Program-made: the position numbers and the translations under genes
Notes under the pieces: model-generated
Told to the model about the DNA's origin: nothing
Databases searched by the model: none
Seen by the model: only the letters and a program-made list of their open reading frames with translations
Shown here: piece by piece, positions 1 through 64,000 of the stretch
How positions within the stretch are numbered: position 1 is the stretch's first letter
Layout: the number at the start of each line of letters is the position of its first letter
Assembly: GCA_963731795.1 (NCBI GenBank)
Contig: CAVSWU010000003.1
Span: 1,158,216-1,222,215, forward strand
Length of the DNA: 64,000 nucleotides
Direction: 5' to 3'
Source of the DNA: an uncultured delta proteobacterium
GTDB lineage: Bacteria; Myxococcota; Myxococcia; Myxococcales; Myxococcaceae

Positions 1-371
1 AGAAGGGCGTGGAGCCGCTGGTACAGGTGCTGCTGCCGAAGCTGGTGGCTGCGGGCCCGGACTCACCGGTGGGCCGTGAGGTGGCGGCGATGATGCGGGC
101 CGCGGCGCCCCAGGCGGTGGCGGCGGCCCAGCGAGGCATGGCCCTGCGGCCGGACAGCAAGGACATCCTCGCGCGCTACGCGGGCCCCGCGCTGGTCGTC
201 GTGGGCGAGCGCGATGTCCTGACCCCGCCGGAGAAGGCAAAGCAGCTCGCGGACCTCATCTCCGGGGCCCGGCTGGAGCTCATCCCCGACGCGGGGCACC
301 TGCCCAACCAGGAGCAGCCCGAGCGCTTCAACGAGGTGCTCGATCGCTTCCTGGCGTCCGTGGGTGGGTGA
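1..371 (+). CDS. alpha/beta-fold hydrolase, C-terminal fragment (5' end outside window)
   Basis: ORF 9..371 translation ends ...DAGHLPNQEQPERFNEVL, typical catalytic-His region of alpha/beta hydrolases; high GC3 codon usage. Confidence 0.5.
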   Translation, partial: KGVEPLVQVLLPKLVAAGPDSPVGREVAAMMRAAAPQAVAAAQRGMALRPDSKDILARYAGPALVVVGERDVLTPPEKAKQLADLISGARLELIPDAGHLPNQEQPERFNEVLDRFLASVGG

Positions 372-423
372 GCGTCCTGCCAACGGCAGCGCTCACGCGA
401 CCACGCGGCTCAGCGGCGCGGAA

Positions 424-791
424 TTACGGCTGGCAGACAATCTGCGAGCCGGACTGGGAGCAGGAGGAGCACGACTGCGTCTCCACGAGCACACCCATCC
501 GGCACTCCAGGATGGCCAGTCCATCCGCGCGGCAGAGGCCCCGGCCCTCGGCGCTGAGCGCACAGTTGTCTCCGGCGACGTTGGCGGAGGTGTCACAGCG
601 GATGGTAGCCGCTCGACTCCTGGCAGCCCAGCCCTCCTCTGCAAGGAAGCGCGCGCCACGTGGCCCTGGCGGCACTCCAGCGCCTCCTTGTCGGACTGCA
701 GACGTAGCCAGCTGCTCTGGCACGAGTCACCCACGGCCGGGCCACCACACCCGGAGAGGAAGAGGACAGCCAACGAGAGGAAGGAGCGCAA
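424..791 (-). CDS. small Cys-rich lipoprotein (hypothetical), apparent frameshift near 650
   Basis: ORF 393..791(-) starts MRSFLSLAVLFLSGCGG (lipobox); C-terminal Cys-rich part continues in ORF 424..723(-) in another frame with good GC3 usage ending ...SQIVCQP. Confidence 0.35.
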
Positions 792-839
792 GGAGACGGT
801 TCATGCAGGCGCCGACTATCCCGGGCCTCACGGGGCCGG

Positions 840-1848
840 TCAACCGCCGAGCGTCTCCCGGAAGAAGCGCCGGAAGTTGCCCCCGAGAATCCGCTCCACG
901 AGCGGCTCCGGGAGACGGCGCAGCAGCACCTCGGTGAGGCGGGGCAGGTCCGTCACATCGCGGAAGCCCTTGGGCAGCGCCACCATCCCGTCATAGTCCG
1001 AGCCAATCCCCACTCCCTCCTCGCCCATGATCTTCAAGGCGTGCTCAATGTGCCGGGCTACATCATCCAGAGTGTCTCCTCCCAGGTAGATGGGAGCCAG
1101 GATGATGCCGACCACGCCTCCCCGGTCAGCAATGCGGCGCAGCGACTCATCCGAGAGGTTGCGCCACCCTCCCCCGGCGCCGCGCACGCCCGTGTGCGAG
1201 CAGAAGAAGCGAACCGAGGGAGCGGCGAAGAGCTCTTCCAGCGTGCGCTCGGAGGCGTGCGCCACATCCACGCTCAGGCCCACGCGAGCCATCTCCTCCA
1301 CCACCGCATGTCCCAGGGGCGTGAGGCCGCAGTTGCCCATCATCGGAAAGGAAGAGCCCCCCAGCTCGTTGTTGGAGAGGTGGGTGAGGCCCATGAAGCG
1401 CACGCCGCGCTGGTGCAGCTCCGCGAGCCGCTCCACTCGCCCTTCGATGGCATGTCCCCCCTCCACGCCGAGAACGGCGGACAGCCGCCCCTGCGCGAGG
1501 TTCTCCTCCAGCATGGCGGCGGTGGTGGTGATGCGCACCTGGTCCTCGGAGCGGCTGCAGAACTCCGAGAGCCTGTCGATCTGCCACAGCGCCCGGCGCC
1601 ACTCGCTCGAACGCGCCTCGCGAGGCCAGCCATGCCAGGCCGCGAACACCGGGAAGCCGCCAATGAAGGGGAAGCCCGCGGGTGACGAGGGTGAAGCACT
1701 GCAGCTTCATCCCCGCCTCACGCAGCCGGGGGAAGTCCACATGCCCTTGGCTGGAGCGGACACAGAGGTCGCGGTTCCACATGAGCGAGTCCGCATGGCC
1801 GTCCGCGATGCACCAGCGCCGGTGGAGTTCGTTCACGTCGCTCATGTC
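840..1848 (-). CDS. membrane dipeptidase (peptidase M19 family); frameshift around 1650-1690
   Basis: N-terminal ...CIADGHADSLMWNRDL...HVDFPRLREAG in ORF 1147..1914(-) frame, remainder (LGVEGGHAIEG...GIGSDYDG...) in ORF 840..1649(-) frame; classic renal-dipeptidase motifs. Confidence 0.7.
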
Positions 1849-2086
1849 CGGCAGTCTCGGATCTCGTGCGGCAGAGGACAAGCCGACTTCGCCGCGCCGG
1901 CCTTCCACCCACACCCGCGCTCAGAGACGCCGAAGGGCGCGCCCCCACCATGAGAGCGCGCCCCACCCGTTGCCTCAGGGCCGAGGCTTGCGCGGGCTCA
2001 TCCCAGGAGGCGCGCTGGGAGGATCCTCTTCCGGAATCTCGGCACCACTGCCGCGCCGGTCGGCCTCGCCGCGAATCAGGGAGATC

Positions 2087-3103
2087 TCATTCTCCGCCTC
2101 CCGAGCGCCGTAGCAGCGCCCGGTGCCGCCCAGGAAGGCCCAGAGCGTCATCCCTCAGCTCCAAGCCGGACTGGTAGCGCTCGGCCGGCTCGCGCTGGAG
2201 CGCGCGTGTCACGATGGCCCGCATGGGAGCGGAGAGCCCCTGCGTGGCCCGCTCCACGTGCTCGATGCGGAAGCGCTCCATGCGCATGGCCATCTCCGGG
2301 GCGGGAACCCAGCTCTGCTCCTCGCTCTCGAGCGAAGCCTGGACGGTGCTGGGAGGCCCCGCCATCCGCATGGCCTCTTCCACCTCCGGAAGATCCAGCA
2401 GATGCCTGCCCGTCACCAACTCCAGGAGGACCACGCCCAGGGAGAAGAGATCGGAGCGTGCATCCAGCGGCTGGAGCAGGAGGTACTCGGGGGAGGAGTA
2501 GGCGATATCCCCCTTGAGCAGGGGACCCACCGTCGCCAGCCGGCCCTCCATCTTCGAGTAGGCGACAGCGAAGTCCGTGAGCTTGACGCGCCCACGCGAG
2601 CCCAGGTGGATGTTCCGCGGGCTGACGTCCCGGTGGATGATGCCGAGCGGCCGGCCCTCGACGTCACTCAGCGTATGCGCATGGAAGAGCGCATCCGCCA
2701 CCTCACCTACGACGTAGGCCGCGAACTCCTCGGACAGGGGCACGCCCCGCATGGCCGAGAAGTTCAGCAAGGACTCCAGGGAGAGGCCGTCCACGTGCTC
2801 CATGACGACGTGGGGGGAGCCCTCGTGCATGCGCACCAGGAACACCTGGGCGATGCACGGGTGGTTGAGCTGGATGATGAGCTTGAACTCCTCCAGGAGC
2901 CGGGCACGCGCGATGGCGTTTGCGGGCTCTTGCAGGCGTTTGATGATCACCGAGCTGCCCACGACGTCCGTGTACCGGCGACGCGCGAGCAGCACCTCTC
3001 CATTGCTGCTGGATCCGAGATACCGGATGAGTTCGTAAGAGGTGGCACCGGAAGAGAAGAGGATGACGGGTTTGGACGTAGGACGCTCAGGGGGTGAGGA
3101 CAT
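2087..3103 (-). CDS. Ser/Thr protein kinase-like protein with degenerate G-loop and DFA (possible pseudokinase)
   Basis: VIIKRL (VAIK-like), HRDVSPRNIHL catalytic loop, DFAVAYS instead of DFG, SPEYL; start MSSPPERP preceded by AAGGAG RBS. Confidence 0.7.
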   Translation of the reverse strand: MSSPPERPTSKPVILFSSGATSYELIRYLGSSSNGEVLLARRRYTDVVGSSVIIKRLQEPANAIARARLLEEFKLIIQLNHPCIAQVFLVRMHEGSPHVVMEHVDGLSLESLLNFSAMRGVPLSEEFAAYVVGEVADALFHAHTLSDVEGRPLGIIHRDVSPRNIHLGSRGRVKLTDFAVAYSKMEGRLATVGPLLKGDIAYSSPEYLLLQPLDARSDLFSLGVVLLELVTGRHLLDLPEVEEAMRMAGPPSTVQASLESEEQSWVPAPEMAMRMERFRIEHVERATQGLSAPMRAIVTRALQREPAERYQSGLELRDDALGLPGRHRALLRRSGGGE

Positions 3104-3346
3104 CTCGTGCACTCCTTGGGGTGGGCACGCGAATGGCCGCGCGTGTGACGGCGGGGAGAGCAATCCAACCTTATAGGTTGGGCGTCCGGCATCCTACCAG
3201 AAAGCGCATATTCCAGCGCATCAGCCGTGTTCCCAGGTAGGAATGACGGGAAGAACCTCATGGGTCGTCACCCTACCAAGGGGGGCAGACATTCCCTGCC
3301 CTACCCCCGCTGTCCAGGGCCGAACTCCGCGCCGTATCAAGAGAAA

Positions 3347-3370
3347 CGGCTCCCGCCGGAGCGGGAGCCG
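3347..3370 (-). terminator. GC-rich hairpin (10-bp stem, 4-nt loop) followed on minus strand by TTTCTCTT
   Basis: cggctcccgc-cgga-gcgggagccg perfect inverted repeat; T-rich tract on minus strand. Confidence 0.35.
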
Positions 3371-3676
3371 TCCCTGTGCGACCCAACCCCTTGGGTCCTA
3401 CTTCTTTACGGGAGTGATGCTGATGACGTCTCGAGCGAGCAGGTCATCCCCATCCGTCACGTGGGAGGCGCGCACCTCGGAGCCCTTGACTGGGAGAGGA
3501 CCACCAGCACGAGCGAATGGCCCGTGGTGGAGCGCATGCGCCCTGGATGGTGTCGCTCGTGGCCACGGTAGTCGCGTTGTCGTGACGCAATTCAGGAGCG
3601 CTGCCCGCCTCAAGGGCGCCAGCCAGGCGGCCGGGCCCTCTCAAGGCTGCTCGCGCTTACCGAACGGGGGGAGCCT

Positions 3677-4241
3677 TCATTTCCCTCCGTCCGTGCCTCC
3701 GTCCAGCCCGCCATCTGCGGTGCCGCCATCCGCGGTACCGCCATCCGTGTTGCAGAAGGGAGCCCCACCCTCTGCCCACTGCCCGATGATCGCTCGCTCC
3801 TCTGCGGTGGGCGCGGGGTTGCCCACGGGGGGCATGTCCTTGAACTTCGCTGCGCGCACATCGATGCGGGGAGCCATCTCCATGGCGCCCTTGATGCCTG
3901 CATCGGACTCGTACATGTCCAGCCGGAACTCGGGATGGCCGCTGCCGGTGTGCACGGCCCCGTGGCAGCTCTGGAGGCAGTAGTTGGCGAGCAGGGGCTG
4001 GACGTCCGCGCACCAGGTGGGCACGGGCCCAGGCGCGGGACCGCCCGCATCCACGACATCCGGCAGCGCCAGCACCTCACAGGTCCGCCCTGCGCCAGGG
4101 CGCGCCGCCACGCACACGTACGGGTCCGGGCAGTCCGCCACGACTCTCGCAGTTCTTCCCGGCGAAGTCGCTCACCGAGACGACGCAGCCCACGACGGTC
4201 ACGACAGCGGCGACGCCCACACTGACGAAAGCTCTTTTCAT
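3677..4241 (-). CDS. PSCyt1-like (planctomycete cytochrome c-like) domain lipoprotein, paralog 1; frameshift near 4145
   Basis: Signal/lipobox MKRAFVSVGVAAVVTVVGC in ORF 4077..4268(-); domain ...WCADVQPLLANYCLQSCHG...GSGHPEFRLD...MPPVGNPAPTAEERAIIGQWAEGGAPF in ORF 3677..4141(-); aligns residue-by-residue with paralog 2. Confidence 0.6.
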
Positions 4242-4264
4242 GGCTGGCTCGGTTGCTCCCCTCA

Positions 4265-4787
4265 TCAAGGAGTGCCCCCATCATCACAGAAAGGTGCCCC
4301 GGCCACCGCCCACCGCCCCAACACCGCACGCTCGGCATCAGTCGGGGCCGGGTTGCCCGTAGGCGGCATGGTCCGCAGATCGAAGGCGCGGACCTTGATG
4401 CGAGGGGCCATGTCCTTGGCGCCCTTGGGCCCCCCTCCGTCAGGCGGCTCGTAGTAGTCCAGCCGGAAATCGGTGTGGCCACTGCCCGTATTCACTTCCC
4501 CATGGCAACTGGAGACGCAGTTGGCGGCGAGGATGGGCTGCACATCCCGACAGTACGTGGGCGCCACGCCCGGCATCCGCGCCCCCATCGGTGCCACCGG
4601 CCGAGGACGGCGGATAGATGATCTCGCAGAAGCGCTGGTACTCTGGCCCACCGCAGACATAGTCCTCGGGGCAGTCCGCGTCAGCCGAGCATGCACGGCC
4701 CGCGACCTGGTCCTGGGAGATGATGCAACCCGCGGCCGTCAGCACGGCCGCAAGCGCAAGAAAACCACCTGTCAGCCTTGCGTCCAC
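4265..4787 (-). CDS. PSCyt1-like domain lipoprotein, paralog 2; frameshift near 4570-4590
   Basis: Lipobox MDARLTGGFLALAAVLTAAGC in ORF 4440..4787(-); domain ...YCRDVQPILAANCVSSCHG...GSGHTDFRLD...MPPTGNPAPTDAERAVLGRWAVAGAPF in ORF 4265..4696(-). Confidence 0.6.
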
Positions 4788-4796
4788 GCGCCCTCT

Positions 4797-5237
4797 TCAG
4801 AAGTGGTAGGTGAGGCTCGCCGCGTCAGCGGCTGGCTCGGGAAGGAATTCCAGCAACAGGCCGTAGGCGACCGTCAAGCCCGCCAGCCCATACATCATGT
4901 TCGAGGTGGCGGCAGCCGTACGCGCCCGGTCCAGCGCGATGCGGGCGTCGCGGGCCGTCTCCAGGCTCTCCGCCCGCTTCGATTCTCCCCGCGCGAAGAA
5001 GCCGAACCCCACGCCTCCGAGCAGCAAGACGCCGCCGGCGACGTAGGCGTAGCGATGCCCGTGAATGAAGGGCTCGGGCTCACGCGTGGGCGCATCCAGC
5101 GCCGCGGCGGGCGCCGAGACCGGCGCGGCCTTCGACTCCTGAACGGGCTTGGAAGCCTTCGGTTCAGCCGCTGCGGCGGGCAGGGCAATCGTCAACGCCA
5201 GAACGGAAGCCGCAAGCTGGCGGGTCGCAGTGTGCAT
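4797..5237 (-). CDS. hypothetical signal-peptide/membrane protein
   Basis: Internal start MHTATRQLAASVLALTIALPAAAA (signal peptide) within ORF 4797..5570(-); hydrophobic segments; good GC3 usage; ends ...SLTYHF. Confidence 0.45.
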   Translation of the reverse strand: MHTATRQLAASVLALTIALPAAAAEPKASKPVQESKAAPVSAPAAALDAPTREPEPFIHGHRYAYVAGGVLLLGGVGFGFFARGESKRAESLETARDARIALDRARTAAATSNMMYGLAGLTVAYGLLLEFLPEPAADAASLTYHF

Positions 5238-5345
5238 GGCAGCCAGTATAGCGGGCCCTTCATTCGCTGCAGCAGGTCTGTGCGCGTTGACAGCAAGGGA
5301 GAGCACTTGTACTGCGTCGGCGTCCAGGCCAAGGAGCGAACAGCG

Positions 5346-5549
5346 GTGGAGGTATGGGTCAACGGAGAAACACGTGAGGTGCCCGAGGGAACGACCCTCG
5401 CGGCCCTGCTCGAGCTGCTGCGCATCGGTGGAGGCCCAGGCGTGGCGGTCGAGGTGAACGCGGAGGTGGTCCGCCGAGCCCGCCACCCCGAGCACCGCCT
5501 CCAGCCTCAAGATCGCGTGGAGATCGTCACCTTCGTCGGTGGCGGGTAG
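5346..5549 (+). CDS. thiS: sulfur carrier protein ThiS
   Basis: C-terminal 67 aa of ORF 4473..5549: VEVWVNGETREV...VAVEVNAEVV...DRVEIVTFVGGG (ThiS fold, GG terminus); putative GTG start; immediately upstream of thiG. Confidence 0.6.
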   Translation: MEVWVNGETREVPEGTTLAALLELLRIGGGPGVAVEVNAEVVRRARHPEHRLQPQDRVEIVTFVGGG

Positions 5550-5558
5550 GAGAACACA

Positions 5559-6341
5559 ATGAGCACTCAAGACACCCCCTTCACCCTCGCGGGGGTCACC
5601 TTCCAGTCACGGCTCATCGTCGGCACGGGCAAGTACCCGAGCCACGAGGTGATGAAGCGCTGCCACGAGGCCTCCGGCGCGGAGATGGTCACCGTGGCGG
5701 TCCGCCGCCTGGACCTGAAGGCGCGCGGCGAGGCGTCGCTGATGCACTGGATCGACACCTCGCGCATGCGTCTGCTGCCCAACACCGCCCTCTGCTACAC
5801 CGCCGAGGACGCCGTGCGCACCTGCCGGCTCGCCGAGGAGCTGGGCATGAGCAAGTGGGTGAAGCTCGAGGTGCTCGGGGATGAGAAGACCCTCTACCCG
5901 GACGTCGAGGAGACGCTGAAGGCCGCGCGCATCCTCGTGAAGGAGGGCTTCACCGTCCTGCCCTACACCACCGACGACCCCATCACCGCTCGCAAGCTGG
6001 AGGACCTGGGCTGCGCCGCCGTGATGCCGCTGGCGGCGCCCATCGGCTCGGGGCTCGGCATCCGCAACCCGCACAACATCCGCCTCATCCGCGAGATCGT
6101 GAAGGTCCCCGTCATCGTCGACGCGGGCGTGGGCACGGCCTCGGACGCGGCCATCGCCATGGAGCTGGGCGTGGACGGTGTGCTGATGAACACCGCCATC
6201 GCTGGCGCCAAGGATCCGGTTCGCATGGCCGTCGCCATGCGCAAGGCCGTCGAGGCCGGCCGCGATGCCTTCCTCGCGGGCCGCATCCCTCGCAAGGCGT
6301 ACGCCACCGCCTCCAGTCCCCTCCAGGGGCTCGTCGAGTAG
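5559..6341 (+). CDS. thiG: thiazole synthase ThiG
   Basis: 260 aa, strong ThiG similarity (…LIVGTGKY…[14 protein letters not shown]…). Confidence 0.9.
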
Positions 6342-6949
6342 TGCCCGCCGCCCCTCGGCTGATCGTCATCACCGACTGGCGGCTTCCTCGGGCTCGGCTG
6401 CTCTCGGCGCTCGAGCGCGCGCTGGAGGCAGGGCCCGAGGTCGCGGTCCAGCACCGCCACCCGGAGGCCTCCGCGCGCACCTTCCTCGAAGAGGCGCGGT
6501 GGCTCGCGGGGTTGTGCCACGCGCGAGGCAATCCGCTCTTCGTCAACGGGCGGCTGGATGTGGCGCTCCTGGTCGGCGCGAACCTGCACCTTCCCGCCCA
6601 AGGTCCCCCGGTCGAAGACGTCCGCCCTCACCTCCCCGCCGGGCGACAGATCAGCGTCGCGGTCCATGACGAGCAGGAGGCCCGAGGCGCCCGAGGCGCC
6701 GACCTGGCGCTGGTGAGCCCCGTGTACTCCCCGGGCTCGAAGCCGGGAGATACCCGTCCCCCGTTGGGCCCCGCGGGCTTCCAGGCGTTGGCGGCAGTCC
6801 TGAGCTGCCCGGCCCTGGCGCTGGGGGGCATGTCCCCGGAGAGAGCCCCCCTGCTTCCGGGCGCATATGGCTTCGCGGTCATCTCCGCTGTCCTGGAGGC
6901 GGAGGATCCAGCCGCCGTGGCCCGCGCCCTGCTGCGCGCGTCCTCCTGA
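6341..6949 (+). CDS. thiE: thiamine-phosphate synthase ThiE
   Basis: 202 aa; TMP-TENI family features; start overlaps thiG stop. Confidence 0.8.
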   Translation: MPAAPRLIVITDWRLPRARLLSALERALEAGPEVAVQHRHPEASARTFLEEARWLAGLCHARGNPLFVNGRLDVALLVGANLHLPAQGPPVEDVRPHLPAGRQISVAVHDEQEARGARGADLALVSPVYSPGSKPGDTRPPLGPAGFQALAAVLSCPALALGGMSPERAPLLPGAYGFAVISAVLEAEDPAAVARALLRASS

Positions 6950-6996
6950 GCGGGCGACCTGGGCCCTGCCCTCTCCTCTCTCCTGCCAGAAGTGAG

Positions 6997-8064
6997 ATGG
7001 AGTCGCGGTATGCTGCCCCTCCTGTGAGCCCCCCCTCTGGTATCAAGGACCTGCGCCCGCTCGCCCTCGGCGAGCTCATCGACCGCTCCGCCATCTTCTG
7101 GCGCGCCCACCTCGTGCCGCTCTTCGCCCTCTGCCTCGGCTTCGAGCTGATCAACTACATCTTCGCCAAGAGCATCACGCTCATCCTCGAGCACAGCAAT
7201 GCCTTCATGCAGGGCAACAAGGTGGTCCAGGCCCGGATCCAGGAGGACCCCACGAGCATGCTCGGCGACGCCGGCATGCTGATGATCTACCTCACCGCGC
7301 TCTGGCTCGTGCTCATCTGGAGCTACTGGCTCGCCACCCTCGTCATGACCCGGTACGTGGTGCCCCTCCAGCTCGGCGAGTCCGCTCGCCCGGCGGACGG
7401 CCTGCGCCGAGGCTTGAACCGGCTGGGCTCCTTCACCGGCGCCTACCTCCTGTCCCTGCTCTGGGGCCTCGGCATCGGCCTGCTGCTGGTGCTCCCTGGA
7501 GGCATCCTGTTCGGGCTGGGGCTCGTCCTGGGAAGGAGCGGCGCTAGCTCGGGGGCCCAGCTCCTGGGCGTCATCCTCGCCGTGGGAGGAGTGCTCGTGA
7601 GCAGCCTCGGCGGACTGGCCGCGTTCCTCTGGTACTTCCTGCGCTTCGCCCTCCTCGCGCCGGTGTTCGCCATGGAGGACCTGTCCGCCATCGCCGCTTT
7701 CCGGCGCTCGGGAGCGCTCATCTCCGGCCGCGTCGCGCCTGGCTTCACGGGCCGCGTGAAGGTCCGAGCGATGATCCTCTTCACCGCCGTCTCCGGCATC
7801 ATGATCGCCGTCACCCTCATCTTCAGCCTCCCTTCCTGGATCGTCCGAGGCGCCTATGGCCATCTGAGCGATCCTTCCGCCGTGACGGCCCACCCGATTC
7901 CTCAGGCCCTCCTCGTCCCCGTGGAGCTGTTCCAGGTGCTGGGACAGTCCATCTTCACCCCCCTGGCCCTGGTCTTCTCCGCGATGTTCTACCTGGACAT
8001 GCGCATGCGCCGGGAAGGGCTGGATCTCGAACGCCGCCTCGACACCCTCCATCCCACTCCTTGA
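6997..8064 (+). CDS. polytopic membrane protein (hypothetical; commonly first gene of DUF4129/DUF4350 modules)
   Basis: 355 aa, multiple hydrophobic helices, intact ORF. Confidence 0.65.
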   Translation: MESRYAAPPVSPPSGIKDLRPLALGELIDRSAIFWRAHLVPLFALCLGFELINYIFAKSITLILEHSNAFMQGNKVVQARIQEDPTSMLGDAGMLMIYLTALWLVLIWSYWLATLVMTRYVVPLQLGESARPADGLRRGLNRLGSFTGAYLLSLLWGLGIGLLLVLPGGILFGLGLVLGRSGASSGAQLLGVILAVGGVLVSSLGGLAAFLWYFLRFALLAPVFAMEDLSAIAAFRRSGALISGRVAPGFTGRVKVRAMILFTAVSGIMIAVTLIFSLPSWIVRGAYGHLSDPSAVTAHPIPQALLVPVELFQVLGQSIFTPLALVFSAMFYLDMRMRREGLDLERRLDTLHPTP

Positions 8065-8091
8065 TGGGAACTCCTCTCTCATGAGCGCCGC

Positions 8092-8973
8092 GTGCTGACC
8101 TTCGTCCTGCCATTGCTCCTCGCCTCGGTGCCGTGCGCAGACCTGGAGGCGAACGCTCGGCTCATCGAGGAGACCTCGAGGAGCCGTCCCGGCGAGCTGA
8201 CTGTCATCATCGAAGGCGTCGAGTCGCGCTCCGGGGGCATCCCACTGCGCCCCGCCGGAGCTGTTCCCCCTGAACAGCTCGCCCGCGACGTGGTGACCCG
8301 ACTGCGTGAGGCCTGTGCGCTCCAGGAAGCGGCGGCGCGCGCTCAGGAGCCCCTGCCCGTGAGCGCTCCAGATCGGCTCCGAGCCATCCTCGATCGGCCC
8401 GAGTTCTCCCAGGCGCGCAAGCGCAACACGGATCTCCTCCAGCGGCTCCTCCGCCAGATCGACGCCTGGCTCAGCGGCTTCTTCCAGTCCCGAGGCGCCC
8501 AGAGCTTCGCCGTCGTCACTCGCGCCGTGATGCTGGGGCTGGCCCTGGCGGTGGTGCTCTGGGGCATCTTGTGGTTCCGACGCTGGCGCCGCCCCTCCGC
8601 ACCCCAGCCCCGCGTCAGCATGGGTGCCGCCGCGCCGCTCGCGCTCGATTCACCGCGCGAGCACCTGCAGCGCGCCCGGGAGTCACTCGCCTCGGACCCG
8701 CGTGAGGCCATCCGCCAGGGATTGCTCGCCCTGCTCTCCACGCTCGAAGAGCGCAAGCTGGCCCGGCCAGACCGTGTGAAGACGAACCGTGAGCTCGCCG
8801 CCGAGCTGCCCGGCCGTGGGGCCCCGGGCCCGCTCGTGCATGAAGTGGAGCGGCTCGTGCGCTGGTACGACCGCACCTTCTATTCGCTGTCCCCTGTGCC
8901 TCCCGAGGAAGCCGCCAGCTTCGTCGCGGACGTGGAGCGCCTGCATGCCTCGCCTCCAGGAGGGGTGGCATGA
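8092..8973 (+). CDS. DUF4129 domain protein
   Basis: N-terminal signal/TM, central TM, C-terminal DUF4129-like region (…RLVRWYDRTFYS…). Confidence 0.65.
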   Translation: MLTFVLPLLLASVPCADLEANARLIEETSRSRPGELTVIIEGVESRSGGIPLRPAGAVPPEQLARDVVTRLREACALQEAAARAQEPLPVSAPDRLRAILDRPEFSQARKRNTDLLQRLLRQIDAWLSGFFQSRGAQSFAVVTRAVMLGLALAVVLWGILWFRRWRRPSAPQPRVSMGAAAPLALDSPREHLQRARESLASDPREAIRQGLLALLSTLEERKLARPDRVKTNRELAAELPGRGAPGPLVHEVERLVRWYDRTFYSLSPVPPEEAASFVADVERLHASPPGGVA

Positions 8974-10154
8974 AGAACCTGCGCACCTTCCTCTTCTTCG
9001 GGCTCCTCATCACCCTCGCGGCGGCGCTGGGGCTTGCGACACGACAGGCACCGCCGGAGTCCACGCTTCCCTCGGTGGACAATCCGGGTCCACTCGGGCT
9101 CCGCGCGCTCTACATGTATCTGCGCGAAGGCGGCGCCACGGTGGAGGCGCACCAGGACTCCCTCGAAGCCTTGCCCCCGGGCACCCGAACCGTCGTCATC
9201 GCGGCGCCTCACGCTCGGGCCGTGTCTTCAGCGGAAGTGGAGGCGCTCAAGCGCTTCGTCCGCGCTGGAGGGACACTCGTGTTCCTCGCTTCGCGGGAGA
9301 AGGAGCCGGACCAGCCGGCGATGGAGCAGTGGCTGGAGCTGGAGCGAGGCCCATGGCTCCCCTCGAATTCGAAGGGACTCCCCCCGGGTGATCAGGATCT
9401 CGGAGGCACCACCGTGGAGTTCTGGCTCCCCGCGGGCGCGGCGCGAGACCTGAGTGCCCTCCGAGTGTCTCGCGACCGGGGAATCACCGTGGGCCTGGCG
9501 GAGGCCGTGCCCCTCGCGGGACTGGAGAACAGCGTGGTGCTCTGGCGGCTCGGGCTGGGCCAGGGCGAGGTGTATGTGGCCGCGGGACCGGACCTCGCGG
9601 AGAACCGGCGGCTCGAGCTACTCGACAACCTGCGCTTCTGGGATGCGTTGGCCGCCCGCGGCCCCATGATCTTCGACGAGTTCCACCACGTGAAGGCGCC
9701 ACCCCCGCCCCTGTCACGGGGCCTCTGGGTGTTCGCGCTCCAGTGCCTGGCAGTGGGAGGGTTCTACGTGTTCGCCCGCGGCACACGCTTCGGAGCGCCC
9801 AGGCCCCAACTGCCCGAGCGCCACCGCTCGTCGCTGGAGTATGTGCAGTCGATGGGCTGGCTCGCGCGCCGGGCCAGGGTGGAGCGTGAGCTCCTGCCGG
9901 AGCTGGCCCAGCACCTGCGCCAGCTCATGCAGGATCGGTTGGGCATCTCCCTCGCGCTCTCCGAGGAGGAAGCCGCTCGGATGCTCGAACAACGCTGCGG
10001 CATCCCCTCCGCTCACTACCTGGAGGCACGCGAGGAGCTGGCTCGAGCGCTCGATGCACGCACCCTCTCCCCCAAGGACTACGCTCGCGTGGCGGCCCGG
10101 TACGCGCGGCTCGAGGCTGTCATCACCGGCCGAGCATCCTCCGGGACCGCTTGA
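8970..10154 (+). CDS. DUF4350 domain protein
   Basis: 394 aa, N-terminal TM, DUF4350-like periplasmic domain; start overlaps upstream stop (ATGA). Confidence 0.65.
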   Translation: MKNLRTFLFFGLLITLAAALGLATRQAPPESTLPSVDNPGPLGLRALYMYLREGGATVEAHQDSLEALPPGTRTVVIAAPHARAVSSAEVEALKRFVRAGGTLVFLASREKEPDQPAMEQWLELERGPWLPSNSKGLPPGDQDLGGTTVEFWLPAGAARDLSALRVSRDRGITVGLAEAVPLAGLENSVVLWRLGLGQGEVYVAAGPDLAENRRLELLDNLRFWDALAARGPMIFDEFHHVKAPPPPLSRGLWVFALQCLAVGGFYVFARGTRFGAPRPQLPERHRSSLEYVQSMGWLARRARVERELLPELAQHLRQLMQDRLGISLALSEEEAARMLEQRCGIPSAHYLEAREELARALDARTLSPKDYARVAARYARLEAVITGRASSGTA

Positions 10155-10161
10155 GCCCTCG

Positions 10162-11364
10162 CTACAGGCTGCGGCCCGCCTTGAGCATGGCCTCGCCCAC
10201 GTGGCCGCGGATCTCCTCGACTCGGGCATCCCAGCTCTCGTGGAAGATGCGCTCGGCTCGCTCGCGGGTCGGACCGCCGCCCTCGGCCAGGCACTCATCC
10301 ACCTTGCGGACGAAGTCCTCCGTGGAAGCGGCCAGCTTGCAGAGCCCCACCTTGCGGACCTCGGGGATGTCCGTGGACACCACCGGGAGCCCCGCGGCCA
10401 GATACTCGCGGACCTTGAGCGGGTTGGCGTTGAGCGTCAGCTCGTTGACCTTGAAGGGCATCAACGCCACGTCGAAGGCCCTGCAGTAGCCGGGCAAGCT
10501 CGTGTACGGCCTGCGCCCGAGCAGGTGGATGTTGGGCACCGCCTTCATCGCCGACACGTCGCAGTCCGGCGCCACCTTGCCGATGATGACCACCGAGCCC
10601 TCCGGGTGTGCCTTGGCCGTGGCGATGATCGCCTCCTGGTCCACCCAGTCGGCCATCAGGCCGAAGAAACCGATGATCGGCCTCGGCAGCTTCGCGATGT
10701 CCTCGGGAATCGGCGTCGCCGGATCACACGCCTTGACGAAGTGCTGGTAGTCCACGCCGTGCCGCACCAGCACCGTGTTCGAGTTCACCTTCGCCTTGTT
10801 CTCGCGCAGGCGCTCGGCGGAGGTGATCACCAGGTTCGCCTTGCGCAGCAGCCGCTCCTCCAGCTCCGCGATGTGGCGCCCATTGGTGTCGCTGAACGCC
10901 GAGAACTCGTCCACGCAGTGGTAGACGACGAACTCCTCGCCCAGCGTGCCCGACACCGGCGCCGAGGCCGGCAGGAAGGACCAGGAGATGGGCCGCTTGA
11001 AGTGGAGCTTCGCCATCGCCCGCTTCACCTGGAGCCGCAGCAGCTCCCGGTTCGTGGCTCGCACCGCCTCCGAGCCGTAGAACGGGATGGCCAGCGGCGC
11101 CAGCACGAAGAGGTTGGGCGCTACCTCGCGAATGCCCTCGGCGAACGAGGCCAGCTTCCGCCAGATGCGCTGGAGATCATACGTGTTCGCCTTGGGCGCG
11201 CGGTTGCCGATGCTGTTGACCCACAGCACTCGGTTGTCCCTCGCGAGGATCCGCATGATGTGGACCTTCGACAGCGGATCCCCATCCCAGTCATTGGAGA
11301 ACACCACCAGGTCCCGCCCCCGCAGGGCCCGGCGTGCCACAGCCACATCTTCACCGCGCCGCAT
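10162..11364 (-). CDS. glycosyltransferase family 1 (GT4-type)
   Basis: 400 aa, C-terminal GT1 motif …EYLAAGLPVVSTDIPE…. Confidence 0.85.
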   Translation of the reverse strand: MRRGEDVAVARRALRGRDLVVFSNDWDGDPLSKVHIMRILARDNRVLWVNSIGNRAPKANTYDLQRIWRKLASFAEGIREVAPNLFVLAPLAIPFYGSEAVRATNRELLRLQVKRAMAKLHFKRPISWSFLPASAPVSGTLGEEFVVYHCVDEFSAFSDTNGRHIAELEERLLRKANLVITSAERLRENKAKVNSNTVLVRHGVDYQHFVKACDPATPIPEDIAKLPRPIIGFFGLMADWVDQEAIIATAKAHPEGSVVIIGKVAPDCDVSAMKAVPNIHLLGRRPYTSLPGYCRAFDVALMPFKVNELTLNANPLKVREYLAAGLPVVSTDIPEVRKVGLCKLAASTEDFVRKVDECLAEGGGPTRERAERIFHESWDARVEEIRGHVGEAMLKAGRSL

Positions 11365-11410
11365 GTCTCGTCTCCTGTATGGAAGTCCCGCGAGGTGACG
11401 CGCTCGGGGC

Positions 11411-12469
11411 TCAGGTCGCCATGGCCGGCCGCTGGCGCTCGAGCCGCGGTGCCGACAACTCCGTGTACAGCCCGAGCATCACCGGCCCCGCATCCGGAGA
11501 GGCCGACTCCAAGGGTCCCTCGACGAGAGCCTGCCGCACTCGCAGCGCCAGCGCCGGCGCCTGGCCGGACTGGAACAGGTACGTCCCCTCGGGCCGAGCA
11601 CACACGTCGCTGGCCACGCAGGGCACCCCGAGCGCCAGCGCCTCACGCACGGAGATGGCATCCCCATCGTGCGTCGTCGGGCGGATGAACGCGTCGCACC
11701 TCGACAGGAGGCCGAGCACCTCCTCATGTTCCAGCTCGCCCAGATCCTCCAGGTACGGCGCCACGTGCGTCTCGCGAGCGTCGCGCGCGAACTCCGGAGT
11801 CCTCATCCCAGGCCCGAAGACCGCGAGCCCCACTCCCGGCAGCTCCCTCGCGAGCATCCGCAGCGCGCGGAACATCACCCTCCGCCCATAGACCGGCGAT
11901 GGGTGGTGCGCCATGGCCAGCAGCGGCGCGCGCCGGGCCCTCGCCTGCTCCACCGCGGCAGTCACCGGGCCCGGCTTCACCTGCGAGGCGCAGAACGCCG
12001 GCTGGACGAGGAGCTTCTCCTCGGGCACGCCACACCCGACGAGCGCCGCCTTCACCGCTGGCGACACCGCCACCACGCGCGAGTACCCAGCGAGCGCGGC
12101 CCGGGCCAAGGCCCTGCGAGCCGAGGAGCCCGCCAGGAAGTCCGGCAGCAGCCCCGAGTGCAGGGTGATGATCCGAGGCGATCGAGGCGCCGGAACCCCC
12201 GCCGCCGCGGCCAGCATCCAGGACTTCGGGTTGTTGCCGCTGGTGTGGACGTGCACCGTCCACCCAGCGTTCAAGAATCCCGCGAGCCGCAGGCCGAACT
12301 TCGCGAGGGATGGGACCGGGATGACGTCCGGAGCCGGCCGGCCGCCCTTGCCGATATCCAACACCTTCGCCTCGACACCACGCCCGCGAAGAAACCGGTG
12401 CAGTTGTTGAACATGGATCGCCACCCCACCATGCGGCGGTGGATAGTCGCCAATCAGAAGCACGCGCAT
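11411..12469 (-). CDS. glycosyltransferase family 1 (GT4-type)
   Basis: 352 aa, MRVLLIGDYPPPHGGVAIHV N-terminus typical GT4. Confidence 0.8.
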   Translation of the reverse strand: MRVLLIGDYPPPHGGVAIHVQQLHRFLRGRGVEAKVLDIGKGGRPAPDVIPVPSLAKFGLRLAGFLNAGWTVHVHTSGNNPKSWMLAAAAGVPAPRSPRIITLHSGLLPDFLAGSSARRALARAALAGYSRVVAVSPAVKAALVGCGVPEEKLLVQPAFCASQVKPGPVTAAVEQARARRAPLLAMAHHPSPVYGRRVMFRALRMLARELPGVGLAVFGPGMRTPEFARDARETHVAPYLEDLGELEHEEVLGLLSRCDAFIRPTTHDGDAISVREALALGVPCVASDVCARPEGTYLFQSGQAPALALRVRQALVEGPLESASPDAGPVMLGLYTELSAPRLERQRPAMAT

Positions 12470-12487
12470 GAGGCTCGAACCTCCGAG

Positions 12488-13000
12488 TTACTGGAGCGGG
12501 AGCCCCGTGGAAGCCGCAGGCACCTGTCGCCGAGGCAGCAGCCCCATCTCACGCTGGTACGTGGTGAGGGGATCCGGATCCTTGCGGAGCACCTTGGCGG
12601 GCACTCCCGCGACGATCGTGGCCGTCGGCACATCCTTGAGCACCACCGCGTTCGCGCCGATCACCGCGAAGTCGCCAATGTGGATGTTGCCGAGGATCTT
12701 CGCGCCCGCGCCGATACGGACGTAGTCGCCGATCACTGGCGCACCCTCGAGGCCCGAACGTCCGCCAATGGTCACCTGCTGGGAGACGAGGCAGTGGCGG
12801 CCCATCCGGGTCGCCTTGTGGATCACGACTCCGATGCCGCCGTACCCGAGCTGCGTGCCCTCGCCAATCTCCGCCTCGAAGGGGATGTACGAGTTGTGCA
12901 GATAGTAGATGGCCTTGCGCAGCACCGTCGGTAGCAATGGGACTCCGCGCAGGTACAGCCTGTGCGCGAGCCGATACAGCATCATCGCATCCACACCCAT
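12488..13000 (-). CDS. hexapeptide-repeat acetyltransferase (serine O-acetyltransferase/WcaB-like)
   Basis: Left-handed beta-helix repeats …IGDYVRIGAGAKILGNIHIGDFAVIGANAVV…; internal start MGVDAMMLYRL. Confidence 0.75.
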   Translation of the reverse strand: MGVDAMMLYRLAHRLYLRGVPLLPTVLRKAIYYLHNSYIPFEAEIGEGTQLGYGGIGVVIHKATRMGRHCLVSQQVTIGGRSGLEGAPVIGDYVRIGAGAKILGNIHIGDFAVIGANAVVLKDVPTATIVAGVPAKVLRKDPDPLTTYQREMGLLPRRQVPAASTGLPLQ

Positions 13001-13096
13001 CGCCGCCCTCCTCCCAACCCAGCTTGTGGACCACAAGCAAGCTAGGTACCCACCCCTGAGGAGGGAAGTCCTCCCCAAGTGTCCGATTCAGCGCGA

Positions 13097-14640
13097 TCAC
13101 CCCGTCCCGCGGGACCGCATTCCCGCCAACACTCGCAGCGGCCGGATGCCCGTGGCGTACAGCACCGCGACGTATCCGATGATGAACAGCAACCCCGCGA
13201 CCGCCAGCGGCAGCACCCGCCAGAAGAAGCCCTCGGGCAGCCTCACCCATGCGCTCTCCGTGCCTGCTCGCAGCGCGAAGATGCCAACCGCCGCCGCGAC
13301 CGCCGCCAGGGCCGCCTTGCCCAGCTCCACCCACGGGATGACATCCCGGACTCGCAGCGGCCGCTCCGGCGTGGACAGCGCGGCGGGCACTCGCACCAGC
13401 AGCGTCGCCTTGCCCACCATCTCCGCGATCCCCCACGAGGCGATGCCGCCCTTCATCCCGAACCGGTGCACGCCCCACCACACGAGCGGCACCGTCACCA
13501 CCGCCTTGATGAGGTACGAGATGAAGATGGAGCGGGTGTGCCCTCGGGCGCGCAGCACGCCATCCATCGGCAGAATGGACAGCACCACGCCCAGCACGCT
13601 CACCCGGAAGATGGGCACCGCGGGCAGGAACTTCGCGCCGAAGAGCGCGGCGATGAACTCGGGCGCCGCGGCGAAGAGGAACGCCGCGAAGGGCAGGAAC
13701 ACGAAGGCGAGCTTCCCCGCCGCCTCGCGGAAGGCCACCACCCCCTCCTCGAGCCGGCCCGCCTTCTCCAGCTCGCCCAGGCGCACCATCAGCACCTCGC
13801 TGGTGGGCGTGTAGAGGAGATCCACCACCGGGAGCTGGAAGCAGCCCACCCGATAGAGCGCGTACAGCGCCGGAGCCACCGCGCTGCGCCACCACGATAG
13901 AGGTGCGCGTTCTGCTGCGGAATCGAGAGCGCCATGGCCGCGCCGAACGGAGCCGCGTACACGAGCTGCTCGCGCAGCAGCGGCCCATTCACCAGCGGCC
14001 CGGTCGAGCCCCGCGCAGCGCGATCACCCAGGCCGCCAGGTAGCGCAGGCCGCGCGAAGCCGGCCACCGCCACCATCATCCCGTGCAGCGAGGCGCCCAG
14101 CAGGCACGGCACCACCATGACCAGCCGCGCGCACGGCGTCCGACACCAGGTACACCACGGCCGACTGCCGCGTGCGCCCCTGGCTGGTGAGGGACATCTC
14201 CAGCGGGAACGCAGCCGATCAGCAGCGCCGGTGTAGACCGCCAGCGGCAGCCGGTAGTGCAGCAGCGCGGGGTTGGAGAACCAGCCCGGCCACCGGCCCC
14301 AGCAGCACGGCACACCAGCGCCGCGGCCACCACGCCCGCCGCCGGTCATGAAGAGCAGCGCCTGGCCCAGGTAGGGCCGCTTCTGCTCCGCGCGCGGCAG
14401 GAAGTAGTAGAGGCTCTGCACCACGCCGAACGGCAGGACGTAGTAGAGCGTCGTGGCGATGAGGAAGAGCTGGTAGTACGTCCCGTACTCCTCGAGGCGC
14501 GAGCACCCGCGCGAGCACGAGCGGGATGGACAGCGTCAGCCCGGCGGTGAAGAGCCGGGCCAGCACCAGGGGGCCGGCCTTGCCCAGGAAGCTCCCGGAC
14601 GCGGCCGGCGCCGGGGATGCGCTCACGTGGCTTCTCCTCT
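13097..14640 (-). pseudogene. Wzx-like polysaccharide flippase (MOP superfamily), at least 3 frame disruptions
   Basis: C-terminal half intact in ORF 13097..13879(-); N-terminal pieces (…GKAGPLVLARLFTAGLTLSIPLVLARVL…, …VQSLYYFLPRAEQKRPYLGQALLFM…) lie in ORFs 14219..14683(-) and 13789..14424(-) in different frames. Confidence 0.6.
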
Positions 14641-15863
14641 CCGACGAGGCTCGCCTCCGATGCGCAGACCGCTGGGCGGCCACCGGCGCGCGACACGTGC
14701 GGGCGCTTGCCCAGCACCGGGTGGCTCACGCCCAGCACGCCGAAGCAGTCGTCGAGCTGGCACGCCGGTGAGCGTCGTCGAGTAGTCCCCCAGCATGCCG
14801 ATGCTGAAGTTCTCCCACAGCACCTTGCGCTTGAGGGTGAACGGATCCCCGCCGATCCGGTTGGGCAGGTCCTCCGTGGTCACCGCCGAGCGGAACCCGT
14901 GGGCCGCCAGCACGCGGATGACCTCGTCCGAGTACCAGCCGTTGCAGTAGGCGAAGTCCACGCACCGGGCTTGCTCCAGCTCGCGCTCGATGGCGCGCTT
15001 GGACTCGACGGATCTCGCGCTCCACCACCTCGGGCGGCTCCAGCGTCAGCACGGTGTGGCCCAGCGTGTGCGCGCCGAACTCGAAGCCGTCCCGAGCCAT
15101 GCGGCGCACCTCGTCCCAGTCCATGATGTCGCCCTGCTCGGGCATGAGGTCCGCGGCCGCCGCCCAGCTGCTGCTCCAGCGCGTCGATGACCTCCGCGAG
15201 CGACGCGGCCGGGTGCTCGCCGATGAAGTCGTCCAGCGCGCGCCGAGGCCGTCTTCTGCCCGGAGAGGATGGGCTCGAGCAGCTCAGTCGCCGGCGCCGG
15301 CAGCGCGCGCGAAGTAGGGCCGGAACCGCCGCTCCTTCGCATGCCGCACCAGGTGGAAGAGCCGATCGTGGTTGAAGCGCCGGTCCGTGCCGATGAAGGC
15401 CGTGGGCAGGTAGATGATGGCGGGCACGCCCATCCGCTTCAGGACGGGGTAGGCGTACCGGTACACGTCCCGGTAGCCGTCATCGAAGGTGACGACGCAC
15501 AGATCCTGCTTCGCCGCCCTGCGCGCCCGCCATCACGTCCACCGCGTCGCCGATGGAGGCGAACTCGTAGCCCGCCGCGGCGGCCTCCTCCAGGTGCCGC
15601 CGGAACGTCTCCTGGGAGATGAGCAGCCCGGGAATGGAGCGCTGCAGCTCGCCTGTGAAGTCCTCCACCACGCGGTGGTAGCTGACGATGAGGATCCGCC
15701 GCCCACCGGACTGGCCTCGGCGGTACGCCGCCAGCGCCTTGCGCAGCCCGCTGTAGTGCAGCAGTCCCGCCGCCGCCACCTTCACCGCCCGTCCGCACCA
15801 ACCGACCCGCCCCCATGACCTTCCCCATGCGCAGAGAAACTCTCGCCGGGTCGATAAATGCAC
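14623..15863 (-). pseudogene. polysaccharide deacetylase (NodB-homology, CE4), at least 3 frame disruptions
   Basis: Fragments LIVSYHRV… (15480..15863), YRYAYPVLKRMGVPAIIYLPT (15284..15466), …FEFGAHTLGHTVL… (14726..15145), C-term MDFAYCNGWYSDEV… (14623..14961) each in a different frame. Confidence 0.6.
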
Positions 15864-16121
15864 GGGCGGTGCCAGCCCGGGCCAGCGACTACCGCACAGT
15901 GGGGACGTTCCCGAGGCAGAGCCTGTGCCACCCCTGAAACAAACGGGCCCCTCCGTAGAAAAACTTTCCCGATCCGGGTCCCGTCATGCAGGAAACGCCG
16001 CAGCGTGCCTGGGAAGGCGTGTCGCCCTGCTGCCCAGACCGCCGCCAGGCAGGGGAGCGTCCCTGTCAAGCCCGCTTTCACTGGAGAAAGGCGCGATTTC
16101 CAGTTACGAACGCACCCCTCG

Positions 16122-16784
16122 ATGGAAGCCCCCGCCACCGCGCCTCCCGCGATCGCCCTGCACGACGTGAGCAAGCGCTACGGGCGTCACTGGGCCCTGG
16201 CGCGCCTCACCTACTCGCTGCCTCCAGGGCGCTCGCTGCTCCTCACGGGCCACAACGGCTCCGGGAAGACGACGCTGCTGCGGCTGGTGGCCACCGCGCT
16301 GTCCCCCACCGCCGGCCGAGTGGAAGTCCTCGGGCGCAACACCGTCACCGACCGTGACGCCGTGCGTCAGGACGTGGCCCTCCTGTCCCACGCCAGCTTC
16401 CTCTATGAGGATCTCACGGCCCACCAGAACCTCACGGTGCTGGCGCGGCTGCTGGGCCTGCCCTCTGCGGCGGAGACCGCCAGCGAGCTGCTGACCCGGG
16501 TGGGCCTCACGCGGCGCACCGACAGCCCCGTGCGCCAGTTCAGCGCCGGCATGCGCAAGCGCCTGGCCATCGCGCGGCTGCTGATGAAGAAGCCCGCCCT
16601 GGCGCTGCTCGACGAGCCCTTCGGCGAGCTGGATCCGGCCGGCATCGAGGCCATGGAGATCATCATCCGCGAGCTGAAGACCCGGGGCGTCACGGTGGTC
16701 CTCGCCACCCACCTCGTCGAGCAGGGTCTGTCTCTGTGCGAGGAGCGCCTTCACCTCCAGGAAGGCCGAGCGGTGCCCGCATGA
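16122..16784 (+). CDS. ccmA: heme exporter ATP-binding protein CcmA
   Basis: MEAPATAPPAIALHDVSKRYGRHWAL…GHNGSGKTTLLR; ATG at 16122 inside longer ORF; stop overlaps ccmB start (ATGA). Confidence 0.8.
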   Translation: MEAPATAPPAIALHDVSKRYGRHWALARLTYSLPPGRSLLLTGHNGSGKTTLLRLVATALSPTAGRVEVLGRNTVTDRDAVRQDVALLSHASFLYEDLTAHQNLTVLARLLGLPSAAETASELLTRVGLTRRTDSPVRQFSAGMRKRLAIARLLMKKPALALLDEPFGELDPAGIEAMEIIIRELKTRGVTVVLATHLVEQGLSLCEERLHLQEGRAVPA

Positions 16785-17477
16785 CTCGCCCCCGTCCCAT
16801 TGGCCTGTTGCGCTCTACGCTCGTCCTGCTGGGCAAGGATCTGCTCATCGAGTGGCGCACGCGCGCCCGCCTCAACGCGCTGATCTTCTTCGCGCTCTCC
16901 ACGCTGCTGCTGTTCTCGTTCGCGCTGGGGCCGGACACCAAGCTGCTCGAGCGCAACGCGGGCGGCTACCTGTGGCTGGCCATCCTCTTCGCCAGCACCC
17001 TGTCCCTGGGCGAGTCCTTCCGCGTGGAGCACGAGAACGCCTGCCTGGACGGCCTGCGGCTGGCCCCGGCGGACGCGCGCGCCATCTTCCTGTCCAAGGC
17101 GGTGGGCAACACGCTGCTGCTGGTGGTGCTCGGCGGCCTGCTCATCCCGGTCATGGTGGCGCTCTACGGGGTGAAGGTGATGCTCGGGCGTGGGAGAGCT
17201 GGCGACCACGCTGGTGCTCGGGTGCATGGCGCTTGCCGCCCCAGGGACCGTGTATGCGGCCATCGCCAGCAACGCCCGCGCGCGGGACGTGCTGCTGCCT
17301 CTGCTATTGTTCCCGCTGATCGTTCCCGCCCTGCTGGCCGCGGCCAAGGCGATGATGCTCGTGCTTCAGGGTGACCCGATGAATCAGCTCGGCTCATGGT
17401 TCGGTCTGCTTGGCGGATTCAACCTGATCTATTGGGGCCTGGGGTTCGTGCTGTTCCCGCGGGTGATCGAGGACTAA
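16781..17477 (+). CDS. ccmB: heme exporter permease CcmB; frameshift near 17195
   Basis: N-part in ORF 16736..17374, C-part ([24 protein letters not shown]…[12 protein letters not shown]) in ORF 17190..17477. Confidence 0.7.
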
Positions 17478-17478
17478 C

Positions 17479-18254
17479 ATGAGCGCGCTGTCTCTGTTCA
17501 CCATCTGGCTGCCCCTCATCGTCCTGGTGCTACTGCCCACCGTGGGCCGTAAGTATGCGCACGTGACGCTGCCGGTGTACGCGCTGCTCCTGGTGGGCAT
17601 CGGCCACTACTGGGGCCTGGCCGTGGCGCCTCCGGATCGCGAGATGGGCGACGTGCAGCGCATCATGTACGTGCACGTGCCCGGCGGTGTGGATCGCGCT
17701 GATCGCGCTCACGCTCAACTTCGCGCTGCTCGGTGACATACCTCTTCAAGCCGAGCTGGAAGACGGACTCGCTGGCGGAGGCCTCCGCCGAGGTGGGGCT
17801 GCTGTTCGGCACCGTGGGCGTGATGCTGGGCTCCATCTGGGGCCGGCCCACCTGGGGCGTGTACTGGACGTGGGATCCGCGGCTCACCACGGCGGCCATC
17901 ATGCTGGTGGCCTACACGGGCTACATGGCGCTGCGCCGCTTCGTGGAGGATCCCGAGAAGCGCGCGGTGTGGAGCTCCGTGGTGGGCATCATCGCCGCGG
18001 TGGATCTGCCCATCATCTGGTTCTCGGTGAAGTGGTGGCGCAGCCTGCACCAGGAGCAGTCCTCGCCCAGCACCATGGACCCGGCCTTCTATCTGCCGCT
18101 GCGCCTGAGCGCCTACGGCCTGCTGGCCTTCGTGATCTACTTCCTCATGCGGCGCTACCGGATCGCCCTGGCCGAGCGCAACGCCGAGGTGGCCCTGCCC
18201 GAGGCGCTGCCCACCGACAGCGCTCCGGCCAACCGGTCCGCGGGGGTGGCGTGA
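17479..18254 (+). CDS. ccmC: heme exporter protein CcmC; two frame disruptions (~17690, ~17745)
   Basis: …[10 protein letters not shown] / [17 protein letters not shown] / …[28 protein letters not shown]… spread over three frames. Confidence 0.7.
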
Positions 18255-18442
18255 TGAGCTCGATGATGAGTCTGATGGTGCTGGCCCAGGCGGCCGCGGA
18301 CCCGGGTGTCCGCCGGGGGATCCAAGGCGGCTGGGGCTATGTGTGGACCAGCTACGGAATTACCTGGGGCGCGCTCGCGCTCTACTCGCTGTCGCTGTGG
18401 TTGCGGCGGCCCAAGAACTCGCCTGTTGGCCCGAAGGAGTGA
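18254..18442 (+). CDS. ccmD: heme exporter protein CcmD
   Basis: 62 aa [12 protein letters not shown]…WGYVWTSYGITWGALALY… single TM; TGATG overlap with ccmC. Confidence 0.6.
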   Translation: MSSMMSLMVLAQAAADPGVRRGIQGGWGYVWTSYGITWGALALYSLSLWLRRPKNSPVGPKE

Positions 18443-18445
18443 TCC

Positions 18446-18933
18446 ATGACGCCTGTCGTACGTAACCGCCTCATCGCCGTGGCAGCCCTCCTGGTGGCCG
18501 GTGCGGGCCTGGCCTTCGTGGCCTTCGGCAACATCGGCAACAACCTGGTCTACTACTGGAGCCCGGCGGAGATGATCAGCCAGGGCGAGAAGGCCTATGG
18601 CCCCACCATCCGCCTGGGCGGCGTGGTGAAGCCCGGCTCCATCCAGTGGAACGCCGAGCACACCAGCCTGAACTTCCAGGTCGCCACCGATCACAAGCCG
18701 GACGCGGTGGCCGTGACGGTGCACTCCACCGAGGTGCCGCCGGCCGATGTTCCGTGAGGGCATCGGCGTGGTGGTGGAGGGCACCTTCGACAAGTCCCAG
18801 GTGTTCAGCTCCAACCGGCTGATGGTGAACCACTCCAACGAGTACCGCGCGCCCAAGCCGGGCGAGAAGCCGCGCGAGTGGAAGGAGAGCCTCACCGACA
18901 GCTCCGCCACGCGCGACGACGAGGCCTCAGTGA
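18446..18933 (+). CDS. ccmE: heme chaperone CcmE; frameshift ~18750 and a second near the 3' end
   Basis: N-term TM + …VTVHSTEVP then MFREGIGVVVEGTF…LMVNHSNEYRAPKP (heme-binding His/Tyr region); no in-frame stop before ccmF, but GTGA overlap motif at 18930-18933. Confidence 0.65.
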
Positions 18934-20956
18934 ACGCGACGATTGGATATGGGCTCGTGCTCGGCGGGCTGGTGTGCGCCGCGTTCGGGGCCGTGATTGG
19001 CTTGACGAGCGGCCTGCGCCAGAGCGAGGCGGGCTCTCAGTGGGTGCGGCGCGCGGTGTGGGGCTTCTTCCTCTGCATGGCGGGCTCCAACCTGACCATG
19101 GTGTACGCGCTGGTCACCCACGACTTCAGCCTCGCGTACGTGGCCCAGGTGGGCAGCCGCGCCACGCCGCTGCTCTTCACAGATCGTGTCCCTGTGGAGC
19201 GCGCTGGAGGGGTCCATCCTCTTCTGGGGCCTCATCATGGGCACCTACCTGCTGGCCTTCTCGCTGGTGCACCGCAACGAGCACCGGCGCTACATGTCGC
19301 TGGCGCTGGGCACCATGCTGGGCGTGGGCGTCTTCTTCGCCTTCCTGATCGCCGGCCCGGCCAACCCCTGGCACGTGCTGGCGCAGGTGCCGCCGGACGG
19401 CCCGGGGCCCAACCCGCTGCTGCAGAACCACATCCTCATGGTCATCCACCCGCCCATGCTCTACCTGGGCTACGTGGGCATGACGGTGCCCTTCGGCATC
19501 GCGGTGGCGGGCCTGCTGCGCGGGGAGCTTGGCGACGCGTGGATGGCGCCGCTGCGGCGCTGGATCGCTCATCCCGTGGACGTTCCTCTCGGTGGGCATC
19601 ATCCTCGGCGCGTGGTGGGCGTACGCGGTGCTGGGCTGGGGCGGCTACTGGGCGTGGGATCCGGTGGAGAACGCCTCGTTCCTGCCGTGGCTGACGGCCA
19701 CCGCCTTCATGCACTCCACCCTGGTGCAGGAGCGCAAGCAGATGCTCAGGCTGTGGACCATGAGCCTGGCGCTGGCCAGCTTCGTGCTGACGATCCTCGG
19801 CACGTTCATGACGCGCTCGGGCATCTTCAACTCGGTGCACTCCTTCACCCAGTCGGACATCGGGCCCACGTTCCTGGTGTTCATCGCCTTCCTGCTGGTG
19901 TTCTCCATCGTGCTGCTGGCCACGCGCGGGCACCTGCTGGTGGCCAAGGGCCAGATCAACTCGTTCATCTCGCGTGAGACGAGCATCCTGGTGAACAACC
20001 TGGTGTTCGTGGCCATCACCTTCACGGTGCTGCTGGGCACGGTGTACCCGCTCGTCTCCGAGGCGGTGCGCGACGTGCGCGTCAGCGTGGGCGAGCCGTA
20101 CTTCAACAAGATGGCCGTGCCGGGCGGCATCGCCGTGCTCTTCCTCATGGGCGTGGGGCCGATGCTGCCGTGGGGCACGCCGAACAAGGACGCGCTGCGG
20201 CGGCAGTTCCTCTTCCCCGCCGCCGTGGGCCTGGTGGTGGCGGCGATCTGCTACGCGGTGGGGCTGCGCGGCTTCTACCCGCTGCTCACCTTCGGGATCG
20301 CCGGCTTCGTCACCATCGTCACCCTGCGCGAGCTGGCGGCGCCGATCCGCGTGCGCATGAGCGAGCGCAAGGAGAGCCTCGGCACGGCGCTCGTCCAGAG
20401 CGTGTCCAAGGCCCGCCGGCGCTTCGGCGGCTACGTGGTGCACCTGGGCATCATCTTCATCATCGTGGCGGTGGCGGCCTCGCACGCGTACGTGAAGCAC
20501 ACCTCCGGCACGATGAAGGTTGGCGAGGCGATCAAGCTGGACGGCTACACGCTCAAGTACCTGGGCCCGGCCGAGGGCAAGGAGCCCCACCGCACCTACG
20601 TGGCGGCGCGCATGGAGGTGACGACGCCTGGCGGCAAGGTGCAGGAGTTCCAGCCGCGGCTGAACTACTACGAGCGCAGCACGGACCCCGTCGGCACGCC
20701 CGCGGTGCGCGAGTCGCCGCAGGAAGATCTCTACATGTCGCTGATGGCCTTCTCCGAGCGGGGGACCACGGCGAGCCTCAACGTGTGGGTTTTCCCGCTG
20801 GTGGGGTGGATCTGGTACAGCATCCCCATCCTGGTGCTGGGCGCGCTGATCTCGCTGTGGCCGACGCGGCGGCGCGTGGCGGTGGGCGCGAGCGCTCCGG
20901 CCACGAGCGGTGCCCCGCCGGTGGCGGACAGTGACATGAACCGGGGTGCGGCATGA
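18930..20956 (+). CDS. ccmF: cytochrome c-type biogenesis protein CcmF; frame disruptions ~19190 and ~19565
   Basis: Three frame segments with CcmF signatures (…SLWSALEGSILFWGLIMG…, …GGYWAWDPVENASFLPWL…), ~670 aa total. Confidence 0.75.
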
Positions 20957-21609
20957 CGGGGGAAAACCTGGGCGCGCTCGCCTTCGTTGCAGTGCTGCTC
21001 CTCTCCCTGCTGACGGGCTTCTGGCGGAATCCGCGCGTGAAGCGGTGGAGAACCATTCTGAGAGTCCCACTGCTCGCGGTTGCCGTCTCCGCGGCGCTGC
21101 TCATCGTGATGCTGAAGGGCTTCGGGCGGGATCCGCACGAGGTGCCCTTCATGTTGGCCGGCAAGCCAGCCCCGCCCTTCACCTTGCGCGCGCTGAACAG
21201 CGGCAAGCCGGTGAGCCTGGAGCAGTTCAAGGGCCGCCCGGTGGTCATCAACTTCTGGGCTTCATGGTGCGGCCCCTGCCGGCAGGAGCACCCGGTGCTC
21301 GACTGGGGCGCGCGGGAGCTCGGCAATCAGGCGGTGTTCCTGGGCATCATCTTCGAGGACACCGAGGACAACGCGCGGGAGGTCCTCCAGGAGGAGGGCG
21401 CCAGCTTCCCGCAGCTGGTGGATCCGCGCTCGCGCATCTCGGTGGACTACGGCGTGTCGGGCGTGCCGGAGACGTACTTCATCGACGCCAACGGCATCAT
21501 CATGGGCAAGCACGTGGGCCCCATCGATCCGCAGACGCTGTCCACCCGCATCAAGGAGCTGAATGCCCGGACGGCCTCCACCGCGACAGGCTCGGCCCAG
21601 AACCCTTGA
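20953..21609 (+). CDS. ccmG: thiol:disulfide interchange protein CcmG/DsbE
   Basis: TM anchor, thioredoxin fold with WASWCGPCRQE active site; ATGA overlap with ccmF. Confidence 0.85.
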   Translation: MTGENLGALAFVAVLLLSLLTGFWRNPRVKRWRTILRVPLLAVAVSAALLIVMLKGFGRDPHEVPFMLAGKPAPPFTLRALNSGKPVSLEQFKGRPVVINFWASWCGPCRQEHPVLDWGARELGNQAVFLGIIFEDTEDNAREVLQEEGASFPQLVDPRSRISVDYGVSGVPETYFIDANGIIMGKHVGPIDPQTLSTRIKELNARTASTATGSAQNP

Positions 21610-21660
21610 GCCGTCAGGATCGCGCTCCCGGAGCTCGCACTGAGCGGAGGTAAGTGAGTC

Positions 21661-22831
21661 ATGCACCAGTGCACTGAGTGTGGCACGGTCGCCGCGGAGC
21701 CCCGCCTGAAGTACTGCGAGGAGTGCGGGGCGCGGATGCCCGAGTACAAGCCGCCTCCCCTGCCCCCCGAGGGCGGCCCGGGTGGAGCGGCGCTCGCGGA
21801 CTCCCGCCGCGCCACGCCCGCCTATACCGGCCCGAAGTGGCTGGCGCATGTCCCCGCGCACTCGCCCACCTCGCTGGGCGTCATCCTGCACGTGCTGGCC
21901 CTGTGGCTCTCCATCCTCCCCTTCCTCGCGGGCGTGGGGCCGTTCTGGTCCTTCGTGATGACGGTGGGCGGGGTGCTCATGATCGCCCGGGAGTACCGCA
22001 CCTCGAACCTGCCGAACCCGCTGGTGGACTGGATCCCCGAGTCGCTCCTGCCGAGCTTCCTGCCCGTCGTGTACTCGGCGCTGGCCGTGGCGATCGTGCT
22101 GCCGATGGTGGAGTTCAGCATCCAGCCGCTGCTGTGGGCGGGCGGCACGGTGCTGGTGGTGCGCGACCAGTGGGGCAAGGCCTTCACGGGCCCGGGTGGC
22201 TACGCGGAGATCTTCGATCCTCGCGCGGTGGTGCGCGGCCAGCGGCTGCTGGCGTTCGCGGGCATCGTCGTGTGCGTGCTGGCGCTCTTCTTCACGTGGA
22301 CGCTCGAGGGTGAGGTCACCGCCAGCGGGTACGCCTCGGCTGCCTCGGGGCAGCTGCGCTCCATCAACGTGCCGCAGCCGGGCGGCGACTCGATCTACGG
22401 CGGCGCGGGGGGGCTCCGGGTGTCAGGGTTCGAGCTGCCCGTGGGCTCCACCGTGGAGATCGGGCTGCTGGCGATCCTGATGCTGCTGATGCTGAAGCCC
22501 GAGGTGGAGCGCCCCGTGTGGCTGCGCTTCGTGCCCGCCGGGATCACGGTGATCTCCCTGGCCTGGGTGCTGGTGAACATGCGCATGAAGGTGGGGCCGA
22601 TCCTGTTCCTGGCGGGGCTCATCCCCGTGGGGCTCGTCTCGGTCCTCCAGGCGCTCGGCCGCGATGAGCATGCCCCCGGAGGACTACGCCCACGAGCCGC
22701 CTCCCGACGAGTCCTTCGCCCAGGACGCCGACCTGCCTCCGGAGGAGGACTTCCCGACCGAGAACGACCCGTTGCCGCCCGACGAGGCAGAGCATCCGCC
22801 TTCCGAGGATGATGAGGACATGCGCGGCTGA
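21661..22831 (+). CDS. zinc-ribbon polytopic membrane protein with acidic C-terminal tail (hypothetical); frameshift ~22665
   Basis: N-term CTECG…CEECG zinc ribbon, 6+ hydrophobic helices; last ~50 aa read in +1 frame give DYAHEPPPDESFAQDADLPPEEDFPTENDPLPPDEAEHPPSEDDEDMRG with much better GC3 than the annotated frame. Confidence 0.6.
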
Positions 22832-22957
22832 GGGCTTCCCCCGCTCCTGGCCCGCCACCCTGGCCAGGCAGGCAGGGGCTGGCTGGGAAGATGGCCCCTC
22901 CCGTAAAGGTTTCGCTGTGCAACACTGCGCCTTGGCGCTAGGTAGGCCTCGCCCGGG

Positions 22958-23479
22958 GTGCCCCGAATGACTTCTGCCCTCCTCTCTCTTGCTCTCGCCG
23001 CCGGTCTCGTGACCGGCCAGTTCGCTCCTCAGCAGGCCGGGAGCGATCCCCTCACCGATCCGGCCCTCGAGGCCCGCGTGCAGAAGCTCGGCAAGGAGCT
23101 GCGCTGCGCCGTGTGCCAGGGCGTCTCCATCGCCGACAGCCCGGCCTCCATGGCCCGTGCCCAGCTCGACAAGGTGCGCGAGCTCGTCGCCGCGGGGAAG
23201 TCCGATGAGGAGATCACCGACTACTTCGTGGCTCGCTACGGCGAGTGGGTGCTGCTGGAGCCCCCGAAGCATGACTGGAACCTGCTCGTGTGGCTGGGGC
23301 CTGTCGCCCTGATCGTGGGCGGAGCCTTCGTCATCTCGCGGCAGATCAAGCGGGGACCTGAGAGCGCCAACACGACTCCGGCCGCCAGCGCCACCCCGGC
23401 GGCCGCCGCACCCTCGGCGCCCGCGACCGAGGCCGAGGATCCCTACCTGAAGGCCGTTCGCCAGGAGCTGGAGCGATGA
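22958..23479 (+). CDS. ccmH: cytochrome c-type biogenesis protein CcmH/CycL
   Basis: Signal peptide, LRCAVCQG (LRCxxC) motif, C-terminal TM. Confidence 0.85.
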   Translation: MPRMTSALLSLALAAGLVTGQFAPQQAGSDPLTDPALEARVQKLGKELRCAVCQGVSIADSPASMARAQLDKVRELVAAGKSDEEITDYFVARYGEWVLLEPPKHDWNLLVWLGPVALIVGGAFVISRQIKRGPESANTTPAASATPAAAAPSAPATEAEDPYLKAVRQELER

Positions 23480-24468
23480 CGCAGCAGACCAACTGGTTGC
23501 CGGGGATCATTGCCCTCGCGATCGCCCTCGTCTGCGGGATCGGCTACCTGCTGCTCCAGCGGCGCACGGGCGCGGCGCCCTCCACCCCCGAGCCCCAGCG
23601 CGATGGCGTCCTGGACGATCTCGATCGGCGCGCGCAGTCACTCATCGAGCAGCTCAAGGAGCTGGTGGCGGACAAGCACAGCCTCTCCCCCGAGCAGTTC
23701 GAGGCGGAGAAGTCCCGGCTGGAGCGCGAGGCCGCGGCGGCGCTGCGGGCCAAGGACGAGTACCTGCAGCAGCGCAAGCCAGGGACGGCCAGCGCGCCGG
23801 GCTCGGCGGCCGCTCCCGTGGGACAGACGGCTCCCGCTCCGACGGGCTTCGCGGCTCGCAACCCGCAGCTGGTGGGCGCGATGTGGGGCGCGGGCGTGAT
23901 GCTGTTCTTCGGCGTCCTCGGCTACCTGCTCATGTCGTCGCTGCAGCCGCGCACCGAGGGCATGGAGGCCTCGGGCAAGGTTCCCCCGAACTCGTCTCCC
24001 ATGGGCCAGCAGCAGATGGGCCAGCAGCAGGAGGCTGTCCAGGAGGACGCGGAGTTCGCCCAGGCCAAGGAGCGGCTGCAAGCCAACCCGAATGATCTCG
24101 AGGCCGCCAGCTTCGTGGCGCATGAGATGATCCGGAACCGGGATCTCGAGGACGCGGAGAAGATCACGAACAAGGCGCTCGCGGTCGACCCGTTCCACAT
24201 CGAGTCTCGCGTGCACCTCGGAGTGCTGCACGCCCTCCGGGGAGATGTGCCGAGCGCCGAGCACGAGCTGCTGGAGCTGGCGGACACCTACCCGGGCGCG
24301 CAGGAGGCGCTGCTCTTCCTGGGCTTCATCAACCTGCAGTCCGGCCGGCGTGACAAGGCGCTGAACCTGTTCGAGCGCTTCACCGTGGAGGTGCCGCGCG
24401 ACCAGTACCCTCCCGGGATCGAAGCCGCCATTGCCCAGCTCCGCCAGGAGATGGGCCGGAAGCCCTGA
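23476..24468 (+). CDS. ccmI: cytochrome c biogenesis factor CcmI/CycH (TPR)
   Basis: N-terminal TM, second TM, C-terminal TPR repeats; ATGA overlap with ccmH. Confidence 0.75.
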   Translation: MTQQTNWLPGIIALAIALVCGIGYLLLQRRTGAAPSTPEPQRDGVLDDLDRRAQSLIEQLKELVADKHSLSPEQFEAEKSRLEREAAAALRAKDEYLQQRKPGTASAPGSAAAPVGQTAPAPTGFAARNPQLVGAMWGAGVMLFFGVLGYLLMSSLQPRTEGMEASGKVPPNSSPMGQQQMGQQQEAVQEDAEFAQAKERLQANPNDLEAASFVAHEMIRNRDLEDAEKITNKALAVDPFHIESRVHLGVLHALRGDVPSAEHELLELADTYPGAQEALLFLGFINLQSGRRDKALNLFERFTVEVPRDQYPPGIEAAIAQLRQEMGRKP

Positions 24469-24483
24469 GCCTCGGCCTCAGCC

Positions 24484-25683
24484 TCACACGGAGGCCCGGC
24501 GCCTCCGTAACCGACGGATGAGCTCGACCGTGGTGTCAGGCAGGACGCGCTTGAGCACCTCGCGTGCGCCGCGCGCCAGCTCTTCGTGGCGAGTGAACCA
24601 GTGTCCCGCCCCCTGGGTGGAGTGGACGCGCACCGCCACCGTGCGCCGCTGCTTCGTCGTCCAGTCGGACTTGTAGGTCTCGGTGCCTCGGAGGAAGTCG
24701 TACTCAGTGAGGCCGGACTCGATGGCGTCCTTGAAGGTCTCGCCCACGAGCACCAGGCCCACGCTCCGGCTGCGCCACTGCGGATCGTAGCCGGACTGGA
24801 AGTAGATGAACGTGTCCCGGTGGAGAATCCCGTACACCGAGGCGACGGCCTGGCCTCCCACCTTCATCGTGTAGAGCCGCAGTCGGCCGCGCTCGGCCAG
24901 GAACTGCGTGGCATCGCGGTGGAAGGCCTCCACGCCCTTGCCCTTGATGCCCTGAGAGCCACCGTCCTCGGCCCAGCGGGCCGCGTGCAGCCGGAAGAAG
25001 TCCGTCATGGGCCCGGCGAGCGCCCCGGGGGCCTCCGTGCGCTCGATCCGATAGCCCTCCTGCTTCTCCAGCCACTTGCGGCGGCGCAGGTAGTTGTCCC
25101 GCCGGCCCGTGCGCTTGAGAAAGGCGTCGAAGGACTCTCCGGGCGAGAAGGTCTCGTACGGGCACACGCAGCGCTCCGTCACGCGGAACTCCATGTCCGG
25201 GAACATCTCGCGCAGCACCTCCACGGTGAGCGAGTCCTCGCGCAGATCCGTGAGCTCCAGCACGTCCCAGCCGCCGTGCATCTCGCGGAGCCCGTTCGCG
25301 AAGGCGCGCGTCACCGCCTCCTCCGAGCCCCGCCGCGCCACCACGTCCAGGTAGTCGCTGCCGACGTGCGTCTCTCCCAGGAAGGAGAGCCGTCCCACCT
25401 GGCAGCCCAAAACGTTGCGCAGCTCGAAGCCGAGCGGCATCAGGCCCACCAGGGTGCCGCTCCTATCTCTCGCCGTGAGGACCAGCGGCCGCCGGTCCGG
25501 AGCGATGCGGCGGCACCAAGGGTAGAGCCACTCCCAGGCGTTGAAGGGGCCGGCGTTGCTCGCGTCGAGCAGCGCGTCCCACTCGGAGCGCATGCGCGCC
25601 AGCGCGGAGAGCTCGTGGACGATCTCTACCTGGAGCCACTGCGAAGGCAGCGGCTCGGGCGTCACATCGGATTCACGGATCAT
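24484..25683 (-). CDS. GNAT-fold acyltransferase, CelD/BioF2/FemAB-like (ExoI-like)
   Basis: 399 aa; Acetyltransf_6-type C-terminal region; paralogous to 26877..27997. Confidence 0.7.
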   Translation of the reverse strand: MIRESDVTPEPLPSQWLQVEIVHELSALARMRSEWDALLDASNAGPFNAWEWLYPWCRRIAPDRRPLVLTARDRSGTLVGLMPLGFELRNVLGCQVGRLSFLGETHVGSDYLDVVARRGSEEAVTRAFANGLREMHGGWDVLELTDLREDSLTVEVLREMFPDMEFRVTERCVCPYETFSPGESFDAFLKRTGRRDNYLRRRKWLEKQEGYRIERTEAPGALAGPMTDFFRLHAARWAEDGGSQGIKGKGVEAFHRDATQFLAERGRLRLYTMKVGGQAVASVYGILHRDTFIYFQSGYDPQWRSRSVGLVLVGETFKDAIESGLTEYDFLRGTETYKSDWTTKQRRTVAVRVHSTQGAGHWFTRHEELARGAREVLKRVLPDTTVELIRRLRRRRASV

Positions 25684-25710
25684 GATCTACCGACTTTCAG
25701 AGAGAAGGAA

Positions 25711-26889
25711 TCAGCTCGCGCGCTTGCGTGAGCGGCGATCCATCTTCACGGCCTCGCGGACCGCGGCGGCCACCTTCGCCATCACCTCGGGGCTGAGATC
25801 CTGGTGGCAGGGGATCTCCACGATGGAGCGCCGCAGCTCCGCCACCTCGGGGAACTCCGCCGGATCGCATGCCGGGTGGAAGCGCCTCCAGAAGTCGATG
25901 GCGTCGATGCCGTGCTCGTGCAGCTTCGCCATCACCTCCGCCTTGTCCTGCACCACCAGCGGATAGAAGAGCGGGCACACGCCCGGCGGGAGCTGGTTGA
26001 ACAGCGGCGTTGACACATCGCGCAGCCGCCCAAGCAGGAAGAAGTAGTTCCGCCGCCGCTTCTCGACGATGCCCTCCAGATCCTGCGCCAGGGCGATGCG
26101 CTTCGTCAGCGGGCTCATGCCCAGGTCCACGTGCTCCCGGTTGAAGTGCTGCGTGCCGGTGGCCACGCGCTCGATGTTGGCGGCCTTCACCGTGCCATGG
26201 CCCAGCTCGCGGATGAGGCGGCGCAGCCCTCGGCCCATGACTCCGCCTCGGAGCTCCAGGTTCTGCAGCAGCGCGGAGATCGTGTGGCTGATCGTGGAGG
26301 CCTTCGGCGGCGCGGGCGGCTCCGGCAGGCTGTACTGCCGGGGGCCGTTGATGGCCAGCGCGCCCCCGTTGGGCACCGGCAGCGTCTTGTAGAGACAGAA
26401 GATGCCCACGTCACCCGTGGTCCCCAGCGGCACCGTACCGTCCGCGGACAGCAGCGACAGCGCGCAGTCCTCGATGAGCGGCAGCCCGTGGCGGTCCGCG
26501 ATCTGGCGCATCTCCGCCGCCGGGCCCGGGAAGCCCGCGTAGTGGATGAGGTAGAGGGCCTTGGTCTTCGGGCCGATCTTCTTCTCGACGTCCTCCAGGT
26601 CGACGTCCCAGCGCGAGCCCACCCGGTAGAAGCGCGGCGTGGCGCCCGCATCCACCACGGCCTCCACCTCCACGCCGTGGTGATAGGCCGGCATGAGCAC
26701 CTCGCCCTTGTCCAGCCCCAGCATCTTCACCGTGAGCCAGACGGCATTCCGAGCGAAGTAGAAGTAGCGCACGTTCGGCGCGCAGAACGGCGGGAAGGCG
26801 GCCGGCTGGGGCCGACGCCACAGCATGCTCGGCCAGAGCGTGGGCAGGGAGGGAACGAACAGCTTCTGGGTCGGGCTCACTTCTTCCAT
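25711..26889 (-). CDS. DegT/DnrJ/EryC1/StrS-family PLP-dependent sugar aminotransferase (ExoH-like)
   Basis: 392 aa from MEEVSPTQ…; …ALYLIHYAGFPGPAAEMRQIADRHGLPLIEDCA…IFCLYKTLP…; start overlaps upstream stop by 13 nt. Confidence 0.75.
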   Translation of the reverse strand: MEEVSPTQKLFVPSLPTLWPSMLWRRPQPAAFPPFCAPNVRYFYFARNAVWLTVKMLGLDKGEVLMPAYHHGVEVEAVVDAGATPRFYRVGSRWDVDLEDVEKKIGPKTKALYLIHYAGFPGPAAEMRQIADRHGLPLIEDCALSLLSADGTVPLGTTGDVGIFCLYKTLPVPNGGALAINGPRQYSLPEPPAPPKASTISHTISALLQNLELRGGVMGRGLRRLIRELGHGTVKAANIERVATGTQHFNREHVDLGMSPLTKRIALAQDLEGIVEKRRRNYFFLLGRLRDVSTPLFNQLPPGVCPLFYPLVVQDKAEVMAKLHEHGIDAIDFWRRFHPACDPAEFPEVAELRRSIVEIPCHQDLSPEVMAKVAAAVREAVKMDRRSRKRAS

Positions 26890-27997
26890 CGCGCCACCAC
26901 CTGTCTTGCCGTGGGGACCCACCGGAACTTCGCCGCGCCCAGCGCGCGCGCGAAGGCGGAGTCGTTGAAGAGGAAGAGCCAGTGGTGGCGCCGGACCTTG
27001 TCCGTCCAGTCGCGCTTCCACACCATGTCCGGCCCCAGGAAGTCGAACTCGCGCAGGCCGCGCGAGATGCAGTCCCCCAGCACCTCTTCCATCAGGAGCT
27101 GGCCCGGGCTGCACTCCTTGAGGCTCTCGTCGTAGCCGGGCTTGAGCAGGAAGTAGCGCTCGCCGTAGGTGAGGCCGTACTGGAAGGCCACCGGCGCGCC
27201 CATCCAGGCGCAGGTAGTAGAGCGACAGCCGCCCCGAGTACGCCGCCTCCCGCGCCAGCTCCGTGTAGAAGCCGCGCGTGCTCGCGTCCTGCGCCATCGC
27301 CGTGCCGCGCTCGCCCTTCCAGCCGCTCTGCTCGAGCGCGAAGCCCTCCTCCAGCTTGCCCTCCAGGTCCAGGCCGCCGTCCACCCGCTCGAACTCGACC
27401 TTGCCCTTCTCTTCCAGCTTCTTGCGCCGCCGCCGGCAGTTGGCCTTGAACTTGGACTGCAGCGTGGCCTGGTAGGCCTCGAGCGTGGCGGGCAGCGGCA
27501 CGTAGGGCGACTGGAGCGAGTCCCAGACTCCCGTGGACAGCCCCGCGCTCCTGGCCTCCTCGAGCAGGCTCCAGCCCGCGCCGCCCTCCGGCACGTCCGT
27601 CAGCCGCAGCACATCCCAGTCCCGGCTCATGCGCAGCCAGGCGAGGAACATCGCCGCGGCCGCCTCCGGCTCGCGGGCGATCAGATCGAACCGGCACGAG
27701 TGCGGATTGGCCGTGGCCGAGAGCTGCCGCACGGGGAGGCCGTACATCGTCGTGCGATCGGCCATCAGCGGCAGCGCCGCCGCCAAGCCGCCCCTCGGCG
27801 TCCCGCAGGGTGAGCACCCGCAGCCGCGCCGAGGGCGCGAAGTTGTCGATCCAGATGCGCAGGAACTCGTGGCGATAGAAGAGCTCGTTGGAGGTGGCCT
27901 CCACGAGCGCATTCCACTCGGGCTCGAGCGCCATGAACGCGGCCCGGTCCGTGACCTCCTGGACACTCGGCGCGGGCGTGATCTTTCTGGCTTCCAT
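26877..27997 (-). CDS. GNAT-fold CelD/FemAB-like acyltransferase (ExoG-like); two frame disruptions (~27760, ~27200)
   Basis: N-term MEARKITPAPSVQEVTDRAAFMALEPEWNALV… (ORF 27092..28048), middle in ORF 25711..28026 frame, C-term …FDFLGPDMVWKRDWTDK… in ORF 26877..27203. Confidence 0.65.
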
Positions 27998-28001
27998 GTG
28001 T

Positions 28002-29147
28002 TCAGGACTCCCGAAGGCGCGGACACCTCGGGTGCCGCGCGCGTGCAAGGTGGGAACGGCCGGGGCTGGCTACAAGCCAGCTGCGAGCCATCTTCAGCAG
28101 GCAGCGAGCAACCTTCCGGCTGTCGTGTCGGATCTTGGACCCCTCCCTGAGGAGATCCGCCTCCACGGGGACGACGCCAGCGGCGATCAGCTCGCGGCGG
28201 TTCACCGGGATGACAGAGGCGCCCTTGTGCGAATAACGCTGGATGGCCTCCGGCGGAGGAGGCTTTCCGTTGATGAGCACCGCATCCAGCACCGGGCCCG
28301 CGTGCTCGATGACTGCTCGGACGTGGTCCAGGCAGTCCATGCCGTCCGTCTCCCCAGGCTGGGTCATGAGGTTGGACACCATCACCTTGAGCACCCGCGT
28401 CTCGTTCAGCGCCTGGGCCACGCCATCCACCAGCAGGTTGGGGATGACGCTCGAGTACAGCGAGCCCGGCCCGATGACGATGAGGTCCGCGGTGTGGATG
28501 GCCTCCAGCACCCCCTCGGAGGGCGGCGGAGAGCGCGGGCTCAGCGACACCCGGCGCACGTGGCCCTGGGCGCGGACGATGTTGCGCTCGCCCACCACCT
28601 CGGTGGCGTCATCCATCTTCGCCACGAGCTGCACCGGGGCCAGCGTGCACGGCAGCACCCGCCCCCGCGCCCCCAGCATCTCCTCGGAGACGCGCACCGC
28701 CTCCAGGAAGTCCCCCTTGAGCTCCGCCAGCGCGGCGATCAGCAGGTTGCCCACCGCATGCCCGGCCAGCCCCTTGGCACCGCCGAAGCGGTACTGGAAC
28801 ACCTGCGCGAGCGTGCTGTGGCCGCCCGCGAGCGCCACCAGGCAGTTGCGGATGTCCCCCGGTGGCAGCACCCCGTGCGAGCGGCGCAGCCGGCCCGAGC
28901 TGCCTCCGTCATCGCTCATGGTGACAACGGCGGTGATGTCCACGCCGGGATCCCCCGCCTTGGGTTCAGCCCGCCGAGCCAGTCCTCGGAGCACCACCGG
29001 CAGCCCTGTGCCACCGCCCATCGCGACGATGCGAGTAGGGCGATCCACGTGCGGCTTCAGCAGCTCGTTCCGCCCCTGCTGCCGGGCGGTCTTCGCATCC
29101 TTGCCCCGCGTCTCCTGGAGAGACGAATCCAGATCCACGACCGACAT
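28002..29147 (-). CDS. YvcK/CofD-family gluconeogenesis-factor-like protein (ExoF-like)
   Basis: …RIVAMGGGTGLPVVLRGL…ITAVVTMSDDGGSSGRLRR…DIRNCLVALAG… UPF0052 signature. Confidence 0.8.
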   Translation of the reverse strand: MSVVDLDSSLQETRGKDAKTARQQGRNELLKPHVDRPTRIVAMGGGTGLPVVLRGLARRAEPKAGDPGVDITAVVTMSDDGGSSGRLRRSHGVLPPGDIRNCLVALAGGHSTLAQVFQYRFGGAKGLAGHAVGNLLIAALAELKGDFLEAVRVSEEMLGARGRVLPCTLAPVQLVAKMDDATEVVGERNIVRAQGHVRRVSLSPRSPPPSEGVLEAIHTADLIVIGPGSLYSSVIPNLLVDGVAQALNETRVLKVMVSNLMTQPGETDGMDCLDHVRAVIEHAGPVLDAVLINGKPPPPEAIQRYSHKGASVIPVNRRELIAAGVVPVEADLLREGSKIRHDSRKVARCLLKMARSWLVASPGRSHLARARHPRCPRLRES

Positions 29148-29181
29148 TGCCCAACCCCTTCCCGCCCACTCGCTGTGCCCG

Positions 29182-30585
29182 CTACCGCGCGCCACGCCCG
29201 AGCAGCACGTGCCGCACGGTGTGGAAGATGATCCCGATGTCCAGGAACAGCGACCCGTTCTTCACGTAGTACAGATCGAACTCCAGCTTGTTGCGCGCAT
29301 CCTCCACCGAGGCCCCGTAGGGGTAGCGGATCTGCGCCCACCCGGTGATGCCCGGCTTGACCGCCTCGCGCAGCCCGTAGAAGGGGATCTGCTGCTTGAG
29401 CTGCTCGACGAACACGGGGCGCTCCGGCCGAGGCCCCACGAAGCTCATGTCTCCCACCAGCACGTTGAACACCTGGGGGATCTCATCCATGCGCGTCTTG
29501 CGGATGAAGCGGCCCACACGGGTGATGCGGTCGTCATTGGCCCGGGCCCATACCGCGCCGTTCTTCTCCGCGTCCGTGCGCATGCTCCGGAACTTCCACA
29601 GCCAGTAGGGCTTGCCGCCCAGCCCCACGCGCTCCTGCCGGTAGAAGACAGGGCCCTTCGAGTCGAGCTTGATGACCAGCGCCACCACGACCAGGAGCGG
29701 CGCCGCCAACACCAGCAGCAGCGACGCGATGAGGATGTCGAATATCCGCTTGCAGGTCCGCCGCAGCCGCGACTGGGTCAGCTCGTCCGCGAAGGCGAAG
29801 TCGCTGGCGTGCAGGAACTGCACGGGGAGGCGGCGCAGCACGCGCTCGCAGAAGCCGGAGGCCTCATACACGAACCGCCCTTCGAGCCGGCAGCGCAGCA
29901 GCGCATCCACCCAGTTGGCGCCGCGCATGTCGTCCGCGGCCTGCACCACGTACTCGGCCTTCAGCTGCCGGGCCAGCTCGTCCAGCGGCCCCATCCCCTC
30001 GCGGCGAGGGTCCACCATGGCGACGACCTTGAAGCTGCCCTCGCCGCCCTCCTCGATGGCCTTCATCACGGCGCGCGCATTGACGCCATCTCCGACGAGG
30101 AGCACAGGCGAGGGCTGGCCGACCAGGGCATGAATGGCCACGCGCACCGCCAGTGTGCCGGCCAGGGCGCCCGTTGCGCCTCCCAGCAGCGCCCCGGGCG
30201 GCAGTCGCACCGGGAACACCAGCGCCACCGCGAGCATGCCCATGCCCACCAGCCCCGCGGTGACACCCGCCGCCTTGAGGAAACGGTAGCCGCGCTGGCG
30301 ATCATCGGCGGCCACGCGCAAATCGTAGAGATCCAGCAGATACAGGGTGAACTGAAAGGTGAAGACGAACGCCGCGCTCAGCGCCAGCAGCGTCGGCAGC
30401 AGCGTCATCAGCGGTGGGCGTGTCCCCGCGGGGGCGAACATCCACGCGCAGCCCGCGGCGCCCAGGACACATGCCAGCGCGATGGCCGTGCTCTCCGCGA
30501 GAAAGAACGTGAGCTTCCTGGCAGAAAAGTAGTGATGAAAAACCCGAAGCACGTGCACCCTCCAACCCACCCGCCACACGGACAT
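29182..30585 (-). CDS. polyprenyl-phosphate hexose-1-phosphate transferase (WbaP-like priming enzyme; ExoE-like)
   Basis: N-terminal TM helices, C-terminal bacterial sugar transferase domain …KRIFDILIASLLL…MSFVGPRPERPVF…. Confidence 0.85.
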   Translation of the reverse strand: MSVWRVGWRVHVLRVFHHYFSARKLTFFLAESTAIALACVLGAAGCAWMFAPAGTRPPLMTLLPTLLALSAAFVFTFQFTLYLLDLYDLRVAADDRQRGYRFLKAAGVTAGLVGMGMLAVALVFPVRLPPGALLGGATGALAGTLAVRVAIHALVGQPSPVLLVGDGVNARAVMKAIEEGGEGSFKVVAMVDPRREGMGPLDELARQLKAEYVVQAADDMRGANWVDALLRCRLEGRFVYEASGFCERVLRRLPVQFLHASDFAFADELTQSRLRRTCKRIFDILIASLLLVLAAPLLVVVALVIKLDSKGPVFYRQERVGLGGKPYWLWKFRSMRTDAEKNGAVWARANDDRITRVGRFIRKTRMDEIPQVFNVLVGDMSFVGPRPERPVFVEQLKQQIPFYGLREAVKPGITGWAQIRYPYGASVEDARNKLEFDLYYVKNGSLFLDIGIIFHTVRHVLLGRGAR

Positions 30586-30649
30586 CAGGCATCTCCCACC
30601 GCTCCCCCCGGGCAGCCAGGGAGCGGTGGGCGCCACCGGCCCTGCTCCC

Positions 30650-31393
30650 TCACCTCTTCACGTAGTTCTTCAGATACGGAGCGGTGTTCACCTCCGCTCC
30701 GTTCAGCACGCAGCCCAGGATGAGTGCGCCGCCGAGCTGCTCCACCGCCTGGTTGACCGCCCGGGTCGGCGTGACGTTCGCCCGGACCACCATGAGCACC
30801 CCGTCCGTCAAGTGGCTCAGGATGGTGGTATCCGCGAACGGCAGCGTGGGCGGCAGATCGATGTAGACCTCGTCGAAGTTGTCGCGTACCGCCTTGAGGA
30901 ACTGCTTCATCCGGCTGCTGGCCAGCACCTGCGTGGGCTCCTCCGGCGTGGCGCCGGCCGGGATGACGGCCAGGCGCGTCGCGTTGAAGCGGCGCACCAC
31001 GTCCCGGACATCGCACTCACCGGCCAGCAGCTCCGCCAGGCCCGTCTTGCCGCGGATGCCCAGCACCGAGCCCACCTGGCTGCGACGCAGGTCCGCGTCG
31101 ATCAGCAGGATGCGCCGCTCACTGTTGGCCCTGGCCGCGGCCAGCGCCAGGTTCACGGCCGTCACCGTCTTGCCCTCGCCCGGCAGGGCCGAGGTGAAGG
31201 CGATCACCTTCATCGGCTTCACCTCGCGCATCCGCTCCAGCCGGTAGTACAGCGTGCGGTACTGCTCCGCGGCGGCCGAGGCCGGGGCTGTCAGCGTCAC
31301 CACCCGGCGATCCACCGCGTTCGGGTTTCCCGCCGACTCGTCCACTCGAGGAAGGAAGTTGCCCGCCCGCTCCATCGTCCTATCCATTTCCAT
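30650..31393 (-). CDS. bacterial tyrosine (BY) kinase, cytoplasmic ATPase domain (ExoD/BtkA-like)
   Basis: Walker A ALPGEGKT, ILLIDADLRR, Walker B/DxD, ~247 aa, no TM. Confidence 0.8.
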   Translation of the reverse strand: MEMDRTMERAGNFLPRVDESAGNPNAVDRRVVTLTAPASAAAEQYRTLYYRLERMREVKPMKVIAFTSALPGEGKTVTAVNLALAAARANSERRILLIDADLRRSQVGSVLGIRGKTGLAELLAGECDVRDVVRRFNATRLAVIPAGATPEEPTQVLASSRMKQFLKAVRDNFDEVYIDLPPTLPFADTTILSHLTDGVLMVVRANVTPTRAVNQAVEQLGGALILGCVLNGAEVNTAPYLKNYVKR

Positions 31394-31417
31394 CTCCTCA
31401 GCTTCCTTTTCTCAGCC

Positions 31418-32827
31418 TCAGTTCAACGGGCCCGGGGAAGAAATCCCGTTCCGCGCCGACGAGGTGGGCATCAACACCCGCTTCTCCGTCTTCCCCTGCA
31501 TGTTCGGGACCACCGCCAGCACCGGCAGGGTGAGCCGTTGGCGCAGCTCGTGGCTGTCACGGATGCTGTCGTCCCGCATCTCGAGCATCACGCCGGTGAG
31601 CACGCCAGCGCCCAGGGCGATGAGGAACGAGATGAGCAGGCCCCCCAGGCGATCGGGCCGGGCTGGGATGGCGGGCACGCCCGCGGGAGAGATGACGTTG
31701 AAGAGGCTCTTGGAGCTCTTGGCCTCCAGCTCCTCGGCGATCTCGGCCTCCACCTTGCGAGACACCACGCTCTGGTACTTGGTCCGGGCGATCTCATAGT
31801 CCCGGTTCATCACGGACAGCTCCTGGGCCCAGCGCGGGGTGGTGTCCAGGCGCTTCTGGTACATCTCCGCCTTCTGCTGCAGCTGCTTGATGTCATTCTG
31901 GATGCCGGTGATCAGGTCAGCGACGCGGGCGCGCTCCTGGCGCTCGACCACCATGCGGCCCTCGGCGTCCTTGCGCTTGGCGGTCATGCCCTCCAGCTCG
32001 TTCTGCAGGCGCTTCACCTCGGGGTGATCCTCCGTCCAGGTGGTGCGCGCGGCGACGAGCTCACGGGTGAGCCCGTTCTCCGCGGCCTCCATACGGCCAG
32101 CCTCGGTGTCCGCGGCGTTGCGGGACCGGGCCAGCTCCGAGCGCCGAGCCTCGGCCGCGCGCAGCTCCTCGGACTTGGTCTGCATCTCATGGCCCACCAG
32201 CTCCAGCCCGCGCATGTTCATCTCGAGCTGCTCGGGTAGCTCGCCCATGTGGTCCACCTTGAACTGGGCAATGCGCTTCTCCCAGGCGGACACACTCTTG
32301 GACAGCGCGTCCATCTCCTCGGAGAAGAGCGAGGTGGCGCGCGCGGCCTGGGCCTGGCGCAGCTTGAGCGTCTCTTCCGCGAAGATGGCTGGCAGGCGGT
32401 TGGCCACCTTCGACGCCACCTCCGGATCGCGGTTCGCGTACGTCAGCTCGAAGGCGTTGTCCCCCTCCACCTTCACCGTGAGATCCTTGCGCATCTGATC
32501 GACCGCGGCCTCCATGCCCTGATCCGAGACGACGTCCGGATAGAGGTTCATCTCCTGGATGGCCTTCTCCAGCACCGGCCGCGCCATCAGCTCCTGACGC
32601 ACGGTGAGCAGGCGCTGCTCGATCAGCTCGCTCACGGTGTGCTGCACCATCTCCTCGTTGGGCCGCTGAGGCTCCACGCGGACCACCGAAGAGGCCTCGT
32701 ACATGCTCGGCCGGGTCATCACGACGGCCGCCCCCACCGCGAACACCGCTGCTGCGATGGCCCCTACCAGGGCCTTGCGGCGCCACAGGGCTACGAGCAC
32801 CTGGTCCGCCGTCATCCCACGCTCCAT
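31418..32827 (-). CDS. polysaccharide co-polymerase (PCP-2, Wzc N-terminal/GumC-like; ExoC-like)
   Basis: Two TM segments flanking long coiled-coil periplasmic domain; start MERGMTADQ. Confidence 0.8.
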   Translation of the reverse strand: MERGMTADQVLVALWRRKALVGAIAAAVFAVGAAVVMTRPSMYEASSVVRVEPQRPNEEMVQHTVSELIEQRLLTVRQELMARPVLEKAIQEMNLYPDVVSDQGMEAAVDQMRKDLTVKVEGDNAFELTYANRDPEVASKVANRLPAIFAEETLKLRQAQAARATSLFSEEMDALSKSVSAWEKRIAQFKVDHMGELPEQLEMNMRGLELVGHEMQTKSEELRAAEARRSELARSRNAADTEAGRMEAAENGLTRELVAARTTWTEDHPEVKRLQNELEGMTAKRKDAEGRMVVERQERARVADLITGIQNDIKQLQQKAEMYQKRLDTTPRWAQELSVMNRDYEIARTKYQSVVSRKVEAEIAEELEAKSSKSLFNVISPAGVPAIPARPDRLGGLLISFLIALGAGVLTGVMLEMRDDSIRDSHELRQRLTLPVLAVVPNMQGKTEKRVLMPTSSARNGISSPGPLN

Positions 32828-32853
32828 GTTCCGCTCCTCCTCCCTCAGGTGCA

Positions 32854-33996
32854 CTACCAAGCCGAGACCACCAACCGAACCGCAAGCACGTTGCGAGCCA
32901 GGTTCACCCCAGTCGCCACGTCCCCCGCGCCCACCTGGGCAATCCGATCCACGGCCCCCTGCAGCGACAGGTACCGGGTCAGCCGGTAATCCACGCTGCC
33001 TCCCACTGCATAGCCCTGCGACACATATGGCGACTCGTACAGCCGGAAGGCGCCCTCGTCCGGGGCGCGCCCGTTACGGAAGTAGCTGGCCGCCGCGTTC
33101 GCTGACAGCCGGTCATTGAAGCGCCGGGCCACCATCACCGAGGCGTAGTCCGCCCACAGCGCGTTGGTGAAGCCGCTGGCGCCCACCAGGTCATGCCCCG
33201 CGGCCACGGCCAGATCGAAGAGCGCCCCTTCCCGCTCCAGCCCCACCGCCACGCGCGGCAGCCACCCGGCCTGCCCCTCGGGCGAGGTGTAGAGGATGGG
33301 CCCGCCGCGCACGGTCAGCGTGGTGGGCCGGGACAGCCGGTAGCGCAGGCCCGCGAAGGCGCCCTGCGCGTGGGAGAACTCGTGCTCGAAGAGAAATCCC
33401 TGATAGCGGTATTCGAGCCCCAGGCTCAGCCGCCGAGTCTCCTGGTACCAGGCCTCGACGGAGGGAGTGTGGACGAAGCCGGGCGCACGGCCCTCCTCGT
33501 ACACCTTCGCGCCCTCGAACGCGTAGCTGGCCTTGAGATCGACGCGCTCGGTGGCGCGCCCCGTGACGGAGAGCATCACCAGCCCGTAGAGCGTGGGCGA
33601 AAGCGAGCGCGCCACTCCCTGGCGAGGCAGGGATGTGGGATCCGTCACGCGGAAGAGCTTGCCGGTGAAGTCCAGCTTGAGCCGCCGAGACAGCGCATAG
33701 CCCAGCTCCAGCCCGCTCCGGTGATCCAGCGTCGCGTTGCCCGAGCCATGCCGGACGAGCAGATCCGCCGCGTAGAAGGCCTCGCTCTTGGTGCGCGGGT
33801 CCTTCATCACCAGGCCCAACCGGGGCGACAGCTTGGTCATGAGCTGACCGCCCGCCCCCTCGGCGAGCCGGAAGTCGTCGTCATAGCGCTCCTCCGCGGT
33901 GATCCGCAGCGAAGAGTCCAGGACATGCCCCGCCAGCGCGGCCGGCCCGGCGAGCAGTACACACGCCACCAGGAGCTTCCTCACGCCACCCATCAT
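32854..33996 (-). CDS. outer-membrane beta-barrel protein (ExoB-like)
   Basis: Signal peptide MMGGVRKLLVACVLLAGPAALA, alternating amphipathic beta-strands, C-terminal …RLVVSAW. Confidence 0.65.
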   Translation of the reverse strand: MMGGVRKLLVACVLLAGPAALAGHVLDSSLRITAEERYDDDFRLAEGAGGQLMTKLSPRLGLVMKDPRTKSEAFYAADLLVRHGSGNATLDHRSGLELGYALSRRLKLDFTGKLFRVTDPTSLPRQGVARSLSPTLYGLVMLSVTGRATERVDLKASYAFEGAKVYEEGRAPGFVHTPSVEAWYQETRRLSLGLEYRYQGFLFEHEFSHAQGAFAGLRYRLSRPTTLTVRGGPILYTSPEGQAGWLPRVAVGLEREGALFDLAVAAGHDLVGASGFTNALWADYASVMVARRFNDRLSANAAASYFRNGRAPDEGAFRLYESPYVSQGYAVGGSVDYRLTRYLSLQGAVDRIAQVGAGDVATGVNLARNVLAVRLVVSAW

Positions 33997-34053
33997 CGCC
34001 GCCCTCCTCTCCCGCTTCCCTCACCCCTCCGCCCTCGGTCCCTCTCCCCCGCC

Positions 34054-34626
34054 TCACGGCACGACGATGGTGTCCCCCGGACGCAGCATGACGTCCTGAG
34101 TCCCATCCGGAGAGATCAGCTCCGTGTAGCGCACGGGGATCTTCCCGCCCTGGCCATCACTGCGGATGACGGTGATGCCGTCCGAGTCGGCGAAGTCCGT
34201 GAAGCCGCCCGCCAGCGCGATGGCCTGGACCAGCGAGACGCGCCCGCGCAGCGGATAGGCGCCCGGATGGGTCACCTCTCCGGTGACGAAGATGCGGCTG
34301 CTGTTCACCTCACGGACGATGACCGTGACGCGCGGCTCCTGGACGTACGCCTGCAGCCGCGTCTTGATCTCCTCGGCGAGCTCGGTGGGCGTCTTGCCCG
34401 ACGCCAGCACGTCGCCCGTCATTGGCATGGAGATGTAGCCATCCGGACGCACCGGCAAGGTCCTGGACAGATCCGGATCCCTCCACACCGCCACGTCCAG
34501 CACATCCTCGCGCCCGATGCGGTACGGCTGCTCCGAGTTATCCACCTTCATCGTCGGCGTGTGGGCACACCCCGCCAGGAGCAGCACGCCCACCACCCCC
34601 CAGAAACTCGCCCGCGTCTTGCCCAT
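34054..34626 (-). CDS. polysaccharide export protein, short Wza/OPX family lipoprotein (ExoA-like)
   Basis: Lipobox MGKTRASFWGVVGVLLLAGC; Poly_export + SLBB regions; only ~190 aa (no OM helix domain). Confidence 0.8.
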   Translation of the reverse strand: MGKTRASFWGVVGVLLLAGCAHTPTMKVDNSEQPYRIGREDVLDVAVWRDPDLSRTLPVRPDGYISMPMTGDVLASGKTPTELAEEIKTRLQAYVQEPRVTVIVREVNSSRIFVTGEVTHPGAYPLRGRVSLVQAIALAGGFTDFADSDGITVIRSDGQGGKIPVRYTELISPDGTQDVMLRPGDTIVVP

Positions 34627-34828
34627 TGTTCGCCTCTCCTCCATCCGTGTGTCCGCGGCCTGCTCCCCCGCACGACGAGCGGCTCGGAGCGAATGCCCCC
34701 GGCGGGCTTGCCGTAGCACCGGCCGTGCCACGCTTTCTCGGAGAGGAAACCCCATGGATCGCGGAGGCTTGCACGTTGCGCTGCGCGACGCTGCCTCCCA
34801 TCACTTTCCAAGGATCAGCACCCTGGGT

Positions 34829-34844
34829 GGGCAAAGATTTGCCC
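34829..34844. promoter_or_regulatory. 16-bp perfect palindrome GGGCAAAGATTTGCCC in divergent promoter region
   Basis: Read directly from sequence; lies between Wza-like start (34626, -) and small ORF/GDE (+). Confidence 0.3.
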
Positions 34845-34954
34845 TCTCGTACCTCCGGGCATTCCCATCTCCAGCGCGCGATCCCGGCACGTGGATTGAA
34901 AGGAGTGAAGGCAGGTTCAACGGGTGATCGGCCCGAAGCTGGAGAGGGTGTTCG

Positions 34955-35149
34955 ATGAGGAAGGCGGCGGCGGCGATGGTGGCGGCGTTCCTGACGGGTG
35001 GTACGGCGATGGCGGTGCTGAGCACGGTGCTCGGCCCTCTCTCGGAGGCCGCGGTGCTGGGGCTGGTGGGCGTGAGCCTCTACGCGGGCAGCGCGATGTT
35101 GCAGGGCAAGCTGGCGGCGCCGACGGACGGACTGGCCAAGCACGCCTGA
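34955..35149 (+). CDS. small hydrophobic protein (64 aa, hypothetical)
   Basis: ATG preceded by GAGAGGG; high GC3; two hydrophobic stretches. Confidence 0.3.
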   Translation: MRKAAAAMVAAFLTGGTAMAVLSTVLGPLSEAAVLGLVGVSLYAGSAMLQGKLAAPTDGLAKHA

Positions 35150-35190
35150 TCCACACCGTTCCCACTCACTCTGACCGAGGAGAAGAAAGC

Positions 35191-37230
35191 GTGCCCCCCG
35201 TTGAGCATCCCGCCCCTCCCCTGCCCCGCCTGGGGTTTGATTGGACAAACGGACCGGACTTCTCGGATGTCATCACCCGGGAGTGGCTCGTGACCAACGG
35301 GCGCGGAGGCTACGCCTCCGGCACCGTGCCGGGCTGCAATACCCGCCGCTACCACGGCCTGTTCATCCCCAGCCTGCCCAAGCGCGGCCGCATCGTGCTG
35401 CTCGCCCGCCTGGTGGAGCAGGCCCACGTGAGCGGTCGGGTGTTCCAGCTCGGCAGCGAGGAGCACTTGGATGGCCACACCCTCCAGGACGGAGTGGCCC
35501 TGTTGCGGAGCTTCCACCTGGACGGGCTGATCCCTGTCTGGGAGTACGAGCTCGGCCCCTCACGGCTGCGGCGCAAGCTGATGCTGGTGCACGGGGAGAA
35601 CACCCTCTTCGTGGCGTGGGAGCATGTGTCCGGGCCGGAGATCCACCTGAGGCTGCGCCCCTTCCCCGTGGCGCGGCCGCATGATCGGCCGCTCTCGGGC
35701 GACTCGTACGAGCCCATTGTCCGCATCCAGGGACAGCGAGTGGAGATGCAGGCCACGCCGGACGCGCCGCCCATGCGAATGCGCCTCCACGCAAGCTGCG
35801 CCATGCCGTTCGTGGCCCTGCCCCAGAGCTCACAGCCCCTGCTCTACCGGCACGAGCGGGCGCGCGGCTACGATCACACGGAGGTCCAGCACAGCCCGGG
35901 CTACTTCGAGTGCAGCGTGGGGCCCGGAGAGTTCCTGGCGCTCGGCGCCACGACGGAGGACGGGTGGGTGCTGGACCGGGCTCCCCGGCACGCGTTCGAG
36001 CTGGAGCAGGAGCGCGAGCGGAAGCTGCTGGCCCGGGCTCCGGCGGAGGCCCGCGGTGGAGTGCCGGCGCGGCTGGTGCTCGCGGCGGACCAGTTCATCA
36101 TCGATCCAATGCGCCCCGCGGATGACGCCTGGGCGCGCTCGATCGGCCAGGACGCGCGCAGCGTGATCGCCGGCTACCACTGGTTCACGGACTGGGGCCG
36201 GGACACGATGATCTCGCTCGATGGGCTCACCCTGTGCACGGGACGGAACCAGGAGGCGGCGGCCATCCTGCGAACCTTCCAGCACTACGTGAGGGACGGG
36301 CTCATCCCCAACTACTTCCCGGATGGCGAGAACGAGGGCGTGTACCACACGGCGGACGCGACGCTGTGGTTCTTCCACGCGGTGGACCGCTACATGGAGG
36401 CCACGCAGGATGAGGAGCTGCTGAAGGACATGTTCCCCACGCTGGCCAACATCATGGAGCACCACATGCGGGGCACGCGCTTCCACATCGGCGTGGATCC
36501 AGCGGACGGGCTGCTGCGGCAGGGCGAGGAGGGCTACCAGCTCACCTGGATGGACGCCAAGGTGGACGGCTGGGTGGTGACGCCCCGGCGTGGCAAGGCG
36601 GTGGAGATCAACGCGCTCTGGTTCAACGCGCTGCGGCTGATGGCCACCTGGGCCGAGCGGCTGGGCAAGGCTCCGACTCCCTATATGGGCGCGGCCGAGC
36701 GGGCATACGGCAGCTTCAACAAGCGCTTCTGGAACCCGGCCGCCAACTGCCTGCTCGACGTGGTGGACGGAGAGAACGGGAAGGACGATCCGTCCATCCG
36801 GCCCAACCAGATCTTCGCCATCTCGCTGCGCCACCCGGTGCTGCGGCGCGAGCGGTGGGAGGCGGTGCTGGAGGTGGTGCACAGGGATCTGCTGACGCCG
36901 ATCGGGCTGCGGAGCCTGGCGCCGGGGCACGCGGACTACAAGGCCAACTATGACGGAGACCTGCGGGCGCGGGACACGGCGTACCACCAGGGAACGGTGT
37001 GGGGCTGGCTGATTGGGCACTACATCGACGCGACGTTGAAGGTGAACCCGGACATCCAGGCGGCGCGCTCGCTGCTCACGGGCCTGGAGCACCACCTGGA
37101 GCACGCATGCGTGGGGCAGCTCAGCGAGATCTTCGACGCGACGGAGCCCTACCAGCCGCGCGGGTGCATCGCGCAGGCCTGGAGCGTGGCGGAGGCGCTG
37201 CGCGTCTTCCTGAAGACCCACGTCACCTGA
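35191..37230 (+). CDS. glycogen debranching enzyme (amylo-alpha-1,6-glucosidase, GDE_C/GH133-like)
   Basis: GTG start after GAGGAGAAG RBS; …[19 protein letters not shown]…[12 protein letters not shown]… signature. Confidence 0.8.
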
Positions 37231-37290
37231 GCCACGTGAAGGGACACACAAGGCTCGCGTCTCCCTACCGTATGGGTAGAGTGCGCCGCC

Positions 37291-37719
37291 ATGGCGAAGA
37301 CCCAGTACTGGCTGATCAAGAGTGAGCCCTCCGTCTACGCGTACGCCCAGCTCGAGAAGGATCGGAAGACCGACTGGACGGGCGTGCGCAACTTCGAGGC
37401 GCGCAACAACCTCCGGGCCATGAAGCCCGAAGACCTCTGCCTCTACTACCACTCGAACGAGGGAAAGGCCGTGGTGGGCGTGGCCAAGGTCCTCACGGCG
37501 GCGGGACCCGACCCCACCGCCCCCGGTGAGGACTGGGCCTCGGTCGAGGTCGCACCCGTGGTGGCCTTCCAGGAGCCCGTGGAGCTGGCCACCCTCAAGA
37601 AGACCGCCGCACTGAAGGATATGCAACTCATCACCCGCAGCCGGATCAGCGTGGTGCCCGTCCGTGCCGGACACTTCAAGCTCATTCTCAAGCTCGGGAA
37701 GACGACTCTCCCCAGGTGA
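37291..37719 (+). CDS. EVE (PUA-like) domain protein
   Basis: 142 aa, [16 protein letters not shown]…[24 protein letters not shown]… canonical EVE signature. Confidence 0.8.
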
Positions 37720-37808
37720 GCTATAAAGGCCCACGCCTGAACGGGTAGCGGCTCCGCCCCGCGCGAGCCTGTCACGCACGCGGCATTCCGCCAGCGAGGA
37801 GGGGTCCT

Positions 37809-39401
37809 ATGGCCGACGTCAACAACACTCCGCTCAACGAAGATGAAAGAAGGCTCGCCGAGCTCGGCTACAAGCAGGAGCTCAAGCGGAGCTGGTCCGG
37901 GTTCTCGAACTTCGCCATCTCCTTCTCGATCATCTCGATCCTGGCCGGCTGCTTCACCACGTTCGCCCAGGCGTGGAACAACGGCGGCCCCATCGCGATC
38001 TCCTGGGGCTGGCCGCTCATCTCCGTGTTCATCCTGATCATCGGATTCTGCATGTCCGAGCTGCTCTCGGCGTTCCCCACCGCTGGCGGGATCTACTGGT
38101 GGGCAGCCAAGCTGGGCGGCCCGCGCGCTGGCTTCTACACCGGCTGGCTCAACCTGATCGGGCTCATCGCGGTCACCGCCTCGGTGGTCTACGCCTGCGC
38201 CACCTTCATGAACGTCACCCTCGGCCTGTTCTCCACCTCGTGGACCACCACGCTCGGCGGTGACCCGCTGCTCCAGGCGTTCGTGCTGTTCCTGGGGCTG
38301 ATGATTGTGACGGCGCTGCTCAACATCTTCAGCTCGCACCTGCTGGCGGTGCTCAACAACATCTCCGCCTACTGGCACGTGTTCGGCTCGGCGGCGGTCG
38401 TGCTGATCCTCCTGCTGACCGCGAAGGGGTATCAGTCCGCCTCGTTCGTCTTCACCGAGCGGATCAACAACTCTGGCTTCTCCGACAGCATGTACTGGTG
38501 GTACGTGCTGCCGCTGGGCTTCCTGCTCACCCAGTACACGATCACCGGCTTCGACGCCTCGGCGCACCTCTCCGAGGAGACCCAGGGCGCGGCGACCACG
38601 GCGGCGCGCGGCCTCTGGCAGTCGATCTTCTACTCGGCGATCGGTGGCTGGATCCTGCTCCTAGCATTTCTGTTCGTCGCGAAGGACACGAAGTTCATCA
38701 ATGACCCGAACAACGGGTACGGGGCCGGGCAGGTCACCGCGATCTTCGCCTCCGCGCTTCCGGCCTCGATGTTCAAGGTCGTCATGCTGATCTCCACGGT
38801 CGGCCAGATCTTCTGCGCGATCGCCTGCATGACGAGCACCTCCCGGATGATGTTCGCCTTCAGCCGCGACGGCGCCGTGCCCGGCAGCGCGCTGTGGAGC
38901 AAGGTCCACCCCAAGACCCAGGTGCCGGTGAACGCGGTGATTGCCTCCTCGATCGTCGCGGTGCTGATCACGCTGCCGGCGCTGTACAAGAGCCCCGCGG
39001 GGGTCCCCGTTGCGTTCTACGCGGTGGTGTCGATTGCGGTGATCGGACTGTTCCTGGCCTTCCTCATCCCCATCTACCTGCGGCTGAAGGCCGGCGAGAA
39101 TTTCCGGCCCGGCCCATGGACGCTCGGCCGGCACTACAAGTGGATGTGCACGGTCGCGGTGGTGGAGATCGCCCTCGTCTCGGTCTACTTCTGCATGCCG
39201 TTCCTGCCCTCGGCGGTGCCGGGCAACCCCACCTTCACCTGGTACGACGTGAACTACGCGCCGATCCTCGCTGGCGGGGTGCTGCTCGCGATCACGATCT
39301 GGTGGTACGCCTCGGCCCGGCACTGGTTCAAGGGCCCGATCCGCACCATCGAGGAAGCCCCTCCTGCGGAGGTCATCTCAGAAGTCAAGCGCAGCGCCTG
39401 A
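37809..39401 (+). CDS. amino acid permease (APC superfamily)
   Basis: 530 aa, 12 TM, …GGIYWWAAKLGGP… typical APC. Confidence 0.85.
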   Translation: MADVNNTPLNEDERRLAELGYKQELKRSWSGFSNFAISFSIISILAGCFTTFAQAWNNGGPIAISWGWPLISVFILIIGFCMSELLSAFPTAGGIYWWAAKLGGPRAGFYTGWLNLIGLIAVTASVVYACATFMNVTLGLFSTSWTTTLGGDPLLQAFVLFLGLMIVTALLNIFSSHLLAVLNNISAYWHVFGSAAVVLILLLTAKGYQSASFVFTERINNSGFSDSMYWWYVLPLGFLLTQYTITGFDASAHLSEETQGAATTAARGLWQSIFYSAIGGWILLLAFLFVAKDTKFINDPNNGYGAGQVTAIFASALPASMFKVVMLISTVGQIFCAIACMTSTSRMMFAFSRDGAVPGSALWSKVHPKTQVPVNAVIASSIVAVLITLPALYKSPAGVPVAFYAVVSIAVIGLFLAFLIPIYLRLKAGENFRPGPWTLGRHYKWMCTVAVVEIALVSVYFCMPFLPSAVPGNPTFTWYDVNYAPILAGGVLLAITIWWYASARHWFKGPIRTIEEAPPAEVISEVKRSA

Positions 39402-39408
39402 GCGGCGG

Positions 39409-39978
39409 CTACCTGCGCGGCTCGGGAGGACGAGCGCCGTCCTCCTGCGGAGCGGGACGGCGCGGCCTGTGGAACTCGCGCCGCATCTCCCCCATCTCGG
39501 CCTGGAACTTCTGCCAGGTGTCCGGTCCCAGCATCCGCTGGATCTGGAGCATCAGCCCGATGCGGTTCTTGCGTACCGCCGTCTCCGCGCGTCCCACTGC
39601 CTCCACCTGCTGCATCACGGCGCTGTCGCTCGGGTTGGGCGAGTGCAGCAGCTTGTCCAGCTCCAGCTGGGCGCGCTCGAAGTCGGCCTGCAGGCTGATG
39701 AGCTGCCCGTCCGCCTCGAAGGTGAGGTCCTGGATCCGCTGGACGAACTCCTTCGACAGTCCGAGCTTCTCGACAACTCGCGGCGGGAGGCCATGAGCGA
39801 GCGGGGGCAGCCCCATCATCATGGGCGGTCCGGGAGGGGGCGGGGGCATGGGAGGCGGCGGGGGCATGGCCGGCTCTCCGCTCTGCTCGATGGCGCCGTC
39901 CTGCTGCTGGGCCACGGCGGGAATGGCGAACAAGACCACTGCGAGAGCGAGGGGCGGCAAGGTTCTGAGGATCATCAT
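39409..39978 (-). CDS. periplasmic Spy/CpxP-like (LTxxQ-type) protein with Pro/Met-rich segment
   Basis: Signal peptide MMILRTLPPLALAVVLFAIPAVA; AGGAG RBS; C-terminal helical LSKEFVQRIQDL…QADFERAQLELDKLL; long antisense ORF extension rejected. Confidence 0.6.
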   Translation of the reverse strand: MMILRTLPPLALAVVLFAIPAVAQQQDGAIEQSGEPAMPPPPPMPPPPPGPPMMMGLPPLAHGLPPRVVEKLGLSKEFVQRIQDLTFEADGQLISLQADFERAQLELDKLLHSPNPSDSAVMQQVEAVGRAETAVRKNRIGLMLQIQRMLGPDTWQKFQAEMGEMRREFHRPRRPAPQEDGARPPEPRR

Positions 39979-40056
39979 GAAGACTCCTGTCGGTGTACCC
40001 GACCATTTGAAGCCTCTGGAGCTGAAGAAATCCTTACGTGCGTATATTACCCCTCC

Positions 40057-41196
40057 ATGGCGGACCTTCCGGACCTCGAGACCCTTCGAATCGGCATCGA
40101 GCGCATCGACGCGGAGATCCTGGATGCCCTCCGGCGGCGGATGGATCTCGCGGACGACATCGCCCGCACCAAGCTGGCTGCCGCCTCTCCCCTGCGGGAT
40201 CCGAAGCGGGAGGACCTCGTGCTCCGAAAGGTCCGCGAGGTGGCAACCTCCAACGGCCTGGATCCCCACGAGATCGAGCGCATCTACCGGCTCATCATGG
40301 ACATGTCCGTCGCGCGGCAGCAGTCGCTCATCCAGCGGCTGGACACCACGCCGCTGCGCGTGGGCTATGCGGGCATCGAGGGCTCCTACAGCCACCTCGC
40401 CGCTCGCCAGCGCTACGCGGGCCGTCCCGGCGGCGTCCTGCTCACCGGCTTCGAGACCGGTCGCGAGGTGCTGGACGCCCTGCGCCGGGGCGAGCTGGAT
40501 CTCGCGCTGCTGCCCATCGAGAACACCTCGGCGGGGAGCGTGAGCGAGACGTACGATCTGCTCGCCGAGGGTGGGGTCGCCATCATCGGGGAGCTGCTCA
40601 GCGAGGTGGATCACCGGCTGCTGGGCCTGCCCGGCGCGCGGCTGGAGGACATCCGCACGGTGCTGTCCCATCCGCAAGCGCTCGCGCAGTGCGAGGCCTT
40701 CCTGCGCAAGGTGCCGTGGATCCGCCCCCAACCCGAGTTCGACACCAGCGGCGCGGCCCTCAAGGTGCGCGAGCGCAACGATCCCACGGTGGCGGCCATC
40801 GCCAGCGAGTCCGCGGCCCAGCGCTTCGGGCTGCAGGTGCTGGTGCGCGACATCCAGCCGGCCTCCGGGGACTACACGCGCTTCGTGGAGCTGGCCCGCG
40901 AGGCCACGCCTGTTCCCCCGGATGTGCCGTGCAAGACGACGATCACGGTCGTGCTGGAGTATCGGCCCGGGACGCTCGGGCAGGTGCTCACGGCGCTGGC
41001 GCAGCGGGGGGTGAACCTGGCCAAGCTGGAGTCCCGCCCCATCCCCGGCCAGCCGTGGCGGTACCGCTTCTACCTGGACCTGGAGGGACACGCGGCCTCG
41101 GCATCGCTGGTCGCGGCGCTCGAGGATCTCCAACCGCTCACTTCATCGATGCGGGTGCTCGGGACCTACCCGCGAGCGGAGAACGAGCATGGGTAG
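40057..41196 (+). CDS. pheA: bifunctional chorismate mutase / prephenate dehydratase (P-protein)
   Basis: N-terminal CM_2 domain, PDT domain (…LLPIENTSAGSV…), C-terminal ACT. Confidence 0.85.
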   Translation: MADLPDLETLRIGIERIDAEILDALRRRMDLADDIARTKLAAASPLRDPKREDLVLRKVREVATSNGLDPHEIERIYRLIMDMSVARQQSLIQRLDTTPLRVGYAGIEGSYSHLAARQRYAGRPGGVLLTGFETGREVLDALRRGELDLALLPIENTSAGSVSETYDLLAEGGVAIIGELLSEVDHRLLGLPGARLEDIRTVLSHPQALAQCEAFLRKVPWIRPQPEFDTSGAALKVRERNDPTVAAIASESAAQRFGLQVLVRDIQPASGDYTRFVELAREATPVPPDVPCKTTITVVLEYRPGTLGQVLTALAQRGVNLAKLESRPIPGQPWRYRFYLDLEGHAASASLVAALEDLQPLTSSMRVLGTYPRAENEHG

Positions 41197-42007
41197 TCCG
41201 CGCATTGCCTTCCAGGGCGAGCGTGGCGCCTACAGCGAGGAGGCCACGCGAGCTTTCTTCGGCCCGGCGGTGGAGGCCGTGCCCTGCCCCAACTTCCGTG
41301 CCGTCTTCGAGGCGGTGGCCGCGGGCAGGGTGGACGGGGGCGCGGTGCCAGTGGAGAACTCGCTGGCCGGGTCGGTCCTGGACAACGTGGATCTGCTGCT
41401 GGAGTTCTCCGTGCCGGTGACGGGCGAACTGTCGCTGCGCATCCGGCACTGTCTGCTGGCTCCGGCTGGAGTCGCGCTGGCCGACATCCACCGCGTCCTC
41501 TCCCACCCTCAAGCCCTGGCTCAGTGCGCGGGCTTCCTGCGCCAGCACGGCATCACTCCCGTGGCAGACGCGGACACCGCAGGCAGCGCCAAGAAAGTCT
41601 CGGAGCAGAGGCCGCCGAACACCGGCGCCATCGCGAGCCGGACCGCAGCGGAGCTCTATGGCCTGACGGTGGTGCTGGAAGGCATCCAGGATGGCCTGAA
41701 CAACTACACCCGGTTCCTCTCGCTGGGCACGGTGCCGAAGCTGCCGGGCTCCCGGAGCAAGACGTCGGTGAGCTTCACCCTGGAGAACACGCCGGGGGCG
41801 CTCCACGCGCTGCTGGGCGTGTTCGCCACGCGGGGCCTGAACGTGCTCCGCCTGGAGCCGCGTCCGCTGCGGCGTCCCTGGGATTACATCTTCTGCCTGG
41901 ATCTCGAAGGCTCGCGCGAGGATCCCCGAGTCAGCGAGGCGCTCGATGCGGCCTCGCTCCTGTGCGGCTCGTTCCGGGTGCTGGGCAGCTACCGCGTCGC
42001 CGACTGA
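41189..42007 (+). CDS. prephenate dehydratase (monofunctional paralog) with ACT domain
   Basis: 272 aa, …AVPVENSLAGSV… PDT motif; overlaps pheA stop. Confidence 0.8.
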   Translation: MGSPRIAFQGERGAYSEEATRAFFGPAVEAVPCPNFRAVFEAVAAGRVDGGAVPVENSLAGSVLDNVDLLLEFSVPVTGELSLRIRHCLLAPAGVALADIHRVLSHPQALAQCAGFLRQHGITPVADADTAGSAKKVSEQRPPNTGAIASRTAAELYGLTVVLEGIQDGLNNYTRFLSLGTVPKLPGSRSKTSVSFTLENTPGALHALLGVFATRGLNVLRLEPRPLRRPWDYIFCLDLEGSREDPRVSEALDAASLLCGSFRVLGSYRVAD

Positions 42008-42217
42008 GTTCGATCACCTCATCGATATCTGGCAGGACAAAGCCCGTTGGGCGGAAGAGTTGTTGAGCACTGAAGCGGGAATACCAGACATGCCGGGAAC
42101 AGCCGATCACGGGCCGTAAGATTGCGGTGTCGCCCACAGATTTGTTACGAATCGCTTCTCTATTCCCCGGGGGAAGTGCAACCTGCTGGGCCGGCAGGAG
42201 GACACCATTTGGAGCAG

Positions 42218-44173
42218 ATGGGCAAGTACCAGCTCGTCCGCAGACTCGCGACCGGCGGCATGGCGGAGGTGTTCCTGGCCAAGGCTGCCGGCCCGATGGG
42301 GTTCGAAAAGGAACTGGTCGTCAAACGGATCCTCCCCCATCTGGCGGAGGATCCTCGCTTCGTCGAGATGTTCCTCTCCGAAGCGAAGCTGGCAGCGCGC
42401 CTCAACCACGGCAACGTCGTCCAGATCTTCGACTTCGGCGAGCAGGACAACTCGTACTTCATTGCCATGGAGTACCTGGAAGGCCTCAACCTCAAGGCCC
42501 TGTCTCAGCGGGCCTTTCAGCGAGGCGCTCCCATCTCCTTCCCGCTCGTGGCCCGGATCGTCTCCCTGACCTGCGAGGGGCTCGCCTATGCCCACGAGTT
42601 GCTGGACCCCGAGAGCGGACAGCCGCTGGGGTTCATTCACCGGGACATCAGCACCGACAACATCCTCGTGTCGCTGACAGGCGGAGTGAAAGTGGTCGAC
42701 TTTGGCATCGCCAAGGCCGCCAACATAGGGCAGCAGACCCAGGGCGGCGTGCTCAAGGGGAAGCTGTCCTATATGCCCCCGGAGTACCTGATGGGACTCC
42801 CCATCGACTCACGGGCGGACATCTACGCTCTCGGGGTGGTGCTCTACGAGCTGGTCACCGGCCGCAAGCCCTTCGTGGCCGAGACAGAGGTCTTGCTCGC
42901 GCAGCTCATCGTCCACTCATCTCCGCCCGAGGTGCGGACCCTGCGCCCGGACGCGCCCGCGACGCTGGCCCAGATCATCGAGCGGGCTCTGCACAAGCAG
43001 CGAGAGGCTCGCTACGAGAGCTGCCGGCAGATGCAAGCGGACCTGGAGCGCTTCCTCTTCCAGTGTGGCGAGCCCGTCGGAGCGCTCCAGATCGCCGAGC
43101 TGGTCAAGACGCTGTCCGCGACGAATGGCGCCCCAGGGCGCCGTCTCTCGCGGGAAGTCCCCTTGGTGCCTCCGAGTGCCGCGCCCGCTACCTCCAAGGA
43201 AGTCACCAGGCCCCTGAGGGCGCCGAATCCAGCCGTGCCCCCCCTCCCCCCTCCGGAGGATCCGGCTGAGCCGACCGTTCCCGCTCTTCCTCCAATCGCT
43301 CCTGATGACGCGACAGAGAAGCCCACGGCTCCCCTGAAACGCTCTCGGCTCATGTCCCCATCCGAGACGGAGGCCGAGGACGAGGAGCTTCGGCGGCTCG
43401 TCGCACGTCCACGCTGGCGCTGGCCTGTGATCCTCGCCGTGGGCGCGCTCGCAGCGCTGGGCCTGGTCGTGTTCAGCTTCTCGGACAAGGGCGCGGGTTC
43501 CGCGGAGGTCGCTGCCCCCTCATCGCACGTGCAGGACTCCCCCCCAGCTTCAGCCCCTCCCTCGACGAGACCAGCGCCTCCGGCCGATGCTCCGCCCCAG
43601 GCAGCTCCGCAAGCTGCGGTGACTCCGCAGGCCAACACTCCTGCCCGTTCCCCGCAGGACGCCCCGAGCCAGCCAGCCCCCCAAGGAGTACCGGAAAAAG
43701 CTGAGGCGGTGGCGCCAACCCCTTCCCACGCGCCTACTGCCACGCCCCCAGGCTCCGCGACGCTCACAGTCACTAGCAATCGGAGAGCTGAGGTTTGGAT
43801 CAAAGACAAGCGCGTTGGAACGACGCCCTGCGAAGTGCCCGTCGATCCTGGCCAACTGACGGTCATGGTCACCGAAGTGGGACACAACGACCGCTTCAAC
43901 ATGGTGAAGTCGGTCAAGATCTCGGCGGGGGAGCATCAAGAGGTCTCTTTCAACATCCGTCGCGTCACTGTTCAGATACGCGGCAAACCAGACGACATGA
44001 AAGTCCTATCCGTGGATGGCCACACGATTCCCAGCGACGCACAGGTGCCACTCTACGAGGGAGAGCACATTGTCGAACTCGTGCACCCCCTCACTGGGAA
44101 GCACTACGTCTCGTCATGCGTGGCCAAGTTTGGGGAAAGGCTGTGCAAATTTTTTGTTATGAAGCTTCAGTAG
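42218..44173 (+). CDS. Ser/Thr protein kinase with TM segment and C-terminal PEGA domain
   Basis: [21 protein letters not shown]…[11 protein letters not shown]…DFGIAKA…; Pro-rich linker, TM ([18 protein letters not shown]), PEGA-like C-terminus; GGAG RBS. Confidence 0.85.
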
Positions 44174-44187
44174 TGAAGAACCGCCCA

Positions 44188-45285
44188 ATGCTGCGCATCC
44201 ACTCCAGTCCAGCGCGCAACCGCACCATGCCAGCGGAGCACTGGGCCAGAGTGGGGTTCTCCGCTCTTCTGGCAGCCTTGGTGATCTTTCTGCTTCCGAG
44301 CCAGGCCTCCGCGCAGGAGCTCAATGTGCCCCAGAGTCGCAATCCCTACCTTCGCAAGATCGCGCATCTCTACGAGGCGCTCGAATATGAATCAGCGCTT
44401 CAGCTGATCCCGAAGGCGGAAAAGCACCCGAGCAACAAGGACCAGGAAGCGCTCTGGCTCGAGCTCATGCAAGGCATCTTGTATTACAGCCTTCATGACA
44501 GCCAGCAATCAGACGCGGCCTTCCTGCTCGCTCTCAAGAAGGCTCCCTTCACCTCCCTGCCTCTCCTCAATCCTTCCCAGACACTGTACGAACACTTCAA
44601 CGCCTTGAGGCAGGAAGTCACTCCGACAGGAAGGACCAAGTCCGAGACGAGTAAACTACATCCCGCGAGCACTGCCGCGCCCCCCAGTTCTTCCCCCAAC
44701 ACCGCCAGCGGCATCTCGGAGACAGCCCTGCAGGAGAAGTTGAATGCGCTGGAGCAGCGCGGGCGAGAGATGGCAGGTGGATCGATACCACCGACGATCG
44801 CCTCATCTCTCAAGACCTTGCGCCAACAGGCGCGTCAGGCGCAAACAGCCCATGAGCGGATGATCGTGGCCACGACGGTCGATCTCTGGATGAACCTGCT
44901 CAACGAGCAGCAGGCAGTAGCCCCCTCTGTCCCCGCCTCAGCGAGCGCCCCAGCCCCAGGCATGGGGCCGGTGCCTTCTCCAGAAGAGGACCCGCTTGAG
45001 CCGGAGAGCGAGCGCCTGTTGCACCCCATCTCTCGCGAGTTCCTCGGGCAGAGGATGGCTGAGATGAAGACATGGTTGAACAAGAACGTCCAAAACCCCA
45101 GGGGCCGCCTGGAAGTGCTTGAGCTGCTTGACCATGCTCGAGATCAGCTCGAAGCCTCCCAGAACGCCCACGAGCGCATGTCGGTCGCCATCAAGCTGGA
45201 CAATGTCGAAGAGCAGATGGCGCGGCGATTTGGCTGGAAGATAAAGAACCCGCGTCCGGAGGTTGCTGCTCCTTCGGACCAGTAG
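44188..45285 (+). CDS. secreted hypothetical protein (signal peptide, helical/coiled-coil); atypically low GC
   Basis: Signal peptide …ALLAALVIFLLPSQASAQE; start 44188 or 44227; codon usage markedly less GC3-biased than neighbours. Confidence 0.5.
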   Translation: MLRIHSSPARNRTMPAEHWARVGFSALLAALVIFLLPSQASAQELNVPQSRNPYLRKIAHLYEALEYESALQLIPKAEKHPSNKDQEALWLELMQGILYYSLHDSQQSDAAFLLALKKAPFTSLPLLNPSQTLYEHFNALRQEVTPTGRTKSETSKLHPASTAAPPSSSPNTASGISETALQEKLNALEQRGREMAGGSIPPTIASSLKTLRQQARQAQTAHERMIVATTVDLWMNLLNEQQAVAPSVPASASAPAPGMGPVPSPEEDPLEPESERLLHPISREFLGQRMAEMKTWLNKNVQNPRGRLEVLELLDHARDQLEASQNAHERMSVAIKLDNVEEQMARRFGWKIKNPRPEVAAPSDQ

Positions 45286-45296
45286 CCCTCTGACGG

Positions 45297-46421
45297 CTAC
45301 CGCGTCGCCGACTGAGCTCGCAGCCCGTCCCCATTGCGCACGGCCTCTTCGTACGCGCCGCGGACGATGCGCGTGTAGCGCTGGAGCGCCGGGAGCTGCT
45401 CCAGCCGCAGCGCCTGGGGCCCATCGCACAGCGCCTGCTCGGGGTGCGGGTGGAAGTCCACCAGCACCATGGACGCGCCGGCGATCAGCCCCTGCCCGAT
45501 CGCGTGGAAGATGTCCGGCAGCCCGTCCGGCCCCAGCTCCGAGCGGCCCACCGCGTGAGACGGATCCACGCACACCGGCAGCCGCGTGAGCCTCCGCACC
45601 ACGGACACGTGCGCGAAGTCCACCATGTTCCGGTGCGGCTCCCCCAGGTGCGTCTTCACCCCGCGCAGGCAGAAGATGATCTTCGGGTTGCCCTCGCTCG
45701 CCACGTACTCGCAGGCGTTGAGCGACTCCTCCAGGGTGATGCCCATGCCGCGCTTGAAGAGCACCGGGAACTCCCGCTGCTGGCCGATCTGCTTGAGCAG
45801 CTCGAAGTTCTGCGCGTTGCGCGTGCCCACCTGCAGCATGACCCCGGTGGCCTTGCCCGAGGCCTCCAGCGCCGCCCGGATCTCGTCGATGTGGCGCGGG
45901 TTGGTCACCTCCATCGCCACCACCTTGACGCCGTGCTTGCCCGCGAGCTCGAACACCCACGGCAGGCACGCCGCGCCGAGCCCCTGGAACTCGTACGGGC
46001 TGGTGCGCGGCTTATACGCGCCCATGCGCGTGGTGCGGATGCCGCACTGGGCCAGCGCTCCCATCATGGCATCCACGCTCTCGCGCGTGTCCACCGCGCA
46101 CAGGCCCGCGAAGAGGTTCACGCTCTTCTCGTCGAAGGTCACCCCGTTGTACTCGAAGCCCGCCGTCTCCCGCTTCCCACCGTGACGGCCGATCACCCGG
46201 TACTTCTCGGACACGCGCACCACCTGCCGCACGCCGGGGATCTGCTGGAAGGGCTCCAGCGGCACCTGAGCGGTGGCGCCTAGCAGGTAGATCTCGGTGA
46301 CCGCGTACTCGGCCCCCTCGATGACATGCCTCCGGGGAGTGAGCCCCTTGTACTGGGAGGCGACATTCAGGACCGCATCCACGGTGGAAGCAGGCGAGTC
46401 CGGCTCGAGCATCACGATCAT
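45297..46421 (-). CDS. 3-deoxy-7-phosphoheptulonate (DAHP) synthase, type I-beta with N-terminal regulatory domain
   Basis: 374 aa; KDO8P/DAHP synthase barrel (…KVVAMEVTNPRHIDE…VCVDPSHA…) preceded by ~90-aa FL/ACT-like domain. Confidence 0.8.
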   Translation of the reverse strand: MIVMLEPDSPASTVDAVLNVASQYKGLTPRRHVIEGAEYAVTEIYLLGATAQVPLEPFQQIPGVRQVVRVSEKYRVIGRHGGKRETAGFEYNGVTFDEKSVNLFAGLCAVDTRESVDAMMGALAQCGIRTTRMGAYKPRTSPYEFQGLGAACLPWVFELAGKHGVKVVAMEVTNPRHIDEIRAALEASGKATGVMLQVGTRNAQNFELLKQIGQQREFPVLFKRGMGITLEESLNACEYVASEGNPKIIFCLRGVKTHLGEPHRNMVDFAHVSVVRRLTRLPVCVDPSHAVGRSELGPDGLPDIFHAIGQGLIAGASMVLVDFHPHPEQALCDGPQALRLEQLPALQRYTRIVRGAYEEAVRNGDGLRAQSATR

Positions 46422-46485
46422 TCACAGGCTCCGAAACGAGAGAGGTGGGCCACACCTCTGAGGTAACAACCTTGGGTCGGGCTGC

Positions 46486-47049
46486 TCAGCCTGCGGGCCG
46501 CAGGCGTGCCGCGAGGTGCGCGTAGTGGCTGCTTCGCTCGGCATCCCCCAGGTGCGACCAGATGTCCGCCAGGGCCCTCGCCGCCTCAACGTAGGCCGGG
46601 TGGTACTCGAGCGCCAGTTCGAACGCGTGGCGGGCATGCCGGTAGCGCGCCTTGTCCACCCGCCGCGAACCTCGGGATAGCAGCGACTCGCCCAGGTTGA
46701 AGATCTCGGTGGCGGCGGCCTCCCGGTACGGCGGCTCGGGGTTGAGCTGGAAGGCGCGCTCCAGCAGGGTGGCGGCCTCCTCGGGCTCGTCCAGCTCGAG
46801 CTGGCACAGCGCGGCGTGGCGGTAGTTGTCCGCGACGGCTGGGTCCAGCTCGATGGCGCGCTCGAAGCAGCGCAGCGCCTCCGCCGGCCGGCCCAGCCTC
46901 GCGAGCGAGAAGCCCTTGGCACTCAGCGCCGGGCTGTGCCGCGGGTCCTCGTGGAGCACCTTGTCGAAGGCTTGGATCGCAGCCTGGTGATCCCCGGCCA
47001 TCGAGCGGTTCACCCCCTCGTTGAAAGCGGCGAGCAGCTTGTGTGACAT
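46486..47049 (-). CDS. TPR repeat protein
   Basis: 187 aa, 4-5 TPR-like repeats. Confidence 0.7.
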   Translation of the reverse strand: MSHKLLAAFNEGVNRSMAGDHQAAIQAFDKVLHEDPRHSPALSAKGFSLARLGRPAEALRCFERAIELDPAVADNYRHAALCQLELDEPEEAATLLERAFQLNPEPPYREAAATEIFNLGESLLSRGSRRVDKARYRHARHAFELALEYHPAYVEAARALADIWSHLGDAERSSHYAHLAARLRPAG

Positions 47050-47234
47050 CGCTTTCCTCTCGAAGCTCTGGCCGCGCGCATCACGGCCATCGAGCTAGCC
47101 TGACAGGCAGGAAGCGGGCTGAAAAGCCGCCCCTCCTCGGCGGCCGCCCCGAGCAGGAAGCCCCGCTAATAACTCGTCGCATCATCGCGTGGAGAAAGTC
47201 CGGATCTCAGGGAACCCAGCTCGGGCCTCTCCGC

Positions 47235-48870
<1,636 letters not shown>

Positions 48871-48886
48871 CCCCGTCTCCCTCGCC

Positions 48887-49883
48887 CTACGAAGAAAGTG
48901 TCACCGAGATCTGCTCCGGGCCACTCCCTTCATCTCTCACCCCGACAGCCGGCCCCTGCCGGCCGCTCACGGATGCACCTCGCGCCCGGCGCATCTGTTG
49001 AATCGCCCCGCTCAGCAGCTGCGTGGGTGCCCCCACCATGTCCGGGAAGCTCACCGCCCCCAGGCTCAGCGACGCTCGCAACTCCTTGCCCTCCACCTGT
49101 AAGCGCGCCAGCTCGACGCGCGCGGCGATCCGCGCCAGCACCCCTGGCAGCGCCTCCGCCGTCGTGCCTGGCAGCAGCAGCGCGAACTCATCCTCGGACA
49201 CCCGCGCCACCACGTCCGACTCGCGCACCGTCTGCCCCAGCACCACCGCTGTGTAGACGAGCAGCCGCTCCGCCAGCGCCATCCCGTACCGTTTGCGGAA
49301 CGCCCTCAGGTTCTGAGGCGAGCAGGCCGCCACGGAGAAGCCGCCGCCGTAGCGCTCCGCGCGCCGCGCCTCCAGGCCGATCTGCACCAGCAAGAACGCG
49401 CGGTTGTAGAGGCCGGTGAGCGGATCATTCAGCACCAGCCCCGTGCCCGCTTCCTCGGCGGCGCGCAGCACCGCGTCCCTCAGCCGGAGCTGCGCGTGCA
49501 GCTTGAGCGCCAGCACCGCCCCCATCCCCGAGCGCGGGACAATGTCCACGCCCTGCCCCTTCTCCACGCAGTAGCGCCAGGCCTCCGGATCATTCGGATC
49601 CACCAGGTAGAACAGCGGGACGGTGCCGCCGCCGAGCTGCCGCAGCCGGCGCACCGTCGCCACCGCCGTGAAGTCCGGCGCCTGCGCGGCCAGCACCACG
49701 GCATCCGGCCGGATCACCTCGAACAAGGGCGCCGCCGCATCGAACCGTGTGAGGGGCACCACCCGGAACCCCGCCTCCATCAGCAAGGCCCGTGTCGGAC
49801 TCCAGGTCCTCCGCCCGCGGCTCCACGAGGAGCACGGTCGGCTGTCCCCCAGCCTTACCGCCGTGCTTGCGCTTCAGCGCCAC
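48887..49883 (-). CDS. response regulator with GGDEF (diguanylate cyclase-like) output domain; frameshift ~49790
   Basis: GGDEF domain …RYGGGFSV… (GGGF variant) in ORF 48887..49786; receiver start [22 protein letters not shown] in ORF 49590..49883. Confidence 0.65.
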
Positions 49884-50014
49884 CGCTCCAACCTCCTACC
49901 CCCACCCAGAACTTTCTTACCCACCACGCCCCTCGCCATCGCACCCAGAATTACAGCCCTGCTCGCCGAGCGGCCCTATCCATCCCCTTGAACTTCCAGG
50001 GGAAGGACACCGCG

Positions 50015-50293
50015 TTACTCATCTCGGGCGCGGATCTGAGCAACCGCTGTGCCACTTTGGGCCTCGAGCAGCTTCGCCTCGAAGGCCGCCTCGTCCACCC
50101 GGTGCTTGAACGCCACCTCGCCATCAATGAGAACGACGGGGATGTCGTAGCGCCACGCCATCATGCCCGCTGGGTCCTCCAGGATGCTGATGATCCTTAG
50201 CTCGAAGGGGATGCGAGCACGGACTCGCTCCACGACGGTGATCGCCTCGTCACACAGCGAGCAGGAGGGTTTCGAGTAGATATCCACCTTCAT
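50015..50293 (-). CDS. glutaredoxin-like protein (thioredoxin fold, CSLC)
   Basis: 92 aa, MKVDIYSKPSCSLCDEA…. Confidence 0.7.
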   Translation of the reverse strand: MKVDIYSKPSCSLCDEAITVVERVRARIPFELRIISILEDPAGMMAWRYDIPVVLIDGEVAFKHRVDEAAFEAKLLEAQSGTAVAQIRARDE

Positions 50294-50314
50294 GGCGATG
50301 CAGGATGCTCAACG

Positions 50315-51469
50315 ATGCACGGCCTGTCAGGAGACTTCGCGACGATGCCCCTCCGGGACGTCGTCAACTACCTGGGGAACCGTCGGGTTTCCGGCAAGCT
50401 GCGGGTGCAGCGTGGAGGCGTGTTTAAAGAATTGACACTGAGCGAGGGCTCGGTGATCAGCGCCAGCTCCAACCAGCCGCGAGAGTACCTGGGCCAGTTC
50501 CTCATCAACATGGGGCACCTGACCGAGGATCAGCTCGGCCGGGCGTTCGAGGCCCAGCGGGAGACGGACATCCTGCTGGGGAAGATCCTGGTGATGAAGG
50601 GGATGGTGCCGGAGGGGACGGTCCAGAACACGCTGAGCCTGAAGTTCCGGGAGATGTTGCTGGACGCCTTCGAGTGGCCCGAGGGGGAGTTCGAGTTCGA
50701 GCCGATGGAGGTGTCCCACCCCAGCGAGGGCCTGGACGTCCGGATCGATCTGCAGGACATCTACCGCGAGGGCGAGTTCCGGGAGACGGCGTGGCAGGCC
50801 ATCCGGGCGGCGTTCCCCTCGGGGAAGGCGCGGCTGACGGTGGATGAGCGGAAGCTGGCCGAGCCGCGTCAGCCCGGCGGCATCGACGAGCGCCTGGTGC
50901 AGCTGATCAAGGACGGGCTGACGATCGACGAGATGGCGCTGGCGCTGCACGCATCGGACTTCTACCTGTACCAGCGGCTCTACGCGCTGTACCGGCGGGA
51001 TGCGGTGGCGATGCGCAAGGAGGCCACGCCTCCGCCCATTCCGGCCCCGGAGCCGCAGGCGCAGCCGCAGATCATCGGCTCCGAGTCTTCGGCGGACGAG
51101 GTGCTCCAGGCGGTGCGCATGTTCCTGGAGGCGCAGAACTTCCGGGACGCCGAGGTGCTGGCGCGCCGGGCACATGAGATGGCGCCCTCCGCGGACACGG
51201 CGGATCTGCTCAGGCAGGCAGAGGCAGGGCTGCTGGAGGCGCTGCGGCAGGTGCTGATGGATCCATCGAAGGTGCCCGCGCTGCAGGTGCCGCAGGCGAA
51301 GCTCAAGACGATGCAGCTCAGCGCGCCGGAGCGCTACCTGCTGTCGCGCATCGACGGGAAGCGGGACGTGGCCGCGATCGTCCGCGTCTCGCCGCTGCAC
51401 GAACTGGACGCGCTGAAGTACTTCCAGGGCTTCCTGGACAGCGGCTTCGTGAAGCTCAACCCGAGCTGA
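50315..51469 (+). CDS. DUF4388 domain protein
   Basis: N-terminal …DFATMPLRDVVNYLGNRRVSGKLRV… and C-terminal …LSAPERYLLSRIDGKRDVAAIV… DUF4388-like regions. Confidence 0.6.
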   Translation: MHGLSGDFATMPLRDVVNYLGNRRVSGKLRVQRGGVFKELTLSEGSVISASSNQPREYLGQFLINMGHLTEDQLGRAFEAQRETDILLGKILVMKGMVPEGTVQNTLSLKFREMLLDAFEWPEGEFEFEPMEVSHPSEGLDVRIDLQDIYREGEFRETAWQAIRAAFPSGKARLTVDERKLAEPRQPGGIDERLVQLIKDGLTIDEMALALHASDFYLYQRLYALYRRDAVAMRKEATPPPIPAPEPQAQPQIIGSESSADEVLQAVRMFLEAQNFRDAEVLARRAHEMAPSADTADLLRQAEAGLLEALRQVLMDPSKVPALQVPQAKLKTMQLSAPERYLLSRIDGKRDVAAIVRVSPLHELDALKYFQGFLDSGFVKLNPS

Positions 51470-51484
51470 GCGTGGTGCCGAGAC

Positions 51485-53186
51485 TCACGGCGGCGCGGCC
51501 TGCCCGGCGGGCGCCGTCATCTCCACCGTGCCCTCCTCCGACTCGTCCTCCTCCTGGCCCTCGGGCTTCGCGAGGGCTGGCGGGGTGACTGCGGGCTGAG
51601 CGGAGGGGGTGGTCGCCTTCCCCGCAACGGCCGGCTCGACGATGGACGGAGTCGACTTCCCTGCCACGGCAGGCTCAGCCACCACTGGAGTCGCCTTGCC
51701 CGCCGCGGGTTGGACAGACATCGTGGCTGCCTTCTCGGCAACGGCCGATTCGGCGGAAGTCGGGACCGACTTGCCCGCCACGACTGCCTCGGAAGAGACC
51801 GGTGCGGCCTTCTCCGCCACGGCAGGCTCCGCAGAAACCGGGGCCGCCTTCTCCGCCACGGCGGGCTCGGCGGCAGCCGGAGCTGACTTCGCGGCCACGG
51901 CCTGCGGCGGCGGCGCCGGGAGCCGCTCCAGCGCCAGACGCATCGCCTCGCGCCCGAGCCAGGTGCCGCGAATGCGCCACAGCGGATCATTCACGACGAT
52001 CGGCCGCCACGGCCACGCGCGGGTGATCCTTGGGCGCGAAGCCCACGAACCACGAGTAGTCGTGGAACGGGCTCTTGTCCGCCAGCGTGCCCGTCTTTCC
52101 CACCGCGCCCGGAACCCGGAAGGCTCGCTCGCGGAAGATGCGCCGCGCGGTGCCGTTCTTCACCGTCTGCTCCATCATGTCCGCGAGCGCACGCTGCACC
52201 TCGGGAGGCAGCACCTGCTCGCCTTCAGGAGGAGGCGCACCAGACGCGGGCTCGAAGAGGACAGGATCGCGCCACACGCCCGTGGCCGAGGCCGCCGCCA
52301 GCGCCGCGCCGTGCAGCGGAGACAGGTACACGTCCCCGAAGCCCGCCCCGGCCTCGGCCAGCCCGAACTCATCGTCCGGAATCGAGGCGAGCGACACATC
52401 CGTGGGGATGGGGAACGAGATGGGCCGGTTGAAGCGCAGCCGCGCCGCCATGCGCCGCAGCGCGTCCGCGGCGAGGTACTTCTTGGTCATCTTCGCGAAG
52501 ATGACGTTGGCGCTCTTGCCCAGCGCGGCGGCCAGCGAGTAGCACGCCCCGTCGCGCTCACTGTCCTCCAGGAGCCGCTCGTCGATCCGCCGCTTGCCGC
52601 CGTGGAAACAGGCCTCCTCGTCCGGGGACACACCGGCCTCCAGCAGCGCGCTGCCGGTGACGATCTTGAAGATGCTGGCCGCGGGGAACACCGCGCGTGT
52701 CGTGAGCCCACGCAGATCCGGCTGGGCCTGCGAGTGCTCCGCCAGCGCCAGCACCCGGCCCGTGGAGGGCTCGATCACCACCGCCGCGCCATAGGGGACC
52801 TGGTAGTCCTGCATGATGCGGGTGAGCTCCTCCTGCAGCGTCGGATCAATCGTGAGCGTCGCCTCGCCCTCGGGGCCCGGCACCACGAGCCGCCCATCCC
52901 GGCGGAGCTTCGCGTGGGAGAGCAGATCCTCCTTGCGAGTCAACGTGCGCACGCGCGTGAGCGGAGGCGCGTCCTTGCGCGAGGGCACCGGCATGGGCGG
53001 CACCAACCCCACCTCCGCCACGCCCGCATCGGGCACCTCCACTCCGGCGTCCGAAGTACCGGCATCCGGCACGACAGCCTCGGAGGCGGCAGAGGCCTCG
53101 GGAGCACCCGTAGCAGTCCCCATCGCCCCGAGCACCAGGGCGAGAGGTAGAATCAGCGCGGCGAGAAGGTGGCGAGAGTCCAGCAT
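51485..53186 (-). CDS. penicillin-binding protein transpeptidase with C-terminal Ala/Pro/Lys-rich tandem-repeat tail; frameshift ~51990
   Basis: Signal peptide, SIFK (SxxK), SAN, KTGT motifs in ORF 51987..53186; …FVGFAPKDHPRVAVA then NDPLWRIRGTWLGREAM… continues in ORF 51485..51994. Confidence 0.7.
51575..51910. repeat. ~10 tandem copies of a 33-nt repeat encoding AEPAVA(E/G)K(A/S)xPV
   Basis: Direct reading: gccttctccgccacggc(a/g)ggctc(c/g)gc…ccgg units repeated head-to-tail. Confidence 0.7.
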
Positions 53187-53302
53187 GCAGAGAGCGCGAT
53201 CCTAGATCGCTGGAGGAACCTGTCTACGTCCGCCTCCTCGGCTGCTCTTGGAGCAGTGGAAGCTGGCCGGAGCACTGAAGATCTGACTAGGGTGCCGCCA
53301 CC

Positions 53303-54088
53303 TTGGACGGACTCAAAGAAATCGCGGTAGTCTGGAGCGCCGAGACCCTTCGGGCCGTGCGCAGCGCCCGCACGCTGGTGTTGCTCGGGCTCTACAGCAT
53401 GTTCTCCCTGGTGGTCCTGCTGGTCGCCAGCCTGGTGGCCCGCAACGCCCGCCTGGACATGGAGGGGATGGCGGCGCTGGAGCAGCTGCCCCCGGACGTG
53501 GCGTGGATCTTCAAGATCACCCTCTGGTTCCTGCCCGTGTACGTGGCCCTGATGGGCTTCGATCAGATCAGCGGCGAGGTGGGCCCGCGCTCCATCCGCT
53601 ACCTCACCGTGCGCGCGCGCGTGTCGTCCGTGCTGCTGGGCAAGTTCCTCGTGCAGTCCTCGCTGCTGGTGGGCCTGGTGTTCGTCATCGACGTGGGCCT
53701 CTTCATCTACGCGCGCTTTGCCCACCCGAACTTCGTCTTCTCCGCCATGGTGCTGAACCTGCTGAAGGTGTGGCTGGCGACGCTCGTGTTCTCGCTGGCC
53801 TACGTGGCGCTCACCTCGCTCTGCTCGAGCCTGTTCCGCACCTCGGGGCTGAGCCTGGTCTTCAACTTCGTCATGGTCCTCACCTTCCTGGTGATGGAGC
53901 TGGCCGGCTGGTACTTCGAGGGCAAGTCGTTCCTCACCTACATCCGCTACCTGGCCCCCTCGTACTACTCGGCGAACCTGCTGAGCACGGTGCCCAGCGA
54001 GTTTGGCCTCAGCGCCCTGGCCTACGCCTGCTTCACCGTGATCTTCCTCGGCGGCTCCTATGCCGTCCTGCGCGCGAGGGACCTGTGA
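53303..54088 (+). CDS. ABC-2 type transporter permease
   Basis: 261 aa, 6 TM. Confidence 0.7.
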   Translation: MDGLKEIAVVWSAETLRAVRSARTLVLLGLYSMFSLVVLLVASLVARNARLDMEGMAALEQLPPDVAWIFKITLWFLPVYVALMGFDQISGEVGPRSIRYLTVRARVSSVLLGKFLVQSSLLVGLVFVIDVGLFIYARFAHPNFVFSAMVLNLLKVWLATLVFSLAYVALTSLCSSLFRTSGLSLVFNFVMVLTFLVMELAGWYFEGKSFLTYIRYLAPSYYSANLLSTVPSEFGLSALAYACFTVIFLGGSYAVLRARDL

Positions 54089-54996
54089 GCGAGCCCGCCG
54101 TCGAACTGTTCCAGCTCACCAAGCGCTTCGGCCCCAAGGTGGCCGTCAACGCCGTCACCCTCTCCATCCCCCAGGGGCAGGTGTACGGCCTCATCGGCCC
54201 CAACGGCGCCGGCAAGACGACCGCCTTCTCGATGATGTGCGGCTTCCTCCACCCCTCCGAAGGCGCGCTCAAGGTCCTGGGCGTGACGCCGACGACGCCA
54301 GGAGCCCTCAAGGGCAAGCTGGGCGCGCTGCCCCAGGATGCCCTCCTGCCTCCGGGCTGGGAGGTGGGTGAGCTGCTGACGTACTGGGCACGGCTCTCGG
54401 TGCTCGCCCAGCCCGAGCGCGAGGCCCGCGAGGCGCTCGAGAAGGTGGGACTGGCGGACGCCTGGGGCACGCGCACGGAGGCCCTGTCTCACGGCATGGC
54501 CAAGCGCACGGCCATGGCCCAGGCGATGATGGGGCAACCGCCGCTGGTGCTCCTGGACGAGCCCACCGCCGGCCTGGATCCGCGCGTCGCCGCCCAGGTG
54601 CGCCAGCTCATCCGAGACATGAGGGGCCGGCAGACCGTGGTGGTCTCCAGCCACAACCTCCAGGAGCTGGAGGAGCTGTGCGACGCGGCGGCCATCCTCG
54701 ACCGAGGCATGGTGGCGAAGGCCGGCGCCATGTCCGAGCTGACCGGCCAGGGCGCGGAGTTCCGGGTGCAGATCGCCAGCGGCGAGATCCTCCCCCCGGA
54801 GCTCACCCAGCTGCCCGGCGTCACCTCCGCGAAGATGGAGTCTCCCGGCGTGCTCCTGGTGCGCTTCGACGGCCAGGCCCACAAGCCCGAGGAGGTCATC
54901 AGCCGCACCGTGGGCCACCTCCTCCAGACGGGGGTGCTGATCCTCGGCGTCCACCGGGGCCAGCGGCTGGAAGAGCGCGTCCTGCAGATTCTTTGA
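54085..54996 (+). CDS. ABC transporter ATP-binding protein
   Basis: GTG start overlapping permease stop (GTGA); Walker A GPNGAGKTT, signature LSHGMAKR, Walker B LLDEP. Confidence 0.8.
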   Translation: MSEPAVELFQLTKRFGPKVAVNAVTLSIPQGQVYGLIGPNGAGKTTAFSMMCGFLHPSEGALKVLGVTPTTPGALKGKLGALPQDALLPPGWEVGELLTYWARLSVLAQPEREAREALEKVGLADAWGTRTEALSHGMAKRTAMAQAMMGQPPLVLLDEPTAGLDPRVAAQVRQLIRDMRGRQTVVVSSHNLQELEELCDAAAILDRGMVAKAGAMSELTGQGAEFRVQIASGEILPPELTQLPGVTSAKMESPGVLLVRFDGQAHKPEEVISRTVGHLLQTGVLILGVHRGQRLEERVLQIL

Positions 54997-55018
54997 AACT
55001 CCCGAGCCGCTCGTGTCA

Positions 55019-55273
55019 CTACGGCCCGTGAACTCCCGGCTCCCCTCCCGCCTTGCGCACCCATCCGACGTAGCTCGCCCCCCGGCGCTCCATGCGGATG
55101 AGGGTGTGCCCGGTGGCCTCGCACCAGGCGGGCAGATCGGCCTCCAGGCCTCGATCCGTGGAGATCAGCTCCACCAGCGCGCCCCCGGGCAGGCGCCGGA
55201 TGGCCTTGGCGATCTCCAGAATGGGCACGGGGCAGGCGGTCCCCGAGGTGTCCACGCGAACGGCCGCTTCCAT
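55019..55273 (-). CDS. TusA-like sulfurtransferase (SirA/YedF/YeeD family)
   Basis: MEAAVRVDTSGTACPVPILEIAKA… CPxP motif. Confidence 0.7.
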   Translation of the reverse strand: MEAAVRVDTSGTACPVPILEIAKAIRRLPGGALVELISTDRGLEADLPAWCEATGHTLIRMERRGASYVGWVRKAGGEPGVHGP

Positions 55274-55503
55274 GGATGTGAGTCTGACACGCGCCAAGGT
55301 TGGCGCGTGAGAGGGGAATTTCCCGGAAAAACTTACTGTTTCCGGGCCTCTATGAAATGTGGGGAGGCCGTCGGCAGCATGGCGGCTCGGCTTGCATGGC
55401 CGGATTTTCCTCTGTTATCTAGCCCCGCCTTCCTTACCCGGTCTGGGGTCGCCACGCGCGGGATGGACCTGAGACGCTGAGACGCAAGGAGCAGAACGGA
55501 CAT

Positions 55504-57481
55504 ATGAAAGCCAACGTAATCGTGGCCCTGGTAGTGGGCCTGGTGCTCGGGTTCTTTGGTGGCAAAGCCGCCACCGGCACTGGTAAGAGCAGTGACAGTG
55601 GCACCGCACAGGTCGCCGCGAACGCGCCCTCGGCGCCCAGCCAGGCCGCGAAGCCCACGCGCCAAGCAGACCCCACCGTGTTCAAGGTTCCCCTCGAGGA
55701 CTCGCCCCGCCGGGGCAGCGATGACGCCCTCATCACCGTCGTCGAGTTCTCCGACTTCCAGTGCCCGTTCTGCGCCCGCGCCTACACCACCGTGGAGAAG
55801 CTGCGCGAGCAGTACGGCGAGAAGCTCCGCGTGGTGTTCAAGCAGAACCCGCTGCCGTTCCACCCCCGCGCCAAGCCCGCGGCCATGGCGGCGATGGCCG
55901 CCGGTGAGCAGGGCAAGTTCTGGGAGATGTACGACAAGCTCTTCGGCGCCCGCGCTCTTGAGGACGCGGACTTCGAGAAGTACGCCCAGGAGCTCGAACC
56001 TCGACGTGGCCCGCTGGAAGAAGGATCTGACCAACCCGAAGTTCCAGCAGATCGTCGACCGCGATCAGGCGCTGGCCAGCCAGCTCGGCGCCAACGGCAC
56101 CCCGGCCTTCTTCATCAATGGCCGCCTGCTCTCCGGTGCGCAGCCCATCGAGAACTTCAAGGCCATCATCGACGAGGAGGTCACCAAGGCCGAGGCGATG
56201 GTGAAGAACGGCACCAAGCCGAGCCAGGTCTACGCCGCCGTCATCGAGAAGGGCCAGACGCGCGCCGCCCCCCCGCCGTCCGCTCCGCAGCAGCCCGCGG
56301 GCCCGCGCAAGGTGGAGGTCCCCGTGGACGCCCCCGTCCAGGGTGAGAAGACCGCCAAGGTCACCATCGTCGAGTGGTCCGACTTCGAGTGCCCCTTCTG
56401 CAGCCGCGTGGAGCCCACGCTGGCCAAGGTCAAGGAGACGTACGGCAAGAACGTGCGCCTGGTGTGGCGCAACCAGCCCCTGCCCTTCCACCCGCACGCG
56501 AAGCTGGCCGCCACCGCCGCCATGGCCGCGCACGAGCAGGGCAAGTTCTGGGAGATGCACGACAAGATGTTCGCCAACCAGAAGGCCCTGGAGCGCGCCG
56601 ACCTGGAGAAGTACGCCCAGGAGCTCAAGCTGGACATGAACCGCTTCAAGCAGGCCCTGGACAGCGACAAGTTCAAGGCGAAGATCGACGCGGACTCCGC
56701 GGCCGGTAGCGCGGCGGGCGCCAACGGCACGCCGACCTTCTTCATCAACGGCCGCCAGGTCGTGGGCGCGCAGCCCTTCGAGAACTTCAAGCAGACCATC
56801 GACGAGGAGCTGGCCAAGGCGGACAAGCTGCTGGCCAGCGGCGTGAAGCCCGAGGATCTCTACGCGAAGATCATGGAGTCGGCGGGCAATGCTCCGGCTC
56901 CCTCCGAGGCCGCGGCCCCGGCCGAGCCGCCCGTGCAGAAGATCGAGGTTGGCAAGGCGCCGGTGAAGGGCCCCGCCAACGCCCCGATCACCATCGTCGA
57001 GTGGTCCGACTTCGAGTGCCCCTTCTGCGGCCGCGTCACGCCGACCGTGAAGCAGCTCGAGGAGGAGTACAAGGGCAAGATCAAGATCGCCTTCAAGCAC
57101 CAGCCGCTGCCCTTCCACGCGCACGCGCACCTGGCCGCCACCGCCGCCATGGCCGCGCAGGAGCAGGGCAAGTTCTGGGAGATGCACGACAAGCTCTTCG
57201 CCAACCAGCGCGCCCTGGAGCGCGCGGACCTGGAGAAGTACGCCCAGGAGCTCAAGCTGGACATGAACAAGTTCAAGCAGGCCCTGGACACCGACAAGTT
57301 CAAGGCGGCGCTGGACGCGGACTCCGCCGAGGGCATGCGCGTGGGCGCCAACGGCACGCCGACCTTCTTCATCAACGGCCGCACGGTGGTCGGTGCGCAG
57401 CCCGTCGAGAACTTCAAGAAGGTGATCGATGAGGAGCTGAAGAAGGCGCAGGGCGGCGCGGTGGCCAAGGACACGAAGTAG
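55504..57481 (+). CDS. three-domain DsbA-family thiol:disulfide oxidoreductase (3 tandem thioredoxin/DsbA repeats); frameshift ~55980
   Basis: TM anchor; CPFCARA, CPFCSRV, CPFCGRV active sites each followed by …NPLPFHP…AAMAA.EQGKFWEMHDK…GANGTPTFFINGR…; first repeat's tail read in ORF 55556..57481 frame. Confidence 0.75.
56340..57470. repeat. two ~630-nt near-identical direct repeats (DsbA domains 2 and 3)
   Basis: gtcgagtggtccgacttcgagtgccccttctgc, cagggcaagttctgggagatgcacgacaag, gccaacggcacgccgaccttcttcatcaacggccgc each occur twice ~630 nt apart. Confidence 0.7.
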
Positions 57482-57570
57482 TCCTCACCGCTCCCCTGAA
57501 GTCTCCGAGGCCGTCGGACCCACGAGGTCCGGCGGCCTCCGTGTTTTTCAGCGTCTTTTCAGCGTCCGGT

Positions 57571-57957
57571 TCAGGAGACGGCGATGGCGTCGATCTCCAC
57601 CTTGGCGCCCCGGGGCAGCGCGGCCACCTGCACGGTGGCGCGGGCCGGCGGGGCGGCGGTGAAGGAGCGGCCATAGACTTCGTTCACCTTGGCGAAGTCG
57701 GCCAGGTCGGTGAGGAAGATGGTGCAGCGCACCACGTGGGAGAAGTCGAGCCCGCCGGCGGCGAGCACGGCCTTCAGGTTCTGCATCACCTGCTCGGCCT
57801 GCGCGGCCGCGTCACCCTGGACCATCTCCATCGTCTTGGGGTTGAGGGGGATCTGCCCGGAGAGGAACGTCATCTTCCCGGACTCCACCTGAATGGCCTG
57901 CGAGTAGGGGCCAATGGCCTGGGGGGCGCTGTCGGAGTGGAGGGCTTTGCGTGCCAT
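57571..57957 (-). CDS. ridA: RidA/YjgF family reactive-intermediate deaminase
   Basis: 128 aa canonical RidA. Confidence 0.85.
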   Translation of the reverse strand: MARKALHSDSAPQAIGPYSQAIQVESGKMTFLSGQIPLNPKTMEMVQGDAAAQAEQVMQNLKAVLAAGGLDFSHVVRCTIFLTDLADFAKVNEVYGRSFTAAPPARATVQVAALPRGAKVEIDAIAVS

Positions 57958-57977
57958 GAGGACACCTCGGGTTGAAG

Positions 57978-57998
57978 CGGCCGTCCGCCGGCCGCGGT
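57978..57998 (-). terminator. GC hairpin gcggccg-N5-cggccgc between rel and ridA
   Basis: 7-bp inverted repeat read from sequence; weak (no clear U-tract). Confidence 0.2.
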
Positions 57999-58037
57999 CC
58001 GAGGGGGCTCTAACACGAATCCCCGCGCGCGCGGCGC

Positions 58038-60249
58038 TCAGATGCGCTCGACGGAGTGCACGCCGCTGAGCCGTTCAATGGCGCGCATCAAGTCGGTGAG
58101 CTGCTTGAGATCGGAGATCGTCACTTCGAAGGTGTTCACCGCGCGATCATCCCCGGTGGCCCGGCAGTTGGCCTGGGAGATGTTGACGCCCTTCTTGGAG
58201 AAGGTGTTGGAGATGTCGGCCAGCAGGCCGGGCCGGTCCGCGGTGAGCACGCGCAGGGTGACGGGCCGCTTGAAGTCGCCCCGCACGTCCCAGGACACGT
58301 CGACGCGCCGCTCGGGATCCGTGGCCAGGGACTTCTCGCACTTGTCCGTGTGCACGGTGACGCCGCGCCCGCGGGTGATGAAGCCGACGATGGGATCTCC
58401 CGGGACGGGGTTGCAGCAGCGCCCGAAGCGCACGAGCACGTCGTCCACGCCGCCAATCTGCACGCCGCTGCGGCTGGTGCGCCCCACGAGCCGCTTGGCC
58501 AGATCCGTCACCTTGGACAGGCCCGGCAGCATGGAGGAGCCGCCGCCGTCCCCACTGGAGGGGGCGGTGCTGGGCGCGGGGCGCTCCTCTGAAGCCAGCT
58601 TCTCCTGGGGCACGAGGCGCTGGGCCAGCTGCTGCGGCGTCACCTTCCCGTAGCCGATGGCCACCAGCAGATCGTCTTCGATCCGGTAGCCCAGCTCCTC
58701 GGCGGCCTTCTTCAGCTCGCCGTTCTTCGTCAGCTTGTTGAGGTTGCACTGGTAGCGCTTGAGCTCGCGCTCGGCCAGCTCGCGCCCCAGCTGCAGGCTC
58801 TTGTCGCGCTGCTGCTGCTTGATGAAGTTGCGGATGCGCTGCTGGGCGCGGCTCGTCTTGACGAAGGTGAGCCAGTCCTTGGACGGGTGCGCCTGCGGGC
58901 TGGTGAGCACCTCCACCATGTCCCCGTTCTTCAGCTTGTAGCGCAGCGGGACGATCTTCCCGTTCACCTTGGCGCCCACGCACCGCCCGCCCACGTCCGA
59001 GTGGACGGCAGTAGGCGAAGTCCACCGGGGTGGCCCCGCGCGGCAGGCTCTTCACGTCCCCCTTGGGGGTGAAGACGAAGACTTCATCGGTGAAGAGGTC
59101 CACCTTCACCGTCTCGAGGAACTCCTTGGGATCCTTCAGGTCCTGCTGCCACTCCATGAGCTGGCGCAGCCAGGCGAACTTCTCGTCGTCCTTGGAGATG
59201 AGGACCTTGCCCTCCTTGTACTTCCAGTGCGCCGCGATGCCCTCCTCGGCGATCTTGTGCATCTCCGGGGTGCGGATCTGCACCTCCACGCGCTCGCTCA
59301 GCGGGCCGATCACCGTGGTGTGCAGCGACTGGTACATGTTGGGCTTGGGGATCGCGATGAAGTCCTTGAAGCGCCCCGGCACCGGCTTCCACAGCTGGTG
59401 CACCAGGCCCAGCGCCTCGTAGCACGAGGGCACCGTGGGCATGAGGATCCGGAACGCGATGATGTCGTGGATCTGATCGAACTCGATGCCCTGCTGCTTG
59501 ATCTTCTTGTAGATGCTGTAGACGTGCTTGAAGCGGCCGCTGACGTCCCCCTTCAGCCCGCGCTCCTCCAGCTTGGAGCGGATGAGGGCGCTGGTGTCGT
59601 CGATGTACTTCTCGCGCTCCTTCTTGCGCTTGTTCAGCTTCTCCTGGAGGTTGAGGAACTCCTGGGGCTTGACGTAGCGGAAGGACAGATCCTCCAGCTC
59701 GATCTTGATCCAGCTGATGCCCAGGCGGTTGGCCAGCGGGGCGTAGATGTCCAGCGTCTCCTGGGCGATGCGGGCCTGCTTCTCCTCGGACATGTGGTCG
59801 AGCGTCCGCATGTTGTGCGTGCGGTCGGCCAGCTTCACCAGGATGACGCGGATGTCCTGCGCCATCGCGATGATCATCTTCCGGAAGTTCTCCGCCTGCT
59901 TCTCCTCCTGGGAGAGGGTGGCGGAGGCCGAGAACTTGGAGAGCTTGGTGACTCCATCGACGAGCTGGGCCACCTCGGGGCCGAAGAGCTCGGTGAGCTC
60001 CTCGGCGGTGGCCAAGGTGTCCTCGATGGTGTCATGGAGGAGACCCGTGACGATGGAGGCCTCGTCGAGCTTGAGCTCGGCCAGGATGCCGGCGACCTCG
60101 AGCGGGTGGACCAGGTAGGGCTCCCCGGACTTGCGGAGCTGGCCCTGGTGCACCTTGGCCGAGTAGACGTACGCCTTCTTGATGATGTCCAGATCGGGGT
60201 CCGGGTGATAGGAGGCAACCCGCTGGAGGATGTCGTTCAGGCGAATCAT
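58038..60249 (-). CDS. rel: bifunctional (p)ppGpp synthetase/hydrolase RelA/SpoT; frameshift ~59000
   Basis: HD domain (…HPLEVAGILAEL…HDTIEDT…), synthetase domain, then TGS/ACT C-terminal part in ORF 58038..58994 frame. Confidence 0.85.
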
Positions 60250-60401
60250 GGAGAAACAGAGGCAATCGTAACTTTCGTACTCAGAGGGGGCAACGTCGCA
60301 GGTTCTCTCTTGTTGAACTTGCACCCCTTGCCAGCCCCCTGCCGGAACCTGTCGCATTCGTTGACCCGACGTTTTACGCACCCCTAAAGTCGCTTTCGCC
60401 C

Positions 60402-61697
60402 ATGTCACAGCTCCTGCTGTCCGCTCTCGCCGTGGTCTGCCCGAACTGTGACGGCCACAATCCGCCTCGTACGGCGGTGTGCGCGCAGTGCGGTGCCTCC
60501 GTGGCCGAGGCACCGAGCCCTCGGGCAGCCCCTGCTCGCCCAGCGGCCGGGCAGCGGCCCCCTGTCCCTCCGGGTACCTCCGCTCGTGCAGCGCCGGCCG
60601 CCAGCGCGCCCAGGGGTGCCGAGAGTGGCCCGCCCGTTCCGCGCGCCGGAGAGGCCATCCCGCCAGGGCTGAGGCCGTCCGCCCGGGCGCCTACCCCCGA
60701 GGCCGGTGCCCATCCCGCCGAGCCTACGCCCTCCGCACGGCCCGGCCCTCCTGTGCCCACGGTGGCATCCGCCGCTGTGCCTCGTCCTGGCGTTGCCGCC
60801 CCCCACCCGCCTTCGGGCGCCCGTCCAAAGCCCGCGGATGCGCCCCCTCCCCGGCCTGGCCCTGGGGCGCGCGCGGCCCCTCCGGTTCCCGCCGAGCGTC
60901 CGGCACCTCCCATCCCCGACGCTGCCATGCCCAGAGCGGCGCCCGCCATGCCCGTGGCCGCGCCGGCGGCCCCTCCGGTGGCTGCGCCGGCGGCCCCTCC
61001 CATGGCTGCGTCGGCGGCCGCTCCCGCCGCCGCGCGACAGGCTCCCGCTGCCTCACGGTTCGGGCTCACGGTCGTCGCGGGGACGACCCGGGGACAGCGC
61101 TACAAGCTCCCGGTCACTGGCTGCGTGGTGGGCCGCAGCCGCGGGGCCATCCTCCTGCAGGAGGATGTGTTCGTCTCCGCCCTCCACGCGACGTTCCTCG
61201 TGAAGGATGGTGCGCTCTTCGTCCGTGACGAGAACAGCGCCTCGGGGGTCTACGTCACCGTCCCTGGCACCGAGGCCATCGCGCCCCGGGCCCTCTTCAG
61301 CGCGGGCTCGCGGCTGTTCCGCTTCAGCGGCCGCATCGAGATCCCCATCGCCCAGCAGGGGCAGCCGGTCATCTACGGCGCTCCCGTGCCGCTCGGGCAG
61401 GCCATCTACGCCGTGGAGGAGATCCTCGTGGGAGGGCGCGCGGGCCGCACCGTGGTGGCGGCCACCGCGCTGCTCACCATCGGCCAGGCGCACTGCGACT
61501 TCAGCTTCCCGCAGGACGAGGGCCTCGCCGGCCGGCACTGCGAGCTCAGCCCGACCGCCACCGGAGCCATGCTGAGGGATCTGTCCGGAGGCCTCGGCAC
61601 GTATGTCCGGATCGCCCCGGGCACCGAGCGCCAGCTGCGCCCCGGAGACCGCATCCGCATCGGCCAGCACGTGTTCCAGGTGGAGATGCTGGGCTGA
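60402..61697 (+). CDS. zinc-ribbon / Pro-rich linker / tandem FHA-domain protein
   Basis: CPNCDGHN…CAQCG N-terminus, ~200-aa Pro/Ala-rich region, two FHA-like modules (…GRSRGAILL…SALHATF… and …TIGQAHCDFSF…LAGRHCEL…). Confidence 0.7.
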   Translation: MSQLLLSALAVVCPNCDGHNPPRTAVCAQCGASVAEAPSPRAAPARPAAGQRPPVPPGTSARAAPAASAPRGAESGPPVPRAGEAIPPGLRPSARAPTPEAGAHPAEPTPSARPGPPVPTVASAAVPRPGVAAPHPPSGARPKPADAPPPRPGPGARAAPPVPAERPAPPIPDAAMPRAAPAMPVAAPAAPPVAAPAAPPMAASAAAPAAARQAPAASRFGLTVVAGTTRGQRYKLPVTGCVVGRSRGAILLQEDVFVSALHATFLVKDGALFVRDENSASGVYVTVPGTEAIAPRALFSAGSRLFRFSGRIEIPIAQQGQPVIYGAPVPLGQAIYAVEEILVGGRAGRTVVAATALLTIGQAHCDFSFPQDEGLAGRHCELSPTATGAMLRDLSGGLGTYVRIAPGTERQLRPGDRIRIGQHVFQVEMLG

Positions 61698-61712
61698 AGC
61701 GCGGCCCGCGCC

Positions 61713-63434
<1,722 letters not shown>

Positions 63435-63564
63435 GGCGGGTTCCGTCTCAGGGGTCGTGCGGTGTGGAAGCGGGAGTTCAGCACGTTGCTCGGGTCTGCA
63501 TCAAGCCATGTGCGCGGAGCGAGCAACATCGCCCGGGCCTTGATATGAGAGAGGGGGCCTTGCC

Positions 63565-64000
63565 ATGACCTTCTGCCCCCACTGCGACGCCGAGAACCCC
63601 GACAACGCCACCCTCTGCCAGGCCTGCGGCGCCCCCATGCGCTCGGGCACGCTGGTGATGGCGGTGTCCCAGATCGCTCCGCGCCCCCAGGTGTCCCTCC
63701 GGGTAGTCCGCGCGGATGGCGGCCCGGAGTCCGTGGTCCGGATGAACCGGGACACCCTCACCTGTGGCCAGCAGGGAGACCTGAAGCTGCCAGACGATCC
63801 CTTCGTCATGCCCGAACAGGCCCGCTTCTTCTTCTCGGGCATCCGGCTGGCGGTGGAGGACGTGGGCGGAGCCAACGGCGTCTTCGTCCGCCTGCGCCAG
63901 GAGCGGGAGCTGACCACCGGCGGCGAGCTGCGGCTGGGCCGGCAGCGGCTGGTGCTCGAGCCCATCCCCGCGGCGTCCGCGGGGCCCGGAGGCGCCCAGA
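63565..64000 (+). CDS. zinc-ribbon + FHA-domain protein (3' end outside window)
   Basis: ATG at 63565 after GAGAGGGGGC RBS, not in ORF track because incomplete; MTFCPHCDAENPDNATLCQACG… then FHA-like …MNRDTLTCGQQGDLKLPDDPFVMPEQARFF…. Confidence 0.6.
   Translation, partial: MTFCPHCDAENPDNATLCQACGAPMRSGTLVMAVSQIAPRPQVSLRVVRADGGPESVVRMNRDTLTCGQQGDLKLPDDPFVMPEQARFFFSGIRLAVEDVGGANGVFVRLRQERELTTGGELRLGRQRLVLEPIPAASAGPGGAQ

Follow-up and report, generated by a model that had tools for sequence, protein, structure and literature searches.

Tandem myxobacterial lipoproteins with a class-I-type cytochrome c domain and a putative CX3CH haem site

Two side-by-side genes on the minus strand of the window (by which we mean the whole 64,000-nucleotide stretch of DNA analyzed here, 69% G+C) raise the question of what kind of protein carries the unusual sequence C-x3-C-H where a cytochrome c would present CxxCH, and whether the reading-frame break found in each gene has any biological meaning. 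The original prediction described the pair as stand-alone lipoproteins of the Planctomycete cytochrome C (PSCyt1) type, with frame breaks at equivalent positions. Our analysis leads to a different reading, which taken as a whole we consider reasonably probable, namely that the genes encode paralogous, outer-membrane-anchored CX3CH monohaem cytochromes and that the breaks are errors in the sequence.

Three-frame translation places copy B, the upstream paralogue, at 4265..4787 on the minus strand (GTG start at 4787, stop at 4265-4267) and copy A, the downstream paralogue, at 3677..4241 on the same strand (ATG start at 4241, stop at 3677-3679). Copy B reads VDARLTGGFLALAAVLTAAGC...ADAG in its first frame and VAPTYCRDVQPILAANCVSSCHG...MPPTGNPAPT...GAPFCDDGGTP in the +1 frame, followed by a stop; copy A reads MKRAFVSVGVAAVVTVVGC...GKNCES and then, in the +1 frame, VADCPDPYVC...NYCLQSCHG...MPPVGNPAPT...GAPFC...GGK before its stop. 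Deletion of one base per gene, 4143 in copy A and one of 4570-4573 in copy B, restores lipoproteins of 187 and 173 amino acids, respectively. These reconstructed proteins are 51% identical over 156 aligned residues (E 8e-50), so that the two adjacent lipoproteins do align as had been claimed, and the motif string quoted for them is likewise present, with CLQSCH in copy A, CVSSCH in copy B and MPP in each.

Both proteins begin with a signal peptide that ends in a lipobox of the signal peptidase II type ([LVI][ASTVI][GAS]C). In copy A this is MKRAFVSVGVAAVVTVVG followed by the lipobox cysteine of V-V-G-C (Cys19; 4185..4196, minus strand), giving a mature N-terminus of C-V-V-S-V-S-D, and in copy B it is VDARLTGGFLALAAVLTAAG followed by the cysteine of A-A-G-C (Cys21; 4725..4736, minus strand), giving C-I-I-S-Q-D-Q. 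The putative haem attachment site with its proximal histidine is C-L-Q-S-C-H at 3962..3979 (minus strand) in copy A and C-V-S-S-C-H at 4502..4519 (minus strand) in copy B. The methionine of M-P-P, at 3827..3835 (copy A) and 4361..4369 (copy B), both on the minus strand, is the putative distal ligand; M-P-P is invariant in the family and aligns with the RMP/RMPP of FoxE, a cytochrome discussed below. An alignment of 74 family members shows that the lipobox Cys, C88-x3-C92-H93, M136-P-P and W155 are invariant, as are the four cysteines of an N-terminal mini-domain (C-x5-C-x5-C-x10-C, a predicted beta-hairpin) and a further pair, C77 and C163, that lies directly before and just after the cytochrome domain.

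The genetic context of the pair is conserved. Upstream of copy B lies a gene for a small exported or membrane protein (4797..5237, minus strand) of ~146 amino acids, which ends in ...SLTYHF, has an uncertain start and has no match in Pfam. Its stop lies 9 nt before the start of copy B, and copy B is separated from copy A by about 20 nt; gaps this short suggest that the three genes form a single transcription unit. A sigma-70 promoter scan of positions 3200-5700 found nothing, and at the end of the minus-strand unit a GC-rich hairpin followed by TTTCTCTT (3345..3372, minus strand) resembles a terminator. Between copy A and this hairpin are the remains of a decayed fourth gene (3398..3600, minus strand), of which only ...TTGHSLVLVV... 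and ...EVRASHVTDGDDLLARDVISITPVKK*, in two frames, are left, the N-terminal half and an internal segment having gone. This gene is intact in two related loci, L001 and L002, where it encodes a ~180-amino-acid lipoprotein with Lys at +2.

Across the Myxococcaceae and Archangiaceae the B and A pair keeps its syntenic position in about 25 of the 33 species fetched, and at least 11 related loci also retain the small-protein gene 5' of copy B. The conserved order has thiE, thiG and thiS on one strand and, divergent from them, the small exported protein, copy B, copy A and, further along, a Ser/Thr kinase; these neighbors offer no clue to a redox partner. At the syntenic loci the upstream copy always finds its best match in copy B and the downstream copy in copy A, which makes the duplication an old one and identifies the two genes, from their sequences, as ancient paralogues. 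Copy B has been lost or truncated in a few species (L011, L019 and L027). Taken together with the numerous single-domain lipoprotein relatives that carry either CxxCH or CX3CH, this synteny does not support the view that stand-alone, duplicated lipoproteins of this kind are unusual.

A frame break is present in each copy in the sequence as given. In copy A it results from an extra base at 4143 (minus strand), where the window reads GAGAG[T]CGTGG against GAGAG-CGTGG in L001, a Hyalangium MAG locus that at about 91% DNA identity is the closest relative and served as the reference for aligning the breaks. In copy B the extra base lies within 4570..4573 (minus strand), at about 4572, its exact identity being ambiguous within GCC[G]GG[C]GTGG. 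Each produces a +1 shift, but the positions are not equivalent as was first thought: the break in copy A falls after the first mini-domain Cys and before the second, at residue 33/34, and that in copy B falls past the mini-domain and linker, just N-terminal of the cytochrome domain, at residue ~73. The orthologues in L001 run in one frame (86% identity for copy B, 93% for copy A), and across the copy A break site both L001 and a database homologue with 90% identity to copy A (P0002) read CESVADCPDP. In the related loci that keep the copies, every copy is a single-frame match, and database homologues (n=75) are intact at about 160-190 amino acids save for two fragments and the window's own truncated call. 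That call, P0001, is a 132-amino-acid product, so the public record seems to carry the identical error.

One-base insertions recur throughout the window. The 9-kb alignment to L001 contains about 12 that are specific to the window, including one at 2146 that breaks the adjacent Ser/Thr kinase gene and one at 1671 that breaks the gene after it, where L001 and L002 are both unbroken. Near 59,012 an extra T in TAC[T]GCC splits relA/spoT midway through the TGS domain, the fragments matching positions 1-24 and 25-60 of the Pfam TGS model, and inspection of scan candidates showed that a deacetylase gene, a Dsb-like gene and others are also frame-broken. By a crude GC3 hidden-Markov scan there are about 29 stop-less same-strand frame switches in the 64 kb; many fall at 13.9-15.5 kb, where no tandem repeats were found that explain them. 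It is implausible that a free-living myxobacterium would have lost relA, the kinase, the deacetylase and the Dsb-like gene to frame breaks, which leaves an error-prone consensus with single-base insertions as the economical reading.

The breaks could instead mark both copies as genuine recent pseudogenes in a decaying locus that makes no protein. They are, after all, in the sequence and evidently in the public record too, the fourth gene of the unit, intact in L001 and L002, has truly decayed here, and copy B is truncated or lost in the species mentioned above. We nevertheless regard this as rather unlikely, because insertions of the same kind in relA/spoT, the kinase, the deacetylase and the Dsb-like gene speak of sequence error rather than selective decay, and because neither copy bears any lesion besides its single insertion. 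Moreover, the frame-corrected window compared with L001 gives dN/dS of 0.18 for copy A and 0.25 for copy B, and 0.19 and 0.26, respectively, 3' of the breaks. We also considered that both genes might be regulated at the CGTGGCG they share, by programmed +1 frameshifting of the ribosome or by slippage during transcription, as both breaks are +1 and both adjoin this sequence. Indeed, 3 of the 12 insertions relative to L001, including both of those in the cytochrome genes, sit just 5' of GTGGCG, which occurs only 20 times in the compared 9 kb, and for this we have no explanation. Regulation of this kind is nonetheless vanishingly improbable: no orthologue is broken among 33 species, like insertions hit unrelated genes in other sequence contexts, the break positions differ between the two proteins, and neither site has a slippery run or an in-frame stop. 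Given the window-wide pattern of insertions, the intact relatives and the dN/dS 3' of the breaks, both breaks are very probably single-base insertion errors of an error-prone assembly, and the practical lesson is that frame breaks in this window should not be taken as biology.

With the reading frames restored, the identity of the domain can be addressed. Searched against Pfam and NCBIfam, neither reconstructed protein matched any family at threshold, and no other Pfam domain was found in the 187 residues of copy A or the 173 of copy B. The best sub-threshold Pfam matches of copy B were PccH (E 0.034, 14.6 bits) and Cytochrome_CBB3 (E 0.046, 14.5 bits), and copy A matched none of Cytochrome_CBB3 (PF13442), Cytochrom_C (PF00034) or PccH (PF22297). 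The PSCyt1 assignment had been made conditional on a significant HMM match to PF07635; the HMMER comparison returned none for either copy, even at E<=10. Among the 74 family members, matches below the gathering score were found to PccH in 58, to Cytochrome_CBB3 in 18 and to PSCyt1 in 15, the best sub-threshold PSCyt1 value being E 9.4e-5.

A broader view came from a search of 1.84 billion representatives with a profile restricted to the domain. It recovered 6407 proteins at E<=1e-3, of which 612 reached E<=1e-10, and 2-8 tandem copies of the domain are present in many of the proteins recovered. Among the best 150 of the 6407 matches, 243 domains have CX2CH at the aligned attachment site, 42 have CX3CH and 3 have CX4CH. 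Relatives with CxxCH score above the thresholds of the Pfam models Cytochrome_CBB3, Cytochrom_C and PccH, and two exceed the PSCyt1 cut-off of 22 bits (P0115 with 25.8 bits, P0098 with 23.2 bits), whereas relatives with CX3CH have no Pfam match. In the alignment the CX3CH form is set apart from the CxxCH form by one residue inserted within the motif, and we attribute the failure of the HMMs on CX3CH forms to this insertion, since the motif is the most heavily weighted part of such models.

These results bear directly on whether the window proteins are bona fide members of PSCyt1. The resemblance that prompted this idea is real, in that the motif V.PIL...C..CHG...FRLD...MPP is common to both, a fifth or so of the family scores below threshold as given above, and the two CxxCH relatives exceed the cut-off. 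Membership of the window proteins themselves is, however, very unlikely. They lack any PF07635 match and lack the canonical CxxCH; matches to PccH and Cytochrome_CBB3 are commoner or stronger across the family; and PF07635 covers only 59 positions, while FoxE and PccH provide the anchors at the level of profiles and of structure. PSCyt1 is usually the N-terminal module of large proteins with PSCyt2 and PSD1 domains, and these companions are absent here. Thus the likeness stands and the family assignment does not, and PSCyt1 is, as judged from these profiles, a cousin of the window domain rather than its family.

Homology to solved c-type cytochromes offers a firmer footing. A narrow family profile (A1) found only a marginal match to PccH among PDB sequences (E 0.36). 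A broader profile of the mixed CX2CH/CX3CH family (A4) matched FoxE at E 3.8e-9; the alignment takes in both of its haem domains and runs from CxxCH past RMP(P) as far as the W..GA helix. A4 also matched PccH (1.3e-4), hydrazine synthase alpha through its haem domain (1.4e-4) and cytochromes c6 (about 4e-4); together, the cytochromes c6 and the cytochrome c subunits of bc1 span 2.6e-4 to 1e-3. An AF2 model, with pLDDT >90 over residues 71-165, has helices at 76-93, 123-132 and 146-157 that make up a helical core in which the haem motif ends the N-terminal helix, as expected for the fold of a class I-type c cytochrome, and a Foldseek search of this model against the PDB gave nothing significant. 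The other hallmark of such cytochromes, Cys-Xn-Cys-His with a conserved distal Met, is present in the x3 spacing, although neither copy reaches the gathering score of a cytochrome HMM. On the strength of the A4 matches to FoxE, PccH, cytochromes c6 and hydrazine synthase alpha, we assign the domain of about 95 residues as a class-I-type cytochrome c domain, with FoxE and PccH as its nearest characterized relatives by profile.

Whether the CX3CH site holds haem is a separate matter. That C-x-x-x-C-H replaces CxxCH in a cytochrome-like domain is supported throughout: across the 33 species the syntenic locus yielded 55 domain copies, every one of them with CX3CH. The ligand residues vary very little among some 300 related domains (first Cys 287/292, second Cys 292/292, His 292/292, Met 279/297), and the same holds for the Trp. 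Precedent exists in MmcA, for which mass spectrometry demonstrated covalent haem on a CXXXCH peptide (PMC11024163), in ImcH, which has a putative CXXXCH site (PMC4251993), and in the MtrA family, in which a switch from CX2CH to CX3CH has been described (bioRxiv 10.1101/2025.05.29.656830). Because the two Cys, the His and M-P-P are all fixed, a pattern not expected after haem had been lost, we infer that the CX3CH site of copies A and B binds haem. A domain of cytochrome c descent that has given up its haem and uses the longer Cys spacing as a redox-active disulfide or a metal site would fit proteins so rich in structural cysteines, and would also fit the failure of the window proteins and other CX3CH members at all the cytochrome HMM thresholds that their CxxCH relatives pass. 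We think this unlikely, since the one-residue motif insertion accounts for the HMM failure, His and Met-Pro-Pro remain invariant beside both Cys in all CX3CH copies, MmcA carries covalent haem at such a site, and other cytochrome families have made the same change of spacing. The flanking Cys tend to occur together in relatives (both in 60 domains, neither in 156 and one only in 25, by a count based on the HMM alignment), and this co-occurrence suggests that they form a disulfide that holds the two ends of the domain together.

The architecture that we propose is that of a conserved myxobacterial three-gene unit in which the gene for the small exported or membrane protein is followed by copy B and then by copy A, with both cytochrome genes probably intact in the organism and the breaks introduced as insertions during assembly. 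Each copy would consist of a lipid-anchored Cys, a four-Cys beta-hairpin mini-domain, a Gly/Pro/Asp-rich linker and the ~95-residue class-I-type cytochrome c domain, in which both Cys of C-x3-C-H would be thioether-bonded to one haem c, the His would serve as proximal and the Met of M-P-P as distal ligand of the iron, and the invariant flanking Cys pair would be closed as a disulfide. In Myxococcus xanthus lipoproteins, Lys at +2 directs the protein to the inner membrane and Ala at +7 to the matrix (PMC3222651). Mature copies A and B have neither Lys(+2) nor Ala(+7), so anchoring in the outer membrane is the default expectation, and the domains may face the periplasm as one-electron carriers. 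Fusions of the domain to Ig-like repeats in relatives, and in one (P0079) to copper monooxygenase-like domains, fit an electron-donor module.

Ligation of the haem by His and Met within the same domain is likely for copies A and B, by analogy with monohaem PccH. In FoxE, however, each domain's conserved Met is reported to serve as a ligand to the partner domain's haem (PMC10654088), so intradomain ligation is not guaranteed and there is room for a heterodimer of A and B. Such a heterodimer might rebuild a FoxE-type two-haem unit with swapped M-P-P methionines, in which C-x3-C-H tunes the geometry or potential of the haem or requires a dedicated maturation step, the whole forming a new outer-membrane-anchored electron-transfer module of myxobacteria. 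This is a speculative proposal that we put forward with little confidence; if true, the module could be used, for example, for redox reactions with metals or oxidants, in the periplasm or outside the cell.

Small periplasmic c-type cytochromes are well known, as are CX3CH sites in multihaem proteins. What appears to be new here is a monohaem class-I-type domain that has CX3CH as its sole putative site, a spacing conserved in both paralogues throughout the clade, and the apparent combination of this domain with a lipid anchor, a four-Cys mini-domain and a likely flanking disulfide. Homologues are named in public records as 'hypothetical protein', 'lipoprotein' or 'conserved uncharacterized protein', with only one CxxCH member called a cytochrome, and both motif-based and HMM-based cytochrome censuses overlook such CX3CH proteins. 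Confirmation of haem attachment would establish a widespread family of monohaem class-I-type cytochromes with C-x3-C-H as the only haem site and would add envelope electron carriers to the physiology of these aerobic, predatory bacteria. With its CxxCH sisters, the family would then also constitute a natural system in which to relate motif spacing to haem attachment by the maturation machinery and to redox potential.

Comparison with the closest known systems places these proteins near, yet outside, each of them. PSCyt1 has a similar motif grammar but uses CxxCH within large multidomain planctomycete proteins, as opposed to the CX3CH of stand-alone lipoproteins of ~180 amino acids. PccH of Geobacter sulfurreducens (PDB 4RLR, PF22297), a single-haem periplasmic electron carrier (PMC13591261), is the commonest weak Pfam match of the family (58/74) and has the N-terminal helix motif TY..DIKPI...C..CHG in common with it. 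Its match to A4 is limited to the first ~25 residues at the E of 1.3e-4, and it differs in being soluble, with a canonical CxxCH and without the four-Cys mini-domain, the flanking Cys pair or the lipid anchor. For the dihaem, Fe(II)-oxidizing FoxE of Rhodobacter ferrooxidans SW2 (PDB 5MAB), alone among solved proteins, the sequence match extends over the whole domain; its haems have His/Met ligation and it contains a structural disulfide (PMC10654088). In FoxE two CxxCH domains are fused and Met ligation is reported to cross between them, whereas the window proteins have a single domain and CX3CH. FoxE is also encoded in a foxEYZ operon with foxY (a PQQ protein) and foxZ, neither of which is found among the neighbors of our locus, where the small exported protein, thiS/thiG/thiE and the Ser/Thr kinase occur instead; by domain architecture and gene context alike, the pair falls outside FoxE and foxEYZ. 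The same one-residue expansion of the motif is seen in MmcA of Methanosarcina acetivorans, in ImcH of Geobacter and in a clade of MtrA homologues. In those multihaem proteins, however, CX3CH is one variant among many canonical sites, whereas in copies A and B it would be the sole haem site of a class-I-type monohaem domain, fixed in both paralogues throughout the clade.

Gene-breaking single-base insertions are abundant throughout the window (1-64000), with examples of insertions or breaks at 2146, 1671, 768, 711, 660, 607 and ~55,997 and within 13,900-15,900 and 27,100-28,100. The genes disrupted in this way include those encoding a Ser/Thr kinase and its neighbor, a Dsb-like triple-thioredoxin protein, a polysaccharide deacetylase and a flippase, and the acetyltransferase/aminotransferase region is also hit. 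A particularly clear case is relA/spoT, which is split on the minus strand (58041-60690) by a single extra base near 59,012, TAC[T]GCC, that interrupts the TGS domain midway, such that the two fragments match positions 1-24 and 25-60 of the Pfam TGS model, respectively. A crude scan of the window returned approximately 29 same-strand frame switches without a stop. Read in the minus-strand orientation, the hexamer GTGGCG lies directly 3' of three of the 12 window-specific insertions identified against the closest related locus (L001, a Hyalangium MAG), namely those at 4143 in copy A, at 4572 in copy B and at 660, and it occurs only 20 times in the 9 kb compared. GTGGCG may represent a systematic consensus-error context. 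Claims of a pseudogene or frameshift anywhere in the window 1-64000 are to be treated with distrust.

The surroundings of the paired lipoprotein genes, copies A and B, contain a remnant of a further lipoprotein gene (3398-3600, minus strand), which lacks the N-terminal half and approximately 30 internal codons. In L001 (about 5007-5544) and in a second related locus, L002, the gene is intact; the lipoprotein it encodes has Lys at +2, contains a charged repeat region and carries a beta domain at its C-terminus. A similar remnant is present in the related locus L004, and the gene has no counterpart in L005 or L008. Directly upstream of copy B is a small conserved gene (4797-5237, minus strand); at least 11 related loci have it together with the pair. 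Its product, which has no match in Pfam, carries a signal peptide and a stretch rich in Pro and Ala, contains two hydrophobic segments and ends in SLTYHF. Adjoining the locus on the plus strand are the divergent thiS, thiG and thiE genes (5340-6949), of which thiG and thiE are seemingly intact. This divergent arrangement is kept in most related loci, but no functional connection with the cytochromes is apparent.

The cytochrome domain of copies A and B belongs to a large family that current Pfam models cover poorly. Among the relatives matched by a domain-only profile search (P0076-P0223), it recurs as 2-8 tandem copies interspersed with Ig-like/fn3 repeats in proteins as long as 2304 aa (e.g., P0079, P0076, P0101 and P0122), and P0079 also carries copper type II monooxygenase-like domains downstream of the cytochrome domain. 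Several ~300-aa relatives (P0082, P0091 and P0134) possess an additional, different C-terminal domain, which has an MPP/MPT motif and displays odd Cys spacings beside His, such as RCGGGANNCH, CRPGCH and CGTACH, that may constitute additional non-canonical haem sites.

Follow-up and report, generated by a model that had tools for sequence, protein, structure and literature searches.

The stretch of DNA analysed here (the window, 64,000 nucleotides) carries, as we read it with high confidence, the exoL-P operon of a Hyalangium-like myxobacterium, in which the damage to exoM and exoL is consensus error and beside which the ccm operon keeps an ancestral, conserved position. The system is already known, and the split of the cluster in Myxococcus xanthus has been published (PMC7310880). 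The main value of the result lies in quality control. Automated annotation of this assembly will turn exoM, exoL, exoG, and four ccm genes into fragments or pseudogenes, and anyone reading those calls naively would infer that sporulation or cytochrome c maturation has been lost.

Gene content and identity of the operon

Five co-oriented genes, in the order deacetylase, Wzx, acetyltransferase, GT4, GT, were all recovered on the minus strand by tblastn with Hyalangium gracile proteins. They are listed here with their neighbors on the ccmA side.

10162-11364, minus strand: intact exoP orthologue, encoding a 400-aa GT-B (GT4-like) glycosyltransferase (Pfam Glyco_trans_1_4, 39 bits)
11411-12469, minus strand: intact exoO orthologue, encoding a 352-aa GT4 glycosyltransferase (Pfam Glyco_transf_4 and Glycos_transf_1)
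12488-13000, minus strand: intact exoN orthologue, encoding a 170-aa acetyltransferase with hexapeptide repeats that resembles serine-O-acetyltransferase (Pfam Hexapep)
13097-14626, minus strand: exoM orthologue, a spore-coat polysaccharide Wzx flippase in about six frame segments (homology and insertion removal)
14623-15828, minus strand: exoL orthologue, a CE4 polysaccharide deacetylase broken by insertions (homology and insertion removal)
16122-24468, plus strand: ccmA to ccmG, then a conserved gene of 370 aa that has no Pfam domain, then ccmH and ccmI (Pfam ABC_tran, CcmB, TPR_CcmH_CycH; tblastn)
24484-34626, minus strand: exoI-H-G-F-E-D-C-B-A spore-coat core (Pfam and tblastn)

The Pfam domains found across 10162-15828 bear out the gene set first proposed for this region, namely two glycosyltransferases, a hexapeptide acetyltransferase, a Wzx protein, and a CE4 deacetylase. 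By tblastn, ExoP shows 92% identity to H. gracile ExoP over 400/400 residues; ExoO shows 90% identity to H. gracile ExoO and 93% to that of a metagenome-assembled genome (MAG) from Hyalangium sp. For exoN, whose start was corrected from 13078 to 13000 by alignment with relatives, the top NCBIfam matches are EPS_EpsC and cysE, both below their own cut-offs; ExoN has been described as an EpsC/SAT paralogue (PMC7484181). NCBIfam contains no model specific to ExoM or ExoL, and orthology rests on identity and synteny. A search of the whole window against Rfam found no RNA family.

The flanks of the operon, with ccmA on one side and DUF4350/DUF4129/thiG on the other, match those in M. xanthus and H. 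gracile. Judged by protein identity and gene order, the region 10162-15828 is the orthologue of the M. xanthus exoL-P spore-coat polysaccharide operon, MXAN_3259-3263 (bioRxiv 10.1101/2023.07.26.550624), with ExoL as MXAN_3259; MXAN_3260 is the flippase ExoM (PMC7484181). The original prediction had described these genes as the second half of a Wzx/Wzy pathway that forms a separate exo locus in M. xanthus, and exoL-P is that locus. The M. xanthus operon has the same five genes, order, strand, flanks, and upstream -24/-12 element as the window, and its proteins are 67-84% identical to those of H. gracile. Resistant spores are not detectable in M. xanthus exoL mutants (bioRxiv 10.1101/2023.07.26.550624). 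Genetic evidence for the spore-coat role comes from M. xanthus only (PMC7484181; bioRxiv 10.1101/2023.07.26.550624).

The core products, in order from exoI to exoA, are GNAT, aminotransferase, GNAT, CofD-like, PHPT, BY-kinase, PCP, beta-barrel, and OPX proteins. By tblastn they show 88-94% full-length identity to nine Hyalangium sp. MAG proteins, with exoG lying in three frames. If the pathway follows that of M. xanthus, ExoE would prime undecaprenyl phosphate, while ExoO and ExoP, with an ExoK encoded elsewhere, would extend a repeat unit that ExoN (acetyltransferase) and ExoL (deacetylase) would modify. ExoM would flip the unit across the inner membrane, ExoJ with ExoC/D would polymerise it, and ExoA/B would export the product. 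In M. xanthus the genes for ExoJ, the Wzy polymerase, and for the glycosyltransferase ExoK lie 223 kb away (PMC7310880).

Generic Wzx/Wzy clusters for capsule or O-antigen, such as that of the E. coli group 1 capsule, share with this system the PHPT initiator, glycosyltransferases, Wzx, PCP with BY-kinase, and OPX. Unlike them, the exo cluster is split by a housekeeping operon and has its Wzy encoded elsewhere, and its OPX is of the short D1D2 type, paired with the 18-strand beta-barrel ExoB (PMC9601211).

Insertions in exoM, exoL, and neighboring genes

The flippase and the deacetylase had been singled out as the most disrupted genes, with at least three frame breaks each. GC3 frame plots and a frame-tracking HMM place about 12 minus-strand frame switches in 13135-15789, the densest such region of the window, and the count of lesions proved far higher than first claimed. 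Pfam searches of raw ORFs gave weak or partial flippase matches and left several fragments without a match, so insertions were called instead by aligning the window at the nucleotide level to H. gracile, H. versicolor, and the Hyalangium sp. MAG, its three Hyalangium relatives in this comparison. Searching the raw window by tblastn was rejected as misleading; it returned single-frame alignments at 63% identity that bridged out-of-frame stretches.

For exoM, the alignment reveals 11 window-specific insertions, ten of 1 bp and one of 2 bp (13886, 13897, 14016, 14053, 14126, 14213, 14229, 14282, 14312, 14345, and 14499). The raw fragment 13097-14023 matches Polysacc_synt_3 at only 17.8 bits. Removing the insertions yields a 505-aa ORF with no stops that reaches 36.7 bits against a cut-off of 23, spans the whole profile (1-293 of 293), and aligns to M. 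xanthus ExoM at 77% identity without gaps. Homologues of ExoM are 505-506 aa long, and several of those listed carry the name "spore coat polysaccharide flippase ExoM".

For exoL there are 11 window-specific insertions, or 12 if the coding sequence starts at 15828 (14646, an in-frame insertion of 3 bp; 14668; 14691; 14764; 14960; 14973, of 2 bp; 15009; 15154; 15240; 15308; 15525; and 15791). In the raw sequence, Polysacc_deac_1 is split over two ORFs in different frames, 15284-15532 (profile positions 4-46) and 14726-15145 (positions 47-98). The corrected protein, 365 aa with no stops, covers the model in full at 74.8 bits (cut-off 23.1). It shows both CE4 metal-binding/catalytic motifs (TFDD, H-x4-H), as TFDDG and HTLGH. 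Its alignment to M. xanthus ExoL is essentially gap-free, at 84% identity.

These lesions belong to a larger feature:

13886-19567, no strand: 5.7-kb patch of window-specific single-base insertions, read as consensus error (alignment with relatives)

About 24 insertions, mostly of 1 bp, fall in 13886-15852, or roughly one per 80 bp. A sparser part, 17188-19567, has seven, in ccmB, ccmC, ccmE, and ccmF. The coding sequences between 5560 and 13880 showed no window-specific insertion in the same alignment, the intact exoN, exoO, and exoP among them, and in 19.6-35 kb insertions occur only in exoG (two of 1 bp, at 27196 and 27785) and in the 370-aa gene (22780). Frame-disrupting insertions number about 33, against zero unpaired frame-disrupting deletions (p about 2e-10). 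Eight of 30 insertions are homopolymer-compatible, compared with 43% of bases that sit in runs. Every insertion is present in the window only and absent from all three Hyalangium relatives, in which exoL, exoM, exoG, and ccmB/C/E/F are intact. M. xanthus exoL-P is likewise intact, unlike exoM and exoL of the window, which as deposited are interrupted by about 22 extra bases that we judge artefactual.

Because the frame-disrupting indels are insertions only, with few in homopolymers, because their removal restores single ORFs, and because dN/dS stays near that of intact relatives, the exoM and exoL frame breaks are, from this lesion pattern, almost certainly sequencing or assembly error. A reasonable guess is that the source assembly is a long-read one, and low coverage or a mixed-strain consensus would be a plausible cause at the ccmA-exoL spacer, which the patch spans and which differs in structure among the closest relatives. 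For exoM, dN/dS is 0.24-0.32 in pairs that include the window and 0.17-0.26 in intact-intact pairs; for exoL the values are 0.31-0.35 and 0.26-0.32. The marginally higher exoM values could come from slightly relaxed selection or from noise in the alignment near the inserted bases.

The original prediction had left the choice between a decaying locus and a poorly resolved part of the assembly. The second description fits the data, while decay does not fit lesions that are insertion-only, extend into ccm, leave no stops once corrected, and go with near-normal dN/dS. Real pseudogenisation would mean that the lineage lost spore-coat synthesis, with exoM, exoL, and exoG decaying. The three most affected exo genes do belong to one dispensable, development-specific pathway, and exoM dN/dS lies slightly above that of intact pairs. 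Nevertheless, about 22 frameshifts in 2.6 kb would require a long neutral period, yet neither stops nor deletions have accumulated. The codon-position bias is intact, with mismatches in corrected exoM and exoL ranking third position over first over second, and the corrected proteins retain their 77-84% identity to a different genus. The dN/dS values, 0.24-0.35 for the two genes, fall within the range of intact pairs or slightly above it and do not approach 1. Bacterial mutation is deletion-biased and driven by slippage, the opposite of what is seen here, where all lesions are insertions and most lie outside homopolymers. The same kind of lesion occurs in the adjacent housekeeping genes ccmB, C, E, and F, while exoN, O, and P of the very same operon are untouched. 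We regard pseudogenisation as very unlikely.

A further point that might seem to favor decay concerns the exoL start. At 15734 the window reads CTG, at the codon that serves as the annotated start Met of ExoL in relatives. Upstream of this codon, however, in-frame conservation extends to M. xanthus, and the conserved sequence opens with an ATG at 15828, the likely start of exoL as judged from this conservation, so loss of the start codon was rejected as a sign of decay. Position 15863 is the GTG of a wrong-frame ORF, not the exoL start.

Three other explanations were considered. That the insertions are real, an uncultured Hyalangium lineage having very recently inactivated its flippase, its deacetylase, one GNAT, and several ccm genes through an unusual insertion-only process, is extremely improbable; such a myxobacterium would be expected neither to sporulate nor to make cytochrome c properly. 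Programmed frameshifting was rejected, and so was phase variation, as the sites number about 22, none lies in a repeat, and relatives lack them. That the window is correct and its relatives carry the errors or changes has nothing in its favor beyond the formal symmetry of a pairwise alignment. It is refuted, with next to no probability left to it, by the window-specific nature of every insertion against all three relatives and by the single, uninterrupted ORFs (365-385 aa and 505-506 aa) in three independent Hyalangium assemblies and M. xanthus. Consensus error thus described has a practical signature that separates it from decay: insertions only, outside homopolymers, in a patch that crosses operon boundaries, with normal dN/dS and no stops after correction.

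Position of the ccm operon and the ccmA-exoL spacer

The ccm operon diverges from exoL, with the ccmA start ATG at 16122. Its proteins show 76-95% identity to those of H. gracile by tblastn, and in these alignments ccmB, C, E, and F each fall in more than one frame. The operon fills the 8.66 kb that separate the start of exoL at 15828 from the stop of exoI at 24484, in agreement with the gap of about 9 kb to the exo core that had been claimed.

The same claim had called this layout unusual, and comparison with relatives speaks otherwise. Of 46 related loci, 44 have a divergent ccmA no more than 3 kb from exoL, across Hyalangium, Archangium, Cystobacter, Corallococcus, Myxococcus, Pyxidicoccus, and Vitiosangium; the remaining two are cut by contig ends. 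The window shares its order exoA-I / ccm / exoL-P with H. gracile, H. versicolor, and the Hyalangium sp. MAG, where exoI directly adjoins ccmI and where order and orientation from exoA to thiG follow the window at 87-93% nucleotide identity. A synteny comparison with related myxobacteria had been named beforehand as the result that could overturn the unusual-layout view; once run, it found the arrangement conserved and normal. As judged from gene order in these relatives, ccm between two exo tracts is the ancestral, conserved arrangement of the family.

Beyond Hyalangium the exoA-I side varies. In Corallococcus and Myxococcus, ccm is likewise embedded between exo tracts. The separation of exoL-P from exoA-I is 25.7 kb in M. 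xanthus (PMC7310880), against 8.7 kb in the window, because Myxococcus has extra genes between exoI and ccm. In Archangium the exo tracts are 2.2 Mb apart, and in Stigmatella a pel cluster follows exoI. Among the forms of this arrangement, which is conserved in both Myxococcaceae and Archangiaceae, that of Hyalangium is the most compact.

A divergent ccmA-exoL spacer of 330-650 bp is found in 44 of the 46 loci, across at least seven genera and including a distant Myxococcota MAG. It contains one predicted regulatory feature:

15859-15874, minus strand: sigma54-type -24/-12 promoter element TGGCACCGCCCGTGCA, which precedes the exoL ATG (15828) by 31 bp

Conservation of the junction could mean that ccm sits where it does because it is coupled to exo in function or regulation, for instance by joint control from the spacer, and not as a relic of synteny, and the presence of a conserved sigma54-type element there agrees with this. 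We consider coupling unlikely. The conserved element faces exoL only, and the exoA-I side has been freely broken in Archangium, Stigmatella, and Myxococcus. We know of no biochemical link between cytochrome c maturation and spore-coat glycan synthesis. In Anaeromyxobacter, moreover, the cluster is contiguous, without intervening genes (PMC7310880). The preferred reading remains a conserved ancestral gene order. The spacer itself is structurally polymorphic among the closest relatives, only some of which have a 1.1-kb gene in it; in the Hyalangium sp. MAG and in two MAGs related to it, an additional gene of 376 aa stands between ccmA and exoL, and the window has none there.

A small biological addition, beside the compact Hyalangium layout, is that the sigma54-type element upstream of exoL is kept in every relative examined. 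It is the sole match in the window, is invariant in a five-species alignment, and in the form TGGCA[CT]-N6-TGC[AT] is present in the ccmA-exoL spacer of 44/44 related loci at a conserved distance. The enhancer-binding protein Nla6 binds the exoL-P promoter region, as shown in M. xanthus only (bioRxiv 10.1101/2023.07.26.550624), and by extension exoL-P in the window may be transcribed from the predicted promoter with an Nla6-like enhancer-binding protein as activator.

The exo and ccm genes of the window

Because the window is about 69% G+C, raw ORF lists are crowded with spurious frames, and real reading frames were located by third-position GC. The exo and ccm features are listed below, those up to 15532 from Pfam matches.

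10162-11364, minus strand: GT-B glycosyltransferase (exoP)
11411-12469, minus strand: GT4 glycosyltransferase (exoO)
12488-13000, minus strand: hexapeptide acetyltransferase (exoN)
13097-14023, minus strand: Polysacc_synt_3 fragment, flippase (exoM region)
14726-15145, minus strand: Polysacc_deac_1 profile positions 47-98 (exoL region)
15284-15532, minus strand: Polysacc_deac_1 profile positions 4-46 (exoL region)
16122-24468, plus strand: ccm operon (ccmA-G, a 370-aa gene, ccmH, ccmI)
24484-34626, minus strand: exoI-H-G-F-E-D-C-B-A

The gene content and distance of the original prediction are correct: exoL-P lies 8.66 kb from the exoA-I core, with the ccm operon between. The longest flippase fragment, used as a query, finds proteins of 505-506 aa in Hyalangium, Archangium, Stigmatella, Cystobacter, Corallococcus and Myxococcus, several of them named "spore coat polysaccharide flippase ExoM". 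Loci in H. gracile and M. xanthus have the same five genes as the window and flanks identical in content: ccmA, divergently oriented, at one end and DUF4350/DUF4129/thiG at the other. In M. xanthus, the spore-coat polysaccharide flippase is MXAN_3260 (ExoM) and a serine-O-acetyltransferase paralogue is ExoN (PMC7484181), while ExoA and ExoB are the short-OPX/beta-barrel export pair (PMC9601211). The enhancer-binding protein Nla6 binds the exoL-P operon, MXAN_3259-3263, and no resistant spores are detected in exoL mutants (bioRxiv 10.1101/2023.07.26.550624). Homologues, shared flanks and published exo genes together identify the window locus as the orthologue of this characterised operon, a known system; its earlier assignment to the second half of a Wzx/Wzy pathway, a separate exo locus in M. 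xanthus, was right.

Between ccmG and ccmH (21661-22812, plus strand) is encoded a protein of 370-410 aa that matches no Pfam domain and is conserved at 74% in Hyalangium, about 43% in Archangium and about 35% in Corallococcus and Myxococcus. An Rfam search of the window returned no match.

Frame-breaking insertions

The two pieces of the Polysacc_deac_1 domain lie in different frames. In all three closest Hyalangium relatives, exoL and exoM are each one intact ORF; the nearest is Hyalangium sp. MAG, at 90-93% nucleotide identity, followed by H. versicolor and H. gracile at 87-88%. A four-way alignment of the window with these three shows 24 window-specific insertions, that is, extra bases absent from all the relatives, at 13886-15852 (21 of 1 bp, two of 2 bp, one of 3 bp), and none in the coding sequences of exoN, exoO and exoP. 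Widening the comparison to 2-35 kb of the window adds seven 1-bp insertions in ccm genes and a few isolated ones, all window-specific; no other coding sequence in that span carries any.

17188, plus strand: 1-bp insertion in ccmB
17682 and 17726, plus strand: 1-bp insertions in ccmC
18746 and 18912, plus strand: 1-bp insertions in ccmE
19180 and 19567, plus strand: 1-bp insertions in ccmF
22780, plus strand: 1-bp insertion near the 3' end of the 370-aa gene
27196 and 27785, minus strand: 1-bp insertions in exoG

The damage forms a patch that begins at about 13.9 kb in the exo operon and reaches about 19.6 kb in the ccm operon, plus isolated sites elsewhere; ccmB, ccmC, ccmE and ccmF have insertions like those of exoL and exoM, so the error patch spans operon boundaries.

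The original prediction left a choice between a decaying glycan locus and poor assembly, and four tests, of spectrum, restoration, selection and conservation, agree in their answer. In bacteria, indels that arise naturally are biased towards deletions and driven by slippage. Not one of the roughly 33 frame-disrupting indels found here is an unpaired deletion; all are insertions (binomial p ~2e-10). Homopolymer extension is possible for only 8 of the 30 single-base insertions, even though runs hold 43% of the bases in this region. Deletion of the window-specific bases restores one ORF of 365 aa for exoL and one of 505 aa for exoM, with no internal stops. Mismatches between the corrected genes and the nearest relative are most frequent at codon position 3, then 1, then 2. 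For exoL, dN/dS is 0.31-0.35 in window-relative pairs versus 0.26-0.32 between intact relatives; for exoM the ranges are 0.24-0.32 and 0.17-0.26. Restored ExoM is 77% identical to the M. xanthus protein without gaps, restored ExoL is 84% identical to its counterpart, and both recover full-length Pfam matches, ExoL with the CE4 motifs TFDDG and HTLGH. With substitutions in exoL and exoM under purifying selection, twenty-odd independent frameshifts could not have accumulated, and the same lesions occur in cytochrome c maturation genes. Residual insertion error in the consensus is therefore the best explanation of the frame breaks; of the two alternatives, poor assembly was the right one, decay finds no support, and the defect of this known system is artefactual.

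Because of its two insertions, exoG, a GNAT/Acetyltransf_6 gene of the exo core (26880-27997, minus strand), lies in three frames, and a mechanical ORF at 25711-28026 resembles an exoH-exoG fusion. A frame-tracking HMM shows more same-strand frame switches at 47260-47792 (minus strand) and 60771-61692 (plus strand), which may reflect further isolated indel errors or mere gene boundaries.

The ccm operon between exo tracts

Related exoL-bearing loci, 46 in all, cover at least seven genera plus one distant Myxococcota MAG. A divergent ccmA lies within 3 kb of exoL in 44 of them, and the other two are both interrupted by contig ends. On its other side, next to exoI, the arrangement changes from genus to genus.

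Hyalangium sp., H. versicolor, H. gracile: exoI directly adjoins ccmI
Corallococcus coralloides: exoI, a Wzy_C gene, a beta-helix protein, a GT4, then ccmI (11401-15774 of locus L057)
M. stipitatus: four genes between exoI and ccmI
Stigmatella sp. ncwal1: pel cluster directly after exoI, replacing the ccm operon (11228-21200 of locus L055)
Archangium minus: exo tracts separated by 2.2 Mb

In M. xanthus, a 25.729-kb insertion separates the Wzx tract from the Wza-Wzc-Wze tract, and in Anaeromyxobacter the cluster is contiguous (Islam et al., PMC7310880). Given the synteny in relatives and this published split, the layout is not the oddity that had been supposed; it is the normal Hyalangium arrangement, in which a known and conserved pattern takes its compact form.

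The Wzy_C, beta-helix and GT4 genes of C. coralloides may be exoJ/exoK equivalents, in which case the Corallococcus spore-coat cluster would be nearly contiguous; the Wzy tract of M. xanthus, in contrast, is 223 kb away. The pel-type exopolysaccharide cluster of Stigmatella sp. ncwal1 encodes PelG, a PelF-like GT, PelD, PelB and a PelA-like protein.

The ccmA-exoL spacer

Within the spacer, on the minus strand at 15859-15874, TGGCACCGCCCGTGCA agrees well with the sigma54 -24/-12 consensus. No other site in the window matches the relaxed form TGGCAY-N6-TGCA, and the element is invariant across a five-species alignment. All 44 loci examined have a looser pattern, TGGCA[CT]-N6-TGC[AT], in this spacer, similarly placed ahead of exoL, with 122-188 nt between it and the annotated Met. 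The predicted sigma54-type element would fit the published Nla6 dependence.

An ATG at 15828 lies 31 bp downstream of the element and opens an in-frame stretch (15735-15828, minus strand), upstream of the annotated ExoL start, whose conservation reaches beyond Hyalangium to M. xanthus. This conservation suggests that the annotation in relatives (H. gracile, M. xanthus) may leave out about 31 residues of ExoL. The window codon at the annotated Met (15734) is CTG; start-codon loss was considered and rejected because ExoL may start at the conserved upstream ATG.

Spacers are 330-650 bp long, except in three loci where an extra gene brings them to about 1.5 kb. This 1.1-kb gene is present in Hyalangium sp. 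MAG and presumably in two other close relatives, and is lacking in the window, H. versicolor and H. gracile, so the spacer is a site of structural polymorphism; it is also the centre of the error patch. A low-coverage or mixed-strain assembly path at the polymorphism could plausibly have produced the insertion errors. In the protein collection the intact proteins of the window come from a single contig of 4,253,742 bp, which would fit a long-read assembly.

In Hyalangium sp. MAG the extra gene lies between ccmA and exoL (19525-20655 of locus L052, minus strand), and its 376-aa product is Ala/Gly-rich and apparently membrane-associated. Two related MAGs have a spacer of the same length, about 1.5 kb, and presumably the same gene (loci L003, L004 and L050 are concerned).

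Follow-up and report, generated by a model that had tools for sequence, protein, structure and literature searches.

The frame breaks that interrupt conserved genes in the window (the whole 64,000-nt stretch of DNA analysed here) are best read as spurious bases added to the deposited consensus sequence rather than as mutations in the organism. Judging from sequence comparison, we give this reading a probability of about 0.87. At 37 of the 38 gene-level breaks, the window has additional nucleotides that all reference loci (L001, L002 and L081–L086) lack. These additions are mainly 1 nt and in a few cases 2 nt long, and the single exception, at position 47616 in the NtrC-like gene, is possibly a 1-nt deletion. 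The Wzx-like flippase, the polysaccharide deacetylase, ccmB, ccmC, ccmE, ccmF, relA and the other broken genes would almost certainly be intact and functional in the cell, and the breaks are no evidence for a loss of cytochrome c maturation genes.

Number, direction and clustering of the breaks

We counted breaks by frameshift-aware dynamic-programming alignment of proteins to DNA, using the nearest orthologues, those of the Hyalangium sp. MAG (L081). Reference loci L001 and L002 (~77–80% nucleotide identity) gave only approximate indel positions, and the Hyalangium loci L081–L086 were used instead. Plain tblastn of reference ORFs was dropped as noisy, since off-frame ORFs cross-match in DNA of 70% GC. 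A codon-usage HMM overlooked closely spaced shifts and called 4-nt gene overlaps shifts, and it was kept for reference-less regions only.

With orthologues taken from four Hyalangium genomes, the alignment places 25 breaks within 13886–19567, distributed over the Wzx-like flippase (11), the deacetylase (7), ccmB (1) and ccmC, ccmE and ccmF (2 each; Table 1). The initial annotation had reported at least 14 frame switches in 13000–21000. These are real and were undercounted: its ccm counts match ours exactly, and those for Wzx and the deacetylase were too low. At least 13 further breaks lie elsewhere in the window, where alignment or a split profile match bears out the broken genes that it had listed (dipeptidase, lipoproteins, Zn-ribbon, GNAT, NtrC-like, GGDEF, PBP, DsbA and relA). 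The two small lipoproteins have no Pfam match, so that their earlier label "PSCyt1" is without profile support.

Table 1. Genes and insertion sites in the window (identities refer to corrected protein sequences)
Feature	Position	Strand	Breaks and remarks
Membrane dipeptidase (Peptidase_M19)	840..1914	-	Two frames, split near 1650–1690; Peptidase_M19 profile positions 2–55 in one frame, 60–319 in the other; offset of one extra base by frame arithmetic from ORF coordinates
Two paralogous CxxCH lipoprotein genes	3734..4787	-	One extra base each: 4139, 4571
Wzx-like polysaccharide flippase (Polysacc_synt_3, Pfam label carried over from the orthologue)	13103..14626	-	11 breaks, all extra nucleotides: 14497, 14343, 14312, 14281, 14229, 14213, 14125, 14052, 14014–14015 (2 nt), 13896, 13886; 90.5% identity over 504/505 residues of the L081 orthologue, zero stops
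Polysaccharide deacetylase (Polysacc_deac_1)	14626..15734	-	7 breaks by protein and DNA alignment: 15524, 15307, 15240, 15155, 15010, 14763, 14641–14642 (2 nt); 83.3% identity over all 365 residues
Window-specific non-coding single-base insertions	15791, 15851 (15791..15851)	.	Upstream of deacetylase start
ccmA (ABC ATPase)	16122..16781	+	Intact; 93.2% identity over 220/220 residues
ccmB	16781..17474	+	One extra base, ~17180–17186; 95.7% identity over 231 aa
ccmC	17479..18251	+	Extra bases 17679/17680 and 17725/17726; 92.2% identity over 257 aa
ccmD	18254..18439	+	Intact
ccmE	18446..18930	+	Extra bases 18746, 18912; 89.4% identity over 161 aa
ccmF	18927..20953	+	Extra bases 19179/19180, 19567; break-free from 19568 to gene end; 91.8% identity over 674 aa
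ccmG/DsbE-type thioredoxin	20953..21606	+	Intact
Hypothetical 389-aa protein ("Zn-ribbon" of the initial annotation)	21661..22828	+	One extra base, 22669
Acetyltransf_6 (GNAT-type)	26880..27997	-	Two extra bases: 27787, 27195
NtrC-like sigma-54 activator	47238..48870	-	Extra bases 47805, 47792; possible 1-nt deletion 47616, in a linker of species-variable length; 95.4% identity to orthologue
GGDEF response regulator	48890..49886	-	One extra base, 49796
Penicillin-binding transpeptidase	51488..53186	-	One extra base, 52001
Triple-DsbA-domain protein	55504..57478	+	One extra base, about 55996
RelA/SpoT	58041..60249	-	One extra base, 59010; 97.6% identity over 736 aa

The same break sites emerge from three-way DNA alignments to two pairs of references, giving independent support, and the Wzx sites recur in them as bases extra to the window. 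The deacetylase additionally carries a +1/+2 pair at 14960/14972 that adds one codon, and two more possible +1 sites (14667 and 14691) lie in its variable C-terminal tail. In a GC3 frame plot, the phase shifts repeatedly over 13.8–19.6 kb. GC3 is 0.85–1.0 on both sides of each change and identity to orthologues after correction is 83–98%, in agreement with the high GC3 and correct homology described by the initial annotation.

The direction of the events is almost uniform. The coding DNA alignments contain 39 insertions of 1–2 nt and no deletion (binomial p = 4e-12), and the insertion-to-deletion ratio of the gene-level breaks is 37:1; the initial annotation had not noted that almost all events are insertions. 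Comparison with sister-genome orthologues, which had been proposed as a check, shows that the window's shifts are absent from the orthologues in all eight related loci. When Hyalangium versicolor proteins were aligned to the MAG DNA by the same method, no uncompensated break was found in 11,479 aa. We rejected compensating restoration of the reading frame, since the net shift sums to a multiple of 3 in Wzx alone and not in ccmC, ccmE, ccmF or NtrC. The frame is mostly not regained inside a gene, with ccmC, ccmE and ccmF carrying two +1 events each.

The breaks are strongly clustered, with a dispersion index of 6.1 for the counts per kb (chi-square p = 6e-35). The dirty stretches carry one extra base, at times two, per 75–350 bp. 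The worst patch, at 13.9–15.5 kb, reaches 13.4 breaks per kb (13886–15525) and is followed by 17.2–19.6 kb with 2.9 per kb (17180–19567); the remainder of the window is nearly free. With orthologue references available, we found zero breaks in 8970–13885 and 28080–47791, which upholds most of the clean stretches claimed earlier; for 5.5–8.9 kb, the claim was checked by the codon-usage HMM only. Local GC content was rejected as a cause, being 0.712 at insertion sites and 0.693 in the background, and other stretches are equally GC-rich yet clean. Non-coding flanks also carry insertions (63450 and 63550 in addition to the two upstream of the deacetylase), and the insertions thus ignore gene boundaries and are not confined to coding sequence.

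State of the broken genes

Once corrected, the broken genes have 83–98% protein identity to their nearest orthologues (from the MAG), as do their intact neighbours, and contain no in-frame stops. At a dS of ~0.17, dN/dS is 0.245 for the shifted genes and 0.238 for the intact neighbours. Neither the drift of dN/dS towards 1 nor the accumulation of stop codons that marks relaxed selection on pseudogenes is seen, and the indel spectrum has neither the deletion bias nor the repeat or homopolymer context of bacterial indels. The features of an artefact are largely present: the ORFs around the breaks look functional, relatives are break-free and other genomes compared by the same method have no breaks between them, and the spectrum shows a bias of direction and context and does not depend on gene boundaries. 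Association with homopolymers is lacking, which rejects the homopolymer subclass of artefact and not the class itself.

The frame breaks are already in the public record, on a contig of 4,253,742 bp. Gene call P0001 on this contig has 454 aa instead of 674 aa and is 100% identical to the ccmF fragment downstream of 19567; P0253 has 491 aa instead of 659 aa and is 100% identical to the DsbA fragment downstream of about 55996. The window belongs to a Hyalangium-like myxobacterial genome, and a public contig of 4.25 Mb is of a size typical of long-read assemblies.

Sequence context and origin of the extra bases

Runs of three or more identical bases contain none of the 39 single-base insertions. 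Only 6 of 39 have an identical neighbouring base, compared with a chance expectation of 53% (p = 1.4e-6), whereas 18 of 39 split a homodinucleotide (XX -> XYX; 16% expected, p = 7e-6). Thirteen of these 18 splits yield CGC or GCG, and CGC or GCG is created by 13 of the 39 insertions, against 8% expected (p = 7e-6). No common slippery motif, homopolymer or simple repeat was found at the insertion sites. The initial annotation had favoured recent indels or homopolymer-type errors over old pseudogenes. Sequencing or assembly error remains the best reading, given dN/dS, the absence of stops and the excess of insertions; the homopolymer-type qualification fails, as the count in G/C runs that it had called for came out negative.

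The XX -> XYX bias, in particular CC -> CGC and GG -> GCG, suggests a systematic error of base-calling or consensus rather than random noise. Substitutions specific to the window are only modestly raised in 14–16 kb, where their ratio to MAG-specific changes is 1.6 and within the range of other bins, and an excess of substitution errors in the dirty patch is not clearly present. An error process at work here would thus need to generate insertions almost exclusively. Its source is probably a long-read assembly, in which consensus building would leave extra bases in some patches, most likely those with low read coverage or those missed by polishing. Indels in long-read assemblies fragment genes, above all in low-coverage metagenome bins (PMC9262707). 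The sequence context differs from the homopolymer signature usual for nanopore, 454 and Ion Torrent data, and XX -> XYX was matched to no documented platform error profile; this is a counterpoint to an artefact.

A second possible cause within the artefact is a consensus collapsed from the reads of co-existing, diverged strains, with the worst effects in strain-variable polysaccharide genes, and we consider it a tentative minority option. Collapse of nearby allelic variants is documented to introduce indel errors (PMC8445201), and the inserted base nearly always differs from its neighbours, as expected of doubled SNP alleles. Within the aligned region, evolution is also fastest in the densest patch (Wzx and deacetylase), at 60–74 window-specific and 38–46 MAG-specific substitutions per kb. 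However, seven insertions lie in the well-conserved ccmB–F genes and others in the highly conserved relA and NtrC-like genes. Alleles doubled at synonymous sites should also place insertions next to third codon positions, but 28 of 36 do so against 67% expected, which is not significant and leaves strain collapse unsupported as a sub-mechanism.

Real bacterial gene decay is deletion-biased, and spontaneous indels concentrate in homopolymers and simple repeats. With 37 of 38 breaks being insertions, the opposite of this bias, the breaks are not old pseudogenes. Very recent pseudogenization, in a mutator or long-cultured lineage that really acquired +1 insertions and lost Wzx, the deacetylase, Ccm, RelA and others, is unlikely. 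The deposited sequence does carry the breaks, and extremely recent mutations would also leave dN/dS unchanged, but neither the insertion excess nor the avoidance of homopolymer runs fits known bacterial indels. Moreover, one 1.5-kb gene has taken 11 breaks yet shows neither a nonsense mutation nor clearly more substitutions, which is unlike a mutator spectrum. Selection offers no explanation for the clustering, since a gene is already dead after its first break. In the Ccm system I pathway, cytochrome c maturation involves several steps that are non-redundant. It is biologically implausible that such steps (ccmB, C, E and F) are dead together with relA, PBP and DsbA in an aerobic, developmental myxobacterium, and their joint loss is unlikely to be viable. 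More improbable still is a local burst of real, non-homopolymeric +1 events (XX -> XYX, mostly CGC/GCG) across a 5.7-kb patch in a natural or cultured Hyalangium lineage, produced by some unknown error-prone synthesis or repair; if true, it would represent a "kataegis-like" insertion cluster with cytochrome c maturation knocked out.

Programmed recoding (+1 ribosomal frameshifting or transcriptional slippage) or phase-variable contingency loci would account for the shared +1 direction of nearly all shifts, but we regard this as hardly credible. Recoding sites are conserved and slippery, whereas here the orthologues are unshifted and the sites share no motif; up to 11 shifts fall in one gene, the frame is mostly not restored, and non-coding DNA is affected as well. 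The simple-sequence repeats or long homopolymers of phase-variable loci are likewise not seen.

Consequences and relation to known systems

With the breaks read as a consensus artefact and no real feature, nothing new about myxobacterial biology is learned from them. Their importance lies in annotation: taken at face value, they would cause the Ccm system, RelA, PBP, DsbA and polysaccharide-export genes to be mis-scored as pseudogenes or fragments, distorting metabolic reconstruction, pangenome counts and pseudogene statistics. Homopolymer-centred quality control would miss this patchy, almost purely insertional CC -> CGC / GG -> GCG signature, which is of possible use to builders of polishing and assembly-QC tools for high-GC genomes.

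Indel errors that fragment genes in long-read assemblies were reportedly described by Watson and Warr in 2019. As in nanopore or PacBio CLR assemblies and low-coverage MAGs (PMC9262707; PMC12007338), single-base indels break conserved ORFs in the window, gene calls (P0001 and P0253) are shortened on a megabase-scale contig, and full-length proteins are restored with the help of close orthologues. Unlike the errors of those assemblies, which are usually homopolymer indels and often deletions, the events here are XX -> XYX insertions off homopolymers, and they are patchy rather than evenly spread. Allelic or strain-collapse artefacts (PMC8445201) similarly produce apparent frameshifts, where variants are dense, in genes that are intact per haplotype. 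That case concerns a diploid eukaryote with phased evidence, whereas heterogeneity here is hypothesised and the codon-position test lends it no support. True bacterial pseudogenes, formed by reductive evolution or in mutators, are likewise frame-disrupted homologs of functional genes; in contrast to these, the window shows no deletion bias, stops or relaxed selection, has several breaks per gene and contains clusters that cross gene boundaries.

Frame breaks in the window

We located frame breaks, that is, uncompensated reading-frame shifts relative to an orthologue, with a protein-to-DNA aligner written for this task, which permits skips of 1 or 2 nt. The first reference set consisted of Citreicoccus inhibens orthologues and those of a Myxococcaceae genome (loci L001 and L002), and a closer second set was drawn from Hyalangium sp. 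MAG GCA_045802625.1 (L081/L083), H. versicolor (L082/L084), a JGI metagenome contig (L085) and H. gracile (L086). The frame switches that the initial annotation had noticed between 13 and 21 kb are real features of the sequence, but they were undercounted, as the genes of this region contain 25 breaks between 13886 and 19567. In a control with the same aligner, which compared H. versicolor proteins with the MAG DNA, all 11,479 residues were free of uncompensated shifts. In a GC3 frame plot the phase switches repeatedly from 13.8 to 19.6 kb, with GC3 of 0.85–1.0 on either side of each switch, and three-way alignments at the DNA level, made with two independent pairs of references, place window-specific insertions at the same sites.

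Frame breaks detected in genes of the window
Gene	Coordinates	Strand	Breaks (number or position)
Two paralogous lipoproteins	3734–4220, 4268–4787	minus	4139, 4571
Wzx-like flippase	13103–14626	minus	11
Polysaccharide deacetylase	14626–15734	minus	7
ccmA	16122–16781		0
ccmB	16781–17474		1
ccmC	17479–18251		2
ccmD	18254–18439		0
ccmE	18446–18930		2
ccmF	18927–20953		2
ccmG	20953–21606		0
389-aa hypothetical protein			22669
Acetyltransf_6 gene			27195, 27787
NtrC-like activator			47805, 47792, 47616
GGDEF regulator			49796
PBP			52001
DsbA	55733–57438		55996
RelA/SpoT			59010
Dipeptidase			broken; Peptidase_M19 profile divided over two frames

Wherever references existed, no breaks were found in 8970–13885 or 28080–47791, in agreement with the earlier description of these stretches as clean; coverage of 5.5–8.9 kb was by a codon-usage HMM only.

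The two lipoproteins are tandem paralogues with 55% identity, and both carry a CxxCH motif and a signal peptide of lipoprotein type. Pfam has no match for either, and the label PSCyt1 used in the initial annotation is therefore without support there. The DsbA gene is internally repeated, and its thioredoxin/DsbA modules cross-match at approximately 75% nucleotide identity (blastn self-hits, orthologous loci).

Relatives, public record and gene content

The window has a GC content of approximately 69%, and the nearest relatives of its proteins are found in Hyalangium, a genus of the Myxococcota. For the C-terminal fragment of ccmF, identity is 91% with a Hyalangium sp. MAG protein, 88% with that of H. 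versicolor and 85% with that of H. gracile. The fragment is also 100% identical with a public 454-aa gene call (P0001) on a contig of 4,253,742 bp, and a second call on that contig (P0253, 491 aa) is 100% identical with the DsbA fragment. The window thus belongs to a deposited assembly whose contigs are of megabase scale and, since both calls are truncated, the frame breaks are already in the public record. Given the 4.25-Mb contig, the assembly is probably a long-read one.

Several differences in gene content accompany this comparison. A segment of about 3.3 kb (42008–45296; GC 0.64–0.65 versus ~0.69) is missing at this position from the closest relative, the Hyalangium MAG (L083), and is possibly a lineage-specific insertion. 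Two ORFs lie on its plus strand, one Ser/Thr-kinase-like, 683 aa long and apparently intact (42122–44173), the other at 43795–45285. Relative to L081 and L082, the N-terminus of ccmG (20950–21075) has a window-specific extension of 84 + 12 nt, giving a 218-aa ORF with an apparent second hydrophobic segment. The deacetylase/ccmA interval of the MAG holds an extra 376-aa hypothetical gene (L081 5974–7104; window ~15975–16060), which is found neither in the window nor in H. versicolor. In L085 (2980–4869) and L086 (2524–4422), the glycogen-debranching (GDE) gene has an alpha-amylase-family gene (629–632 aa) upstream of it, for which there is no counterpart at ~35150–35190 of the window.

Direction and context of the insertions

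At 37 of the 38 gene-level breaks the window has extra nucleotides, mostly one (two at 14014 and 14641). Only the break at 47616 could be a deletion, and the linker of GAGCCGGAG repeats in which it lies varies in length between species. DNA alignments of coding sequence reveal 39 insertions of 1–2 nt and no deletions (p = 4e-12); the gene-level count is lower because a few of the 39 are codon-neutral or lie at gene ends. The initial annotation had suggested homopolymer-type errors and, as a check, a count of breaks in G/C runs; this count contradicts the suggestion: none of 39 single-base insertions falls inside a run of at least three, and only six have an identical neighbouring base (53% expected at random; p = 1.4e-6). 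A doubled base is split (XX to XYX) at 18/39 sites versus 16% expected, and CGC or GCG is produced at 13/39 versus 8% (p ~7e-6 for each). Most inserted bases are C (16) or G (15); A accounts for 7 and T for 1.

The events are strongly clustered (dispersion index 6.1), with densities per kilobase of 13.4 in 13886–15525, 2.9 in 17180–19567 and ~0.5 in 47.8–59 kb. Neighbouring non-coding DNA also contains insertions (15791, 15851, 63450 and 63550), and the process is therefore blind to gene boundaries.

Origin of the breaks

Once the extra bases are skipped, all broken genes align end to end with their orthologues at 83–98% identity and contain no in-frame stops. Relative to MAG orthologues, dN/dS is 0.245 in 12 broken genes and 0.238 in 14 intact neighbours (dS ~0.17). 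These values bear out the earlier suggestion of errors or very recent events rather than old pseudogenes. Substitutions at 14–16 kb are raised for window-specific and MAG-specific changes alike (ratio 1.6, within the range of other bins).

Bacterial gene decay favours deletions, concentrates in repeats and homopolymers, and goes along with nonsense mutations and a relaxation of selection. None of these hallmarks is seen here. If genuine, the insertions would represent a localised burst of non-homopolymeric +1 events, which we consider very improbable. Selection cannot account for eleven independent insertions within a single gene of 1.5 kb, since the gene is already dead after the first. Moreover, CcmB/C heme export, the CcmE chaperone and the CcmF lyase, which are non-redundant steps of Ccm system I, would be gone together, along with RelA, a PBP and DsbA. 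For a myxobacterium that is aerobic and developmental, this is implausible. Neither programmed frameshifting nor phase variation can explain the breaks, since none of the orthologues has any of the shifts, the sites lack a slippery motif or repeat, and the frame within the gene is mostly unrestored.

The best explanation is that the consensus of the deposited assembly carries insertion errors, which would be limited to patches. Low coverage, unpolished segments and strain collapse are possible causes. Strain collapse would fit the position of the densest patch, where the region diverges most, but very conserved genes are hit too, and the association with third codon positions is not significant (28/36 versus 67% expected). 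Indels can arise when nearby variants collapse into one consensus (PMC8445201), and gene-fragmenting indels are well known from long-read assemblies and low-coverage long-read MAGs (PMC9262707; PMC12007338). On this reading the breaks are a matter of data quality and not a biological feature; problems of this general kind are known, and the error signature here is somewhat unusual among them.

What the first reader, a model, noticed from the sequence alone, without database searches (positions are those of the whole stretch)
21661..22831. Uncharacterized zinc-ribbon polytopic membrane protein embedded between ccmG and ccmH
The ccmABCDEFG genes are translationally coupled, and ccmH-ccmI follow. 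Inserted between them is a roughly 390-aa protein with an N-terminal double-CxxC zinc ribbon, 6+ TM helices and a highly acidic Pro/Glu/Asp C-terminal tail (only visible after correcting a +1 frame slip near 22665). No canonical System-I component has this architecture. Its operon position suggests a lineage-specific accessory factor in cytochrome c maturation, for example apocytochrome handling or metal/heme delivery.
Basis: partly seen in the sequence, partly recalled or inferred. Interest (0 to 1): 0.6.

Follow-up and report, generated by a model that had tools for sequence, protein, structure and literature searches.

The report
Unknown membrane protein ending ccm operon
A real, conserved gene for a zinc-ribbon membrane protein of unknown family sits directly after the cytochrome c maturation gene ccmG in Myxococcus-type bacteria, so it may be a lineage-specific helper of that pathway, but gene order is the only evidence.

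Summary
Window 21661-22831 (+) encodes a 389-aa protein. It has a Cys4 zinc ribbon, a Pro/Gly linker, eight TM helices and a 56-aa acidic Pro/Glu/Asp tail. The tail appears only after removing one inserted base at about 22670. That base is one of at least eight 1-nt insertions this assembly carries in the ccm region compared with two relatives, so I read it as a sequencing error.

The protein matches no Pfam, NCBIfam or PDB entry, by sequence or by fold. It belongs to an uncharacterised family. Within the Myxococcaceae (Hyalangium, Archangium, Cystobacter, Vitiosangium, Pyxidicoccus, Myxococcus) the gene follows ccmG in 27 of 30 genomes, directly in 24. Its position "between ccmG and ccmH" is found only in the Hyalangium-like clade; elsewhere it is the last gene of ccmABCDEFG.

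Three results weaken a core Ccm role:
- Distant family members, including a Myxococcus paralogue and Bacillota proteins, are not near ccm genes.
- The protein evolves about twice as fast as its Ccm neighbours.
- Its conserved polar residues face the cytoplasm, and no conserved periplasmic Cys or His exists.

My best reading is a lineage-specific, non-catalytic accessory membrane protein co-expressed with CcmA-G. Its function is inferred from synteny only. Interest is moderate.

The parts
15858..20956 (+). ccmA, ccmB, ccmC, ccmD, ccmE and ccmF (System I). In this assembly they are broken by 1-nt insertions at about 17185, 17679, 17725, 18746, 18912, 19180 and 19567.
   Evidence: Pfam hits ABC_tran, Cytochrom_C_asm, CcmE and CcmF_C. 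GC3 frame switches. Indels relative to L001 and L002.
20953..21609 (+). ccmG/DsbE thioredoxin-like protein (WCGPC motif). Its start overlaps the ccmF stop (ATGA).
   Evidence: Redoxin and AhpC-TSA, E 4e-22. TIGR00385 dsbE, E 2.5e-33.
21646..21650 (+). GGAGG Shine-Dalgarno sequence 10 nt upstream of the target ATG, inside the 51-nt ccmG-target spacer.
   Evidence: Read directly from the sequence.
21661..22831 (+). Target CDS. After removing the extra base at about 22670 it encodes 389 aa. As deposited, the ORF reads 21661-22812 (383 aa) with a spurious Arg-rich tail.
   Evidence: L001 has a clean 389-aa orthologue.
21661..21741 (+). Residues 1-27: Cys4 zinc ribbon (C4, C7, C19, C22), predicted cytoplasmic.
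   Evidence: Motif conserved in homologues. Sub-threshold Pfam zinc-ribbon hits. Beta-bridge pattern in the AF2 model, pLDDT about 78.
21742..21822 (+). Residues 28-54: Pro/Gly-rich linker. It is variable, about 27 aa here and about 80 aa in Cystobacter and Myxococcus.
   Evidence: Alignment A1. pLDDT about 60.
21823..21867 (+). Residues 55-69: conserved juxtamembrane motif Y-x-G-P-K-W-L-x-H-V-P-x-H-S-P.
   Evidence: Invariant or nearly invariant columns Y55, G57, P58, W60, L61, V64, P65, H67, S68, P69.
21868..22185 (+). Residues 70-175: TM1-TM4. A-R-E-x-R (109-113) and D-Q-W-x-K (169-173) sit at the cytoplasmic helix ends.
   Evidence: Hydropathy. AF2 helices 69-83, 94-114, 134-144, 154-175. 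Conservation.
22243..22302 (+). Residues 195-214: TM5, with invariant G201 and C205 (codon 22273-22275) and W213.
22303..22434 (+). Residues 215-258: the only long periplasmic loop. It has a predicted beta-hairpin (212-216 / 252-255), a low-confidence middle, conserved D243 and Y246, and no Cys or His.
   Evidence: AF2. Alignment.
22435..22653 (+). Residues 259-331: TM6-TM8, with the conserved cytoplasmic loop P-E-V-x-R-P-x-W-x-R-F-x-P (280-292).
22669..22670 (+). Site of the 1-nt insertion (GAGC[A]TGCC) that shifts the frame.
   Evidence: Both L001 and L002 lack this base. Homologues read GRDELPPEDY across it.
22660..22831 (+). Residues 334-389 plus stop: acidic Pro/Glu/Asp tail. It is variable in length and absent in Cystobacter and Vitiosangium.
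   Evidence: Composition. Alignment A1. GC3 in the +1 frame.
22958..23479 (+). ccmH (LRCxxC motif). An ATG at 22967 is an alternative start. It lies 126-135 nt after the corrected target stop.
   Evidence: PF03918 CcmH, E 3e-36.
23476..24468 (+). CcmI/CycH-like TPR protein. Its start overlaps the ccmH stop.
   Evidence: TPR families and PF23914 TPR_CcmH_CycH, below cut-off.

Best explanation
What is shown. The locus encodes an intact inner-membrane protein of 389 aa once one assembly-error base is removed. Its layout is a cytoplasmic Cys4 zinc ribbon, a flexible linker, a conserved juxtamembrane motif, an eight-helix TM core with one periplasmic beta-hairpin loop, and a disordered acidic cytoplasmic tail. 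It belongs to an uncharacterised protein family. One clade of that family is fixed as the last cistron of the ccmABCDEFG transcription unit throughout the Myxococcaceae.

What is inferred. The protein is co-transcribed with CcmA-G. I propose it acts as a lineage-specific, non-catalytic accessory or scaffold subunit. It would associate through its TM core with a Ccm membrane complex. Its conserved cytoplasmic face (HxxxHSP, ARExR, DQWxK and PEVxRPxWxRF motifs, plus the zinc ribbon) would then engage a cytoplasmic-side step, such as heme hand-off to CcmBC or contact with the CcmA ATPase. It would not handle apocytochrome or heme in the periplasm. The structural description carries high confidence (about 0.9). 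The Ccm-related function carries low to moderate confidence, and that is what the confidence value of 0.4 rates.
For: Real gene:
- GC3 is 0.89-1.0 in frame.
- There are 64 homologues with E down to 1e-218.
- Relatives carry clean 389-aa ORFs.

Frameshift is an artefact: 1-nt insertions relative to both L001 and L002 occur at 22670 and at seven other sites in ccmB, ccmC and ccmE/F.

Architecture:
- Hydropathy and a positive-inside count of 13 versus 4 Lys/Arg, read from the sequence with the TM boundaries.
- AF2 model with pLDDT 84.8 and pTM 0.74.

Synteny:
- The gene lies immediately downstream of ccmG, same strand, in 24 of 30 species-level genomes; the gaps measured in eight of them are 17-74 nt.
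- It lies after ccmG with two inserted ORFs in 3 more genomes.
- When the cluster is split (6 kb in Pyxidicoccus L020; ccmHI absent nearby in Myxococcus, Archangium and Cystobacter), the break falls between the target and ccmH, not between ccmG and the target.

Conserved residues: invariant and nearly invariant polar residues map to the cytoplasmic helix ends and loops.

The rest of the operon is a canonical System I: CcmE HxxxY, CcmH LRCxxC, CcmG WCGPC.
Against: - The only link to cytochrome c maturation is gene order.
- Six more distant family members, including a Myxococcus paralogue (P0090) and Symbiobacteriaceae-type proteins, have no ccm genes within 6-7 kb. The family is therefore not intrinsically Ccm-related.
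- Three Archangium MAG loci (L007, L014, L018) carry the gene without ccm upstream.
- The protein diverges much faster than its neighbours. Identity to Myxococcus is 35%, against 77% for CcmF, 70% for CcmG and 84% for CcmA. NG86 dN/dS is 0.5-0.9, against 0.2-0.5 for CcmG, CcmH and CcmI.
- No heme- or thiol-type motif is conserved in the periplasmic loops.
- No expression, interaction or phenotype data were found in the literature.
Confidence: 0.4

Rival explanations
1. Hitch-hiker. The gene encodes a general-purpose membrane protein of this uncharacterised family, for example in envelope or membrane homeostasis. It happens to be parked at the 3' end of the ccmA-G operon in the Myxococcaceae ancestor and has been inherited vertically, with no role in cytochrome c maturation.
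For: - Distant relatives and a Myxococcus paralogue sit in unrelated, mutually inconsistent contexts: YceI/YajQ, cation-efflux/MerR, PrsW, methyltransferases.
- The gene is uncoupled from ccm in three Archangium MAGs.
- It has fast, relaxed evolution compared with the Ccm genes.
- It has its own SD and a 51-nt spacer rather than translational coupling.
Against: - Adjacency to ccmG on the same strand with short gaps is kept across at least six genera. This holds even where ccmHI have moved away.
- Insertions split the cluster after the target rather than before it (L020).
Confidence: 0.38
2. LetA/PqiA-like tetraspan transporter. The protein would be a very divergent relative of the zinc-ribbon-plus-tetraspan-TMD transporters and would move a hydrophobic ligand (lipid or heme) across or out of the inner membrane.
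For: - The architecture resembles a LetA variant lacking the second zinc ribbon. It has an N-terminal CxxC-x11-CxxC ribbon, then two four-helix TM bundles, with a beta-hairpin in the first periplasmic loop of the second bundle. The LetA description is from PMC13017536.
- One local hhalign match links TM7-8 to the last hairpin of PqiA (probability 51%).
- There is a weak internal TM3-4 / TM7-8 repeat signal.
Against: - There is no PF04403 (PqiA) hit for the target or homologues, even at E <= 1.
- A module-level LetA/PqiA profile aligns only the zinc ribbon. The TM domains align with probability below 1%.
- Foldseek against the PDB finds nothing at E <= 0.001.
- No MCE gene lies adjacent.
- The first bundle has no periplasmic beta-sheet.
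Confidence: 0.1
3. Reductant conduit for CcmG. The protein would be an analogue of DsbD/CcdA that relays electrons from the cytoplasm (zinc-ribbon CxxC pairs) through the membrane Cys205 to periplasmic CcmG.
For: - It lies directly after ccmG, whose usual partner DsbD/CcdA is absent from the cluster.
- Cys205 is invariant in mid-TM5 and four cytoplasmic cysteines are present.
Against: - Only one conserved membrane cysteine exists and there is no conserved periplasmic cysteine.
- There is no DsbD/CcdA Pfam hit.
- M. xanthus already has a DsbD-family protein (YP_628569 in the DsbD/ScsB alignment of PMC3322552).
- Family members occur without ccmG.
Confidence: 0.05
4. Pseudogene or non-gene. The frameshifted ORF would be a decaying or spurious reading frame.
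For: The deposited sequence needs a frame correction, and dN/dS against the closest relative is high, 0.89.
Against: - The same assembly shows equivalent 1-nt insertions in the core System I genes ccmB, ccmC and ccmF, which share 93% nucleotide identity with L001.
- Relatives have intact ORFs.
- About 50 invariant or nearly invariant columns hold across genera.
- GC3 is at or above 0.9 in the correct frames on both sides of the slip.
Confidence: 0.03

Closest known systems
Canonical System I cytochrome c maturation operon (ccmABCDEFGHI)
   Same: The flanking genes are a complete, canonical System I: CcmA ABC ATPase, CcmB, CcmC, CcmD, CcmE with HxxxY, CcmF with CcmF_C, CcmG/DsbE with WCGPC, CcmH with LRCxxC, and a TPR CcmI-like protein. 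The target is on the same strand and 51 nt after ccmG.
   Different: No described System I component has a zinc ribbon plus eight TM helices. The target hits none of the Ccm Pfam or NCBIfam models. It is restricted to one bacterial family, and its wider protein family is not ccm-linked.
LetA/PqiA (PF04403; E. coli LetAB structure, PMC13017536)
   Same: Both have a cytoplasmic CxxC-Xn-CxxC zinc ribbon followed by four-helix TM bundles arranged twice in one chain. Both have a periplasmic beta element in a claudin-like position. The LetA paper notes that some LetA homologues lack the second ribbon.
   Different: - No TM-domain sequence similarity is detectable with Pfam or with profile-profile tests.
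- There is a single ribbon and a 27-80 aa linker.
- The first bundle has no periplasmic sheet.
- There is no MCE partner gene.
DsbD/CcdA thiol-disulfide membrane transporters
   Same: Both are polytopic inner-membrane proteins genetically associated with CcmG-type thioredoxins. The target has a conserved membrane-embedded cysteine.
   Different: DsbD/CcdA use two conserved TM cysteines in a pseudo-symmetric fold. The target has one (C205) and gives no DsbD Pfam hit.
Generic N-terminal zinc-ribbon membrane proteins ('zinc ribbon domain-containing protein', PF13240 / PF13248 / PF12773)
   Same: The target carries the same short CxxC...CxxC ribbon at the extreme N-terminus, followed by a low-complexity linker and TM helices. 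This is how NCBI and UniRef name several homologues. Other such ORFs occur in this window, at 61713-63434 (-) and 63565-64002 (+).
   Different: Those Pfam families describe only the roughly 25-aa ribbon. The eight-TM body of the target is not covered by any curated family.

Membership tests
Uncharacterised zinc-ribbon + 8-TM family (the 64 homologues; wider family) | Full-length sequence similarity, including the KWLxHVPxHSP, ARExR, DQWxK, C205 and PEVxRPxWxRF motifs | tested here: met
   E from 1e-218 to 1e-48 over 75-100% of the length. Invariant columns. A profile search found 83 cluster representatives.
System I Ccm components (CcmA-I) | Match to a Ccm Pfam or NCBIfam model (CcmB, Cytochrom_C_asm, CcmD, CcmE, CcmF_C, Redoxin/DsbE, CcmH, CycH TPR) | tested here: not met
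   Zero families for the target at E <= 0.01 in Pfam and NCBIfam, while the neighbours hit their expected models.
System I Ccm components (CcmA-I) | Conserved co-location with ccm genes across taxa | tested here: inconclusive
   Met within the Myxococcaceae (27 of 30 loci after ccmG). Not met for the wider family.
System I Ccm components (CcmA-I) | Requirement for holocytochrome c formation | not testable with these tools
   Needs a deletion mutant and heme staining. No published data were found.
LetA/PqiA (PF04403) | Sequence match of the TM domain to the PqiA family profile | tested here: not met
   No PF04403 hit at E <= 1 or E <= 0.01. hhalign against a four-module LetA/PqiA profile gives TM-domain probability below 1%. 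One isolated 36-column match at 51%.
LetA/PqiA (PF04403) | Two modules, each with a zinc ribbon followed by a four-TM tetraspan-like domain bearing a periplasmic beta-sheet | tested here: not met
   There is one ribbon only. The first four-TM bundle has periplasmic turns of 5-7 residues. Only the TM5-TM6 loop has a beta-hairpin.
LetA/PqiA (PF04403) | Adjacent MCE-domain partner gene (LetB/PqiB) | tested here: not met
   The neighbours are ccmG and ccmH here, and ccmG with unrelated genes in relatives.
DsbD/CcdA | Two conserved cysteines in TM helices and a DsbD-family Pfam match | tested here: not met
   C205 is the only conserved membrane Cys. There is no DsbD hit.
Zinc ribbon (PF13240 / PF13248 / PF12773) | CxxC-Xn-CxxC tetracysteine knuckles that reach the family score | tested here: inconclusive
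   The motif is present and conserved. Best Pfam E is 0.001-0.007, and the scores of 16-19 bits fall below the gathering cut-offs of 25-27. Ten of 30 distant relatives hit PF13240, best E 6e-6. Metal binding was not tested.
Claudin / tetraspan superfamily | Four-TM up-down bundle with an extracytoplasmic beta-sheet in loop 1, and structural similarity above generic helical bundles | tested here: inconclusive

The most novel reading that the evidence does not exclude
The protein would be a previously unrecognised tenth component of System I in Myxococcaceae. It would be a zinc-ribbon, double four-helix-bundle (tetraspan/LetA-like) membrane protein that works on the cytoplasmic side of the Ccm machinery, for example by channelling or gating heme supply to CcmABCD or by organising the CcmABCD and CcmFGH complexes. 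If so, it would be a new fold class in cytochrome c biogenesis.
Probability: 0.25. Interest if true: 0.65.

Novelty: new variant of a known kind. Interest (0 to 1): 0.4.

Why it matters
System I cytochrome c maturation is usually described as a nine-protein system (CcmA-I), and how heme reaches CcmBC from the cytoplasm is still debated. A conserved extra membrane protein fixed behind ccmG in a genetically tractable group (Myxococcus xanthus) gives a cheap, direct test for a lineage-specific accessory factor. It would also give a first functional handle on an unannotated membrane-protein family that also occurs in Bacillota and other phyla. If the deletion has no cytochrome phenotype, the case becomes a useful warning that conserved operon position alone does not imply shared function. 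Separately, the finding shows that this assembly carries frequent 1-nt insertions, so its gene calls, including the deposited 383-aa protein, need correction.

Tried and rejected
- Curated libraries. Pfam and NCBIfam scans of the target, five homologues and 30 distant relatives returned only sub-threshold or short zinc-ribbon hits.
- PDB by sequence profile. Only zinc-ribbon noise and one chance MtrE hit at E 0.012.
- afdb50. The Foldseek library was not available.
- LetA/PqiA homology. I fetched E. coli pqiA and letA and ran hhalign three ways. Only the zinc ribbon aligns reproducibly, so I rejected membership.
- Internal 4+4 duplication. hhalign of the N-half against the C-half gave only a weak TM3-4 / TM7-8 match (E 0.006, probability 6%). 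Not established.
- Programmed frameshift. Rejected, because relatives have uninterrupted ORFs and the same assembly has seven more 1-nt insertions in neighbouring ccm genes.
- Terminator, promoter or RNA structure in the flanking spacers. The consensus scan of 15-25 kb found no promoter-like site and one terminator-like site, inside ccmF. The target-ccmH spacer folds no better than shuffles, z = 0.97.
- Genes inserted between ccmG and the target in Archangium (L016). They have no CxxCH motif and no cytochrome link.
- Literature. Searches for a myxobacterial ccm accessory gene found nothing.
Full report
**1. The observation**

The window is 68.7% G+C. An ATG ORF runs 21661-22812 (+) and encodes 383 aa. 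Third-position GC is 0.9-1.0 in this frame up to about 22600. It then switches to the +1 frame, which ends with TGA at 22829-22831.

In the +1 frame the sequence reads MSMPPEDYAHEPPPDE...SEDDEDMRG. The ORF frame instead gives an Arg-rich tail with low GC3. Close homologues of 389 aa (P0002, P0004) read ...ALGRDELPPEDYGHEPP...EDMQG straight through. DNA alignment to two relatives (L001 Hyalangium sp., L002 H. versicolor) shows one extra base in the window at 22670, GAGC[A]TGCC.

The same alignment shows 1-nt insertions, absent from both relatives, at about 17185, 17679, 17725, 18746, 18912, 19180 and 19567. These fall inside ccmB, ccmC and ccmE/ccmF, which are otherwise 93% identical to L001. 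They explain why these genes appear as several overlapping ORFs. It is very unlikely that the core System I genes are all real pseudogenes at this level of conservation. The frame slip is therefore an assembly error.

The true product is 389 aa. The public record carries the uncorrected 383-aa protein (P0001, on a 4.25-Mb contig).

**2. Anatomy**

- Residues 1-27 carry C4-x2-C7-x11-C19-x2-C22. The motif is conserved in all homologues whose N-terminus is called. tblastn matches start at residue 1-3 in every locus. Pfam zinc-ribbon families match only below their cut-offs, as is usual for 25-aa domains.
- A Pro/Gly linker follows. It is 27 aa here and up to about 80 aa in Cystobacter and Myxococcus.
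- Next comes the conserved motif Y-x-G-P-K-W-L-x-H-V-P-x-H-S-P.
- Hydropathy and an AlphaFold2 model built on 64 sequences (pLDDT 84.8, pTM 0.74) give eight TM helices, at about 69-90, 94-114, 128-147, 154-175, 195-214, 260-278, 286-305 and 311-331.
- There is one long loop (215-258). It contains a beta-hairpin and a low-confidence middle.
- Lys+Arg counts are 13 in the loops predicted cytoplasmic and 4 in those predicted periplasmic (read from the sequence with the boundaries). This fits N-in/C-in, with the ribbon and the tail in the cytoplasm.
- The tail (56 aa) has 22 Asp/Glu, 2 Lys/Arg and 13 Pro. It varies in length and is absent in Cystobacter and Vitiosangium, so it is not part of the conserved core.

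The invariant or nearly invariant polar residues are H67, S68, R110, E111, R113, D169, Q170, K173, R188, E281, R284 and R289. All lie at cytoplasmic helix ends or in cytoplasmic loops. C205 is invariant in the middle of TM5. The periplasmic loop has no Cys or His.

**3. Context in the window**

- Pfam and NCBIfam confirm ccmA, ccmC, ccmE, ccmF and ccmG/DsbE upstream. They also confirm ccmH (PF03918, E 3e-36) and a TPR CcmI-like gene downstream.
- The motifs are canonical: CcmG WCGPC and CcmH LRCxxC in this window, and CcmE HxxxY in the orthologues of L001 and L029.
- ccmF/ccmG and ccmH/ccmI overlap by ATGA.
- The target starts 51 nt after the ccmG stop, behind its own GGAGG at 21646-21650. It ends 126-135 nt before ccmH.
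- In the 15-25 kb region the consensus scans found no promoter-like site and only one terminator-like site, inside ccmF. The downstream spacer folds no better than shuffled sequence.

**4. Relatives and synteny**

There are 64 homologues (E 1e-218 to 1e-48). Those that carry an organism name are all from Hyalangium, Stigmatella, Vitiosangium, Cystobacter, Pyxidicoccus, Myxococcus or related MAGs. They are annotated only as hypothetical or 'zinc ribbon domain-containing protein'.

A genome scan returned 30 species-level loci. tblastn with the window's Ccm proteins and ORF maps give this picture:

| Arrangement | Loci |
|---|---|
| Target directly after ccmG, same strand (measured gaps 17-74 nt) | 24 |
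| Target after ccmG with two unrelated inserted ORFs | 3 (Archangium L015, L016, L019) |
| Target without ccm upstream | 3 (Archangium MAGs L007, L014, L018) |
| ccmH-ccmI directly downstream | 7 (Hyalangium-like L001-L006, L008) |
| ccmHI 6 kb further downstream | 1 (Pyxidicoccus L020) |
| Unrelated genes downstream (argG and an MBL-fold gene, by my reading of the ORF N-termini; not scanned) | Archangium, Cystobacter, Vitiosangium, Myxococcus |

The conserved unit is therefore ccmABCDEFG followed by the target. The position 'between ccmG and ccmH' is a clade-specific juxtaposition, or the ancestral state later split after the target.

**5. The wider family**

A profile search of 1.84 billion representatives found 83 clusters. 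Several are full-length distant relatives with the same ribbon-plus-TM layout and a Gly/Tyr-rich periplasmic loop. Some have a duplicated body and no ribbon (P0080, P0099, P0101).

Named sources include Bacillota (Symbiobacteriaceae), Longimicrobiaceae and a Myxococcus paralogue, P0090. Six such genes were inspected in their contigs, and none is near ccm genes. Their neighbourhoods are unrelated and inconsistent. Only zinc-ribbon Pfam families hit these proteins. The family as a whole is thus not a cytochrome c maturation family; only one clade has become operon-linked.

**6. Rate of evolution**

- Against Myxococcus the target keeps 34-36% identity, compared with 76-78% for CcmF, 67-70% for CcmG and 82-84% for CcmA.
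- NG86 dN/dS against L001, L002 and L004 is 0.89, 0.51 and 0.67 for the target. It is 0.22-0.54 for CcmG, CcmH and CcmI.
- The excess is spread over the TM core as well as the loops.
- dS is compressed by the extreme GC3 bias, so only the relative difference is meaningful.

The protein is under purifying selection at about 50 positions but is otherwise loosely constrained. This fits an accessory protein better than a core catalytic subunit.

**7. Comparison with known folds and families**

- Foldseek against the PDB gave no match at E <= 0.001.
- A PDB sequence-profile search found only zinc-ribbon noise.

LetA is described as two modules, each a cytoplasmic zinc ribbon followed by a tetraspan-like TMD, and some homologues lack the second ribbon (PMC13017536). 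Because of this I tested that relationship directly:

- There is no PF04403 hit.
- hhalign of the family profile against E. coli PqiA aligns only the ribbon.
- Against PqiA+LetA there is one 36-column TM7-8 match at 51% probability.
- That match disappears with a module-level profile, where TM-domain probability is below 1%.

Membership is therefore not supported. The resemblance is architectural only.

The DsbD/CcdA idea, prompted by the position next to ccmG and by the invariant C205, fails on the two-cysteine criterion. M. xanthus also already has a DsbD-family protein (PMC3322552).

**8. Most likely mechanism**

Shown:
- The gene is real and encodes a zinc-ribbon plus eight-TM inner-membrane protein.
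- It is vertically conserved as the terminal gene behind ccmG in the Myxococcaceae.
- It has no curated family.

Inferred:
- It is co-transcribed with ccmA-G.
- It acts as a lineage-specific, non-catalytic accessory or scaffold subunit of the Ccm membrane machinery.
- It works through its conserved cytoplasmic face rather than in the periplasm.

I put this at about 0.4. The 'hitch-hiker with unrelated function' reading is nearly as likely, at about 0.38. The LetA-like transporter (0.1), the reductant conduit (0.05) and the pseudogene (0.03) are minor alternatives.

**9. Novelty and verdict**

No paper describing this gene was found. The protein is not new to databases, since homologues are deposited as hypothetical proteins. 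However, the family is uncharacterised, and its fixed association with ccmG has not been described in the searched literature.

I classify it as a new variant of a known kind: a System I operon with an extra conserved cistron. Interest is 0.4. The case is testable and mildly surprising for the field, but it rests on synteny only and several observations point to a peripheral role.

Noticed in passing
window 17185, 17679, 17725, 18746, 18912, 19180, 19567, 22670: The window carries at least eight single-base insertions relative to two related genomes within 6.6 kb. They frameshift ccmB, ccmC, ccmE/ccmF and the target. Most are not in homopolymers. Large gaps in the GC3-filtered ORF map elsewhere in the window (for example 1649-5559 and 42007-45297) suggest the same problem is widespread in this assembly.
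   Followed up: partly
L027 (BNCN01000010.1, titled Comamonas sp. KCTC 72670): A record labelled Comamonas carries a Myxococcus-type ccmABCDEFG-plus-target locus. CcmF is 78% identical to the window and the layout matches the Myxococcus loci. The assembly is probably mislabelled or contaminated.
   Followed up: no
window 61713-63434 (-) and 63565-64002 (+): Two further ORFs begin with the same kind of N-terminal CxxC...CxxC zinc ribbon (LRCPTCG...YCPSCG and MTFCPHCD...LCQACG). This ribbon is a recurrent N-terminal module in this genome.
   Followed up: no
L015, L016, L019 (Archangium), about 5700-8000 in locus coordinates: Two ORFs (about 369 and 223 aa in L016; a putative lipoprotein and a protein of unknown function, with no CxxCH motif) are inserted between ccmG and the target in three Archangium genomes. 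In three other Archangium MAGs (L007, L014, L018) the target is detached from ccm altogether.
   Followed up: partly
P0080, P0099, P0101: Some distant family members lack the zinc ribbon and contain two tandem copies of the TM body (about 410-476 aa). This suggests the TM body can be duplicated as a unit.
   Followed up: no
P0090 / L031 7001-8083 (Myxococcus sp. RHSTA-1-4): A divergent paralogue of the family exists in Myxococcus, away from ccm genes, between a gene with no Pfam hit and a DUF6986 gene, with an M1 peptidase gene beyond. The ccm-linked clade and this clade therefore coexist within the Myxococcaceae.
   Followed up: partly
window 24484-25683 (-) and the ORF 25711-28026 (-): Downstream of ccmI lies a conserved Acetyltransf_6 (PF13480) gene. 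A second, roughly 30%-identical paralogue lies about 1.3 kb further on in the related loci L001-L006 and L008. The 771-aa ORF at 25711-28026 looks like two genes fused by a frameshift.
   Followed up: no
window 20953-21040 (start of ccmG): The annotated ccmG start region differs from L001 and L002 by several small indels (4, 2 and 2 nt). The window's CcmG has a roughly 30-aa longer, doubly hydrophobic N-terminus than the 186-aa orthologue in L001. The true start is probably further downstream.
   Followed up: no

Follow-up and report, generated by a model that had tools for sequence, protein, structure and literature searches.

The exoA-I operon of Myxococcus xanthus (MXAN_3225-3233; fdgA is exoA and btkA is exoD) belongs to the MASC pathway (WzaS/WzpS/WzcS/WzeS) and is well studied. 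Its published annotation starts with a 190-residue WzaS, a barrel, WzcS, WzeS and a WcaJ-like PHPT, followed by a 2-phospho-L-lactate-transferase-like protein, a FemABX/GNAT protein, a WecE-like aminotransferase and another FemABX/GNAT protein (PMC7310880). The operon is directly activated by the enhancer-binding protein Nla6, and among M. xanthus spores, insertions affecting most genes of exoA-I, exoL-P and nfs are under-represented. The cluster has previously been catalogued in myxobacterial genomes (PMC7310880, PMC9601211, PMC9603273). Two further M. xanthus pathways, EPS (EpsY/EpsX/EpsV/EpsW/EpsZ) and BPS (WzaB/WzpB/WzcB), follow the same Wzx/Wzy logic and use the same export module of an OPX protein plus a barrel. 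The Wza-Wzb-Wzc system of the E. coli group 1 capsule also combines an OPX protein, a PCP and a BY-kinase in a Wzx/Wzy-dependent pathway.

Gene order and relatives of the locus

The 64-kb stretch of DNA analysed here (the window) contains nine co-directional genes on the minus strand, from exoA (34626 to 34054) to the end of exoI at 24484:

34054..34626, minus strand: exoA / wzaS, short OPX lipoprotein, 190 aa, with Poly_export and SLBB domains only
32854..33996, minus strand: exoB / wzpS, 18-stranded outer-membrane β-barrel porin (as modelled), 380 aa
31418..32827, minus strand: exoC / wzcS, PCP-2B co-polymerase without a kinase domain, 469 aa from the ATG at 32827
30650..31393, minus strand: exoD / wzeS (btkA), stand-alone BY-kinase, 247 aa
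29182..30636, minus strand: exoE, polyprenyl-phosphate hexose-1-phosphate transferase (priming enzyme), 484-aa ORF
28002..29195, minus strand: exoF, YvcK/CofD-family protein, 397 aa for the ORF as read
26877..27997, minus strand: exoG, Acetyltransf_6 (FemABX-like GNAT), interrupted; stitched product of 376 aa
25711..26889, minus strand: exoH, DegT/WecE-type PLP aminotransferase, 392 aa
24484..25683, minus strand: exoI, second Acetyltransf_6 (FemABX-like GNAT), 399 aa

The spacing between these genes ranges from -14 to +57 nt, which is compatible with a single operon. An earlier note on this DNA had described a nine-gene operon matching M. xanthus exoA-I gene for gene. Coordinates, order and domain content agree with that description throughout, except that the seventh gene, exoG, is not an intact ORF. 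The order equals that of the published MXAN_3225-3233 annotation (PMC7310880 supplement), on a single strand and with near-identical product sizes, and the annotations of MXAN_3225-3235 and MXAN_3252-3263 fit the operon together with its flanks. Downstream, both genomes have convergent NrfG/CcmI and NrfF/CcmH genes; upstream, they share EVE, PheA, PDT, DAHP synthase and TPR genes, with a glycogen-debranching gene and an amino-acid permease as additional insertions there in the window.

Collinear exoA-I genes are found in approximately 45 loci of Myxococcaceae/Archangiaceae, from Myxococcus, Corallococcus, Pyxidicoccus, Hyalangium, Archangium, Cystobacter and Vitiosangium. Compared to a Myxococcus virescens-group chromosome, ExoA to ExoI of the window are 76, 60, 79, 78, 76, 74, 73, 83 and 72% identical, and the corresponding products (190, 398, 475, 245, 455, 359, 372, 389 and 400 aa) match the window genes in size. 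The host is not M. xanthus and appears to belong to a different genus; by sequence similarity, its nearest relatives are Hyalangium spp., with ∼91–94% DNA identity to a Hyalangium MAG. The earlier note had made its reading depend on sporulation in the source organism; members of Hyalangium form sporangioles containing myxospores (PMC10959286). Thus, the region is very probably a Hyalangium-like orthologue of M. xanthus exoA-I. The proposal that it is a strong candidate for a developmental glycan pathway in this organism was correct but not new, and the occurrence of this known system here is ordinary.

Products of exoA-I and comparison with other Wzx/Wzy pathways

ExoA matches PF02563, PF10531 and PF22461, and its N-terminus, MGKTRASFWGVVGVLLLAGC, carries a LAGC lipobox. 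The Pfam domain search revealed no outer membrane-spanning Wza_C helix in ExoA, which has the same length, 190 aa, as published for M. xanthus. E. coli Wza, in contrast, is about twice as long and crosses the outer membrane by a C-terminal helix barrel; the window system would need an additional porin. The exoA-exoB gap is 57 nt (65 bp in M. xanthus). ExoB, whose sequence ends in SAW, has no family match in Pfam or NCBIfam. Its AlphaFold2 model (53-sequence MSA; pLDDT 86.7, pTM 0.78) consists of a signal helix followed by 18 strands, and the top Foldseek matches in the PDB are the 18-strand barrels OccD2/OpdL (OccD/OccK) and AlgE, with TMq of at most 0.53. In this model, ExoB resembles AlgE/OccD as a barrel of 18 strands, in agreement with the published description of ExoB/WzpS. 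The composite translocon of a D1D2-type OPX protein and an 18-strand β-barrel has the same short Poly_export and SLBB lipoprotein beside an AlgE-like barrel (Schwabe et al. 2022, PMC9601211; the "Class 3 OPX + Wzp" of Saidi et al. 2022, PMC9603273). The window pair are ExoA/ExoB orthologues with nothing distinctive.

ExoC is recognized by Pfam Wzz and by NCBIfam chain-length-determinant models, and has two transmembrane segments (residues 19–37 and 397–415). ExoD matches Pfam AAA_31 (P-loop) and the tyrosine autokinase model TIGR01007 (136 bits, cutoff 108); it contains the motifs GEGKT, ILLIDAD and YIDLPP, and two tyrosines in its C-terminal tail. PCP and kinase are thus separate proteins, as in the EPS pathway, which likewise has a PCP-2B, whereas they are fused in E. 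coli Wzc; the window operon also lacks a Wzb phosphatase gene. ExoE matches Bac_transf (5e-69) and TIGR03025 (397 bits, cutoff 296) and has four transmembrane-like segments. Its start position is uncertain, with a 484-aa ORF in the window and 455 aa in Myxococcus.

ExoF belongs to PF01933 (9e-99) and to the YvcK subfamily TIGR01826 (335 bits, cutoff 196), which bears out the earlier reading of a YvcK-like gene within a glycan operon. ExoH matches PF01041 and WecE-like NCBIfam models. The two GNAT proteins, ExoG (Pfam Acetyltransf_6) and ExoI (PF13480, 2e-33), are only 31% identical; therefore, each is a positional orthologue of its own counterpart. We know of no biochemically established role for ExoF, ExoG, ExoH or ExoI, even in M. 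xanthus.

A short OPX protein, an 18-strand barrel, a PCP, a BY-kinase and a PHPT are common to all three M. xanthus pathways, and the EpsY model is the second-best NCBIfam match of ExoA, as might be expected if the window carried a paralogous EPS-like or BPS-like pathway, or a vegetative capsule locus merely resembling exoA-I. Several observations make this hardly conceivable. ExoA reaches 131 bits against the NCBIfam EpsY equivalog (cutoff 320) and ExoE 149 bits against that of EpsZ (cutoff 800), while the BPS PCP (WzcB, PCP-2A) has a fused kinase, unlike that of the window. Identities to the Myxococcus exo-locus proteins are 72–83% (60% for the barrel), and MXAN_3230-3235 have the same YvcK-GNAT-DegT-GNAT tail and ccmI/ccmH flank. 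To our knowledge, the published annotations of the EPS and BPS clusters have neither this four-gene block nor a ccm flank. Finally, every complete genome occurs at most once among the loci retrieved by an ExoF-based scan. Assignment to Exo rather than Eps or BPS, as first proposed, therefore stands.

Upstream region of exoA and the companion exoL-P operon

Three features were located upstream of exoA, the second from the blastn indel list and an alignment of upstream regions:

34716..34731, minus strand: sigma-54-type -24/-12 promoter element, TGGCACggccgGTGCT, located 104 nt ahead of the ATG of exoA
34795..34796, no strand assigned: site of a 41-bp deletion compared to relatives
34829..34844, no strand assigned: GGGCAAATCTTTGCCC, a distal-type palindrome that is kept, at -113 (rather than about -154) from the -24 element

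The promoter element has one mismatch to TGGCAC-N5-TTGC and is of the same type as in M. xanthus. TGGCAC-N5-NTGCT is found 64–110 nt upstream of exoA in 42 of 42 related loci (43 of 43 loci in all). This conserved, putative sigma-54 element agrees with the activation of M. xanthus exoA-I by Nla6. The 41-bp deletion takes out a proximal GGAA-W3-4-TTCC palindrome, a loss that is unique to the window: 36 of the 42 relatives have the palindrome 86–91 nt ahead of the -24 element, and the other six have a degenerate copy at the same place. Relatives carry the strict motif once in each 21-kb locus, and the 64-kb window has zero occurrences of it.

An exoL-P-like spore-coat operon is located at 10165-15830, parted from exoA-I only by a cytochrome c maturation operon:

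15858..24468, plus strand: ccmABC(D)EFG-x-HI cytochrome c maturation operon, converging on exoI and diverging from exoL
14629..15830 (approximate limits), minus strand: exoL-like polysaccharide deacetylase, distributed over several reading frames
13100..14650, minus strand: exoM-like Wzx flippase, with two frameshifts at about 14497 and 13900
12491..13087, minus strand: exoN-like hexapeptide O-acetyltransferase (Pfam Hexapep)
11414-12487 and 10165-11478, minus strand: exoO- and exoP-like glycosyltransferases (Glyco_transf_4 / Glycos_transf_1)

The earlier note had made no mention of the exoL-P-like operon. Its M. xanthus counterparts are the polysaccharide N-deacetylase MXAN_3259, WzxS/ExoM (MXAN_3260), MXAN_3261 (WcaF-like O-acetyltransferase) and MXAN_3262 and MXAN_3263 (GTases). 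The distance to exoA-I is only 8.5 kb in the window because the 16-gene insertion MXAN_3236-3251, which splits the M. xanthus ccm operon, is absent. The ccm genes encode ABC_tran, CcmB, Cytochrom_C_asm, CcmE, CcmF_C, Redoxin, CcmH and TPR_CcmH_CycH domains, and these neighbours match MXAN_3234/3235 and MXAN_3252-3258. The homologues of exoM contain PF13440/PF01943 and bear the names oligosaccharide flippase or O-antigen export protein. Two sigma-54-like elements (15930-15916 and 15874-15860) precede exoL.

Based on orthology with M. xanthus, we infer both the developmental role of the exo pathway and each of its biochemical steps. Transcription of exoA-I would start from the conserved sigma-54 promoter and require an enhancer-binding protein, which is Nla6 in M. 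xanthus. ExoE would prime the synthesis by placing a hexose-1-phosphate on undecaprenyl phosphate, and the repeat unit would be extended by ExoO and ExoP and moved to the periplasmic face by the flippase ExoM. Polymerization would fall to a Wzy polymerase (ExoJ, outside the window) together with ExoC, a PCP-2B that is probably controlled in its activity by ExoD, the separate tyrosine kinase. The polymer would then exit through a composite translocon, in which the periplasmic D1D2-type lipoprotein ExoA is docked under the 18-strand barrel ExoB. ExoF, ExoH and ExoG/ExoI are likely to supply or modify sugar precursors, and are possibly the source of a glycine or N-acyl decoration.

The orthologous cluster might have acquired another role in Hyalangium, for example in a sporangiole wall or slime glycan instead of the coat of the individual myxospore, given that Hyalangium spores are packed into sporangioles, unlike those of Myxococcus, and that this genome has a different upstream regulatory region. 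However, genera that differ in fruiting-body architecture all conserve the cluster and its flanks, as well as the sigma-54 promoter and the exoL-P companion operon, which argues for one conserved function and makes such a shift very unlikely.

Frameshifts within the window

Unlike in M. xanthus, the given sequence has breaks in both exoF (at its end) and exoG. Three codons ahead of the exoF stop, a 1-nt insertion at 28079 (compared with related loci L001, L004 and L033) replaces the conserved end KMAR[S/C]GL (stop codon TAG at 28071-28073) with a false tail of 24 aa. In exoG, alignment with three Hyalangium relatives (L001, L002 and L004) identified exactly two extra bases in the window, near 27785-27787 and at 27196; as a result, the gene is split over three reading frames. 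Its middle part is joined in frame to exoH, which shares 13 nt with the end of exoG, giving a spurious ORF of 771 aa. ExoG stitched from the three frames aligns as a single HSP over 100% of its length in ∼40 relatives. Internal stops are absent from it, and the closest orthologue shares 91% identity with it; there is thus no sign of relaxed selection. The exoG break and the false tail of exoF had gone unnoticed in the earlier note.

The companion operon is affected in the same manner. The Polysacc_deac_1 profile is divided between two separate ORF pieces of exoL (profile positions 4–46 and 47–98), and exoM homologues align by tblastn in frames -1, -2 and -1. None of exoG, exoM and exoL can be translated as a single ORF, so the pathway would be broken if the sequence were taken literally.

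Across the 64-kb window, the blastn indel list and frame comparisons revealed at least 17 single-base insertions that break genes, including ccmB, ccmE, ccmF (three), relA/spoT, a sigma-54 activator and a DsbA-like gene. The indels are almost all insertions and lie outside homopolymers. Several ccm genes are frameshifted, with insertions at 18746, 18912, 19180 and 19567 compared to L001 and L004, and the 8.5-kb ccm operon carries six insertions versus three in the 10-kb exo operon. This distribution, with ccmB/E/F and relA among the genes hit, makes assembly error the likeliest cause, and the breaks in exoG and at the 3′ end of exoF are most probably assembly (sequencing) errors rather than biology.

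Genuine decay of the locus, in a natural or laboratory sporulation-deficient strain whose spore coat is absent or altered, would explain the frameshifts in exoG, exoF, exoM and exoL together with the loss of an upstream element that is position-conserved in all 42 relatives. It is nevertheless unlikely: similar insertions occur at similar or higher density in genes outside the exo operons, a joint loss of cytochrome c maturation and RelA is implausible in an aerobic myxobacterium, and the stitched ExoG is well preserved. The 41-bp deletion is unlike the other errors in the window and may represent a real change of regulation.

The exoA–I operon and its orthologues

Nine genes run in a single direction on the minus strand from 34626 to 24484, with intergenic gaps of −14 to +57 nt, in a window of ~69% G+C. 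Open reading frames and Pfam/NCBIfam matches give the order export protein (OPX), barrel, co-polymerase (PCP), BY-kinase, priming transferase (PHPT), YvcK-like protein, GNAT, DegT aminotransferase and GNAT. The domain list of the earlier note was exactly right, and its gene content and order hold, but it overlooked that exoG is broken over three frames.

Products of the exoA–I genes (minus strand, in gene order)
ExoA (34054..34626), 190 aa: Poly_export and SLBB domains, LAGC lipobox, no Wza_C
ExoB, 380 aa: no family match
ExoC, 469 aa: Wzz domain, two TM segments, no kinase
ExoD, 247 aa: BY-kinase (TIGR01007, 136 bits vs a cutoff of 108)
ExoE, 484-aa ORF: Bac_transf PHPT (TIGR03025, 397 bits)
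ExoF, 397-aa ORF: CofD fold, YvcK subfamily (TIGR01826, 335 bits vs 196)
ExoG (26877..27997), 376 aa when stitched: Acetyltransf_6
ExoH, 392 aa: DegT/WecE-like
ExoI (24484..25683), 399 aa: Acetyltransf_6

The Pfam matches of ExoA are limited to PF02563, PF10531 and PF22461, and at 190 aa the protein is a short OPX lipoprotein, within the size of 280 aa or less given for the short OPX of the composite translocon (PMC9601211). ExoC terminates past its second TM segment, the kinase being encoded by a separate gene. The BY-kinase motifs GEGKT, ILLIDAD and YIDLPP are visible in ExoD, which thus has Walker A, A′ and B motifs. As its C-terminal tail contains just two tyrosines, the tyrosine "cluster" is weak.

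The proposed gene-for-gene match to M. xanthus exoA–I (MXAN_3225–3233) agrees with a fold-recognition table published for the MASC (spore-coat) cluster of M. xanthus (PMC7310880 supplement). There, MXAN_3225 is WzaS (190 aa), MXAN_3227 WzcS, MXAN_3228 WzeS, MXAN_3229 a WcaJ-like PHPT, MXAN_3230 2-phospho-L-lactate transferase-like, MXAN_3231 and MXAN_3233 FemABX-like, MXAN_3232 a WecE-like aminotransferase, MXAN_3234 NrfG and MXAN_3235 NrfF; MXAN_3226 was not identified as a barrel in that table. Immediately past exoI, the window carries convergent CcmI (NrfG-like TPR) and CcmH (NrfF) genes. Upstream of exoA, EVE, PheA, PDT, DAHP-synthase and TPR genes are found both in the window and in the Myxococcus virescens-group locus L081 (complete chromosome CP183923.1), so that the neighbours of the operon are those of MXAN_3225–3233. 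The L081 products measure 190, 398, 475, 245, 455, 359, 372, 389 and 400 aa, followed by TPR and CcmH genes, and are 76 (ExoA), 60 (B), 79 (C), 78 (D), 76 (E), 74 (F), 73 (G), 83 (H) and 72% (I) identical to those of the window. ExoG and ExoI share just 31% identity with each other.

A scan with ExoF, using one genome per species, returned 53 myxobacterial loci; the remaining matches are distant YvcK genes from unrelated phyla. The nine genes are collinear in every locus of sufficient length (~45 loci), representing Myxococcus, Corallococcus, Pyxidicoccus, Citreicoccus, Hyalangium, Archangium, Cystobacter and Vitiosangium. The block is not contiguous everywhere: an insertion of ~1–8 kb separates exoF from exoG in Archangium, Vitiosangium and related MAG loci (L029, L030, L032, L035, L038, L039, L041, L043–L045 and L050).

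We also considered whether the genes could be paralogues from the other two M. xanthus polysaccharide pathways, EPS and BPS, and rejected this reading. ExoA scores 131 bits vs 320 for EpsY (NF041843) and ExoE 149 bits vs 800 for EpsZ (NF041877), both missing the equivalog cutoffs. The BPS PCP belongs to type PCP-2A and has a BY-kinase domain fused at its C terminus (PMC7310880), unlike ExoC, which is unfused. Based on identities to the Myxococcus exo locus and equivalog scores, the nine operon products in the 64-kb window are closer to Exo than to Eps or BPS proteins. Gene order, flanks, identities and the failed EPS and BPS tests all uphold the earlier interpretation as an exoA–I spore-coat operon; judged from its sequence, the cluster adds a further orthologue to a system that has been described in depth.

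The host is not M. xanthus; its best relatives are Hyalangium. The locus of a Hyalangium sp. MAG (L001) is 91–94% identical in DNA over 19 kb and 88–94% in protein; protein identity is 76–91% for H. versicolor, and 79% for ExoB of H. gracile. Hyalangium, with a G+C content of 68.5%, produces sporangioles that hold spherical myxospores (PMC10959286), so that sporulation is documented at genus level. In M. xanthus, exoA–I is switched on during sporulation and is needed for the spore-coat polysaccharide and for resistant spores. The significance of the window operon is mainly one of annotation. Work on M. xanthus has already elucidated the operon, its short OPX and porin export, and its regulation, and the distribution of the cluster among myxobacterial genomes has been documented before. 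Only a promoter deletion and the compact exoA–I/ccm/exoL–P layout, both described below, are mildly unexpected.

The ExoB barrel and a putative export route

ExoB was modelled because it was the sole assignment of the nine without database support. A single-sequence AlphaFold run reached a pLDDT of only 31; the final AlphaFold2 model, built on a 53-sequence homologue alignment, has a pLDDT of 86.7 and a pTM of 0.78, and consists of a signal helix followed by 18 β-strands. Its best Foldseek matches in the PDB are the 18-strand barrels OccD2/OpdL and the alginate porin AlgE (E ∼1e-9, TMq ≤0.53). PDB sequences yielded no match to a profile built from 15 ExoB orthologues. The predicted fold is that published for M. 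xanthus ExoB/WzpS, an 18-strand barrel of the same kind (PMC9601211; PMC9603273). Thus, the window has the pairing expected of a short-OPX/18-strand barrel translocon, with the modelled barrel gene adjoining exoA.

Apart from this modelled fold, the steps of the export route are taken from orthology. ExoE would prime undecaprenyl phosphate, and the repeat unit would be built by ExoO and ExoP, together with ExoK (encoded elsewhere), and flipped by ExoM. Under the control of the tyrosine kinase ExoD, ExoJ (also encoded elsewhere) would carry out polymerisation together with the PCP-2B ExoC. The polymer would then cross the outer membrane through a ring of periplasmic ExoA that docks onto the ExoB barrel, as in the composite OPX/barrel translocon described for M. 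xanthus (PMC9601211; PMC9603273). ExoF, a YvcK-family protein named "UDP-GlcNAc-binding protein" by NCBI, ExoH and the FemABX-like ExoG and ExoI probably produce or decorate an amino sugar. Holkenbrink et al. reportedly described the spore coat, in 2014, as a GalNAc polymer with glycine, which makes a glycyl- or acyl-transfer role for ExoG and ExoI plausible.

The exoL–P-like operon and the frame breaks

A second spore-coat operon, exoL–P-like, occupies 10165–15830 of the window's minus strand; it diverges from ccmA and keeps the published gene order.

Genes of the exoL–P-like operon
~15830–14629, minus: exoL-like polysaccharide deacetylase
~14650–13100, minus: exoM-like Wzx flippase (homologues named oligosaccharide flippase, with PF13440/PF01943)
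13087–12491, minus: exoN-like hexapeptide acetyltransferase
12487–11414 and 11478–10165, minus: exoO/exoP-like glycosyltransferases

The window thereby supplies the Wzx flippase ExoM, the glycosyltransferases ExoO and ExoP, the deacetylase ExoL and the acetyltransferase ExoN as companions of exoA–I. No genes for the Wzy protein ExoJ, the glycosyltransferase ExoK or NfsA–H were found in the 64-kb window; exoJ, exoK and nfs also sit elsewhere in the M. xanthus genome (PMC7310880). In M. xanthus, exoL–P corresponds to MXAN_3259–3263 and is preceded by MXAN_3252–3258, whose products are CcmG, F, E, D, C and B and one ABC protein. The stretch 10165–34626 reproduces the layout of MXAN_3225–3263 minus the 16-gene block MXAN_3236–3251, which splits the ccm operon of M. 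xanthus and is absent here. The M. xanthus cluster has been published as interrupted by insertions (PMC7310880), and the uninterrupted exoA–I/ccm/exoL–P layout of the window supports an insertion origin for that arrangement.

The N-terminal, middle and C-terminal thirds of exoG lie in three different frames, so that no single ORF spans the gene. Alignment with three Hyalangium relatives places exactly two extra bases, near 27785 and at 27196. The middle third continues in frame into exoH, resulting in a spurious 771-aa ORF (25711–28026). A true GNAT-aminotransferase fusion was considered for this ORF and rejected, since the joined frame results from the two exoG insertions. ExoF acquires a false 24-aa tail from a further inserted base at 28079, which falls three codons short of the stop conserved in exoF (...KMAR[S/C]GL*). 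Similar breaks are found outside the exoA–I genes.

Frame breaks in other genes of the window
16409–17474: ccmB, frame-broken, Pfam domain split between frames
18746, 18912, 19180 and 19567: uncompensated 1-nt insertions in ccmE and ccmF (three in the latter) compared to two independent relatives (L001 and L004)
47238–48900: sigma-54 activator, Pfam domain split over three frames
55423–57478: DsbA-like gene, Pfam domain split between frames
58041–60690: relA/spoT, frame break inside the TGS domain

Pfam domains of the polysaccharide deacetylase and the Wzx flippase are also split between frames, and altogether at least 17 frame-breaking events occur in the 64 kb. Those that can be mapped against relatives are 1-nt insertions, none of them in a homopolymer. 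Placement was guided by homologues, a GC3-based frame plot being too noisy for exact positions in exoL. The two Polysacc_deac_1 halves of the exoL-like gene are in the same frame with a stop codon between them at 15284–15286; either an in-frame stop or a pair of compensating indels could account for this interruption.

The breaks are likely errors of an unpolished long-read assembly, since the same type of defect affects housekeeping genes, it is implausible that an aerobic myxobacterium would have lost both cytochrome c maturation and RelA, and ExoG, once stitched, is free of internal stops and shares 91% identity with its nearest orthologue. Annotators of this genome should expect frameshift artefacts every ~3–4 kb, and pseudogene calls for exoG, ccmF and relA are unsafe without the reads.

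The exoA promoter region

Sequence elements upstream of exoA and exoL
34731–34716, minus: predicted sigma-54-type −24/−12 element TGGCACggccgGTGCT, 104 nt upstream of exoA
15930–15916 and 15874–15860: two similar sigma-54-like elements upstream of exoL
~34795: 41-bp deletion that removes the proximal palindrome
L001:4290–4330: corresponding position in the Hyalangium sp. MAG
L081:9233–9244: corresponding position in the M. virescens-group chromosome

All 42 related loci carry the pattern TGGCAC-N5-NTGCT at a distance of 64–110 nt upstream of exoA (43/43 with the window). M. xanthus exoA–I is directly activated by the enhancer-binding protein Nla6, which the predicted exoA element fits. The number of sigma-54-like matches across the window is not above chance, and the weight of the exoA element therefore lies only in its position and conservation. 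A scan for sigma-70 promoters and intrinsic terminators across the operon gave no signal exceeding chance.

A palindrome, GGAA-W3-4-TTCC, is located 86–91 nt upstream of the sigma-54 element in 36 of the 42 relatives, and in the remaining six a degenerate version occupies the same place; the motif in its strict form is found a single time per 21-kb relative locus. The Myxococcus palindrome would fall at −181 to −170 relative to the start codon, just beyond the −171 to −1 fragment of published EMSAs. A predicted sigma-54 promoter with a strictly positioned palindrome, kept over at least eight genera, is a target for studies of sporulation control by Nla6 and FruA.

The window is the sole locus without the proximal palindrome, which was removed by the 41-bp deletion; as a result, a second, distal-type palindrome is shifted from about −154 to −113. 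This deletion differs from the type of error seen elsewhere in the window. The damage might be real, with the palindrome lost and exoG, exoM and exoL frameshifted, or, in a milder version, the 41-bp enhancer deletion might alone be real. We consider this reading very improbable, and regard assembly error as the likely source of the frame breaks. Were the damage real, the lineage would offer a natural example of a myxospore-coat regulon that has decayed or been rewired; were just the enhancer deletion real, the timing of the coat operon switch-on would be altered.

Directly upstream of exoA, and divergent from it, is a gene for a glycogen-debranching enzyme (GDE_N/GDE_C; 34924–37227, plus strand), beyond which lies an amino-acid permease gene (37749–39398, plus strand). 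Loci of Hyalangium and Corallococcus, and some others, also have the debranching enzyme gene, whereas L081 has neither gene at this position. Further along are two adjacent prephenate dehydratase genes (39253–42004), one of them fused to chorismate mutase, with a DAHP synthase gene nearby (45300–46421), an arrangement that is also found upstream of exoA in L081.
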